Source: a virus
Taxonomy: Duplodnaviria > Caudoviricetes
Direction: 5' to 3' (one strand)
Virus record (IMG/VR): IMGVR_UViG_3300025836_000013
Coordinates: 1-42,266 of that record
DNA: 42,266 nt
Below are positions 1 through 42,266 of the stretch, piece by piece. The position numbers were made by a program, and so were the translations under genes. The number at the start of each line of letters is the position of its first letter. The stretch's first letter is position 1. The notes beneath the pieces were generated by a model that saw nothing but the letters and a program-made list of their open reading frames with translations, searched no databases and was not told the DNA's origin.

Positions 1-75
1 CTTGAGCAGGACAGACGCGATGATGGGCGCGAAGAAGCCAATCACCCAGATCCACATACTCGGTAAATTGTTCAC
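1..75 (-). CDS. 5' end of holin-like membrane protein (truncated by window; copy of 40313-40708)
   Basis: Sequence 1-75 is identical to 40634-40708; GTG start after AGGAGG. Confidence 0.7.
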   Translation of the reverse strand, partial: MNNLPSMWIWVIGFFAPIIASVLLK

Positions 76-84
76 GTGTACCTC

Positions 85-888
85 CTACTTCTTTACAAGA
101 TTCTTCATCCACGCCAGCATCTCTGCCCCGGTCATGATGTGGATGGTCGGTTTGGTGACGGGTGTTGCGACTGCTGGTTTTACTACAACGACAGGCTTGC
201 CAACGTTCTTGACCCAGGCCAGCATTTCGGCCCCAGTCATTATGTGGATCGCTGGTTTAACTACTGGTTTGACCACTGGCTTCGCTACGACAACGGGCTT
301 AACGACAACGGGCGCCTTCACTGGTTCCCACGCTCCGAAGTCAAACTGTCGTGACTCATTCAGATCCACTAAGGCCCCGGCCACGGTTTGACCATTCGAG
401 TATTGCAGCAGGTGGGCATGGGCCGAGACCTTCCCGGCCGACCACGCGTAGGTCTGCCAGAACCAGCAGGCAAAACCAGAAGCATGGCAACGTTCAATGA
501 CACCAAAGGAACCATAGACCCCAACTCTGGCAGTGTAGATAACGCTACCCACACCTCGTAGGTAGGCGTCAATCGCAGGCTGTTGTGCCGCTGTGCCAGC
601 GAAGTCCACAGCAAAGTACAGAGGACGCGAATCAGGGAATCCGATTGCCCGGGCAAAGGCAAGAGCCGTCTTGCCATCTGCCGCGCCCGCTGCCTGGCCT
701 TCAAGCGCCCGTCCTGCATAGCTCTCATACACAACAACAAGTCCAAGTCCGGCTGCTCGGATTGCTGTCGCTTCGGCTTTTGTCGCGCCCTTCAGCGGTG
801 GAAACAAATAGCGAATGACAAACCCATACCCGAGAGCCTTCGCCTTCTTCAGATCGGGACGCCCGCTTGAATAGTCGAGTCCTTTCAT
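85..888 (-). CDS. Endolysin, DUF1906/Rv2525c-like glycoside hydrolase, allele A
   Basis: GLDYS, GFVIRYL, YFAVDF, GVYGS and WFWQTYAWS motifs; P/V/K-rich repeated C-terminus; adjacent to holin. Confidence 0.85.
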   Translation of the reverse strand: MKGLDYSSGRPDLKKAKALGYGFVIRYLFPPLKGATKAEATAIRAAGLGLVVVYESYAGRALEGQAAGAADGKTALAFARAIGFPDSRPLYFAVDFAGTAAQQPAIDAYLRGVGSVIYTARVGVYGSFGVIERCHASGFACWFWQTYAWSAGKVSAHAHLLQYSNGQTVAGALVDLNESRQFDFGAWEPVKAPVVVKPVVVAKPVVKPVVKPAIHIMTGAEMLAWVKNVGKPVVVVKPAVATPVTKPTIHIMTGAEMLAWMKNLVKK

Positions 889-1505
889 GGCACACCCCTC
901 GACAACACGGTGATAATCGTTGTGGCAACCGCCACTACGGCAAGAATGAAACTACCAATGGAGACGAAGAGTGACGTGTCCTGTCTCCTGTTGCCGCGTG
1001 AATCATCCGTTCCCGTCTCCCGTCCTTTAGACAAATCCAGTCGAGACGTCAGAGACAATTCGAGGGCATTAAAACTCTTGTCTCTTATGCCACCCAAGTC
1101 CTCAAGATGCCGTGCTTCATACTCTAACTTGTCGTCGAAGGCTTTCATGCGGACTTCCACATCGTCTTTTGTTGCAAATGTCGCCGCTTGATTTTGCAAC
1201 TGCTGCCGGTACCCGTTAGACTCCTCGAACCGTTTATCCGCAGCAGTCTCGGCTTTGGCGCCAGCCTTCTCCGAGGCCGCCATAGCCTTATCGACGGCTT
1301 CTTTTGCGGCATCCAGAGCCGTGTTCATGGCGGTGTTCTGCTCGGCCTTTGCCGTTTGCATGGCCAGTTGCTGTGCGTTGAATGCTGAGTCAACGGCCTT
1401 CGTCTGCATTTGATACCGCTCTTGCAGCATGCTTTTCAGGTCGGCTAATTGCATATCCTGATACGTCCGCAAAGTCTCCACCGTCCACTCCGTCTCTTCT
1501 GCCAT
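885..1505 (-). CDS. Coiled-coil protein with C-terminal transmembrane helix (lysis region)
   Basis: 206 aa, Ala/Gln-rich helical body, hydrophobic FVSIGSFILAVVAVATTIITVL tail; AGGAGG RBS. Confidence 0.75.
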   Translation of the reverse strand: MAEETEWTVETLRTYQDMQLADLKSMLQERYQMQTKAVDSAFNAQQLAMQTAKAEQNTAMNTALDAAKEAVDKAMAASEKAGAKAETAADKRFEESNGYRQQLQNQAATFATKDDVEVRMKAFDDKLEYEARHLEDLGGIRDKSFNALELSLTSRLDLSKGRETGTDDSRGNRRQDTSLFVSIGSFILAVVAVATTIITVLSRGVP

Positions 1506-1506
1506 T

Positions 1507-1857
1507 TCACCCTCCTACGGATAATGCCTTATTGATCGTTGCCACAATCAGTTCTTCGGTAGTGGGCGCCACTACCTTCTGCATATCTGCCAGTTCCACG
1601 GTTGCCACGTCCAAACTTGCTTGTAACTCTGCCACCTGTACCGTCTTCTCTTTGACCTGCTTCGCCACGACAGCCGCATCCAGCACACCGACAATATCCT
1701 CATTGGGAATCACGACCCCGCCGACCGCAGATCTGAACGCCTCGATTGCCTCATCTGTACCGGTCACCTTCCACACCCTCAATGGTTCTGCGGCAATGGT
1801 GTCTAACTTCCCGACTGTCGCATCCAGGTACGCATTCATATTCGCTCTGATATACAT
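1507..1857 (-). CDS. Hypothetical protein
   Basis: 116 aa ORF; homolog at 42029-42265 supports coding. Confidence 0.8.
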   Translation of the reverse strand: MYIRANMNAYLDATVGKLDTIAAEPLRVWKVTGTDEAIEAFRSAVGGVVIPNEDIVGVLDAAVVAKQVKEKTVQVAELQASLDVATVELADMQKVVAPTTEELIVATINKALSVGG

Positions 1858-1859
1858 GT

Positions 1860-4634
1860 CTACCCCTTTCGCTCGAGCGTACCGAGACGTCGTGCCTGTT
1901 CAGAGAGCCGGGTCATCAGCGTGTCCATAGCCCTTCCTGCCGCCAGCGTCTTGCCACTTTGCCGGTAGTCGACAGCATAGACCGTCATAGGCACGCCATC
2001 ACCTGAGATTGTGTCGCCCACAGAGAGATCGGTTTCGAGTGGCACATCCAGCGTGTACTGCTCTCTGACAACCGAGACGATAGGGAGCAGCCCATTGGCG
2101 TATGCGAGTGCGCCCGCCTCGCTTCCGAAGTCCTCAGTCACTGTATAAGCCCGCTGCCCTGTTCCAGCTCGTACAGTGACTGGCAAGGGGTTGTCCGCAA
2201 CCAACACCAATGTGTCAAGGTAGTTGTCCCCTGCCCACGTGAGCACGATGGCCTGGAGAGTCACAGGATTGCCGGTGCGGGTCATCGTGTTCAATGCAAT
2301 ATCCACACTCTCGAAGAGGTTGAAAGCGGAACTCCAGGCGAAGGTTGAGGGCACCCATGTGTAATCTTGTACCGTCTCTTTGACTGACACGGTGACGTAA
2401 ACCGTGCCGGTGGCCGGGAATCCTATGAGACGTCGACCGTCCCAATAATACGGTCCCCACGTGAGGAACGCTCCAGAGGCGGACACGGTGGAGTGAAAAG
2501 TTCCAACAATAATGCCCGTCACATCTGCGCGTTCCTCATCTATCGTATACCATTGACCGCCGACGAGAGCAGGAACAGCACAGACATTGTTGCAGTAAAA
2601 GATATTCACTGAATAGTAACGATAGTCACCGGTATCAACAATCTGACTAGAGGAAATTTGGAGTGCTGCCTGATACACGACAGTCGAGTCCACTTGGACA
2701 TGCGACCCAACGTTTGTCCAAGTCTGAACAGCAATATCGCAGGTGACGCACTGGACTCCGTAGTGGACTCCATCGACGAGATACAGGTCTTTGAACTCAA
2801 TTATGACCGTCTGTGTCTGAGACTCACTGGAGGGATACGGCACATCCGCTTCGAACGTATTCCCGATCGTTGCTCTCCACCCATCTTGCCAGAGCGTTGT
2901 GCCCCCATAACGCAAGAGGGTCACGCGATAGGAGCAGTTGGCAGTCGTAGTCCCAGTTACCTTCGTGACGAACTGAACAGATGAAAGCGTGATGGTCTTC
3001 GTGAGGATATCCGTTGAAGCGGTTCCAGTGTTTAAGATGAATCCGGCCCCTTGTTGTCCTGCGAACGTATGGACTATTTCCAGCTTATTACTCACATCCT
3101 GCTGTAGCGATACTGTGAGTGACGTTGCCGTCACCGGGTCCCAGTTGAATCGGACACGGTCAAAGTTCTTGAACGCCGCGTTCAGTCCGGCTCTGCTACA
3201 GTTCCCTATCGATTTCAGCATACCGAGCGCGCCACTGGAAACAGGCAACAGGGTTGTGTCTACTTGCGTCACGTCACTCACCGTACCAATCCAGTTAGCT
3301 GCGTCATGGAGGGTCAAGACCGTGTCGGGTGTCGGGGACTGCTTCACGATGTAATGAGCGATAACCGCATCAAAGGTGTCTGCGTCTTTCTGCCAGCCCG
3401 TGAGCGGGTCAAGGCGTTGCATATGGTAGTCTGGTATCTGACCACTCACGTCAAGAGAGAACACATATAGGTTGCCATTGCGAACGCTCGCTTGCGCGAG
3501 GGCCTGAATGAGCAGTTGCTTGATGACGTCTACCGGAGCGATGCTCGTGAACATCTGAGGATACGTCGTCCGCTCCAAGAGATTTATATTGTTTATTATG
3601 GTAATGTCATGACAGACAACGGAGTCAAGCAGAAAAGACTCACCAGAAACTCCATCGACGTCTAGGGCGAAGTAGAAATACATCACCGTACCAACTGTCG
3701 TAAAGACTACCGAAACAGTTTGTGCAGAAACCGAACAGTCCACGGAAGCACCTGTAGTCTCAGGAGAGCCATAATAGGCAGTTACTCTACACTTGCGTCC
3801 AGCGGCTGCTGTGGATTTCATTAAACCACTCACGCAGTAGGTATGGCCTACTATAAAACCACCTTGAGGATAAGAGTATGCGCGCGAGAGTTCTCTTGCC
3901 ACCATCTTGAGTGAACCCGCTCCAACAAGTGGTGAGACCGTGGTTCTGGTTATCGTTGAATAGTTACTCCACCAACCCTCACCGTCTACCTCAAAGGTTC
4001 CGCCTGAGATGAGGTTCACGGTGGAACTTGCCCATGCCCCCACGTTAATGATGTTCAGTGAGGGTATGAGCAGTCTAATGGCGTCAGATGTGGCACCGTA
4101 AGCCGTCTGTAGTGCCATGATTGCCGTCGTGAGAGCATACGACTCAGCGGCCTTGCAGGTGTAAACATAAAGCGGGCCGGAAATGGCAACTGTGGCAATC
4201 TCAAACTGATACTTTCTGACCCCGCGTTCTCGGATGACCGCTCCGATAGTGCCAGTCAAGAGCGTTGCACAGGAAAAGTTCAACGTGGGGAGAGCCGGTA
4301 GCAGTTCGTCATGCAGCACTGGCTCAATGACGTCCAGCAGGGCATCACCGCTGTAGATGTCTATGCCATACTCAGTCAGCTCGTAGGCCATGGTATACGT
4401 GATAGACGCTGTCGTGACCGCGCTACCCGCAATCCATACCTGTCCATAAATGACGTGTGAACCGCGCTCGAGCGTAAAGTCGTAGGAAAAGATGTAGGAA
4501 CCAGAGACCAAAATCCCGAGGTATGCCTTGCCGTCGACAATGATGTAGGCTTCAGGCAACGATGCAGCACTGGCACATGTGAGTGTTACCGTTAGCCGTT
4601 CTGCGACTTGTGTGGTGGTCAGTGTTACCGTCAT
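1860..4634 (-). CDS. Minor tail / tail-tip protein with inserted carbohydrate-binding-like module
   Basis: Large beta-rich ORF two genes after the tape measure; start MTVTLTT overlaps upstream stop (ATGA); NLISGGTFE...LLDSV segment resembles CBM4/9 folds. Confidence 0.7.
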   Translation of the reverse strand: MTVTLTTTQVAERLTVTLTCASAASLPEAYIIVDGKAYLGILVSGSYIFSYDFTLERGSHVIYGQVWIAGSAVTTASITYTMAYELTEYGIDIYSGDALLDVIEPVLHDELLPALPTLNFSCATLLTGTIGAVIRERGVRKYQFEIATVAISGPLYVYTCKAAESYALTTAIMALQTAYGATSDAIRLLIPSLNIINVGAWASSTVNLISGGTFEVDGEGWWSNYSTITRTTVSPLVGAGSLKMVARELSRAYSYPQGGFIVGHTYCVSGLMKSTAAAGRKCRVTAYYGSPETTGASVDCSVSAQTVSVVFTTVGTVMYFYFALDVDGVSGESFLLDSVVCHDITIINNINLLERTTYPQMFTSIAPVDVIKQLLIQALAQASVRNGNLYVFSLDVSGQIPDYHMQRLDPLTGWQKDADTFDAVIAHYIVKQSPTPDTVLTLHDAANWIGTVSDVTQVDTTLLPVSSGALGMLKSIGNCSRAGLNAAFKNFDRVRFNWDPVTATSLTVSLQQDVSNKLEIVHTFAGQQGAGFILNTGTASTDILTKTITLSSVQFVTKVTGTTTANCSYRVTLLRYGGTTLWQDGWRATIGNTFEADVPYPSSESQTQTVIIEFKDLYLVDGVHYGVQCVTCDIAVQTWTNVGSHVQVDSTVVYQAALQISSSQIVDTGDYRYYSVNIFYCNNVCAVPALVGGQWYTIDEERADVTGIIVGTFHSTVSASGAFLTWGPYYWDGRRLIGFPATGTVYVTVSVKETVQDYTWVPSTFAWSSAFNLFESVDIALNTMTRTGNPVTLQAIVLTWAGDNYLDTLVLVADNPLPVTVRAGTGQRAYTVTEDFGSEAGALAYANGLLPIVSVVREQYTLDVPLETDLSVGDTISGDGVPMTVYAVDYRQSGKTLAAGRAMDTLMTRLSEQARRLGTLERKG

Positions 4635-6337
4635 ACGTCTGTCCTCTTGAGTTCGACATACCACCGTGCCGCAAGTCCTGCTGTTTGCGCGATGGTCACC
4701 GCACTAGCACCGATGGCGATGTCCGTACCGCCCAAGAGAGCCGAGATATCACTACCAGCAGCATTGAGCAGTCGCTTGTCTGAACCCTTGATGACCTCAC
4801 CGGCGTATCTATTCCCGACGTAAAGACTGTTGAACAGCAACGACAATGAGGAATACGCAAGAGCCTGATACTCTGCGCTAGTCAGCACGTAGGGATATTC
4901 AACGAGGTTGGCTATTGAACCTTCCAAGTTTCCGAGAGTCAATTGTGGCCACGTAAGGGCTGCGAGCGTGCCAGTAGCAGATGTCCACGAACCACCGGCT
5001 GGATGCACCGCTATGGTGACCGCATGAGCGGTGTCCTCTATCACCACCACATCCATGACCGTACCAGACAGATAGACCGCAGGAAGGGCAAGCGAGACCG
5101 TTGAGGTGCCATCTGACCATTTGATGAGGTTTGCTGCTACATCAATCCAAAACCCGTTATGCGCCGAAGTCCAGATATTGAGAGAGGCAGGAAGAGACGA
5201 AAACCCCGTAACTCCGATATCGTTGACGTAGATGTATGTCCCGCCAGCATAGGTCGTGAGTTGTATAGATTGCGTACTGGGATTGGTAATTCCTACGGTA
5301 GCCTTCCAAACACCGTCAATGAAGAAGGCTGCCGTGTCATCCCCTGGAAAGATTATCTTGAACTCTCGCAAGGTAGTACCAGCGGCAATGCCAGTGTCAA
5401 TGCCATTGGCAAATATGTGACCATTGTCGTTCCAAGTAGAACTGAACATGGCGTTTGATGTTCCAAGGAGGTTAGTTGCCGCCGTTTCTCGCGGCAAACA
5501 AGCCCAAAAGACAATGGTACCAAAGCGACTGGCATCAATATTAAAAGAAGAATGGACTTGAGAGTATCCAGAAGCGACTTGTCCGACCACAAGACTGCCC
5601 CCAGTAACAATGACAGTGCCGATATCTACAATCCACTTGGAAGTGTCAAGAGCGCTAAAGGTGTCCGAGATAGACAAAGCCGCCCTCTTGATTTGCATTG
5701 CCACAGTCCTTACCGTAGATGCTGGCGGCGTCCACGTTGCCACGTCCTGCGCGACATCAGAACCCAAATAAAGCCCTGAGTCGAAGATTGGCGTATTGAT
5801 AGGATAGGTAATGCCATTGTGTGCTTTGGAGGCCGTGCGCGTAAAGGTGACTGATTGTCCGGCAAAGTCTACCAGCATGTTCGACAAGGGCGCGTAGAAG
5901 AGCGGAGCCAAATAGTGAATAGTCGGAAAGGCTGAGACGTTGCCCGCCTGACTGATACCAGTGATGGACTGGAGACCGAACTTGTAGCCGGTGGTGGGAT
6001 AGCGGACAGCAGCGCCCTCGAGGATCGGCGAAACCAGAACGGTTAGCTCATACGTACTCTGCTGATAATTGTTCGTGGGGAACGCCGTCGCTTGGACCCT
6101 GCATGCTCTCCAAGCAATGTTATCGAGACTGAGCCAGATGATATCGTGCCAACGGACACTCATAGAGTCAGCGATGACGCCGGAGATCGTCCATGTCTGC
6201 CAATCCAGGCCAAGAGGAATTGCGCCGTTGATGTCTGAAAGCGGGACATGATAAGTCGAGAGGATTTGTGGATCCGTCCTGGCATACTTGGCCTTCGAGA
6301 GTGTAACCAGTGAACCATCAATCAATCGGCAATACAT
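4631..6337 (-). CDS. Distal-tail-like / minor tail protein with lectin-like insert
   Basis: 568 aa, directly after the tape measure; VTFTRTAS motif and beta-rich composition. Confidence 0.65.
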   Translation of the reverse strand: MYCRLIDGSLVTLSKAKYARTDPQILSTYHVPLSDINGAIPLGLDWQTWTISGVIADSMSVRWHDIIWLSLDNIAWRACRVQATAFPTNNYQQSTYELTVLVSPILEGAAVRYPTTGYKFGLQSITGISQAGNVSAFPTIHYLAPLFYAPLSNMLVDFAGQSVTFTRTASKAHNGITYPINTPIFDSGLYLGSDVAQDVATWTPPASTVRTVAMQIKRAALSISDTFSALDTSKWIVDIGTVIVTGGSLVVGQVASGYSQVHSSFNIDASRFGTIVFWACLPRETAATNLLGTSNAMFSSTWNDNGHIFANGIDTGIAAGTTLREFKIIFPGDDTAAFFIDGVWKATVGITNPSTQSIQLTTYAGGTYIYVNDIGVTGFSSLPASLNIWTSAHNGFWIDVAANLIKWSDGTSTVSLALPAVYLSGTVMDVVVIEDTAHAVTIAVHPAGGSWTSATGTLAALTWPQLTLGNLEGSIANLVEYPYVLTSAEYQALAYSSLSLLFNSLYVGNRYAGEVIKGSDKRLLNAAGSDISALLGGTDIAIGASAVTIAQTAGLAARWYVELKRTDV

Positions 6338-9033
6338 TACGCCCTCCCGAGCCCGTTGATGACGTTCCCGACGCCGGGCGCTACCTGACGCACTGCGGCA
6401 GTAAGCGTGTCCATCTTGAGAGCCAGCTGTCGCAGGAGAGCGTCGTTGGAGCCTCCCATCTGCTTGGCGAACGATGACGCCTGAGACTGTGGTACGACCG
6501 CCTCAGGGCCATTCTCTGCGATGAGTGCGATGTGGGGTGTCGTGAAATAGCCACCGTTGGCGTGCGCCATGAGGGATCTGCCACTACCACCGCCGAACGA
6601 GACAGACTGCAAGCCCGCACTTACGTTGGAAGCATTGGCAGCCTTGGCAGCCACGGTGACAGGATTCGCAGTACTGCCAAGAATCCCAGTGGAAGCGATG
6701 GCAGCTCTGTAATCGGCTGCGAAAGCATTGCCCGCCGCGGCCCCCATACTCGCAAACTCTGGAAGGTGACTTTCCAATGTCTTGATAATGTCGATTGTCG
6801 TCGTATTCGCCAGCAGTTCTTCGGCCTCAGCATTGACATTCGCTGCCGCCATTTTTTGGTCATAGAAGGTGACAATAGACGCAATCATGCCAGTATCGGA
6901 GTTGTTGTACTTATCGGCAACTGTTTCCTGCTCTTTCTGCAAACTCGCAAGCTGGTTTTGGTAGGCTTCCTCATTTACCGCATCCATAAGAGTCTTTGAC
7001 GCAGCCGCCCGATCCTCTTCAGTCGTGGCGTTCGCAAAATTGGCGGCAAGTCCTGCCATCTTGTCCGATTGTGCTGCCTTATCATGTTGCCCCGCCAGGT
7101 CACTAATCTGAGTATTGATGGCGGCAAGACGCGCATTACGTTCGTCTTCCAACTGTTTGATGGCGGCATTCTCTCGAATCTGGTAGTTGTCGACGATGGT
7201 CTGCGTGAGGGTCGTGACGGCGTCCTTCTGCTTTGAGGCGTAGTCTTTCACGGCGGCAAGGTATTTGTCCTGAGCATCTTTCTGTGCCGCTGCTGCCTTA
7301 TCTGCGGCTTCCTTATCGGCTGCTGCCTTCTCTTTAGCAGCATCTTTGTTGATCTGCGCCTTCGAGTTTGCTACCCACTGCGCTACCGCTGTGGCATTGG
7401 CACCGGCCTTCAAGTCGGCTGCCGCTTCGAGGTCGATGGCATGGAGTTTGTTTTGCAACTCAGTGTGCGTCAGATCATAGTTCTTGTTTGCCAGGTCAGC
7501 ATTTGTCTTCGCTATCGCGTCAGCAGCACTTGTACTCGCTTTCTTTACCGCGTCAGCAGTCTTCGTGACCACGCCCGTTATCGTTCCGCCTGTGTTGACG
7601 GCATCAGCTACCGTCTTCGCCTTATAAGCCTCCTCATCCCTGACCTGTGCGTCCATCGCAGCACCGCGTACGCTGTCAATCTGATTTTGGACATTCTTCG
7701 AAAGAGCAATACGATCTTGTGCTCTCTGCTTGTCATAGGCAGCCAAAGCTTGTGCCTGAATTGCATCCCCTTCCATCGTTTTGCGGTTAGCCTTCGTTAC
7801 CTGGTCATAAGCATCAAGCGCATTCTTAGCGATCTGGATATTAGTAGCCGAAGCCTCTTTGGTTGCCATTCCCAAGGCAATCCGAAAGGCGTTCCAGTGC
7901 TGCGTCGCGATCACTACTACGGCTGATAGAGCGGAGACGGCAAACATGATCCAGCCAAGAGGGCCAAGAGTGCCGGCAACGGCAGCCCCGAACAGTTTAA
8001 CAGCAACGGCAGCCACATCGACATAGATCGTGACCGCCTTGAAGGCGACAAAGGCCCCAACAACGCCAGCAATGACAGGGGTGATTGCATCCCAATTCTT
8101 GGCGATCCACAGGGCGATATTCACCAGCCAGTTGAAGACGATCTTGGCGTTGGTGAAGAACACCATGATAGCCTGCCCGACGTCGGTAGCCCACCGCTGC
8201 AGCGAGCCGTTCGCCTTCCATTCTTCGACTTTTGCCAACACTTCGGTGATGCCCTGCTTGAAGAAATCAAACAGACTACCAGCCCGGACCGTTCCATCAT
8301 CCGCAAATCCGGCGATGGTCCTCAGGATGTCCTCGCCCGTGTCCTTCATGCCCTTGATGAGACCGCCCAGCGAGTTGGCCTGCAATTCTGCCCCGGCCTT
8401 AAACCGTTTGTCCATAAGAGAGAGCAGCGCCTTGTTGTATGCGTCCTCATTGACGATCTGTCCCTTCTTATTTGCGATCTCAATGCCCTGTTCAGTCGCC
8501 GCGCCCTCTGCAAGGACAGCAGCCTTCGTGATGCCGAAGGACTGGAGAGCCTTGACCCTGCCCTGCAGGAAAGCGCCATAAGCCTCAGCTGCCTGTACGA
8601 CATCGCCGTTGGTGGCAGCGGCCATATTCGCCACCTGCGGCAGAACAGCCTGGGCGCTCTGACCGAACTTTGTCAAAGCAACGGTAGCCGAAAGGAGCTG
8701 GTCATCGGTGAACGGCGTCTTAGCCGCTAGAGCCAGAGCACTAGCTACAGCCTTGCCCGCTGCCTGCGAGGAGCCCATGAGCGTCGTGAGCGACATCCGG
8801 TATTTCTCGATTATTTGCCCGGAAGCCAGGGCAGCAGTCCCGCCACCGACGAAAGCACCGATCATTGCCGTTCCGACCACGCGAATGGCTGTACCGACAG
8901 CGTTCATGATCGGCTCGAGTGCCTTCGTATCTCGCTGGAAGTTCTTCAGATGCGTTGAGGTCTGCTTGATTGCCGCTTCAAATTCGGCAGTCGAGGCTCC
9001 GATACTCACCACGAGTTTGGCTAAAGTTGCGAT
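6337..9033 (-). CDS. Tail tape measure protein
   Basis: ~900 aa Ala-rich helical protein with AAKTPF tape-measure motif, hydrophobic middle and HANGG C-terminal motif; start probably ATC at 9033 (first conventional start GTG 9012). Confidence 0.92.
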   Translation of the reverse strand: MATLAKLVVSIGASTAEFEAAIKQTSTHLKNFQRDTKALEPIMNAVGTAIRVVGTAMIGAFVGGGTAALASGQIIEKYRMSLTTLMGSSQAAGKAVASALALAAKTPFTDDQLLSATVALTKFGQSAQAVLPQVANMAAATNGDVVQAAEAYGAFLQGRVKALQSFGITKAAVLAEGAATEQGIEIANKKGQIVNEDAYNKALLSLMDKRFKAGAELQANSLGGLIKGMKDTGEDILRTIAGFADDGTVRAGSLFDFFKQGITEVLAKVEEWKANGSLQRWATDVGQAIMVFFTNAKIVFNWLVNIALWIAKNWDAITPVIAGVVGAFVAFKAVTIYVDVAAVAVKLFGAAVAGTLGPLGWIMFAVSALSAVVVIATQHWNAFRIALGMATKEASATNIQIAKNALDAYDQVTKANRKTMEGDAIQAQALAAYDKQRAQDRIALSKNVQNQIDSVRGAAMDAQVRDEEAYKAKTVADAVNTGGTITGVVTKTADAVKKASTSAADAIAKTNADLANKNYDLTHTELQNKLHAIDLEAAADLKAGANATAVAQWVANSKAQINKDAAKEKAAADKEAADKAAAAQKDAQDKYLAAVKDYASKQKDAVTTLTQTIVDNYQIRENAAIKQLEDERNARLAAINTQISDLAGQHDKAAQSDKMAGLAANFANATTEEDRAAASKTLMDAVNEEAYQNQLASLQKEQETVADKYNNSDTGMIASIVTFYDQKMAAANVNAEAEELLANTTTIDIIKTLESHLPEFASMGAAAGNAFAADYRAAIASTGILGSTANPVTVAAKAANASNVSAGLQSVSFGGGSGRSLMAHANGGYFTTPHIALIAENGPEAVVPQSQASSFAKQMGGSNDALLRQLALKMDTLTAAVRQVAPGVGNVINGLGRA

Positions 9034-9048
9034 TTCGTCACCTCCTTT

Positions 9049-9672
9049 CTACGTCCAGTCTTCAGTCAAGAACTGACCAGCTAGGGCATTCATTTCTACC
9101 ATACCCTTGCCCGTCCGTTGGCAGTGATAGACGCTATGGTGCAGTTTCCGAGGAAGATAGATAACGTCATTAGGGTTTATGTGATGTGCCTCGCAGCCGG
9201 GGAACCAAGAGTTCAGGGGAGTGAAGCCAAAAGTACGGCGTATGGCAGTATGTTTCCGCCCCGATACTGCTGCGCCCCCTTTCCAGTGTGGGGAAAGTGG
9301 CCCAAACTTCCCCTTCTGAAATGAAGAGGCAGACAACTTCGCCCGAGCTTCAGGAGCGGCCCAATATACCTTTCTTCCCGCAGACATCTTCGCCCGAGTT
9401 TCAGGCGAGGCCTTGAACCCGAGGCGTGCTGCCGAAATCTTTGCCCGAGTTTCGAGTGTTTGATGTTTGGGGCCGGTACTGGCATGCCCCATGTGTACCA
9501 CACGATTCTTTGCCTTCACCTCGGGGCGATTCGCCACCTCCCTCATGACTACAGATTGCCTTGCCCTCTGTTCGTCGGTCAAGCGGTGTCCCCTATTCCC
9601 TGAAGGCTGCCCCATATGTACGTTGGACTGATACGCCCTCTGTTCATCTGTCATGCGCTGTCCAAGGTTCAT
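9049..9672 (-). CDS. NUMOD3-repeat homing endonuclease (HNH variant)
   Basis: Repeated ETRAKIS/ETRAKMS, WKGG, His-rich C-terminal EAHHIN...LHHSVYH. Confidence 0.8.
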   Translation of the reverse strand: MNLGQRMTDEQRAYQSNVHMGQPSGNRGHRLTDEQRARQSVVMREVANRPEVKAKNRVVHMGHASTGPKHQTLETRAKISAARLGFKASPETRAKMSAGRKVYWAAPEARAKLSASSFQKGKFGPLSPHWKGGAAVSGRKHTAIRRTFGFTPLNSWFPGCEAHHINPNDVIYLPRKLHHSVYHCQRTGKGMVEMNALAGQFLTEDWT

Positions 9673-9673
9673 A

Positions 9674-10018
9674 TCAGTTCACCACTCGTGTACCATGAAA
9701 GCCGTCGACGAGCATATCCACCATCGCCAACATCTGTTCAGCGGTCTGTCCTTGTTTCTCGGGCCGGTCGTAGAGGAGGAAATCGGCCAGTTCAACCGGA
9801 TTGCTATCAGAAGAACGCTGCATGTTCACCATGACCTCACAAATCTTTGCCGCCTGATAATCTGCTGCCACTTCAGCCCGATGTTCACGTGCGTCAAATG
9901 CCTTCCACAACTCTTGCCATTCCAGCGGTGTGCAGGTCAGGAATTCGTCGTTGGTAAGTCCGAAGGTGACGCGGGCAATTCCCCAGAGCTCGGTAGCACT
10001 GGGGTCGCTGCGTTTGGG
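9674..10018 (-). CDS. Tail assembly chaperone, -1 frame (gpT-like part)
   Basis: -1 frame from the slippery site reads ELWGIARVTFGLTNDEFLTCTPLEWQELWKAF and continues into ORF 9674-9910. Confidence 0.8.
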   Translation of the reverse strand, partial: PKRSDPSATELWGIARVTFGLTNDEFLTCTPLEWQELWKAFDAREHRAEVAADYQAAKICEVMVNMQRSSDSNPVELADFLLYDRPEKQGQTAEQMLAMVDMLVDGFHGTRVVN

Positions 10019-10524
10019 TCCGCACCCTCCGTGTCCTTCCCCGCCTTCATCGCATGCAAGCCGTAGACCTCGACAATCAGCACCATGAGCATGGGAAAGG
10101 CGTCGAGGTCCAGCTGCGTATTCATGTCCTCATACGTCAGTTCACCTGGGAGTGGAATGTCTTTCTTGCCTTGTGGGCGGTCAACAATATCAGCCCAGTG
10201 AGCAAGGCAATAGACGGCAGCTATCACGTCCGGGATCATGTCCGCAACATCGATCTTATCTTTGACATCCAGTATCGAGTCAGGATCGACGACCTCATCC
10301 GCCGGAAGCTGCTCGACCGGGACGCCAAGCGCCTCAGCGTGCGCGTCATTTACTCGTTTGGCGGCCATGCCTGCCGACAGTTGACGCTGCAGCAGCCTGA
10401 TTAGATCATCAAGCCGCTTGTGCGTCAGAGCCTTAAACCAGCCTGGCGCGGCGAGGGTCAGCCTCAAATGACGGGTCTTCCCCAGAAGTTCGACTGGAAC
10501 AGATTCAACTGTGGTGAAGTCCAT
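9937..10524 (-). CDS. Tail assembly chaperone (gpG-like)
   Basis: Between major tail and tape measure genes; ATG 10524 after AGGAGG. Confidence 0.8.
   Translation of the reverse strand: MDFTTVESVPVELLGKTRHLRLTLAAPGWFKALTHKRLDDLIRLLQRQLSAGMAAKRVNDAHAEALGVPVEQLPADEVVDPDSILDVKDKIDVADMIPDVIAAVYCLAHWADIVDRPQGKKDIPLPGELTYEDMNTQLDLDAFPMLMVLIVEVYGLHAMKAGKDTEGADPNAATPVLPSSGELPASPSDLPTTNS
10012..10018 (-). other. Programmed -1 ribosomal frameshift site C CCA AAC
   Basis: X XXY YYZ heptamer in the correct phase near the end of gpG, joining it to the gpT-like frame. Confidence 0.8.
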
Positions 10525-10540
10525 GGTTCCTCCTATATGT

Positions 10541-10563
10541 GGGGCAGGGGATTGGCCTGCCCC
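10541..10563 (-). other. GC-rich hairpin after major tail gene
   Basis: GGGGCAGG-CCAATCC-CCTGCCCC; no U-tract. Confidence 0.6.
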
Positions 10564-10576
10564 ATGTGTGTTTACG

Positions 10577-11296
10577 CTACGCTGAAGCTCTGGCGACGTG
10601 AACCAGGTAAGTCTTGGAGACCTTCCCTGTTTCCTGAACCACAATCGAGACGTCTGTAATCGACCCGGCAGCGCCTAGAGCAATTGCGCTCGAATCAGCA
10701 CCACTAGTAACGATTGCGCCATTGACTGTAATGACTCCTGCCGAGGCTGTCGGCTTGACGACGACCGAAGTTGTCGCTGTCACCTGGTTATTGACAAACA
10801 CGCCCGGTGTCGCACTGGCCACAGGAACGTTCACCCCAGCCGGTGTGAATACGAAGAATGTGGTGGTGAGTCCGGCGCTGAGCGTCTTGTTCAGGGTCAC
10901 GGCCCCGGAGACCTTCAAGGTAACATCGAAGCCGACCGCATCACCCTTTGTGGTGAATGGCGTGACGCCGAACTTCAGGACAACCGCCGAGAATGCAAAG
11001 CTCGCGCCCCATGCTGTCGGAAACACGAGCGTGTAGGCATGAACCAAACCATCTGCCTGATCCGCCAGGAGCAGGGCCTGCCCGGCATCAGCGAGAATCA
11101 GATTGCCAGTAAGTTTGACGTCATCGGATGATCTCATGCCTCCGATGAACTCTGCCATGCGGCCGACGCTGTCATGATTGGTGACGTCGATCGTCTCGGC
11201 GTTGAACGATGGCGGCGTGAGGGATGTAATTTCTGCAATAGGGACAATACCCCGCAGCAGGCTTACTCCAAATGAAGTTAATGCTTGTGAACCCAT
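10577..11296 (-). CDS. Major tail tube protein with C-terminal cadherin-like beta-sandwich
   Basis: IAEITSLTPP...AETIDVTNHDS...EFIGG tube motif; C-terminal ITVNG...KTYLVHVAR. Confidence 0.88.
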   Translation of the reverse strand: MGSQALTSFGVSLLRGIVPIAEITSLTPPSFNAETIDVTNHDSVGRMAEFIGGMRSSDDVKLTGNLILADAGQALLLADQADGLVHAYTLVFPTAWGASFAFSAVVLKFGVTPFTTKGDAVGFDVTLKVSGAVTLNKTLSAGLTTTFFVFTPAGVNVPVASATPGVFVNNQVTATTSVVVKPTASAGVITVNGAIVTSGADSSAIALGAAGSITDVSIVVQETGKVSKTYLVHVARASA

Positions 11297-11306
11297 ATGA
11301 GCCTCC

Positions 11307-11681
11307 TCAGGCTACAAACCAAATGAACATATCGACAATCACCGCGAATAAAGCGGTCGCTGGATCATACATTGGGATTATGTTTTCTATGAATACCTGC
11401 ACACTAGACCACGTTTCTAGGGCTTCCAAGACTTGCACATTGATCGCTTTGGCTGCTCCAAGTGAAGAGGCATAAGATGAAAGCTGCATGCGGGGGTGCC
11501 GGAGACTGTTGCGCCCGCTATGGCTATATTCGGGAATGTCGTCGATCTCCTGGAATACCACATACGGCACAAGAGTGCCCTGCGCTATGGTCACTGCGGC
11601 AATATGCGTCGCCGGAACAAGCGCGATAAGCGGAGAGTAGGTACTCAGTCGTGTGAACAGGGCTGCGTCGAGGTCTGTCAT
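11307..11681 (-). CDS. Tail terminator / completion protein (DUF3168-like)
   Basis: Synteny; PYVVFQEI and RMQLSSYA motifs. Confidence 0.75.
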   Translation of the reverse strand: MTDLDAALFTRLSTYSPLIALVPATHIAAVTIAQGTLVPYVVFQEIDDIPEYSHSGRNSLRHPRMQLSSYASSLGAAKAINVQVLEALETWSSVQVFIENIIPMYDPATALFAVIVDMFIWFVA

Positions 11682-12085
11682 AGTTTGATGTTCTCCAATT
11701 CTTCATTCAACGTCGCAACAAAGATGTCGATAAGCTTCTCCTTCTCCACATCCATCGTCGAGCGCATCATAGGGTGCGCGGGCGTCGTCGGGAACCCGAA
11801 TTCCTGGGCCATTGCGACGGCCGTCTTGGCCTTGTTCGGACCCACGTTCACCACTGTATTTTCGCCATCCTTATGCGTCGCGCCCGCCATGAAGCTATTT
11901 TTGAGTCTCACGCGCGGATTATCGCGACCGACGTAGGTCGCCCGTTCTATCCTTACAACAAGGTATGCGGCAGCGTTCTGCAAGGCCTGTGCCACCTTAT
12001 GTTTTGCGACACGCTCCGACAAGCTTTTCAGCTTGGCGTCGCAGTTCTCTAGTCCAGTGATAGAAATCGTTATGCGGTCAGACAT
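11678..12085 (-). CDS. HK97 gp10-like tail completion protein
   Basis: ITGLE...QEFG...PAHPMMR motifs. Confidence 0.8.
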   Translation of the reverse strand: MSDRITISITGLENCDAKLKSLSERVAKHKVAQALQNAAAYLVVRIERATYVGRDNPRVRLKNSFMAGATHKDGENTVVNVGPNKAKTAVAMAQEFGFPTTPAHPMMRSTMDVEKEKLIDIFVATLNEELENIKL

Positions 12086-12645
12086 GCTACCACCCTAGCT
12101 TTTCGCAGTCTTCCTAGCTTCGTCTTGTTGTGGCATTCCAGGCAGAGCGTCTTGCCGTTTTCGACAACAAAGCGCTCATCGGGATACTGGGCAAACTCGT
12201 GGATGTGATGCGCTTCAAGTTCAACCGTATATCCCATGCCGTTGCGCGCCCCGCAATCCTGACAGGTATAGGCATCACGTTCAAAGACAGCAGTACGCCA
12301 AGCGTTGTATTTGTCACTGTGCCGGATTGTTTGATTGATTGGGTTAATGCCGCCTCTCCAACCCCCAGACAGAGAACCGATTCTTCCCTTATTTGCAATC
12401 GACAACTTGATCCGAGTTTCATCGGAGAGATGACTGCCTATCTGTCGCGCAGACATATCCGCTCGCCATTCGCTTGATTTTGGCCGCCCCTTGCCCGACG
12501 CAGACATCCTTGCCCGTGCTTCAAGTGATGGGCACCTTCCAGCGTTCGCCATGCCAATCTTTGCCTTAGTTTCATCTGACATATGGCGACCAAGATTCGC
12601 CACCAACAGTTTTGCCTTATGTTCCGCGGTCATAACGTAGCTCAT
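12070..12645 (-). CDS. NUMOD3-HNH homing endonuclease
   Basis: HMSDETKAKI repeats, WRGG, VFERDAYTCQDCG...AHHI...NGKTLCLECH. Confidence 0.88.
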   Translation of the reverse strand: MSYVMTAEHKAKLLVANLGRHMSDETKAKIGMANAGRCPSLEARARMSASGKGRPKSSEWRADMSARQIGSHLSDETRIKLSIANKGRIGSLSGGWRGGINPINQTIRHSDKYNAWRTAVFERDAYTCQDCGARNGMGYTVELEAHHIHEFAQYPDERFVVENGKTLCLECHNKTKLGRLRKARVVACLTA

Positions 12646-12962
12646 GCGTTGATTTCCTTACACATAAGTTCGAGCGACGAATGTTCCATTGCGGGATCAA
12701 TGAGGTACAAGATGACGTAGACATGCGTACCGTAACTGATTTGCATATCCTCTTCCACCGTCGCAAGGTAGCGAATCGTGATTTTCAGGGTAATTTCGCT
12801 CTGCGCCTGCTTGGATGCAAACAGCGCCCGCCCTTCCAGGGGTTCTACGGCAGCCCACACCGTCGCCAGGGCCGTGAAGCCCACAACAGGTTGCCCGTAA
12901 GCGTCCTGTGTCGTGGACGGATACTGTATCGTGACTCTGCGGTTCAGGCGGCTGCTATCCAT
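12642..12962 (-). CDS. Head closure / head-tail adaptor
   Basis: LNRRVTIQ...DAYGQ...TVWAAVEPLEGR...ITIRY. Confidence 0.88.
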   Translation of the reverse strand: MDSSRLNRRVTIQYPSTTQDAYGQPVVGFTALATVWAAVEPLEGRALFASKQAQSEITLKITIRYLATVEEDMQISYGTHVYVILYLIDPAMEHSSLELMCKEINA

Positions 12963-13742
12963 CTACAGGTACCAGTGATAGAGACTCAGGAGTGCTTCGA
13001 CGGCGTGCGGGAGAGCCGCGACAATATGTCCGCTGATGATGCTCGCCCGGTTGTCATACCATTCCTCAATCAACAGAAGCATGGCCTGAGTCAGTGGAGC
13101 AGGCACCGCGGCGACCGTGCCATACACGAGTGCAAAGTGCACAGTGAACGGCAACACAGGAGGAGTGGCAAATGCCACCGCGCCCGCTGTGACGGTATAG
13201 TCGGCTGGTGGAATGACCTGTGGATCCCCGTTGCCGTCGACATAAGTGACAGACGACACGCTAAGCGTCTCCGTCGGTGCACCATACCCGGCGGTGAACG
13301 TGATGGTGATCGGATAGCCAGCCGTTGCAACCTCCGGCCAGCTGAAGGCCGAGGATGGTTCGATGGTCCCAGGGTCGCCCGGACTGACCACGTACTCGGT
13401 TGCCGGTAGCGTGTGGGGCGTATTGCTTGCGTCCAGGTAGGTGATGGACACGACTGACTGGAGCGGGGGCCTCGGCATGACGACCTTGGTACCCCACGCA
13501 TTTCGTGACATCCTGCTCCACGCGCCCCTGAACAGACTCGTCCAGCAGATGTGCTGCCAGGTCCACGTTTGGGTGACCAGCGCCCGCCCCGTGGTCTCTT
13601 CGACATATGCGCGGGCTGCCGTGATCAGAGCGCTAATAGAGGCATCCTCGTCGGCGGTCTCCATCTTTGCCTGTACCTTACCCTGAACCAGCGTGACCGG
13701 TTCGACAGCAGGCGGTACTGAGAGCAACAGGATGTCGTCCAT
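12963..13742 (-). CDS. Head-tail connector (HK97 gp6 / phiE125 gp8-like)
   Basis: PPAVEPVTL, LITAARAYVE.TGRALVTQTW, AMLLLIEEWYDNR. Confidence 0.88.
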   Translation of the reverse strand: MDDILLLSVPPAVEPVTLVQGKVQAKMETADEDASISALITAARAYVEETTGRALVTQTWTWQHICWTSLFRGAWSRMSRNAWGTKVVMPRPPLQSVVSITYLDASNTPHTLPATEYVVSPGDPGTIEPSSAFSWPEVATAGYPITITFTAGYGAPTETLSVSSVTYVDGNGDPQVIPPADYTVTAGAVAFATPPVLPFTVHFALVYGTVAAVPAPLTQAMLLLIEEWYDNRASIISGHIVAALPHAVEALLSLYHWYL

Positions 13743-13745
13743 GGC

Positions 13746-14147
13746 TTATGCGCCCGCGAGGACGGCTTTGGCGGCTGCCGCAATGAGCAGGTCCTTCTGC
13801 TGCTTGTTCGCAAGATACTCGAGGTACTCAGGATCCTGTGCCTTGATCTGCGCGAGCGTAAGCGGCTTGTCCTTGTACTCGCCGTTGTGGTACTTCCCGA
13901 AGTCCGGCACGAGATCACCGGGGTTTGCGGGAGTGACCGGAACCTCAGTTACTGGGGTTTCGTTTCTTGTCTCGACCATGGCGGAGACCGGTTTCGCCGG
14001 CGCAAGCATGGCCGTTTCGATGACGCCGCCAAGCGGAATGGCGTAGCCACCAGCGATATAGCGACGGGCCTCTTCATCAGGACATTCACAATCGCCCTGG
14101 AAGATCCCAGCCGGTCCCGCAGCAAGTGTATTCATGTGAATTCTCAT
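13746..14147 (-). CDS. Hypothetical protein downstream of capsid gene
   Basis: 133 aa; AAGGAG RBS; EEARRYIAGGYA; C-terminal FGKY...DPEYLEYL small domain. Confidence 0.7.
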   Translation of the reverse strand: MRIHMNTLAAGPAGIFQGDCECPDEEARRYIAGGYAIPLGGVIETAMLAPAKPVSAMVETRNETPVTEVPVTPANPGDLVPDFGKYHNGEYKDKPLTLAQIKAQDPEYLEYLANKQQKDLLIAAAAKAVLAGA

Positions 14148-14160
14148 AAGTCTCCTTAAG

Positions 14161-14183
14161 GGGGCGAGTGATTGGCCCGCCCC
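14161..14183 (-). other. GC-rich hairpin after major capsid gene
   Basis: GGGGCGGG-CCAATCA-CTCGCCCC; same loop core as 10541-10563. Confidence 0.6.
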
Positions 14184-14196
14184 TCATCACTATTGA

Positions 14197-15495
14197 CTAG
14201 GTAGCAGCGAGCTTCAGGCGGACGAATGCCTGAGCGTCGATCGGGCCACCATCCGTAAACTTGCGACCAATAAAGCCAACCTTGGAGTTGCGCGCAAGGA
14301 GTTCGTTCAGACGCTGGATGGTCACGTCCATCAGATCAGCGATAAAATAACCCTTGTTCCAGTTGACCAGGGCTCCAAAGTACAAGCCCGCAGTGAACGT
14401 GTTCGGAGAATACTCGCTCTCGTCGACAGGGAAGCCGTCGATTGTATCAGCGACACCGGCGATGAGTGAAGGCTGCCACATGTAGCTGCCGTTGACCGCA
14501 TCTTTGAACAAATAGATTTTCGACAGAGCATCAGTACAGAGCAACCAGCGAGCACCTGAACGATAGGTAGGACGCAGCATGAATCGAGCTGCACGCAGGA
14601 TATCGGACGTGAATGCCGTTGTGGTCGTCGCAGTAATACAATCACGACTAGTCGGGATAGCTCCCGTGCCAGTTGTGGCGAAGATCCCGAGAGGCTTGCC
14701 TGAGCCGTCGCCGGTCAGAAATGCCTTCTCTTCAGCCATGGCGAACTTTGCCGCCATACGGTCCCTGATGATACTCTCAGGAGAGAGAGCAGCCGTCCGC
14801 AGGAGCTTCATGCTGACGTCGATCTCCTTCGTCAGCTGGTTCGGCTTGAACTCGCGCTGAGTGAACTGTCCGCTCTCATCGGGTACGATCGTCCCGACTT
14901 CGGGTGTCCAGTCTGCATCCGCGAAATCCGTAGTCAATGCCGGGAAGCCGATGGAATCCGAGGTTGTGACCGGGACCACCTGAGCATAGCGACGGATGAA
15001 AACCTCAGCATCCTCACTCTGGAGGAGCTTAGCAACCCACTGGATAGGAGAATGCAGATATCCGCCGTCCTCATCCACGTCGTTGGCAAGGGCCGCAGCA
15101 ACACGCTGTTCGCCCATGAGATACTTCCTGAAGAACGTACCATATTCCTTGCTCGCCCTGTGCTGGAACTGAGGGTCTGCCCCTTCGCCAGTCAGGTTGA
15201 TACCCCGATATTCGACGACCTTGCCGGAAACAGCGTCACGCTGCTCGGGATTATCCTTGCCCCCGACGATCGTGTCACGAGCCTCGTTTAGACCAGCCTC
15301 TTCTGCCTGCAAGCCCAGCTCGCGGTCGATCTGTTCCTTGAACTTCCGGGCATCGGTGAGCATGGCATCATACTGGCCCTTTTCCTCACTGGACATGTCC
15401 CTCTTTTCTTTGAGGGGAAGATCGTTTAGCGCACGAGCCTGACCAATAAGGCCGGCTCGCTTCTGCGCCAATGCATTGAGTTCTGTGAGCGTCAT
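14197..15495 (-). CDS. Major capsid protein, HK97 family
   Basis: Coiled-coil delta domain, DGGYL, AFLTGDGSGKPLGI, VGFIGRKFTDG. Confidence 0.95.
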   Translation of the reverse strand: MTLTELNALAQKRAGLIGQARALNDLPLKEKRDMSSEEKGQYDAMLTDARKFKEQIDRELGLQAEEAGLNEARDTIVGGKDNPEQRDAVSGKVVEYRGINLTGEGADPQFQHRASKEYGTFFRKYLMGEQRVAAALANDVDEDGGYLHSPIQWVAKLLQSEDAEVFIRRYAQVVPVTTSDSIGFPALTTDFADADWTPEVGTIVPDESGQFTQREFKPNQLTKEIDVSMKLLRTAALSPESIIRDRMAAKFAMAEEKAFLTGDGSGKPLGIFATTGTGAIPTSRDCITATTTTAFTSDILRAARFMLRPTYRSGARWLLCTDALSKIYLFKDAVNGSYMWQPSLIAGVADTIDGFPVDESEYSPNTFTAGLYFGALVNWNKGYFIADLMDVTIQRLNELLARNSKVGFIGRKFTDGGPIDAQAFVRLKLAAT

Positions 15496-15515
15496 ATTGT
15501 TATCCTTTTGAGGGC

Positions 15516-16163
15516 TTAACCCTCAAGTTCGAGCTCTTTCCGGCGAGCCTCATTGGCCGTCAAGTAATCCTCAGTTGGTTCCTTGCTATCGTCAGAGTGC
15601 GCATCCTTGCGCGGCTCCTGGACTTCGCTTTTTGATACTGCTGCACGGTGCTCAGCTAGAATAGATTCAGCTGATCTGCCACCAATGCCGATATCGGTCG
15701 TTGGATAGGCGGGAAAAGTCACGGGTGAAACATCGAATAATTTGACTTCTTTGAGGGTGCGAATCGGATTATTGGGATCCGACTCATCCCACTCTTCCTG
15801 TATGGTTTGGAAGGCGAAACTCATCTGGTCCAGATCTTTTCGCTTAACCGACACCATCAGATCGCGGCCCAACGTCGTGTCTGGCATATCAATTTCCGTG
15901 GCAAGTCCCGTGTCGTCTTCATGCAGCCTCAATGTTCCTGATTTGGTACGTCCTAGCAGATGATTGGCGTCGTGGTTGAATAAAGCGCGAACGTCGGCAT
16001 TATCAGCAAGGGTCTTCTTGAACGCACCGGGAGCAACCTTTTCGCTGAAGAAGCCCAGGTCAACAACCGTGTTAAAAACTGCAGCATGGCCGACAAGAAC
16101 ATGACCATCGTCGACAGCGCGAACCTCATCCAAACTAAACGTGCGATATTCTCTTTCAGGCAT
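15516..16163 (-). CDS. Prohead protease, HK97 family
   Basis: GHAAVFN, ALFNHD, LGRTKSGTL, MSFAF, DVSPVTFPAY. Confidence 0.95.
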   Translation of the reverse strand: MPEREYRTFSLDEVRAVDDGHVLVGHAAVFNTVVDLGFFSEKVAPGAFKKTLADNADVRALFNHDANHLLGRTKSGTLRLHEDDTGLATEIDMPDTTLGRDLMVSVKRKDLDQMSFAFQTIQEEWDESDPNNPIRTLKEVKLFDVSPVTFPAYPTTDIGIGGRSAESILAEHRAAVSKSEVQEPRKDAHSDDSKEPTEDYLTANEARRKELELEG

Positions 16164-16172
16164 ACGTACCTC

Positions 16173-16619
16173 CTACGTCCAGTCTTCAGTCAAAAACTGT
16201 CCAGCAAGTGCGTTGATTTCTGCCATACCCTTGCCGGTCTGTTGGTTGTGCCAAATGCTGCGATGCAACTTACGCGGAAGGTAGATGACATCCTTCACAT
16301 TTATGTGATGCCCCTCACAACCGGGAAACCAACTGTTTAGGGGATTGAAGCCAAAGACGCGACGCTTAGCGTGCATCTTGGCGTTGTTTACCTGCTTTCC
16401 ACCCCTCCAATGCGCTGCAGAAATCTTTGCCCGCCATTCAGGGGAAAAGATGCGCCCCGTCATGGCCGCAGACATCTTTGCCAGCGTTTCAGCGGTATGG
16501 TGTTTGGGACCCGTACCGGGACGCCCCATACGAGCAACCGATATTTTTGCCCGAGTTTCAGGGGACATAATGCGCCCCATGGCTACCGCAGAAAGTTTTG
16601 CCCTAGTCTCGTCAGTCAT
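16173..16619 (-). CDS. NUMOD3-repeat homing endonuclease (paralog of 9049-9672)
   Basis: ETRAK repeats, WRGG; C-terminus nearly identical to 9049-9672, ending NALAGQFLTEDWT. Confidence 0.8.
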   Translation of the reverse strand: MTDETRAKLSAVAMGRIMSPETRAKISVARMGRPGTGPKHHTAETLAKMSAAMTGRIFSPEWRAKISAAHWRGGKQVNNAKMHAKRRVFGFNPLNSWFPGCEGHHINVKDVIYLPRKLHRSIWHNQQTGKGMAEINALAGQFLTEDWT

Positions 16620-18321
16620 GGTGCACCGCTGCTAATTGTGCCTCAATCGTTGTCATAACCTCATTCGCAAGAGCCAAAGATGACCGATTCGCATAGAAAC
16701 TCTCGACGGCAAATATCAAGTCCTGCTTCTCGGACTCTGCCTGTACGACACGAGTCATCAATGCCGCCCCTTCAGACAGGCTGTAATGCCTTGCCTGGAC
16801 TGCTGAAAACAGCTCAGTCGTGGCATCATCTACGCTATTTCCATTCCCGACTGCACGGATTGTTGACGCAATAGGTGCTGAAAGTCGCTGTTTAGCGAAG
16901 GTTTCAAGTGATGTAACCATATAATCGGCCAACCACGAGGAAAAGCCCTGAACGTCGCCTACTGCAAGGAGTTTCCGCGCCTCTTTCAGCACGTCCTCGG
17001 ATTCGCGCTTGGCAATGTGGTCAAACGCGTCCGACAGGACAGGTTCGACGACAGAACGTCCAACCACAAAAGTGGGTGCCGGAACATCAGACGCAACGGG
17101 CGCCGGAACAGCCGTCGGTGTGGGAGGGGTACCCGCTTCGACCATATTCAACGGTTGGAGATAGACTTTTCCCTTGTCATCGGGCAATGGGTTCATGTTT
17201 TCAAGGCTTCTGACGTCATCTGCCGACATCCAGCCCCAGTTACGAGCAACGGCATAGGCGGCATACCGACTCGCCACGTCGCCTCGCATAAAGCCGTCCA
17301 TCTTGAATTCAGCGAAATACTTATAGGTGGAAAAGAGCATGCGATTGAAGCCCTGCTCCAGGCGGACGGCCCATGGCATCAACGAATAGATGCCGAATTG
17401 CAGCCCTAGATTCTCCACGTTCGAGAACGTAGCATGTGTCAAGTCACCGATGAGGTGTGCCGGCACGCGGAACCATCCGGCAATCTCGGACCGTTCATAC
17501 TCCCTGGTTGCCAGCAGCTGCGCGTCCTCAGCATTGAGGGCGATGCTCTTGTAGTCCAGGCCACCGTCCAGGATGGCGATCTTATGCTGGTTATGTCCAC
17601 TGTGCGCGTCGACCCATGTCTTCGCCATGTCGATCTTCTTCTTCTCATCCGTCATTGGAGCGGCAGTCTGCAGGTATCCGCCGGGTGTGCTGTCATTGCC
17701 AAAGAAGCGGGCGGCGTAGTCCTGAGCGGCTTGGGAGAGTCCCAGCGATTCGCGTTGCATGGTGATTGGTGACTTGCCTAGTAAACCGTCGAAGGACAGG
17801 CCGGGGATATGCAGGACCTCAGCCGGGTCCAGATGACGGACGCCGGTATGCGGAGAGGTGAAGGTATAGACCAAGTTGCCAGTGTTGAAATCGCGCTGCA
17901 CGTCCATCCAGTCGGGGCGCAGCGGCCACAGGGCACACGGCACTCCGGCGCCATTGAACTGAATCTGGGAATAGGAATTTCCCCATAGCAGCAAATGTGC
18001 CATCATGGTTTCACGGTACGTAAACGACGTCATCTCTTTATTGGGTTCATCGTGTAGCACGTGGTAAAGGAGATGGTTTATCGCTGCTGTTTTGCCATTC
18101 TCGTCACGGCTGTAGACCATAAGGGGCATAGAGGCAACTGATTCAGCCAGCACGCGGACGCAAGCATAGACGGTCGGAATATTTATCGCGCTATGCTCGT
18201 TGACGTATGCACCCGATTCCGTTCCGCCTTGTGAGGACAACCAGTTGGCAAGGTTCTCACCAAATGCCGCTTCCGTGGAGCGTTTACCGAATATGCGTTG
18301 CATCATAGTTTGAATGCTCAC
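16612..18321 (-). CDS. Portal protein, HK97 family, with C-terminal extension
   Basis: VYACVRVLAESVASMPL, LLLWGN, EVLHIPG, IAGWFRVPAHLIG. Confidence 0.95.
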   Translation of the reverse strand: MSIQTMMQRIFGKRSTEAAFGENLANWLSSQGGTESGAYVNEHSAINIPTVYACVRVLAESVASMPLMVYSRDENGKTAAINHLLYHVLHDEPNKEMTSFTYRETMMAHLLLWGNSYSQIQFNGAGVPCALWPLRPDWMDVQRDFNTGNLVYTFTSPHTGVRHLDPAEVLHIPGLSFDGLLGKSPITMQRESLGLSQAAQDYAARFFGNDSTPGGYLQTAAPMTDEKKKIDMAKTWVDAHSGHNQHKIAILDGGLDYKSIALNAEDAQLLATREYERSEIAGWFRVPAHLIGDLTHATFSNVENLGLQFGIYSLMPWAVRLEQGFNRMLFSTYKYFAEFKMDGFMRGDVASRYAAYAVARNWGWMSADDVRSLENMNPLPDDKGKVYLQPLNMVEAGTPPTPTAVPAPVASDVPAPTFVVGRSVVEPVLSDAFDHIAKRESEDVLKEARKLLAVGDVQGFSSWLADYMVTSLETFAKQRLSAPIASTIRAVGNGNSVDDATTELFSAVQARHYSLSEGAALMTRVVQAESEKQDLIFAVESFYANRSSLALANEVMTTIEAQLAAVHHD

Positions 18322-18332
18322 CGACTACCTCC

Positions 18333-19919
18333 CTAACCCTCGTAAATGAATATCCCGGGATTGGCCACAACAGGTGCCGTTTCCAGGTGCCCATGCAGAG
18401 CGCACAGGGTCGCGATCACCAAGTCGATGTGAGCGCTATTCGTACGCTTCACGGGCTTGATGTTCTCTGCTTCATCCTGGACGATGCTGACGTTATCGAA
18501 ATTCCAGCGAAGGACCGGGTTGGTCGGAAGGTTGATCTTGCCAGAGAGGATAAGCCGCTGAAGTTCTTTCGTCACGGGCGATAGGGTTTTATAGCCCTGT
18601 CTAGCCTCAATCACGTTCCAGCCGTCACCTTGCATATCATTACTGAGCTGGCTAAAGTTCCACGGGTCGCCCACCAGGGTGTTGCACTTGGTGATCTCAC
18701 GCCGTTTCTCCAGATAGGCACGGATAAAGTCGTAGTCACACACGTTGCCTGGCGTAGTCTTGATGAAACCCTGCTTTACCCACAGGTCGTAGGGCACATG
18801 GTCGGCCCGCGCCCGCTGCAAGAGATTGTCCTCGGGAATGAAGGCCATTGGTATAACGTCCCACTTGCCATTCGGGTCCAGGGGGTCAGGAGCCCATACT
18901 TCGACGCAGCCTACTAAATCGACGGTCCGGGCAAGATCAAGGCCAACAAAGCCAATGCGTCCAACCGTCTTGACTTCGACTTCCTTCGGCGGGACACACT
19001 TGTCATAGAACGTCATGTCGAGCCAACGGACGGACTGTTGTGTCCACTGATCGAGGAACAGCCGGCGAAATGCGTTCTGCTTGGCTGGTACGTTGATGGC
19101 CTCGCGGCACTCGGAGGCAAGATACGATTCAGGCACCGTGACGCCCAGCGAGGGATTCGCTGCACGCCATACCTTCGGATCCGTCCAGTCATCGGTCGCA
19201 GCAGCTTCATAGATCATGACAAAGAACGTCGGGTCCTCCATTGCGCCCGCTGCGACATGTTTTGCATATTCGTAGGTCTGATAGCAGACTGATTCCTGGT
19301 CGTAGCCGGCTGTCGTGATCTCGATGGTCAAGGGTTGCTTGCGCGCGCCCGTTGCCGTCATGACCAGGTCAACCAGTTCCGGGTCGTCGAAGGCATAGAG
19401 TTCGTCGATAACCGTGCCGCTGATGTTATAGCCAGCCTTGGTCTTCGTCTCCGAGCTCAGCGAACGGAGCACCGAATGACTGCTCTCCTGGACAATGGAG
19501 GTCTTGAAGGAGGTCACGCGGTCAGCGAAAACGGGCGAGGTCTCGGCCATAATTCGGGCGCAGTCAAAGACGATATGCGCCTGTTCCCGATCATTTGCCA
19601 GAGTGTAGACCTGGGCGCCAGGTTCACCGTCAGCGAAAGCAAGTGAGAGCGCAAGCCCAGCCGCCAGCGTACTCTTCCCGTTCTTCCTAGGAATCTCAAT
19701 ATATGCCTTGCGGTACATCCGGAGCCCGGTTGCAATAGACTTCCACCCGAACAACTGACGCACGATGTACGCTTGCCAGTCCTGAAGAACGAACGGCTGG
19801 CCAGCCCATTGTCCTTGATACTGTCGAAGGAGTGAGAAGAAGTGAACACGGTAGTCGGCAGCTTCCTGATCGAAGTAGTAGACTTTCGTATCGATCTTGC
19901 TGACGTTGTTCGTGATCAT
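18333..19919 (-). CDS. terL: Terminase large subunit
   Basis: IPRKNGKS Walker A, VIDE Walker B, ITTAG, VGLDLA nuclease motif. Confidence 0.95.
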   Translation of the reverse strand: MITNNVSKIDTKVYYFDQEAADYRVHFFSLLRQYQGQWAGQPFVLQDWQAYIVRQLFGWKSIATGLRMYRKAYIEIPRKNGKSTLAAGLALSLAFADGEPGAQVYTLANDREQAHIVFDCARIMAETSPVFADRVTSFKTSIVQESSHSVLRSLSSETKTKAGYNISGTVIDELYAFDDPELVDLVMTATGARKQPLTIEITTAGYDQESVCYQTYEYAKHVAAGAMEDPTFFVMIYEAAATDDWTDPKVWRAANPSLGVTVPESYLASECREAINVPAKQNAFRRLFLDQWTQQSVRWLDMTFYDKCVPPKEVEVKTVGRIGFVGLDLARTVDLVGCVEVWAPDPLDPNGKWDVIPMAFIPEDNLLQRARADHVPYDLWVKQGFIKTTPGNVCDYDFIRAYLEKRREITKCNTLVGDPWNFSQLSNDMQGDGWNVIEARQGYKTLSPVTKELQRLILSGKINLPTNPVLRWNFDNVSIVQDEAENIKPVKRTNSAHIDLVIATLCALHGHLETAPVVANPGIFIYEG

Positions 19920-20428
19920 GCTTTCTTTTTAACCTCAGCGAGCAGCTGAGGAGGGATCCATTGAGGCGGCGTCAATTCGTCAGCCTGTTGCTGTTTGGGT
20001 GCACCAATAAGATGAACATTGCCACGATCAACGGGGTCAAACCCAAGTTTCGCTGCAGCCTGCATCATGGCGTCACGGCCTTGTTTAGCAAACGCTACCC
20101 AGGGCGAGAGCTGTTCGATACAGTATCCATGCTGACCCGTGACCGTTATCATTGGACCTTCTTTTGCTATATGTACTTCCCCGAGTTTCCATTGAGCCCA
20201 ACCCTGCGCGTACATACTGAGAACTGCCCGATCGACGGACGCTAATAGTCCTGGAGTCTTCCCCACGGCTTTCATGACCCGGCGAATTTCTGTCTTTGCC
20301 TCAGTTGACAAAAAGGCAGGGGTGCTGATCACAGAAACTGATGGCATTTTCAAATCATCATCGTTCAAGGGGTGCTTCCCTGGGTTGCCAGCAAGGCGTT
20401 TGATGGCGGTAGGCTTACGGCGACTCAT
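19916..20428 (-). CDS. terS: Terminase small subunit, P27 family
   Basis: RKPTAIKRLAGNPGKHPLN...LGFDPVDR; ATG 20428 after GGAGG. Confidence 0.9.
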   Translation of the reverse strand: MSRRKPTAIKRLAGNPGKHPLNDDDLKMPSVSVISTPAFLSTEAKTEIRRVMKAVGKTPGLLASVDRAVLSMYAQGWAQWKLGEVHIAKEGPMITVTGQHGYCIEQLSPWVAFAKQGRDAMMQAAAKLGFDPVDRGNVHLIGAPKQQQADELTPPQWIPPQLLAEVKKKA

Positions 20429-20459
20429 TTCACCCTCCGGGGGGTTGCTTGCACTGCGC

Positions 20460-20530
20460 ATGACTGCGCGTTGCCCACCGCCGGCTCTGAGGCGTTCACG
20501 TTCCAGCGATTTGACCCGCCCCTCCCACCA
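20460..20530. other. Probable cos region
   Basis: Intergenic gap between packaging HNH and terS, the usual cos position in HK97-like phages; exact cut site not determinable. Confidence 0.4.
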
Positions 20531-20608
20531 TGCATGAACACTGCGTCTACAGTCACAGGGTCGCGCCCTGGAACGCAGTCATAGAGAGCAGAACTCGATG
20601 TCTGCATG

Positions 20609-20980
20609 TCAGTCATCATGCGTGCCGCCCTTCTCAGGGTGCTTCTTGTTGTGGCATGGGTCACAGGACGATCGAAGGTTCGATTGTTCAAGAGCAAGGA
20701 GAGGGCAGTCTCTGAGTTCCTTGACGTGGTGTACCATCGTGGCAGGTATGACTCTGTCCTCAGCAAGGCAGTCCTCACATAAGGGATGTGCCGCAAGGTG
20801 CCACTCTCTTGCCTGTCTCCATGCCACGCTTTTGTAGAACTCATGCTCGAACTCGCCCTGTCTTGCCTTGTCGTACGCATGTGCTGTAGTCTGTTGATGA
20901 TCGACACAGTACGCTGATGAGGGCATAGCATAGTTGTGACATCCTGCCTTGCCACAGTAGCGATGTGCGGCATAGGGCAT
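20609..20980 (-). CDS. Terminase-associated HNH endonuclease (HK97 gp74-like)
   Basis: FYKSVAWRQAR...HPLCEDC...VHHV...NLRSSCDPCHNKKH upstream of terS. Confidence 0.9.
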   Translation of the reverse strand: MPYAAHRYCGKAGCHNYAMPSSAYCVDHQQTTAHAYDKARQGEFEHEFYKSVAWRQAREWHLAAHPLCEDCLAEDRVIPATMVHHVKELRDCPLLALEQSNLRSSCDPCHNKKHPEKGGTHDD

Positions 20981-20981
20981 G

Positions 20982-21191
20982 TCATCTGTCCTTGTACTTA
21001 AGGACTCTGATCATGAACCAGTAGATGAGTGAACTCACAGTCTTGGCTCTGACCTTGTACCTGACATTCATGCCGATACTACCTTCATCCTTACAGGTGC
21101 CTGTTGGCGTCATCACGACATGCACGTGGACCATACGATGAGTGTCTTTGTCATGTCCAGAGATAAGGAACGACGATCTGCCGAGTGTCAT
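20982..21191 (-). CDS. Hypothetical protein
   Basis: 69 aa ORF ending 2 nt before the HNH start. Confidence 0.5.
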   Translation of the reverse strand: MTLGRSSFLISGHDKDTHRMVHVHVVMTPTGTCKDEGSIGMNVRYKVRAKTVSSLIYWFMIRVLKYKDR

Positions 21192-21205
21192 GTCAGTCCC
21201 ATAGG

Positions 21206-21275
21206 TGAGAGCGGGGACTGCCCGGGAACGTTGCCCGACTTGGAGCTTAAGGCAGTCATGTGCATCCCGCTCTCA
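21206..21275 (-). ncRNA. Candidate structured RNA (nested stems)
   Basis: TGAGAGCGGG/CCCGCTCTCA 10-bp stem enclosing GACTGCC/GGCAGTC and an inner hairpin. Confidence 0.5.
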
Positions 21276-21286
21276 GTGAAGTTGTA

Positions 21287-21342
21287 GGAGCTATGGGAGT
21301 CGCACCCACATTGGTACCCAGACCAATTGCTGCTATCGCTCC
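21287..21342 (-). ncRNA. tRNA-like element lacking a D-arm
   Basis: GGAGCGA/TAGCTCC acceptor-like stem, ATTGGT/ACCAAT arm, TGGG-TGCGACT-CCCA T-arm-like hairpin. Confidence 0.4.
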
Positions 21343-21357
21343 ATGTGTAGATCATGT

Positions 21358-21576
21358 CTAGTACCCAGCCATCTTATAGAACCAAGTGGACAGTTGCATA
21401 CACGGGTGCTCCAGGTAGCCGGAGGTCGTGAGTCGAACACGACCATAGCGCAAGGTCAGCACATACGAAGGCCCTATCTCCGGCGTGAGCGATGACGTCA
21501 ATGCAGCAGGTGTGTGAAGGAGTTGCCCTTGCGGGTTGGGAGGAAACACGCCTGCTGTATTCACGTGACCAGTCAT
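21358..21576 (-). CDS. Hypothetical protein
   Basis: 72 aa ORF in operon orientation; no recognisable motif. Confidence 0.35.
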   Translation of the reverse strand: MTGHVNTAGVFPPNPQGQLLHTPAALTSSLTPEIGPSYVLTLRYGRVRLTTSGYLEHPCMQLSTWFYKMAGY

Positions 21577-21589
21577 GTCGATCGTGCGG

Positions 21590-21808
21590 TCAAGTGGCAT
21601 CATGGGCAATGACGAACGACGCATAGAGGGTGACGTGCTCACTGTGCTTGATCGTGGCGAGTTTGTTGATCTCTGCCAGCTGGCTTGCCGAGGCGACGAT
21701 GACAGCCTTGGTTTCGCCGTAGCGATCTGTCGTCGAGTGATCGAAGTAGCACTCGAAACAACAAAGGGCATCTGCGACGCGTTCTTGCTCTTTGGCTTTT
21801 CTAGACAT
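21590..21808 (-). CDS. Hypothetical protein
   Basis: MSRKAKEQ start overlaps the stop of the upstream leader ORF. Confidence 0.55.
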   Translation of the reverse strand: MSRKAKEQERVADALCCFECYFDHSTTDRYGETKAVIVASASQLAEINKLATIKHSEHVTLYASFVIAHDAT

Positions 21809-21905
21809 GCAGAAAACCCCCACGCTCTACGGGCGACAGCGGGCCGGACCGTATATACATGGGGGATCTGCTTTGCAGAACAAAAACCTCAGCATACTCG
21901 TTCAA
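21801..21905 (-). CDS. Putative 34-aa leader peptide (TTG start)
   Basis: GGGGG SD 5 nt before TTG; MNEYAEVFVLQSRSPMYIRSGPLSPVERGGFLHV; crosses the terminator hairpin. Confidence 0.45.
   Translation of the reverse strand: MNEYAEVFVLQSRSPMYIRSGPLSPVERGGFLHV
21813..21865 (-). terminator. Putative intrinsic terminator / attenuator in late leader
   Basis: CCCCCATG...CGTGGGGG stem followed by TTTT. Confidence 0.55.
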
Positions 21906-21911
21906 GTAGAC

Positions 21912-21927
21912 CCCCAAGTCTGCTAGT
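21912..21927 (-). promoter_or_regulatory. SD-overlapping repeat, site A
   Basis: ACTAGCAGACTTGGGG; 16/16 complementary to the 29914-29929 RNA. Confidence 0.85.
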
Positions 21928-21938
21928 GTTGCGCTTAC

Positions 21939-21967
21939 AGTCTAGGAGCGCACAGACGCATTGACAA
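21939..21967 (-). promoter_or_regulatory. Putative sigma70 late promoter
   Basis: TTGTCA-17 nt-TAGACT. Confidence 0.6.
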
Positions 21968-22508
21968 GTAATTCAGAATGCCCTATTGTCACGACCGGCC
22001 TTTTGCCAAAGCGTGACCCACAACGCGCGACGTACAGCGTCTTTGCACATACGGCCTCGGGGAAAGTCGGGTATACGCCAACATAGTGCTTCCCAACGCG
22101 CACCCGGAATTTCGACCCTGTTTTCCAGATGCCGGGCATGTCAGTCGGCGCGTACAAGACCTTTTGTTTTGGTTCCTGTTTTTGTTTTGGTACAGGTCCA
22201 GGACTCGGTTTTAGGTGCGTCCAGCAGGAGAACTTCACGATTGTCGCTTTCCTGCCGTCTTCCATTGGTTCCCGGTCGAGCTGGTACAGGAGGTCGTACT
22301 TGTGGCTCAATCCTCTGATAATGACGCCGGAAACCTCGACCTCGTTCTTCTCCTTGATCTGATCTCGGAGAGCGTGCACGGCATCACGTGCATTGCCTCC
22401 CTGACATTCCAGTACCACGAACCTCCCATGCTGTTCAACAGTCAGGAACCCTTGCACCTGTAATAAGGGTTCTGGATCCGTTTTACGTTCATGCCACTTT
22501 CCACCCAT
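21942..22508 (-). CDS. Protein with C-terminal AP2-like DNA-binding domain
   Basis: TDMPGIWKTGSKFRVRVGKHYVGVYPTFPEAVCAK; GGAGG RBS. Confidence 0.6.
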   Translation of the reverse strand: MGGKWHERKTDPEPLLQVQGFLTVEQHGRFVVLECQGGNARDAVHALRDQIKEKNEVEVSGVIIRGLSHKYDLLYQLDREPMEDGRKATIVKFSCWTHLKPSPGPVPKQKQEPKQKVLYAPTDMPGIWKTGSKFRVRVGKHYVGVYPTFPEAVCAKTLYVARCGSRFGKRPVVTIGHSELLVNASVRS

Positions 22509-22622
22509 GCCTGCCTCCATCGTTTCACTGTGCACGTACCTTTTCTATGGAAGAATCCCTCGCCCGATTTCATAGCCCGCTTTGCCTTGGTTGGGTTGGG
22601 GATGATGAACTATTCTAAAGTC

Positions 22623-23222
22623 TCAGTCAAATGGCAGGGCGTCGTCAAGAACATCGGCGGTCAGTCCGGCATAGGCCAAGGCAAGGGCGTTTATCTGTTC
22701 CATGCCGAGCCCGGTGTTGTGATCGTGACTCACGCTTTGGTGCAGGGTATGAGGAATGAACACCCCGTGGTCTATGTCCAAATGGTGAAAATCGCTGCCG
22801 GGGAAGGATTGATTCAGGGGCAAGAAGCCTAACTCACGGCGCTTGGCCTTGTGCTTGGCATTGAATACTCGTTTTCCGCCTTTCCAGTTATTATTCAACG
22901 GCCCCGTTTGTCCTACAGACATCTTCGCCCGAGTCGCATCAGATTTCGGCTTTGACATTTTTGCCCGCGTTGCATCAGATTTCGGTTTTCCCGTCTGCGC
23001 AGCAGACATCTTTGCCTTGGTTTCTTCCGAATGATGATGCCCAAGGCACTGAGTATTCCCCATTTTGGCGACAGACATCTTTGCGCGCGTTTCGGAAGAA
23101 CACTTACGTCTGGTCTGCGATATAGACATCCTTGCTCGTGTCTCGGATAACACCATATGCCCCAAACATGCCGCTGATAATTTTGCTCGCTGTTCATCGG
23201 TCATATGCTGTCCCTTTCTCAT
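22623..23222 (-). CDS. NUMOD3-repeat homing endonuclease (third member of 9049/16173 family)
   Basis: HHSEETKAKMS, tandem KPKSDATRAKMS, WKGG, GFLPLN...FHHLD...LHQSVSH. Confidence 0.8.
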   Translation of the reverse strand: MRKGQHMTDEQRAKLSAACLGHMVLSETRARMSISQTRRKCSSETRAKMSVAKMGNTQCLGHHHSEETKAKMSAAQTGKPKSDATRAKMSKPKSDATRAKMSVGQTGPLNNNWKGGKRVFNAKHKAKRRELGFLPLNQSFPGSDFHHLDIDHGVFIPHTLHQSVSHDHNTGLGMEQINALALAYAGLTADVLDDALPFD

Positions 23223-24394
23223 GCCTCTACCTCTGCTCCGACGTACTCCTTGCATTTCATTCGTGGCCCGTCACACCGGATTGGTCCAGGGCAGTCCTCA
23301 CAGCGCTCTCCGATCAGCTGGCACTTGAAGCACAGACAGCCGTTCTCTAGGCAGTGCTGTTCTTTGCCTTCTTCTGTCCTGAAGTCAGGGCAGTTGCCGA
23401 TCTTGCCGCCATGCTTCAGACAGTGCTCGTAGCCTTTGCAATCATGGCAACTCTTGCCGCGGTTGGCACAGACCTGGCAGAGACAGTCGGAACAATCCCA
23501 TAACATCTTACCGTCGGAGTACCACTTGCCGTCCAGGAGGACAGCCATTGGCTCTTTCGTGGATTCGATGGGCTCTGACAGATCTGGTTCGATCGTCCTT
23601 CCAAGAGATTCTAGCGCCTGGCAGCAGCGCCAAACGCCATTGATCGCATCCCAGCCATCGATGTAGTACCCTTTGCCATAGCAGCCACGTTTCAGATGCT
23701 TGTATCCATGCAGTGGGCAGCGGTAGAATCCTTTGATGCCCAGCAGATCATAGCCGCCAGTCTCCATGACCATCACTGCCGGCTTTGGCTTCTTCGCCTT
23801 GGCGGGCTTCGGGAAAGGCTGAGTGAGAGGAACGAAGTTGTCATCGCAGATCACGCCGTCCACGGTCACGACGTTGTCGATGATACTGATGTTGCGCCAT
23901 TTGCCGTCCAGTTGCACGGCACTGGGTTCCTCGGTTGGCTTCTTTGTAGGTTCAATAGGATTCAGATCGCATCGAACCCTGGGCGCCCAGACCAACTCTT
24001 TGCGGAGATCGCAGACGTGATCGCATTTCTTGCAGGCAGCCTCCGACATCCACGGGATAGGCCCGCTATAGTCAAGACAGCCAGTTATGCTGATAGGCCG
24101 ATTGCACAAGCGGTAACGAACCCCGCCCCGCTGTCCCATCTCAGGGCCGTCCTTGCATTCTTGGTAACGGTCGCAGGCCATACACATGCAATTGGCGCAA
24201 GCAGGGAACTTACCCTTTACGCAACGAAGGAGGTAATAGACCTTGCTGCTCTTGTCGAGAGCCTCCGTTTCGCAGGTTTCGTACTGTGGACAGTCCTGAT
24301 GACAAACGCAACGATCAGAGAGGACCTTGACCTGGTCAATAGGCTCAGGGAATAGACTGCCCTCCCAGCCGGATACTTCGGGACCGCGTCTCAT
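23219..24394 (-). CDS. Cys-rich, probably multi-zinc-binding protein
   Basis: 391 aa with many CxxC/CxCxxC clusters; ATGA coupling on both sides. Confidence 0.7.
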   Translation of the reverse strand: MRRGPEVSGWEGSLFPEPIDQVKVLSDRCVCHQDCPQYETCETEALDKSSKVYYLLRCVKGKFPACANCMCMACDRYQECKDGPEMGQRGGVRYRLCNRPISITGCLDYSGPIPWMSEAACKKCDHVCDLRKELVWAPRVRCDLNPIEPTKKPTEEPSAVQLDGKWRNISIIDNVVTVDGVICDDNFVPLTQPFPKPAKAKKPKPAVMVMETGGYDLLGIKGFYRCPLHGYKHLKRGCYGKGYYIDGWDAINGVWRCCQALESLGRTIEPDLSEPIESTKEPMAVLLDGKWYSDGKMLWDCSDCLCQVCANRGKSCHDCKGYEHCLKHGGKIGNCPDFRTEEGKEQHCLENGCLCFKCQLIGERCEDCPGPIRCDGPRMKCKEYVGAEVEA

Positions 24395-24687
24395 GGTGTC
24401 GCCTTCAACAAGTCCGTGACGTCTCGAATGATGACGGCGTTCGGCTCGAGATAACCATCTGCATCCTTGCGCTCATTCCAATGACTGAACATGTACATCC
24501 GACCGTCTTTGACAAAGACCCGCTCAGCACACCACACACTGATTTTCTCAATCTGGTACAGCTTGTCAGCCTGCTTCGGCGTTGTCTCCACTTCGATATA
24601 TCCGGCATTGCTGAGGACACTGTTGACCGTACATTCGCCATGCCGGAGAACAGAAACGAGCTCAGAGGCAAATAACTCGTCACTCAT
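24391..24687 (-). CDS. Hypothetical protein
   Basis: 98 aa; ATGA overlaps on both sides. Confidence 0.65.
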   Translation of the reverse strand: MSDELFASELVSVLRHGECTVNSVLSNAGYIEVETTPKQADKLYQIEKISVWCAERVFVKDGRMYMFSHWNERKDADGYLEPNAVIIRDVTDLLKATP

Positions 24688-25322
24688 GGCGTCACCCGTG
24701 GGATGTACAAGACCTCCACGCGCACGTTGCGTCTGCGGCCTTTTGTTTTATCGTGGCACTTCTTACACAGCGTCTTTCCATTATCAACGTCAAAGCGTTC
24801 ATCGGGGTAATCTGCAAACCCATGGACGTGATGTGCTTCAAAGATGACTGCATGACCGTTACCACTATGCTCTCCACACTCTTGGCAGGTATAGTCATCG
24901 CGCTTGAAAACAGCATCACGCCAAACTAGATATTTGGGGCTGCTGCGAGCAATGTGGTTCTCAGACATCGTTCCGCCTTTCCATGCAGGATTCCGTTCAC
25001 GTTTCACATCTGCATGATTAGCAGAAAGAACGGTGCGCGCTTCAGGCGACCACGGAATACCTTTATTCCAAGGAACACGACCGACACAATGCTTGTTTCC
25101 CATCCTTGATGCATAACAACATTCAGGACTGCAATACTGGCGCTGTCTATTGCGAGAGAAAAACGCCTTACCACACTGACGACAGATGTGTTCTTCGTTT
25201 ATGGTAGGGTCAAGGTGCGAGGCAGACATCTTGAGCCGAGCCTCAACAGATACCGCATGTCCCATGTGTACCAAAGAATCTATTGACCGCTGTTCGTCCG
25301 ACATGTGCTGTCCGAGTTTCAT
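24684..25322 (-). CDS. NUMOD3-type / zinc-finger HNH homing endonuclease (paralog of 12070-12645)
   Basis: CRQCGK...YCSPEC, WKGG, VFKRDDYTCQECG...AHHV...NGKTLCKKCH. Confidence 0.88.
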   Translation of the reverse strand: MKLGQHMSDEQRSIDSLVHMGHAVSVEARLKMSASHLDPTINEEHICRQCGKAFFSRNRQRQYCSPECCYASRMGNKHCVGRVPWNKGIPWSPEARTVLSANHADVKRERNPAWKGGTMSENHIARSSPKYLVWRDAVFKRDDYTCQECGEHSGNGHAVIFEAHHVHGFADYPDERFDVDNGKTLCKKCHDKTKGRRRNVRVEVLYIPRVTP

Positions 25323-25471
25323 TGACTTTCACCTGACCTTTCTTGACCGTCTGAGATGGTGGTGGCAACGGGGTCAAGTCCGTATTCGCGCGGGTTATAG
25401 GGCCGCACTAGCCACCATTGAATTATATCACAAAGGGCACACGAATCAAGCGGAAACAGGGGTGCCATCAT
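25319..25471 (-). CDS. Small hypothetical protein
   Basis: 50 aa; ATGA-coupled on both sides. Confidence 0.45.
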   Translation of the reverse strand: MMAPLFPLDSCALCDIIQWWLVRPYNPREYGLDPVATTISDGQERSGESQ

Positions 25472-25989
25472 TTCGCCTTCGGGATATACAACACCTGGAC
25501 TTCGACATTCTTTCTGCGTCCCCATTGCCGCGCGGCTTCAGTCGACCACAGGAACACGTCCAGTTTCAACCCCTTAATGGCCGAACCGGTATCGGTTATT
25601 TCGCAGACGTCTCCGTTGTTGTACCCGTGCACGATGACCAGCGAACCGAACGGCAGAATCCGCACATCTGCGGCGATACCGCCGACTCTCACTCGCTGTC
25701 CAGAGGCAGTCATAAGAGGGTTCCCATCGCACTCTGCTACCGTCGGACTGTAACATGAAACCTCCATGAACAGGACCTTGATAGGTTCTGAGTACCTTGT
25801 CGTGACCTTCTCGAGGGGAAGGGCAGGAGGCAGCCGGCGAGCTGAACGGAAGTTGACGATGTCCCCGGCAGTTGCCTGACTAGGTGCCAGGAGTGAGAAC
25901 ATCATGACCAGCAACAGGGCAAGCGCCACGACGAGCAAGATGATGGTGACCTGGCTGTAGTCGACGCGGCGTGAATGTCCCCACTTCAT
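25468..25989 (-). CDS. Membrane-anchored 3D-domain protein (lytic-transglycosylase-like)
   Basis: N-terminal TM; TASG...IAADVRILPFGS...DTGSAIKGLKLDVF...ARQWGRR. Confidence 0.88.
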   Translation of the reverse strand: MKWGHSRRVDYSQVTIILLVVALALLLVMMFSLLAPSQATAGDIVNFRSARRLPPALPLEKVTTRYSEPIKVLFMEVSCYSPTVAECDGNPLMTASGQRVRVGGIAADVRILPFGSLVIVHGYNNGDVCEITDTGSAIKGLKLDVFLWSTEAARQWGRRKNVEVQVLYIPKAK

Positions 25990-26135
25990 TTCTTCGCCTT
26001 CGCCTTCTTGGCTTTCTTGCGGGACTTCAACTTGAGATGCTTAAGGCCCTTGGCAACTTGTGCAGCCGAGAGCCCTTCCCGCCAGAACCTCATGTAGGGA
26101 GGCTCGTAGGGCCTGAGCTGATCTCCGGAAGTCAT
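25986..26135 (-). CDS. Small basic protein (49 aa, not in ORF track)
   Basis: MTSGDQLRPYEPPYMRFWREG...KKAKKAKAKK; ATGA overlaps on both sides. Confidence 0.6.
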   Translation of the reverse strand: MTSGDQLRPYEPPYMRFWREGLSAAQVAKGLKHLKLKSRKKAKKAKAKK

Positions 26136-26644
26136 GTCTTGCTCCATGTGTGCCCGGTGAGGACGCGATACTCGGCTTTGAGACGTGCGTTCTCGGACTC
26201 GTAGAAGGCCTGCCGATCATGGAGCAGCGCTATGGACTCAGCCCACAGTTGGTCGAGCTCGCCTTCGCCAAGTTGCGCGCCCGCCCAGACAAGCTGCTCC
26301 TTGCGACTCAGACGCTCCCACCAGCCGTGATGACAGTCCGAACACAGTAAGACAGCATTGCGCGAATTCCAGCGTGTGCCGAGGAGTTCCCGGACGAAGA
26401 TATGGGACCACTGGGCGTTGCGTCCTTCGACATGCTGATGGCAATGACGACAGACCATGCCGTCCCGGAAGCGAACGATGTCGCCACAGATCTTGTCGTT
26501 CTGATTTCGTAGGGCCACAAGACCGTACCTGCGTATCCGCGCAGCAACGACTCCCCTGTTGACCCCTAACGTTTCGACGCCCCCCTCAGAGCTTCGAGAA
26601 CTTTTCCGACGTAATGGTGTTCGACGTAACTCCGTTCTTGTCAT
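26132..26644 (-). CDS. NinG/Rap-like HNH nuclease
   Basis: IVRFRDGMVCRHC...SHIFVR...TRWNSRNAVLLCSDCH. Confidence 0.75.
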   Translation of the reverse strand: MTRTELRRTPLRRKSSRSSEGGVETLGVNRGVVAARIRRYGLVALRNQNDKICGDIVRFRDGMVCRHCHQHVEGRNAQWSHIFVRELLGTRWNSRNAVLLCSDCHHGWWERLSRKEQLVWAGAQLGEGELDQLWAESIALLHDRQAFYESENARLKAEYRVLTGHTWSKT

Positions 26645-26653
26645 CTGAGACCT

Positions 26654-26665
26654 CCAAGTCTGCTA
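26654..26665 (-). promoter_or_regulatory. SD-overlapping repeat, site B
   Basis: TAGCAGACTTGG(AGG) upstream of ATG 26644. Confidence 0.8.
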
Positions 26666-26728
26666 TTTTTGATGCTATACCCCTACTGGTATGCGACGCT
26701 CAACAATGCGTCGTTCCTCACTTTCCTA

Positions 26729-27031
26729 TTAGGTGATAATCGGCAGGATACCCCCTACCTTTGCTGCCTGAATGACAGGTTCAGTATTCATGCTTGGTTC
26801 AGATCTAACTTCCGCAATTCGGGCTTTGCGGACCAGGGACGGATCGAAGTCCACTCTGTCGGCCCATTCCGCGCGCTTGCCTTTGTTCCACGTTGATACC
26901 GGGGTCAAGTACCCCACAACCCTGGAATATACGAGGCACCCCACACGTTTCTCTACTGGAACAGCGATGACACCCTGGTAGAGAAGATCGTGGCTCTCGT
27001 TCTCTGTCCAACCTTCGGGTAGATCGGTCAT
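26729..27031 (-). CDS. Stand-alone NrdD C-terminal (glycyl radical) domain protein
   Basis: VYSRVVGYLTPVSTWNKGKRAEWADR matches the anaerobic RNR C-terminal motif. Confidence 0.8.
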   Translation of the reverse strand: MTDLPEGWTENESHDLLYQGVIAVPVEKRVGCLVYSRVVGYLTPVSTWNKGKRAEWADRVDFDPSLVRKARIAEVRSEPSMNTEPVIQAAKVGGILPIIT

Positions 27032-27738
27032 GCCACTACCTCACAGAGAAAGTCAAACACTCGCCTCTGCCAATACAGTTGAAAAACGCAATGACCGTTG
27101 TCCAGCTGCACGGGTAGTGTCTTGGCGTAAATCTTGCCCCGGTCGCTTGGAACGTACTCGTCTCCGACCCTGTACTGCAGCCCAGCCAACTTCATCAGTC
27201 GGTTGACTTCTTGTCCAGAAAGGCGAGGGTTGAACATGCGTCCAATTTGAGTAGGCGTGACAAATTCCTCGCTCGCGTTGGAAGGTACCGGCAGGGCAGG
27301 GATTCCTTTGATGACCTTGTCCACTCTCAGGTTCACCGCGGCGATTGCCTGGTCCTGACGCTCGAGATCATCAACAAGACCCCTGAGGATACCGTAGACG
27401 TTCTTGGAGCTCGGCAAACTGTAGCTGCCGGTCTTGCGGATCTGAGGAAGGACCGTGCCGGTGACCCACACCCGAAAGGCTCGAGCCTCGGCCTTGTCAC
27501 TCCGAAGAACCAGAGCATACATGCCCGACTCGTTGACGATGACCATGCTCTGTTCACCTCCACGGGTATCTATCCGAATGATACCCTTCTCAGCATCCTC
27601 GAGCTTGTTGGTTGCCTGACTCGGGTTCGCGAGATTTAGCGTGTCACAGATGTCTTTCGCCACAAACCACGGCTCGCCCTCCATGGTGGCTGTCCGTATC
27701 TGATGTGCGTTGTACTGCCATACCTGTAGTTCTTCCAT
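27028..27738 (-). CDS. BRO-N domain antirepressor
   Basis: GEPWFVAKDIC...VNESGMYALVLRSDKAEARAFRVWVT..VLPQIRKTGSY; ATG 27738 after GGAGG. Confidence 0.9.
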   Translation of the reverse strand: MEELQVWQYNAHQIRTATMEGEPWFVAKDICDTLNLANPSQATNKLEDAEKGIIRIDTRGGEQSMVIVNESGMYALVLRSDKAEARAFRVWVTGTVLPQIRKTGSYSLPSSKNVYGILRGLVDDLERQDQAIAAVNLRVDKVIKGIPALPVPSNASEEFVTPTQIGRMFNPRLSGQEVNRLMKLAGLQYRVGDEYVPSDRGKIYAKTLPVQLDNGHCVFQLYWQRRVFDFLCEVVA

Positions 27739-27747
27739 GTGTTGCCT

Positions 27748-27760
27748 CCCCAAGTCTGCT
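27748..27760 (-). promoter_or_regulatory. SD-overlapping repeat, site C
   Basis: AGCAGACTTGGGG(AGG) upstream of the antirepressor ATG. Confidence 0.8.
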
Positions 27761-27772
27761 TGTATTTCTGTA

Positions 27773-28570
27773 CTACTTCTGGCGCATACTCTCGCCAGTG
27801 AAATTGATCCAGCTTGCCATCTCCAAGAGCCGGTCAGTGATACGCTCGAAGCCGACACGCTCTTTGAAGTCCTTCCAGCTCAGGTTCGTTGTCATGACGA
27901 TAGGTAGCTCGCGCCCATAGCGATACTCGACGAACTCCTCCATCTGTGCCAGCGCGAATGGCTCGACGTATTCCCGGCCAAAGTCGTCCACGAAGAAGTA
28001 TCGCGCGTCCTGATTGTCGATGGACCCTCCGTTGTGCAAGGCCGTGAAGATGCCAGCCGAACGCCAGAAGGCGAAGAGACTCGCCCGGCGAAGGGAATGC
28101 TCGATGCCCATGCACGCCCGTTCCGCGAGTGTCCGGGCAAGGTAGGCCATTGCTGTCGTCTTCCCAGTTCCTTTAGGTCCTGCCAAGATGACGGAGCTCG
28201 CCTTGTCCAATGTCGCCTTCTTTTGGATCAGAGCAGGGTCACAGTGGAGATAACGCGAACCATAGACGGACTCGAACGCCTTCATGACTTCGTCCGGTAC
28301 CGATGCCCTGCTGACGAGTGTCCTGTCCTGGTCGGCCTTGTCAAACAGGTTGTCATGCTCCCACTTTGGACATGCTGGGAGAAGAGCACACCAGTCCTTC
28401 CACGTCGAAGCATTTGTAAGCTTCACACGCCAGAGGTTGGAGGCCCCGACATAGGACGTCTGCCACTGAGTCAGATCATCAGTCAGACCTTCCTCGGCGT
28501 TACGAACGAGGCGGGCGAGGATCTCCTGTGTAGAGTCCTTGCGAATTTCTGTTGTCTCAATCATGGACAT
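27773..28570 (-). CDS. DnaC/IstB-like AAA+ helicase loader
   Basis: GPKGTGKT, FFVDDFGRE, MTTNL, ERITDRLLEM, GESMR; follows initiator. Confidence 0.9.
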   Translation of the reverse strand: MSMIETTEIRKDSTQEILARLVRNAEEGLTDDLTQWQTSYVGASNLWRVKLTNASTWKDWCALLPACPKWEHDNLFDKADQDRTLVSRASVPDEVMKAFESVYGSRYLHCDPALIQKKATLDKASSVILAGPKGTGKTTAMAYLARTLAERACMGIEHSLRRASLFAFWRSAGIFTALHNGGSIDNQDARYFFVDDFGREYVEPFALAQMEEFVEYRYGRELPIVMTTNLSWKDFKERVGFERITDRLLEMASWINFTGESMRQK

Positions 28571-29420
28571 GGTCCTCAGCTCCGTCGAAGTCGTGTTCAT
28601 TCGAGACAGATGTATGGCGTTGAAGGGTTTCACGTTTCGGAGGGTTAGTCAGATAGCTCTCGAACTTTGTGCCAAACAGGGTCTCAGGCCGAAGGTAGGT
28701 CTGCATCTTCGCGTCACCATACCAAGCGAGGACCATGTTGTCGATGACGGTTTTGAAGTTGTCCAGGTTAAAGCCTTCATGCCATCTTGTCCTGATCAGT
28801 GCCTGTGTCTTGTCAGTTGATGGCTTGTACATGGTGTGTGCCTTAGCATTCAGATAGGAGATGATCTCGGGGTAGGGTATGGCGGGCGTTTTCTGCCCGA
28901 CAATGGTTTTATCTTCTATTGGATTCTCTTCTATTGGATTCAGAAAGGATTCAGAAGAAGGCGCAATTTGCGCGGATTGCTGCGAGTTGCGGCGGATTGC
29001 TGCGAGTTGCGGCGGATTGCTGCGAGTTGCGGCGGATTGCTGCGAGTTGTCACAACGTGCCGCTAACTGCTGCAAAGTGCTATCGGTCGTGTCAGGCAAT
29101 GGACATTTGTGACGCTTGCTCCGGATGCGTTGATGCTGCTCCCACTTTCCAACCTGAAGGTAGGCTTTGCCGTCGACCTCGTACATGGTGATTAGGCCGA
29201 CCTTCGCCAAGTCATGGAGCCAGGCGTCCACCTGTTCCGGTGTCAGGTCGGTGACACGCAGAGGATAGCAGCGGGCGAGAACCACGATAGGCCTCGCGTC
29301 CATGCACCCATAGTCATCCGCTGATACGAGAATCCGGAACCACAGACATTCCTGTTCCGGACACAGTTCGTTCAGCGTCTCAGATGTGAGGATTGAATCA
29401 GAAAGGATTCGACTAGGCAT
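28557..29420 (-). CDS. Replication initiator (replisome organizer) with conserved phage C-terminal domain
   Basis: N-terminal ADDYG...WEQHQ; C-terminal EIISYLN...YLRPETLFGTKFESYL; internal iterons. Confidence 0.88.
   Translation of the reverse strand: MPSRILSDSILTSETLNELCPEQECLWFRILVSADDYGCMDARPIVVLARCYPLRVTDLTPEQVDAWLHDLAKVGLITMYEVDGKAYLQVGKWEQHQRIRSKRHKCPLPDTTDSTLQQLAARCDNSQQSAATRSNPPQLAAIRRNSQQSAQIAPSSESFLNPIEENPIEDKTIVGQKTPAIPYPEIISYLNAKAHTMYKPSTDKTQALIRTRWHEGFNLDNFKTVIDNMVLAWYGDAKMQTYLRPETLFGTKFESYLTNPPKRETLQRHTSVSNEHDFDGAEDHVHD
28972..29049. repeat. Iterons: ~3.9 tandem copies of GCGGATTGCTGCGAGTTGCG (probable origin)
   Basis: Perfect 20-bp tandem units inside the initiator gene, next to AT-richer TCTTCTATTGGATT x2 (28912-28940). 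Confidence 0.8.
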
Positions 29421-29484
29421 GGCACGCCTCATCAGGGCATAGTGAAACCATCCCAAGCGTTCTGTACATTGTGAAGGTCATGGT

Positions 29485-29730
29485 TCAGCGCTCGATCGAG
29501 CGAATGGCGTGCTTACAGACCAACACCGGGAAGGGGTTGACTGTGGTCTGCAGAAGGAGTTCGTATTTGGTGTAGCCACGGAGCGTTCCGTTAATGGTCG
29601 ACCCATCCAGGTACGTGATGGCGACAGTGTGGTCGACGGCGAGCTCATAGAACTCGTACTCGTTGATCTTGCCCGGCGTGGCTGGTGGTTGATTCTGAAG
29701 TTGTTTGACTTGCTGTTTCGGTTCTGTCAT
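29485..29730 (-). CDS. hfq: Hfq-like Sm-fold RNA chaperone
   Basis: VAITYLDGSTINGTLRGYTKYELLL (Sm1-like) and LVCKHAIRSI (Sm2 YKHAI-like); 81 aa; GGGAGG RBS. Confidence 0.8.
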   Translation of the reverse strand: MTEPKQQVKQLQNQPPATPGKINEYEFYELAVDHTVAITYLDGSTINGTLRGYTKYELLLQTTVNPFPVLVCKHAIRSIER

Positions 29731-29782
29731 AGGTCCTGCCTCCCATTCTGAACGGAGTGAGGCCTTGCGTCCTCGTGTCTGA

Positions 29783-29860
29783 AAAAGGAGAGAGTACCGG
29801 CGCCGTCAGATCGGCTGTCCCTTAGGAGAGAGCTACTCTCGGTCAGTAAGCCGGTACACT
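29783..29860 (-). ncRNA. Candidate structured RNA 2 / hfq leader
   Basis: GTACCGGC/GCCGGTAC closing stem with GAGAG/CTCTC and GCCG/CGGC arms, then CTCTCCTTTTT; begins at the predicted start of promoter 29866-29893. Confidence 0.6.
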
Positions 29861-29865
29861 TACGC

Positions 29866-29893
29866 ACTATATCCACGTTCATCTGCGTGTCAA
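29866..29893 (-). promoter_or_regulatory. Sigma70-type promoter P2
   Basis: TTGACA-16 nt-TATAGT. Confidence 0.7.
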
Positions 29894-29903
29894 GCCCCAT
29901 AGC

Positions 29904-29946
29904 AAAGCCCCGAACTAGCAGACTTGGGGTAAGCGACCTCGAGGCT
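29904..29946 (-). ncRNA. Candidate antisense sRNA 1 (complementary to sites A-F)
   Basis: AGCCUCGA/UCGGGGCU stem ending in U-run, enclosing CCCCAAGUCUGCUAGU with ACCCC as apical loop. Confidence 0.7.
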
Positions 29947-29951
29947 CCCCA

Positions 29952-29980
29952 ATTCTGTACAAGATTGCTGTTTTTGTCAA
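29952..29980 (-). promoter_or_regulatory. Sigma70-type promoter P1
   Basis: TTGACA-17 nt-CAGAAT; predicted start ~29946 coincides with the hairpin 5' end. Confidence 0.6.
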
Positions 29981-30043
29981 GTGAGAGTGTAAGCATCTTG
30001 CGGGCAAGGTTCCTAATCTCCTTACCTCCTAGGAGCCTAGGCG

Positions 30044-30745
30044 TCATGGCGTCTTACCGTCAAGCGATAGCATTGCCTTCGGATACCACTGGATCAAGTC
30101 TGGGGGTATCACGATCACGCTTGCCAGACTGCGCTTATGAAACACTGGAACTCCGTGTGCGATTGCCTGCTCTGTGAAACCTTCGACCCACTCGCCCTTT
30201 GGTTGCCGGTTCTTGCTCCCTGGTCCCGTCATGGCACCGATCACCAGCCAGTCGATACCACGCCAGGAGATACAGTCGGCGACATCTTCCAGTAGAGGCT
30301 CGGCGCTGAGCCATGTATGCCAGCCGGCGCAATGCAAACCCGATACCATTTCGTCCAGGGCTTCGTCCTTCGTGGTCACGGTCTGACCGAGCCACCAATT
30401 CGGCGCTACGTTGCCGTGAAGTAGGTCGTGATAGCGCTTCGGGTTCTTGGTCAAAAACAAATATTGATGCTGCGGTGCGGACCATGCCGCGTTCAGCACA
30501 TGGGTAATCCAGTCTTGTGGCACCCAGTCACCGAACAGGTCACACATGGACCCGACAAAGATACGCGAGGGCTTCTTGACCCACAACGGTTCACTCAGAC
30601 GTTCTTCGTGAAAGGTCGGCTTGAATCCGTCCGGACCTCCAAAGCGTTCAGCGATCCGGCGGGCGTAACAGTAGTCACAGCCATGCAGGCACCCCGTTAC
30701 AGGATTCCACGAGTAGTCCGCCCAGTCGATCGAAGTGCGATTCAT
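30044..30745 (-). CDS. Phage Gp37/Gp68 (DUF5131) radical-SAM-like protein
   Basis: IDWADYSWNPVTGCLHGCDYCYA, IFVGSMCDLF, LTKNP, SAEPLL, DWLVIG. Confidence 0.9.
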   Translation of the reverse strand: MNRTSIDWADYSWNPVTGCLHGCDYCYARRIAERFGGPDGFKPTFHEERLSEPLWVKKPSRIFVGSMCDLFGDWVPQDWITHVLNAAWSAPQHQYLFLTKNPKRYHDLLHGNVAPNWWLGQTVTTKDEALDEMVSGLHCAGWHTWLSAEPLLEDVADCISWRGIDWLVIGAMTGPGSKNRQPKGEWVEGFTEQAIAHGVPVFHKRSLASVIVIPPDLIQWYPKAMLSLDGKTP

Positions 30746-31146
30746 GACTGCGCCTTCAAGACCCCGCACACGAGCAGTCCCAGCGCGTCGACAAGCTTAG
30801 CATCTTGAGCTCCCGCTTCAAAGGGACGATGCAGCTGCACGACATACGCCACAGTTCCCTTGAAATCAATCCTTATCTGTTCGATACGCAGACTGCCACG
30901 GTCTCCATTCTCTGCCAACGTGCGGACCCCCATCTTCACAGCGACTTCCTTGGCGTCCAGGGAGAGCAGCCACGTCAGGAGTGTGTCGGAACGGTAGGCA
31001 CGACGTTTATTGATTGCATAGTACCACGTATCTATGCGCCATTCCTTTGTTATTGGGTCGATACCCCACATTGCATCTGGTGGTGTTACCTCAAAACCCG
31101 CATCCGCCAGACGTTTGCTAATCTCCACGCTCGTGTATTCGATCAT
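30742..31146 (-). CDS. Hypothetical protein
   Basis: 134 aa; YTSVEISKRLADAGF N-terminus; coupled overlaps. Confidence 0.7.
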   Translation of the reverse strand: MIEYTSVEISKRLADAGFEVTPPDAMWGIDPITKEWRIDTWYYAINKRRAYRSDTLLTWLLSLDAKEVAVKMGVRTLAENGDRGSLRIEQIRIDFKGTVAYVVQLHRPFEAGAQDAKLVDALGLLVCGVLKAQS

Positions 31147-31385
31147 TTCTTCTCATCCTCCTTTGGGTCAACAACTGACGTCCGAATCATCATGTACGTG
31201 CCGTCGCCCATCCCGAACTGGAAGAGAGAGGCGTCCAGTATCCGCCTGCGCTCTGCCTGAATGACAGCAGCGATGAGAGCATCAATCCTTGCGATTCCCT
31301 GAGCGTCCACAGCCGGGTTCTTGGGTAACAGCCATCGCCGTTCTTCAAGCATCTCTGCTCGCAGTTCCTCAACTGTCTGGCTCAT
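31143..31385 (-). CDS. Hypothetical protein
   Basis: 80 aa; ATGA coupling. Confidence 0.65.
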   Translation of the reverse strand: MSQTVEELRAEMLEERRWLLPKNPAVDAQGIARIDALIAAVIQAERRRILDASLFQFGMGDGTYMMIRTSVVDPKEDEKK

Positions 31386-31663
31386 GCTGTCACCTTCTTG
31401 TTCAGTTCCTGGACCACAAGCATGCGATAGTATCGCCGTGCGTTGTGGTATGGCTCAGCTCCGAAGACAGGATCGCCTTCGTCTTGCTCCTTCTGCATCA
31501 TCTTGAAGTGGTCAACTGGAATGTCCAGTGTGACTTCCTTGTCTTTAGGCATCCAGGGGACATAACAGATCCACTTCCCTTCCTCGAGGGCAAACTTCAC
31601 GCGCCAGTAGTAGCGGAAGGAGACCGTCATCTTCTCCTGCGAGGGGTTGATGTTCTCGTTCAA
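31382..31663 (-). CDS. Hypothetical protein
   Basis: 93 aa; TTG start overlapping upstream stop. Confidence 0.6.
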   Translation of the reverse strand: MNENINPSQEKMTVSFRYYWRVKFALEEGKWICYVPWMPKDKEVTLDIPVDHFKMMQKEQDEGDPVFGAEPYHNARRYYRMLVVQELNKKVTA

Positions 31664-31956
31664 GCGGTCACCTTCACGGCCTTCACCTTGCGCTCGTAAT
31701 ACCTAATCTGCCGCTGGAAGCGACGCATATCAATACGGATGTTCTTCTGCTGGAGTGCGGTCTGATACATAGGGTCAGGGAGTTTCGCCTTGTCCTCTTT
31801 GAGCCACCGTTTCACCGCTCTCAGTCGACTCGCGTACATGGTCTTCTTGTCGAACCCGCCACAACAGTTGCACTTGACGCAAATCTCGCCGTACGAGTCA
31901 TAGAGGTTCCAGCAGTGGCGGTCAACCTGCTGGTCAAGGAAGATGACCCCGTTCAT
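31660..31956 (-). CDS. Hypothetical protein with Cys cluster
   Basis: 98 aa; CWNLYDSYGEICVKCNCC. Confidence 0.65.
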   Translation of the reverse strand: MNGVIFLDQQVDRHCWNLYDSYGEICVKCNCCGGFDKKTMYASRLRAVKRWLKEDKAKLPDPMYQTALQQKNIRIDMRRFQRQIRYYERKVKAVKVTA

Positions 31957-32531
31957 GCCCGTCTCCGTTCCTGCTGCACCTGTTCGCCCACGAGCAAGAA
32001 GTCGGCAGCCGCGTCAAGATCGCTCATATCGGAGAGGACTTTGTCAAGAAGGCCAGGTTCTCGCGTCGCCGCGATCTGGTGGTCCGGATATTGCCCATCC
32101 TGGTAGCGGACGCTCGCGAGATACTCTGTGCCATCCTTGTTGAACCGTTTCACCGGGAAGTGCATACCCTGGTCGAAGCCGATCTCGACGAACTGGTTGG
32201 GGTACGTCTCGAGAGCTTCCACCAGCGGGCGCCACTTTGCAGCCAAGTCCATAAAACGGAGCATCACGGCCGTAGTGCCTTGGAGTCTGAGCCGCGTTTC
32301 CTTAAGAGCATGCGCATAGCCACCGGCTGCGTGAAACTTGCCAGCCTCGAATGAACGCTTGCGCTCGGCACGGCGTCTTGCCTCTGCCAGAACGTTGTTA
32401 GCTTGTAGCCGGCTTAGTTCTTCTGCGAAGTCGGCAGCGTGCGCCTCAGCATCTTCGCAGCGACACATCAGCGATTCGTACTCGGCGAAGGGCATGATCA
32501 CGAGCTTACCGAGGCGCTTCATCGTGGCCAC
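31953..32531 (-). CDS. Hypothetical protein
   Basis: 192 aa, helical N-terminus, coupled to neighbours; start could be 32522. Confidence 0.65.
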   Translation of the reverse strand: MATMKRLGKLVIMPFAEYESLMCRCEDAEAHAADFAEELSRLQANNVLAEARRRAERKRSFEAGKFHAAGGYAHALKETRLRLQGTTAVMLRFMDLAAKWRPLVEALETYPNQFVEIGFDQGMHFPVKRFNKDGTEYLASVRYQDGQYPDHQIAATREPGLLDKVLSDMSDLDAAADFLLVGEQVQQERRRA

Positions 32532-32764
32532 CTGTGATAATCGCCGCAGTCGTCGTCTCGTTTCTCCCGGTCTGGACGGATACGAGCAGGACGGGCGGCG
32601 ATGTCCTGCTCTCGTAATAACGCCCCCGAAGGGGTTACTACCTCCTTCAAGGCGAGGTCGATCGCTCTGACGTCCTCTTTGGCCTGGAACAGCTTGCCTG
32701 CTTCATAGGCTTGATTGACCATCTTACGCACGATGTACCGGGGAATGAACAGTGGAAGGTCCAT
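32519..32764 (-). CDS. Hypothetical protein
   Basis: MDLPLFIPRY start after GAGG. Confidence 0.6.
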   Translation of the reverse strand: MDLPLFIPRYIVRKMVNQAYEAGKLFQAKEDVRAIDLALKEVVTPSGALLREQDIAARPARIRPDREKRDDDCGDYHRWPR

Positions 32765-32765
32765 G

Positions 32766-33038
32766 TCAGTCCCTCGGATCCTGCCCGGCGACGAAGGTCT
32801 TGACTTCGCTTTCGTCTGGACAATCCTGTAGCAAGCGGTCCAGAATGACGTCAACTGGTTCCTGCCGTTCTACAGCAAGCGTCTCAGTGAGTTTCTTGTT
32901 TCGGTTGATCTCAGCCACGTAGCAATTGTGCAAGTGCCGTACTTGGAACTCGTAACGGTCAGAAGTTCTCACGTGTTCGATAACCGCCCCACAGAAAGCC
33001 GCGATGACTATGACGGCGAGCATAAACCAACCGCTCAT
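32766..33038 (-). CDS. Hypothetical protein with N-terminal TM/signal segment
   Basis: WFMLAVIVIAAFCGAVI; GGGAGG RBS. Confidence 0.65.
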   Translation of the reverse strand: MSGWFMLAVIVIAAFCGAVIEHVRTSDRYEFQVRHLHNCYVAEINRNKKLTETLAVERQEPVDVILDRLLQDCPDESEVKTFVAGQDPRD

Positions 33039-34072
33039 TTAAACCTCCCGGCGAACTCTGCGGCGTCCATAGGTTCGTAGTTGTCCTGCAGCTGACAAAT
33101 GAGCTGTGCGGCGTAATCGGCATCAATGGTGACCTGGCGCCCGTCCATCGTTACAACCGGCGGGTCCGAGTGGACGTTGATCCCCTGGATGCCGAGCTTG
33201 GCGAACTCTTCAGCCGTCTTGTCCGATGCGAGAGCCTCGATAGCTGCCAGTTGGTCACGCTTCGCAGGGGGTCCAGCGGTCTTGGGCATCGACTCTTCGA
33301 GGAGCGTTCCCAATGCCTCCTCCGCCTTGTCCTCTTCATCTGGCCTTGATTCATCCGGGGCAGGCAGAGCGACCATTTCGCTTACGAGGGAAGGACTCGT
33401 TTGTGCCAGTTCCTGCAGCGAGTGTTCATACTGGATGCTGAGGATCCTGACCGTCGTCTTCACCAAGCCTCTGGCAGCGTCCAACCGATTGACTTCCCGC
33501 TGGACCAGCTTGAGCTTTAAGGGAACCCATGCAATGCGCCCGCCGAGAGCGGCCTTCATGAGGTTCAGGTCGGCCAGCAACTCACGGATGCCATTGTATG
33601 CACCGGTGTCGATTTGATAAACGCCCAAGCCGGGTGCCTTGTACAGCCAGATCATGAGAGAGCCAATCGGCGAGCATCCTTTTTCTTCGACAACGCCGGT
33701 CGTCGTATCCGTCTTCTGGTTAAACTTGCACTCCCTGGGCCCGAGACATTCCACTTCGACGCGTTCGGCCGTCTTCAGGTCCAGGCGCATAGCCTTGACG
33801 CCATCACCGCGACAGAGCGGGGCAACACTCGACTGGCCATATAGCTTGTACCAGTGAGGAAGTACCTGGTCGATGTCATTGGACGCAAACATCACGTCCA
33901 GCTCAGTCGGCTTCTCGCCACACACCGCTTTCAGTTCTTCTGGCAGGACGAAGTAGTCTGTCGCCTGTGGATAGCCCTTCTTGTCCTTCGCGTCGCGGAA
34001 CTTCCTGATACCCAGGTGGATCTTCCCCAAGCGGGGCATCCGCTGGTCCTGATCGATGCTCTTGATTCCCAT
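33035..34072 (-). CDS. Gp3-like (recombination directionality factor-like) putative recombination protein
   Basis: MPRLGKIHLG...YPQATDYF...LCRGDG...GVYQIDT pattern recalled for this family. Confidence 0.65.
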   Translation of the reverse strand: MGIKSIDQDQRMPRLGKIHLGIRKFRDAKDKKGYPQATDYFVLPEELKAVCGEKPTELDVMFASNDIDQVLPHWYKLYGQSSVAPLCRGDGVKAMRLDLKTAERVEVECLGPRECKFNQKTDTTTGVVEEKGCSPIGSLMIWLYKAPGLGVYQIDTGAYNGIRELLADLNLMKAALGGRIAWVPLKLKLVQREVNRLDAARGLVKTTVRILSIQYEHSLQELAQTSPSLVSEMVALPAPDESRPDEEDKAEEALGTLLEESMPKTAGPPAKRDQLAAIEALASDKTAEEFAKLGIQGINVHSDPPVVTMDGRQVTIDADYAAQLICQLQDNYEPMDAAEFAGRFK

Positions 34073-34078
34073 ATTTCC

Positions 34079-34094
34079 CCCCAAGTCTGCTAGT
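34079..34094 (-). promoter_or_regulatory. SD-overlapping repeat, site D
   Basis: ACTAGCAGACTTGGGG(GG) upstream of ATG 34072; 16/16. Confidence 0.85.
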
Positions 34095-34116
34095 GTGGTA
34101 CTAATTCTTCAGGTAG

Positions 34117-34566
34117 TTACTTCTTGCAAGACTCCAATATAACCCATCCACTTTTACCAAAATAATCACCAGACTCTATCCGCACTTGCCATGCCGCAAA
34201 ACTCGCACCGATAACAAGTGCCTTGGTTCCCGCATCCACAATATAAAGCTGCCCGTTCGCCTCCATTTCTCCTAGTCCCAGGTAATCCTTGGCAATCGAA
34301 AGCTGTGTGCATTCGTCAAAATCGGCTTTTGTCGGACTCACGAAACCAGTGACGGTGATGGTGTCTCCAACCTTAATATCGTTCGAAGCAGGCTGCGTAG
34401 TCGTTACTGGAGCAGTCGTCGGTGGTGCCGAGAAACTGTTCGCGCACGACCGCATAAGTGACATGCCAATGATGAAGACAAAGAGAAATACGACGACGCC
34501 AACAATCATGGCGCCCTTTGCTACAGACGGTGGAAGTGTTTCAAGATCTTGCTTCTGTTTGTTCAT
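34117..34566 (-). CDS. Single-TM membrane protein with P/T linker and SH3-like C-terminal domain
   Basis: MIVGVVVFLFVFIIGMSLM; APPTTAPVTTT; WQVRIESG...GWV; AAGGAG RBS. Confidence 0.7.
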   Translation of the reverse strand: MNKQKQDLETLPPSVAKGAMIVGVVVFLFVFIIGMSLMRSCANSFSAPPTTAPVTTTQPASNDIKVGDTITVTGFVSPTKADFDECTQLSIAKDYLGLGEMEANGQLYIVDAGTKALVIGASFAAWQVRIESGDYFGKSGWVILESCKK

Positions 34567-35029
34567 GACGTCTCTCCTTTGCTTGCCATTCTGCAAGCGT
34601 CCTGTTGCCCTTCGAGCTGTTGCAATGAGAACATGCTGGAACCACGTTATCGGCTGAGTGCTTTCCACCTTTCGACAAGGGGATCACATGATCCAAGGTC
34701 AACTTGGCTTCCTTGTCGCAATAGGCGCAATGGCCGCTCGCTTCCGCGAGGATCGTGAGCCATTCCGTTGACGTCAGCATTTCGCTGATGGGCGTATTGG
34801 CGTACTTCAGAGAGCGCCACTTCGAACCAAAAACGGCTCTGCTTTCGAGGTTTGCCTTCTGCCATCTAGAAACGCTTGCTCTGTTGTGTTCGGGATGTTC
34901 CCTCTGATAGTTGGCATCGCAAACCCTATTCGCTCCTAGACGGCATTCTGTGCAATATTTTTGATTGGGAGCCGTCGGAAGATATTCCTTGCCACAGACC
35001 CGGCAACGTTTCAACCTATAAGCCTTCAT
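34541..35029 (-). CDS. Zinc-finger HNH endonuclease
   Basis: CRVCGK...YCTEC; CAYC...LDHVIPLSKGGKH..DNVVPACSHCNSSKG. Confidence 0.9.
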   Translation of the reverse strand: MKAYRLKRCRVCGKEYLPTAPNQKYCTECRLGANRVCDANYQREHPEHNRASVSRWQKANLESRAVFGSKWRSLKYANTPISEMLTSTEWLTILAEASGHCAYCDKEAKLTLDHVIPLSKGGKHSADNVVPACSHCNSSKGNRTLAEWQAKERRHEQTEARS

Positions 35030-35646
35030 CTATCTCCCCGAGTCTGCTTGGCTGCTGAAACTACTCTCTTGCTTGTTCGAGCTCCTTTCTTGTGATCCCC
35101 GTGAGCCGGTGCAGTTTTGTCATGTTCTCTGGACTGGGCATGCTCAGACCCGTCTCCCAGAACTGGATCGTTACCAGCGAGACTTTCAAGGACCGCGCCA
35201 TCGCCATCTGCGACAGTCCCTTGTTGATCCTCCAAACTTTGAGTGGATGTTCTGTTGCCATCGTTGACCTCCTGGATCAATATATGCAATGCTGTTGTCG
35301 CTTCATCTTGAAACCAATGCGCCCAGGCTTCGGCCTCCGTGTCGAACCCAAAGGGGTCTCTCCCCTTACTATTGCAAACATAGTACTGCTTTGTGTAGTG
35401 CTTGTCGAACACGCAGCGAAGTTCGGAGTCGCGGGTTAAGTAGTCGGACCATGGCAGATCGGTTAGTTCCACGTCTTGAACGCTGTAGTAATTCGAATGA
35501 CGAATCCCCTCACCGATCCAGAAGGTTACCGTTAAAGGAGACTCGGAACCTTGGATAATCTGTGTGACGAAACCATAGAGGCCGTCCGAGGTCGAACCGT
35601 CGCGAACTATAACAACTGCGTGTAGCCAATGTCGGAGTTCGCTCAT
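35026..35646 (-). CDS. Hypothetical protein (C-terminal part overlaps the HTH gene)
   Basis: MSELRHW start coupled to upstream stop (TGATG). Confidence 0.5.
   Translation of the reverse strand: MSELRHWLHAVVIVRDGSTSDGLYGFVTQIIQGSESPLTVTFWIGEGIRHSNYYSVQDVELTDLPWSDYLTRDSELRCVFDKHYTKQYYVCNSKGRDPFGFDTEAEAWAHWFQDEATTALHILIQEVNDGNRTSTQSLEDQQGTVADGDGAVLESLAGNDPVLGDGSEHAQSREHDKTAPAHGDHKKGARTSKRVVSAAKQTRGDR
35036..35048 (-). promoter_or_regulatory. SD-overlapping repeat, site E (one mismatch)
   Basis: AGCAGACTCGGGG(AG) upstream of ATG 35029. Confidence 0.7.
35061..35261 (-). CDS. XRE/Cro-like HTH transcriptional regulator
   Basis: LKVWRINKGLSQMAMARSLKVSLVTIQFWETGLSMP; AGGAGGT RBS. Confidence 0.88.
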   Translation of the reverse strand: MATEHPLKVWRINKGLSQMAMARSLKVSLVTIQFWETGLSMPSPENMTKLHRLTGITRKELEQARE

Positions 35647-35771
35647 CAGTCCACCAGCCCCCAGCGAATCAACCACTGAATTTTGTGGAAAACGAGCAAG
35701 ATGCCGACACCGATACCTACGATGAACGCCGCGCCCGCTGCGGTGACTATTGCAAGAACGGTTGCGCCCAT
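35646..35771 (-). CDS. Small membrane protein (41 aa)
   Basis: Hydrophobic helix; TGATG coupling at both ends. Confidence 0.55.
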   Translation of the reverse strand: MGATVLAIVTAAGAAFIVGIGVGILLVFHKIQWLIRWGLVD

Positions 35772-35947
35772 CACGATGCCCTTCCGAATGTCCCGGCAAG
35801 ACGTGACTGCGGATGAAAGGCCATGACACTCCATGCCTGTTTGAGACATTGCTGACGTTCAGAGCGCTTTGCAGCACGAACGTAACGGTTGTAACCGTTT
35901 GGCGTGTTGTGGTGGGACGTACCATTGCTTGTCATAACTCTCTTCAT
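35771..35947 (-). CDS. First early ORF (58 aa, not in ORF track)
   Basis: MKRVMTSNGTSHHN...FGRAS; GGGGG SD; stop overlaps next ATG. Confidence 0.55.
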   Translation of the reverse strand: MKRVMTSNGTSHHNTPNGYNRYVRAAKRSERQQCLKQAWSVMAFHPQSRLAGTFGRAS

Positions 35948-35954
35948 TCTAGGC

Positions 35955-35970
35955 CCCCAAGTCTGCTAGT
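35955..35970 (-). promoter_or_regulatory. SD-overlapping repeat, site F
   Basis: ACTAGCAGACTTGGGG 16/16; 21 nt identical with site A. Confidence 0.85.
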
Positions 35971-36006
35971 GTTGGCACCGGGCTTCGTTCGTCTGGTGCT
36001 GTTTGT

Positions 36007-36034
36007 ATTATTATCCGTTGTATTGATACGTCAA
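36007..36034 (-). promoter_or_regulatory. Putative early promoter
   Basis: TTGACG-16 nt-AATAAT in an AT-rich intergenic gap. Confidence 0.55.
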
Positions 36035-36158
36035 CTGTCTCATTGTGAAGACCTATTCACAATTAGTAACGCCGCTGTACAAGCCCAGTGTAGGCAAGCA
36101 CAACGGCGTATGAACGCTTTTACGCACTAGAGCCAAAGCGCCTAGACGTCTAGCGTCC

Positions 36159-36395
36159 TTAGCCCCTAACCTCCTTGCTGCCGTGGGGCATTAGCAGCTC
36201 GGGTTTCTTTTCCGGTTCTATAGCCTTCTCTCGCTCGAGCTTCTCGAGAACCGCAATCTCTGAGAAACTGGATCTGTTCCAACCCCGATGATGCACACAC
36301 CAATCTCCGACTGCCACTGTTGTGCTTATATTCCAGTGGATCACCAGCTTTTCCCTCGCCGGTTTCTCTTTCAGCGCCCGATCAAGATAGCCCAA
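36159..36395 (-). CDS. Small ParA partner (ParG/RHH-like)
   Basis: 78 aa directly after parA; RSSFSEIAVLEKL helix pattern. Confidence 0.55.
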   Translation of the reverse strand: MGYLDRALKEKPAREKLVIHWNISTTVAVGDWCVHHRGWNRSSFSEIAVLEKLEREKAIEPEKKPELLMPHGSKEVRG

Positions 36396-37125
36396 GAGTA
36401 ACCTCCAGTTCTCCCAAGAATGCTTTCCATGCCAACGATACCTTCTCCCTCGGCGCGAACTCCCATACCGGCTCAGGTACGTCCAACGCCTGCGTCACTC
36501 GAATGCTCGAGGGGATGATCGTGTCGAAGACAGCGGTGTCATACGTATCGTGAAGCATAACCGCGAAGGCCTTGGCGTACGTTGTCCTCTCCTGGACGGC
36601 ATTTAACAGGAGACCAGCAATCCGTAGGGAGGGGTTTCCGTTCTCGCGAACGAAGATGACCTTGTTAAACAACCGCTTCATCGCGTCCTTGTTGAATTTG
36701 TCCGGGCGTACTGGAATGAGGACACAGTCTGCAGCGATGAGCGCGTTCGTGACCATGAGACCAAGGTGCGTCGGCGTGTCGAAGATCGTCACCTGGTGGT
36801 CAAGTCTGGCGAGCAATTCACGGAGGCGAAAAGACCTCTCGTAATCTGGATTCGCCTCGTATTCTCCCAAGGTATCGTCGCTACCGAGGAGATCCAAATT
36901 GAGAGTTACTGTCATAGGAGTCGGGGCCGGGACCTTCGGGGCGAAGATTTGTGTAATGCTATGCTCTTTCGACAACTCCTGAGTCAGCAGGCCGGTCAAG
37001 TTCGCCTGGTCATCCAGGTCGATGGCGAGCGTCGTCTTCCCCAGGGAGGCGAAGTAGCGGGCGATGTGATAAGCAATCGTCGTCTTGCCGACGCCGCCTT
37101 TGAGGTTACAGACAGCAACCTTCAC
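36382..37125 (-). CDS. parA: ParA family partition ATPase
   Basis: KGGVGKTT, IDLDDQANLT, IFDTPTHLG, NALIAAD. Confidence 0.93.
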   Translation of the reverse strand: MKVAVCNLKGGVGKTTIAYHIARYFASLGKTTLAIDLDDQANLTGLLTQELSKEHSITQIFAPKVPAPTPMTVTLNLDLLGSDDTLGEYEANPDYERSFRLRELLARLDHQVTIFDTPTHLGLMVTNALIAADCVLIPVRPDKFNKDAMKRLFNKVIFVRENGNPSLRIAGLLLNAVQERTTYAKAFAVMLHDTYDTAVFDTIIPSSIRVTQALDVPEPVWEFAPREKVSLAWKAFLGELEVTLGLS

Positions 37126-37319
37126 AACAGTTTCTCGCTCTCTGGGATCTGCTCCGTCAGGAGCGTAGCTTCCGGCGGCACGTCCTGACAGGCGAGGTAC
37201 ATAATGTTGATCGCTTCGTCGATAATCTGCGTGGGGTGTTTCCCCAAAGCCCGAGCCAGATACCTTACCTTTGCTCCCGTCAACTCATCCAATTCAGGAT
37301 GACTCTTTTTGTATGTCAT
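37122..37319 (-). CDS. Small putative DNA-binding protein (RHH-like)
   Basis: 65 aa; KVRYLARALGKHPTQIIDEAI; AAGGGGAG RBS; coupled to parA. Confidence 0.6.
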   Translation of the reverse strand: MTYKKSHPELDELTGAKVRYLARALGKHPTQIIDEAINIMYLACQDVPPEATLLTEQIPESEKLL

Positions 37320-37348
37320 GGACTCCCCTTTTCCCAAGTCCATTGGTA

Positions 37349-37377
37349 TCTTGACGCTAAAACTCCTAGATGTCAAG
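37349..37377 (-). promoter_or_regulatory. Putative par promoter within an imperfect inverted repeat
   Basis: TTGACA-17 nt-CAAGAT; CTTGAC...GTCAAG dyad. Confidence 0.45.
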
Positions 37378-37724
37378 GAGCCGAGGAGATAAGGAAGCAG
37401 GGAGGCAAGGCGCCCGTCTTCGAGGATTCGGTCACGACGGCGAAGTTCTCCAAGATCACGACATGTTAGAGCAAGTCAAACTCGCCCGCCGTTCGCGAAC
37501 CGTTGCGATAGTGGGCGTATTTGAAGCCTGGGGGGTACTAGCACAAGGCAAGGCAAACGAGATACGCACTACGGGGCTAGAATCGAAGTGTTTCCATTTT
37601 GGAAATAGCTCATGGGCCTCTTGGGCCTCAATCATGGGCCTAAGTCGGGATTAAGTTCGATATGGAAGTGCGAAAGTATACAAAACCGATAACAATCTGA
37701 CATGGGTGTGTCCGGTCTGTCCGA

Positions 37725-37774
37725 AGGTGTCGGGAGGTGTCGGGAGGTGTCGGGAGGTGTCGGGAGGTGTCGGG
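37725..37774. repeat. Five perfect tandem copies of AGGTGTCGGG
   Basis: Direct reading; non-coding region upstream of the par operon. Confidence 0.9.
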
Positions 37775-38655
37775 TGACCATTTCCGCATAGTAATGGGGA
37801 ACGGAATGACTCGCTTACGCTTATGCGGACGTAAAAGTGTCAGTGACCACACTTTCGGTGCCCAACCCTTAAGGATTTCTTAAGAGTTGATCTGGTTACA
37901 ATCTATAACCGGTAGCCAGAAAGTTGCCAACCGCGCACACTTACTTGTCAAAAACGTGCGGGAAAGTAAACAATGCATACATCGAAAGCGGAAAATATGC
38001 AATTGGCAGAGTGCAATGTGCAGTAAATGCACGAAAGGTACAATTGTTCATCTGCGATGTATACCAAAGTCCGTATGTTTCCCGAACCGATAATAACAAT
38101 CCTGCTATTATTGGAATGGGGCCTTATCCGATAATAACGGTATCAAGTACCCGTCAAGTACCCCGCAACCTTAACTGCATTAACTGTCCGCGCATTTGTG
38201 CAGCAACCTCTTGCACAATTAGCAAGTACTCGCGCCACGAATCGTGTTACGCATCCTGCGTTATGCTTGTAGCATTATTCCAGTAGAATAATTCCACAGT
38301 CTGCTCCACTTATCGTGAGCCAGACACGAATGCTGGAGCAACGACTTGACACAGACGTAGGCTACATATGCGAGAGCCGACCTGTCGTAGCGTCGGCTCC
38401 TGATCTCTTTGTGCACTTGGCACATGAGTCTCAAACAAAACACGATCTCTCAAGGGGAACTTCAACCCCTTATTCACGGCCATTCGCCCCGCTTGGCTTA
38501 CTGCGCCGCGTCCTGTATCTTTGGAAGAGGGAGATCGGGGGTCGGAATCCAGCGGATTATCCGTTGCCCTTAATCCTGGCTGGTCCGTAACCATTTTCAA
38601 TACTCAGACTGTCGCCATCTGAGAACCAGGTGTAAAGAATTACCTTATCGCTGCC

Positions 38656-38985
38656 TCACCAAGGATTCTTCTTCTTTTTCGGCTTTGGAATTAGGCCGGT
38701 GGTCATGGCATCAATCAGTGCGTTGGCCCCCTTCTCGTTGAGCGAACTGCCGGTCAAATACTGAAAGACGTGCGTTAGTTCGTGAGCAATGATCTTGTTC
38801 GTCTTTTCCTTGCTGAGTCCCTCGAGGACGTAGACGCGAACGACGCGAAGCCCTCGGAAAACCGGCCCTTTATGGTGCGGAGTGACTGTCAGGCCGTGGC
38901 AAACTCCCGGCTTGTATTCCGGTGCCGCCTCCGCGTCAATGAGGGCCTGCGGAACTTTCTCAATCTGGACCGAGACCATTGCCAT
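38656..38985 (-). CDS. Small zincin-like HExxH protein
   Basis: IIAHELTHVFQY, followed by NEKGAN. Confidence 0.7.
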   Translation of the reverse strand: MAMVSVQIEKVPQALIDAEAAPEYKPGVCHGLTVTPHHKGPVFRGLRVVRVYVLEGLSKEKTNKIIAHELTHVFQYLTGSSLNEKGANALIDAMTTGLIPKPKKKKNPW

Positions 38986-38991
38986 GTCAGG

Positions 38992-40200
38992 TCACCACTT
39001 GTGTTCGTAGAACGTCCTATCGAAGAAACTCTTGAACCTGCAACCCACCTCGTCGATGATGCCGCCGTCATTCACGTGGATGTCCAGGATGCATCCGCCG
39101 ACATGCGCCTGAATCTGCTTCTTCCGCATGAACGGTGTCTGATCTTGACAGCAGCCGGGCTGTAGAACATAAACCTCCCTAGGATAGCCGAACTCGAACT
39201 TGTGGTAGTGGCCCATCACGACAATGCGCGGCTTCTCACCACCCTGTAAGCTCTCGACATACTTCTGTGCCTTGTAACTCGTGGCGTAGGCACTCCCGCC
39301 GCCCGCATGGATGACGCGCATGATCTGTCCCGGGGCAAGTTCGATGTCGCGTTCCATGTAGCCGATGTCTTCAATGTCATCGCGCCCGGCCTTGTGCGCC
39401 TCGAGAGCAAGCAGCTGCCCGATGTTGATCCCCTCTCTCTGGACCCACCAGCCTTCGTGATCGTCTCCGGATAGTACCTTGGTCTTGATGCCGGGGATCT
39501 GAGGGCAGACGCGCAAGAACTCGTGAATCTGCGGGGTCACGCCATGGATCAGCAGGTCGAACTCGTTGAACTTCGCCTGACCATCGCACCAGTTTCCCGC
39601 ATGATAGACCGTCGTGACGCCCTCTGCAGCATACCATTCATAGAGCTTCGTGATCACGTCCTCGCGGCAGTACTTCGAGCTCGTGTGCCAGTCCGCCGTG
39701 TGCCCAATGACAAAGTGTCCGGCTCGGGCTCCGAGCCCTTCGAGAGTTTCCTTGACCGGTTCCTCCGGAGGCCGGATGTCGTTTTGAATGGAGTAGATTC
39801 CATTCTCGCAATCAAGGGTGACCGCTCGTTCCTTTAGCTCGTCGAGTCCAGCTTGAATGACCTTCGGCGCAACCTCGAAGAAATCGGCGAGCTCATCTTT
39901 GGTACACAGGTACTTCATCAGGTATTTGCGTATGCGTTCTGCCAGACTGTTGTCTTTGGCGACAAGGGGAACGCTCGGGTTTACTTCTCTAGGAAGGATC
40001 GGCTTTCCGATCGAATACCCCTTACGTGGCCCTGGCATCTTCATGTTCAGTCCGAACTGCTTCGCATAATGCCGGACGGTGTTCATCGGGATGTTCAGAG
40101 CAAGGGCAGCCTTGGCATAGTCACCCGCCTGTTCGAAGGGATGTTGCTGAGCATACTCGACAACCAGCCGCTGACGTTCCGTTCGGATTGCCAAGCTCAT
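38992..40200 (-). CDS. Calcineurin-like metallophosphoesterase with N-terminal HTH-like domains
   Basis: ADWH, HAGNWCDG, SGDDHE, VIH, MGHYH motifs. Confidence 0.85.
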   Translation of the reverse strand: MSLAIRTERQRLVVEYAQQHPFEQAGDYAKAALALNIPMNTVRHYAKQFGLNMKMPGPRKGYSIGKPILPREVNPSVPLVAKDNSLAERIRKYLMKYLCTKDELADFFEVAPKVIQAGLDELKERAVTLDCENGIYSIQNDIRPPEEPVKETLEGLGARAGHFVIGHTADWHTSSKYCREDVITKLYEWYAAEGVTTVYHAGNWCDGQAKFNEFDLLIHGVTPQIHEFLRVCPQIPGIKTKVLSGDDHEGWWVQREGINIGQLLALEAHKAGRDDIEDIGYMERDIELAPGQIMRVIHAGGGSAYATSYKAQKYVESLQGGEKPRIVVMGHYHKFEFGYPREVYVLQPGCCQDQTPFMRKKQIQAHVGGCILDIHVNDGGIIDEVGCRFKSFFDRTFYEHKW

Positions 40201-40270
40201 GCGTCCTCTTGCTGAAAAGATGCGACCTTGCTATAGTGTGTGCCGTCCATGGAGACAGCCTCCTTTGGAT

Positions 40271-40301
40271 AAAACGAGAGGGGCCGTCGATAGCGGCCCC
40301 T
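40271..40301 (-). terminator. Probable intrinsic terminator after holin
   Basis: AGGGGCCG-CTATCGA-CGGCCCCT then CTCGTTTT. Confidence 0.55.
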
Positions 40302-40312
40302 TGGCAATTCGA

Positions 40313-40708
40313 TCAGACTGAAGGCGGTACTGTCGGCGTTGTCGCCGGGACGATCGGCTTGCCAGCATCTATAATGGGTATCGCCTTGTCGACGTAGAGA
40401 ACTTGCTTCAAATCGACCGTCGCTTGCTTTTCGACCGCAGTCGTCAATAGATGTGGTTCCCATACCTGCTTGAAGGCGAACTCTGCTTCACCAAGGACAG
40501 CACCCAATATGATAGGCCAGTTGCCGCTTGCAACGACGGTCTTGAGCGAACCGTCCAGCCACATCACAAGAATGGCCAGACCGACTGCCAGTGCGAAGGC
40601 AATCAGTTGTTTGATGCGCCCGTCCCAGTTCTTCTTGAGCAGGACAGACGCGATGATGGGCGCGAAGAAGCCAATCACCCAGATCCACATACTCGGTAAA
40701 TTGTTCAC
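40313..40708 (-). CDS. Holin-like membrane protein
   Basis: 2-3 hydrophobic segments; directly downstream of endolysin. Confidence 0.7.
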   Translation of the reverse strand: MNNLPSMWIWVIGFFAPIIASVLLKKNWDGRIKQLIAFALAVGLAILVMWLDGSLKTVVASGNWPIILGAVLGEAEFAFKQVWEPHLLTTAVEKQATVDLKQVLYVDKAIPIIDAGKPIVPATTPTVPPSV

Positions 40709-40717
40709 GTGTACCTC

Positions 40718-41533
40718 CTACTTCTTTACAAGATTCTTCATCCACGCCAGCATCTCTGCCGGGGTCATGATGTGGATGGCTGGTTTGGTGACGGGTGTTG
40801 CAACTACTGGTTTTACTACAACGACAGGCTTGCCAACGTTCTTGACCCAGGCCAGCATTTCGGCCCCAGTCATTATGTGGATCGCTGGTTTAACTACTGG
40901 TTTAACTACAACAACAGGTTTCACGGTAACAGGTTTGACAACAGGTTTCACGACAACGGGTGCTGGCGGATCCCAGGCGCCGAAATCAAGCTGTCTCGAT
41001 TCGTTCAGATCTACAGACGCGCCCGCTACCGTCTGACCGTTCAAGTACTGCAAGAAGTGAGTGTGGGGGCTGACTTTCCCGCCTGACCACGCGTAGGTCT
41101 GCCAGAACCAGCGCGCAGTGCCCCATGCTTGGCAATATTCCACGACTGTATATGAACCGTACACGCCAACGCGGGCAAGGCCGATGACGCTCGCAACACC
41201 TCGTAAGTATGCGTCGATGCGTTCCAGTTCTGCCCCTGTCGGTGAAAAGTCCACGGCAAAGTAGATCGGTCTGGTTTCAGGGAATCCGATATTGCGTGCA
41301 AAAGCAAGAGCCATCTTTCCATCGGCAATACCTGCCGTGTACCCCTCTTTTGCGCGGCCCGCATAAGATTCATAGATGGTGACTAACCCGAGTCCTGCCG
41401 CCCTGATTGCCGCGGCTTCGACCCTGGTTGCACCCTTCGGGGGTGGAAACAGGTAGCGAACGACGAACCCATACCCAGCCTTCTTGACGGCCGGTAGGTT
41501 GGGGCGCGAGTGGGAGTAGTCGAGACCCTTCAT
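40718..41533 (-). CDS. Endolysin, DUF1906-like, allele B
   Basis: Same motifs as 85-888 with many substitutions. Confidence 0.85.
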   Translation of the reverse strand: MKGLDYSHSRPNLPAVKKAGYGFVVRYLFPPPKGATRVEAAAIRAAGLGLVTIYESYAGRAKEGYTAGIADGKMALAFARNIGFPETRPIYFAVDFSPTGAELERIDAYLRGVASVIGLARVGVYGSYTVVEYCQAWGTARWFWQTYAWSGGKVSPHTHFLQYLNGQTVAGASVDLNESRQLDFGAWDPPAPVVVKPVVKPVTVKPVVVVKPVVKPAIHIMTGAEMLAWVKNVGKPVVVVKPVVATPVTKPAIHIMTPAEMLAWMKNLVKK

Positions 41534-42027
41534 TTTAGGAACCCATTGATAACGAACCCAAGGATGCCCCCGACAAGAGAGACAAGCGCCAAGAGCAGCG
41601 GAATGGAAAGGCCGGACCTGCCCTGGCTTTCGTTTTGCGCTTTCTGTATCAAGCCGATTGCCGCAAGAAATGCGTCATCCTTTAGTTGTTGTTGCCGCTG
41701 CTGCTCTTGTGCCTTATCATTTATTTCTTTAGTCACCTGCTGTAAATTTTTGGCAACGACATCGGCTGTCGTGTTTACGAGCGCTCTCTGATTGTCATTG
41801 AACGCACTCACCTGGCTCGCCAAGGTTGCTTGTGTGTCTAGCGCGCGGTCAGCCGCAACGCGAACCGCAGTTGCATCTACATCCCGTATGGCGTCAATGC
41901 GCTTGGTCTCAGCAACGCTACGTTCATCAACGCGCTTCATTTCCGCCTTGAACCAATTAGTCAGTCCGTTGACTGTGGTATTGACCAGCAACAATGTGTT
42001 TGGTGTCGGATCGCTTTTTTCGTTCAT
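41530..42027 (-). CDS. Coiled-coil protein with C-terminal TM helix (positional equivalent of 885-1505)
   Basis: 165 aa; LSIPLLLALVSLVGGILGFVINGFL tail. Confidence 0.75.
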   Translation of the reverse strand: MNEKSDPTPNTLLLVNTTVNGLTNWFKAEMKRVDERSVAETKRIDAIRDVDATAVRVAADRALDTQATLASQVSAFNDNQRALVNTTADVVAKNLQQVTKEINDKAQEQQRQQQLKDDAFLAAIGLIQKAQNESQGRSGLSIPLLLALVSLVGGILGFVINGFLK

Positions 42028-42028
42028 G

Positions 42029-42265
42029 TTACCCCCCCCCTAACTGCTCAGTTACCGGTGCTACGCTAGCCGTCTGCAACAGCGTATCTGCTACCACTTG
42101 TAGGTCTGTCAACTCTACTGTTGCCTTGTCCAGCTTGCCCTTCAAATCCACCACCTCTACCTTCTTTTCCGTTACCTTCTGTGCCACAACCGCCATATCC
42201 AGCACAGCGACAATGCCTTCATCAGGAATGACGACACCGCCGACTGCAGCCCTGAACGCCTCGAC
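42029..42265 (-). CDS. Hypothetical protein, partial; homolog of 1507-1857
   Basis: VEAFRAAVGGVVIPDEGIVAVLD aligns with IEAFRSAVGGVVIPNEDIVGVLD. Confidence 0.8.
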   Translation of the reverse strand, partial: VEAFRAAVGGVVIPDEGIVAVLDMAVVAQKVTEKKVEVVDLKGKLDKATVELTDLQVVADTLLQTASVAPVTEQLGGG

Positions 42266-42266
42266 T

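What the first reader, a model, noticed from the sequence alone, without database searches (positions are those of the whole stretch)
21912..35970. Candidate phage regulon: one antisense sRNA, six SD-overlapping targets and a phage-encoded Hfq
Seen: the mRNA-sense motif (ACT)AGCAGACTTGGGG occurs at 21912-21927, 26654-26665, 27748-27760, 34079-34094, 35036-35048 (1 mismatch) and 35955-35970. Each time its G-run forms or abuts the Shine-Dalgarno just upstream of a start codon: late leader, NinG-like nuclease, BRO antirepressor, Gp3-like recombination gene, HNH, and first early ORF. The only opposite-orientation copy I found (29914-29929) is in a promoter-driven hairpin ~180 nt upstream of an hfq-like gene. 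Because all genes are on the minus strand, that transcript is complementary to all six leaders. Known: P1 c4, P4 CI and N15 CA RNAs repress antirepressor/lytic operons by pairing, but their targets are local; Hfq catalyses trans sRNA pairing. Inference: a single trans-acting sRNA, possibly with its own chaperone, silences early, middle and late lytic entry points and may replace a CI repressor, which is not evident here.
Basis: partly seen in the sequence, partly recalled or inferred. Interest (0 to 1): 0.93.

Follow-up and report, generated by a model that had tools for sequence, protein, structure and literature searches.

The report
Phage hairpin RNA masks lytic starts
An uncultured phage carries a small promoter-driven hairpin whose loop mirrors a tag on the ribosome-binding sites of six of its own genes, and loop and tags change together across relatives, so one RNA likely silences the lytic programme in place of a repressor protein.

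Summary
In detail: six mRNA-sense copies 6-9 nt before start codons and one reverse copy. Relatives support the RNA reading. Six phages (window plus five) carry the reverse copy in a hairpin loop just after a TTGACA promoter. Their stems differ in sequence but each pairs best with itself (rank 1 of 720 permutations), and one variant contig shows double-sided stem changes. Loop and target sites fall into three matching seed classes. No integrase or S24-type repressor was found; ParA points to a plasmid prophage. Against: two motif-bearing relatives lack the hairpin, and no transcript was examined. The Hfq-like gene is real but accessory: none of the five hairpin-bearing relatives has it. It works like P1 C4 or P4 CI RNA immunity but is not in those Rfam families. 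The scan noted similar hairpin-and-tag systems on other DNA. The unexplained Cluster K mycobacteriophage SAS motifs also have a reverse copy in a hairpin loop in 4 of 7 phages checked.

The parts
29952..29980 (-). P1: sigma70-type promoter TTGACA-17-CAGAAT, predicted to drive the hairpin RNA
   Evidence: TTGACA-17-(C/T)A(G/T)(A/G)(A/G)T at the same place in 6 of 6 cassettes
29904..29948 (-). Candidate antisense RNA: 11-pair stem closing a loop of about 23 nt
   Evidence: compensated stems in relatives
29914..29929 (-). Seed in the loop, complementary to the target tags (class A)
   Evidence: no substitution listed at 29916-29936 among laid contigs of 4 runs
29866..29893 (-). P2: promoter TTGACA-16-TATAGT ahead of hfq-like and replication genes
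   Evidence: the TTGACA is invariant in 6 of 6 cassettes
29790..29860 (-). Second structured leader after P2, role unexplained
   Evidence: z -2.29; no Rfam match
29485..29730 (-). Hfq-like gene, accessory
   Evidence: absent from relatives
35955..35970 (-). Target 1: SD of first early ORF (start 35947), after promoter 36034-36007
35036..35048 (-). Target 2: SD of HNH gene (start 35029), one non-wobble mismatch, weakest of the six
34079..34094 (-). Target 3: SD of Gp3-like gene (start 34072)
27748..27760 (-). Target 4: SD of BRO/Ant gene (start 27738), first gene after the replication pair
26652..26665 (-). Target 5: SD of NinG-like gene (start 26644), after a promoter-like TTGAGC-18-TATAGC at 26703-26674 read from the sequence
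21912..21927 (-). Target 6: SD of the late leader ORF, after promoter TTGTCA-17-TAGACT (21967-21939)
21801..21905 (-). Late leader ORF (34 codons) running through a long hairpin at about 21871-21809
   Evidence: a 34-49 codon ORF 5-8 nt after the tag in 6 of 6 late leaders examined
37333..37341 (-). Weak seventh site before the small gene and parA; follows the seed class in relatives
36382..37125 (-). ParA ATPase, sign of a plasmid prophage
   Evidence: no tyrosine integrase

Best explanation
A hairpin behind a strong promoter carries a loop complementary to a 13-16 nt tag over the ribosome-binding site of six phage genes, and it likely works as a trans-acting antisense RNA that blocks their translation and so would hold the phage in a plasmid-prophage state. 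Shown: the tags, their spacing, the hairpin, the compensated stems and the three matching loop/tag classes. Inferred: P1 makes an RNA of about 45-60 nt; its C-rich loop pairs with the G-rich SD; blocking the first gene of the early, NinG and late units, and the BRO gene just after the replication pair, cuts downstream expression by polarity, while the untagged replication genes stay on from P2; at the late promoter the blocked leader ORF would let the downstream hairpin stop transcription; seed classes would act as immunity groups. Hfq is an optional passenger. How the RNA is switched off is unknown.
For: 6 of 8 motif-bearing phages whose region before the replication gene was in view carry the reverse copy there, always 22-27 nt after a promoter -10. 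Own 5' and 3' arms pair at -15.4 to -26.4 kcal/mol, the best of 720 permutations; 41 sense-strand matches have no such stem (mean -5.8, lowest -12.5); 0.35% of random window positions reach the window's value. One variant contig seen in two runs changes both partners at three stem positions, 29942/29910, 29938/29914 and 29937/29915. In all six cassette phages the sites pair best with the seed of their own class. 10 of 15 departures from the cognate seed at 25 sites are G.U-compatible, 7 of 8 at inner positions 2-10. The six tagged starts rank 1-6 of 64 starts by duplex energy. Three unrelated promoter-plus-seed matches have neither stem nor targets. No S24 repressor or tyrosine integrase in 5 of 5 records; the single HTH_3 protein does not follow seed class (86% to a class B phage, 50% to a class A phage).
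Against: Two relatives keep tags but show no reverse copy: G001/G002 (five perfect tags; about 38.6 of about 40.8 kb in view) and G010/G009. Covariation of all sites is also expected of a protein operator. Both departures in the window itself are not wobble-compatible, and four of the inner G.U cases come from two class-B-like sites of one phage, so they are not independent. Fold z-scores are unremarkable in 5 of 6 hairpins, and L059 prefers a pairing with a downstream self-copy. There is no clear U-tract terminator after the stem. The HNH site scores no better than background windows. The family is small and recombining, and window and L066 arms are nearly the same.
Confidence: 0.7

Rival explanations
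1. The tag is an asymmetric DNA operator or stoperator for a phage repressor; the reverse copy is one more operator between P1 and P2.
For: Asymmetric 13-bp sites bound by a monomeric repressor exist in Cluster A mycobacteriophages (PMC9283540). Three tags lie just after promoters. Two relatives keep tags without the hairpin.
Against: It does not explain a compensated stem round the reverse copy only, the fixed 6-9 nt spacing to start codons or the G.U bias. No candidate binder follows seed class: the HTH does not, and the only protein whose presence tracks class A (25986-26135) is absent from classes B and C.
Confidence: 0.1
2. The RNA is real but is a timing or superinfection-exclusion add-on, not the lysogeny switch; the tags are kept by exposure to RNA made by co-resident relatives or by another factor.
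For: The cassette is missing in 2 of 8 motif-bearing relatives that still have ParA; a more distant relative, L079, has neither tags nor hairpin.
Against: Both cassette-less relatives keep remnants of the sequence between cassette and replication gene, as expected of derived loss; tags mark early, middle and late entry points alike and spare the replication genes.
Confidence: 0.15
3. The tags are sites for an RNA-binding protein or a strong extended SD, and the reverse copy acts in cis on its own transcript (attenuator between P1 and P2).
For: A partial self-copy follows the stem in L059, L062 and L063 and can pair with the loop.
Against: The self-copy is weak in the window; other starts in the genome use ordinary SDs without the tag; the loop matches distant tags over 13-16 nt and changes with them.
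Confidence: 0.05

Closest known systems
C4 antisense RNA of phages P1/P7 (immI)
   Same: Plasmid prophage; phage antisense RNA needed for full repression of an antirepressor operon (PMC8198154 passages). Seed changes separating P1 and P7 immunity are recalled, not read.
   Different: C4 acts on its own c4-icd-ant operon beside the protein repressor C1; here one plain hairpin matches six start sites over 14 kb, and no Rfam match was found.
CI RNA of satellite phage P4 (and N15 CA RNA, recalled)
   Same: RNA-based lysogeny control (PMC3632133 passages); termination after pairing with the leader is recalled and matches the inferred late-leader step.
   Different: P4 targets (seqA/seqC) are local to one leader and the RNA is a processed multi-stem (recalled); here targets are SDs of separate operons.
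Start Associated Sequences (SAS) of Cluster K mycobacteriophages and Cluster EF Microbacterium phages
   Same: 13-nt asymmetric SD-overlapping motif, one orientation, with a single reverse copy in four K1 phages; function unknown (PMC3203893 passages and Fig. S3; PMC7302621, PMC11373665, PMC12699233 passages).
   Different: Unrelated sequence; 11-19 copies; Cluster K phages integrate and have a protein repressor; no RNA partner is proposed in the passages seen.
Stoperators of Cluster A mycobacteriophages
   Same: Asymmetric 13-bp sites across the genome linked to immunity (PMC9283540).
   Different: DNA sites for a protein; no hairpin-borne reverse copy is part of that model.
P22 sar, lambda OOP and aQ, BTP1 STnc6030
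   Same: Phage antisense RNAs that block translation or exclude superinfection (PMC12197685, parts 1-2 of 6).
   Different: Each has one main target and is described as antisense to that locus; none covers several operons through a shared tag.

Membership tests
C4 / P4 CI antisense RNA (Rfam C4) | Match to the Rfam covariance model | tested here: not met
   No Rfam match in the window at E <= 1; nothing relevant in L066 or L076 at E <= 5
C4 / P4 CI antisense RNA (Rfam C4) | Targets confined to the RNA's own operon leader | tested here: not met
   Targets lie from 21.9 to 36.0 kb in separate units
C4 / P4 CI antisense RNA (Rfam C4) | Antisense control of an antirepressor gene | tested here: inconclusive
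   One tag is at the SD of a BRO/Ant gene; repression itself untested
C4 / P4 CI antisense RNA (Rfam C4) | Processing by RNase P from a precursor (recalled) | not testable with these tools
   No RNA data
Hfq-dependent trans sRNA | Hfq-fold protein available | tested here: met
   Pfam E 0.0015, below cut-off; Atlas TM 0.67-0.72 to Hfq models
Hfq-dependent trans sRNA | Chaperone co-occurs with the RNA | tested here: not met
   Absent from 5 of 5 other cassette-bearing phages in the DNA held
Hfq-dependent trans sRNA | Rim arginine patch needed for annealing (PMC3753642 abstract) | tested here: not met
   The segment aligned with the Hfq helix and rim reads ELAVDHT, no arginine; the rim position is recalled
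Hfq-dependent trans sRNA | 3' intrinsic terminator with U-tail | tested here: not met
   No terminator-like site at the hairpin
Cluster K SAS | Asymmetric 13-nt SD-overlapping motif in one orientation, 3-9 nt before starts | tested here: met
Cluster K SAS | SAS consensus sequence | tested here: not met
   Different sequence
Stoperator | Cognate DNA-binding repressor that varies with the site | tested here: not met
   The only HTH_3 protein does not follow seed class; repressors of unknown fold are not excluded
Stoperator | Protein binding to the site as dsDNA | not testable with these tools
   Needs a binding assay

The most novel reading that the evidence does not exclude
A full-size temperate phage-plasmid family runs lysogeny and superinfection immunity with one hairpin RNA and no repressor protein: a genome-wide SD-tag regulon whose seed variants define immunity groups, with cassette-less relatives as natural clear or cheater forms. 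The same logic would explain the SAS motifs of Cluster K mycobacteriophages through their overlooked reverse copy.
Probability: 0.4. Interest if true: 0.92.

Novelty: new variant of a known kind. Interest (0 to 1): 0.8.

Why it matters
It would show that a phage can place early, middle and late operons under one small RNA through a shared tag at ribosome-binding sites, with specificity set by two or three seed bases: an RNA counterpart of repressor-operator immunity groups, and a natural set of orthogonal riboregulators. It also gives a direct test for an open question: papers from 2011 to 2025 call the role of Cluster K SAS motifs unknown, and their reverse copy sits in a compensated hairpin loop in 4 of 7 phages checked, in a host that can be grown.

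Tried and rejected
Expression: no RNA holder listed. Host: two GTDB scans found no relative and ParA homologues carry no organism names; host not identified. Single-protein locus searches with Hfq-like and Gp3-like proteins found nothing. The pattern scan gave 42 stretches; only the 9 from the G001/G002 phage were related, the rest were set aside as chance. L008, L010, L011 are single unrelated matches. Rfam: nothing. MAFFT did not put the divergent stems in register, so no column-wise covariation count was made; the arm-permutation test replaced it. Broad laying of contigs added nothing on the cassette. Hfq relatives are few and carry no context, so no test of Hfq/hairpin co-occurrence outside this family. 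No structure or complex prediction was run. In 3 of 7 Cluster K phages (Amohnition, TClif, Hurricane) the homologous hairpin lacks an exact anti-SAS loop. Earlier-finding look-ups by place and sequence were empty.

Full report
Setting. The window is a 42,266-base virus record, rated 100% complete, of a tailed phage with all recognised genes on the minus strand: terminase, portal, capsid and tail genes, a replication initiator with an IstB-like loader, BRO/Ant, Gp3-like, several HNH/NUMOD3 genes and ParA. No tyrosine integrase and no S24 (CI/LexA-type) domain were found in it or in four related records, while the controls rang. One 66-aa HTH_3 protein is present. A plasmid prophage is the inference. 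Runs that hold at least half of the region's words are peat metagenomes (laid). The host was not identified.

Observation. The motif has seven matches at up to 2 mismatches, against a shuffle mean of 1.02. Six are in mRNA sense and end 6-9 nt before a start codon. The seventh is reversed, at 29914-29929, 22 nt after the -10 of TTGACA-17-CAGAAT and just before a second promoter, TTGACA-16-TATAGT. It folds as the loop of an 11-pair stem with CCCAA open at the tip. Alone the fold is no better than shuffles. Of 64 hand-listed starts (a few off by 1-2 nt), the six tagged ones rank first by duplex energy, -32.2 to -22.7 kcal/mol against a mean of -12.7 for the rest; the HNH site is level with background windows in a genome-wide scan.

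Relatives. Searches with a NinG-like alignment and a replication-protein alignment fetched related phages. Five carry a reverse copy at the same place: L066 and L076 with the window's seed (class A), L059 and L062 with a seed changed at two inner positions (class B), and L063 with a third (class C). Their start-site tags changed with them: L059 has six perfect class B tags and L063 has class C tags at its BRO and late sites. In all six cassette phages the tags pair best with their own class of seed. A weak seventh site before the partition operon also follows class.

RNA or DNA site? Covariation alone would also fit a protein operator, so I tested RNA-specific signs. First, the stems differ in sequence, yet own arms pair best of all 720 assignments; 41 sense-strand matches, chance ones included, have no comparable stem, and three unrelated promoter-plus-seed matches lack both stem and targets. 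Second, among contigs of four runs laid on the cassette, no substitution is listed at 29916-29936, and one variant seen in two runs changes both sides of three stem positions; the laying needs likeness, so invariance of the seed is partly favoured by method. Third, 10 of 15 departures at 25 tags keep G.U pairing, 7 of 8 at inner positions; these are not all independent, and both departures in the window are true mismatches. Fourth, the HTH protein does not follow class. Together these favour an antisense RNA.

What speaks against it. G001/G002 has five perfect class A tags and no reverse copy at up to 4 mismatches of the 16-mer in about 38.6 kb in view, of a unit of about 40.8 kb judged from the repeat spacing. 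G010/G009 has class B tags and no reverse copy. Both keep remnants next to the replication gene that suggest derived loss, and both lack the DUF5131 gene that flanks the cassette in five others; that reading is inference. L079, more distant, has neither tags nor hairpin. No transcript was examined.

Hfq. The 81-aa protein is Hfq-like by Pfam (below cut-off), weak PDB sequence matches and Atlas structure. It has no hit in 18 relative loci, sits behind P2, and lacks arginines in the segment aligned with the rim, which PMC3753642 (abstract) reports as needed for annealing. A 13-16 nt perfect match from an open loop should not need it. I treat it as accessory.

Mechanism, with the inferred steps marked. 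P1 would make a short hairpin RNA. Its loop would pair with the SD tag and block ribosome loading at the first early gene, the HNH and Gp3-like genes, BRO/Ant, the NinG-like gene and a late leader ORF. That ORF is present 5-8 nt after the tag in 6 of 6 late leaders and runs through a long conserved hairpin, so blocking it could stop late transcription. The replication pair is untagged and has its own promoter, and the BRO tag sits right after it, which fits a state with plasmid replication on and lytic genes off. Seed classes would be immunity groups. The off switch is unknown.

Comparison. It works like P1 C4 and P4 CI RNA control (PMC8198154 and PMC3632133, passages; finer details recalled) but is not a member: no Rfam match, one plain hairpin, targets in separate operons. 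The review PMC12197685 (parts 1-2 of 6 read) lists no phage RNA with such a shared-tag regulon in those parts. The closest anatomy in print is the Cluster K SAS (PMC3203893, passages and supplement file 3), whose single reverse copy was noted without explanation; later papers still call the role unclear (passages). I checked that reverse copy: the region is shared by 146 mycobacteriophage records, unannotated in many, and in Angelica, Anaya, Niklas and Amelie the anti-SAS sits in the loop of a hairpin whose own arms pair best of 24 assignments; three more distant phages have the hairpin with a different loop. This is a lead, not a result. Literature searches showed no description of this phage family or of this reading of SAS in the listings and passages seen; the library lacks most subscription journals, including the original P1, P4, N15 and ZoeJ papers, and other supplements were not read. 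The scan's own notes list similar hairpin-and-tag candidates in other phages; these are unchecked and were not used as support.

Verdict. Observation confirmed; antisense-RNA regulon likely (0.7); Hfq not a core part; repressor replacement plausible but unshown. New variant of a known kind, interest 0.8.

Noticed in passing
L093:8135-8147 (Angelica HM152764 58634-58646); L094, L097, L099: The reverse SAS copy of Cluster K1 mycobacteriophages lies in the loop of a compensated hairpin in a region unannotated in many records; exact anti-SAS loop in 4 of 7 phages checked.
   Followed up: partly
window 29790-29860; L059, L063, L076 after P2: A second structured leader follows P2, with related but different forms in relatives; no Rfam match.
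   Followed up: partly
L059:7034, L063:4990, L064:52 (approximate): The replication initiator appears to start at ACG behind a GGAGG SD in three relatives, where others have ATG.
   Followed up: no
window 25986-26135: A 49-aa lysine-rich protein after NinG is present in class A relatives and absent from classes B and C.
   Followed up: partly
L059, L062, L063, L064 NinG start: Class B and C phages have a second tag copy at or just inside the NinG start, and a partial self-copy right after the hairpin.
   Followed up: partly
window 25449-25322; L062:6015-6115; L066:1037-1137: HNH/NUMOD3 genes come with their own promoter and a structured leader predicted to sequester the SD.
   Followed up: no
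window 37725-37774 and 37400-38650: Five perfect 10-nt tandem repeats in a long non-coding stretch before the partition operon, a candidate origin or centromere.
   Followed up: no
window 30070-30000 and 36160-36120: CTAG and GACGC-rich short repeats lie upstream of both P1 and the early promoter; possible sites for a protein that controls the RNA's promoter.
   Followed up: no
window 35026-35646 and 35061-35261: The HTH gene overlaps, in another frame, the 3' third of the upstream ORF; the same overlap is seen in G001.
   Followed up: no
window 21961-21989 (+) and 35973-36001 (+): A plus-strand promoter diverges from the late promoter, and a plus-strand terminator-like hairpin abuts the early tag.
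   Followed up: no
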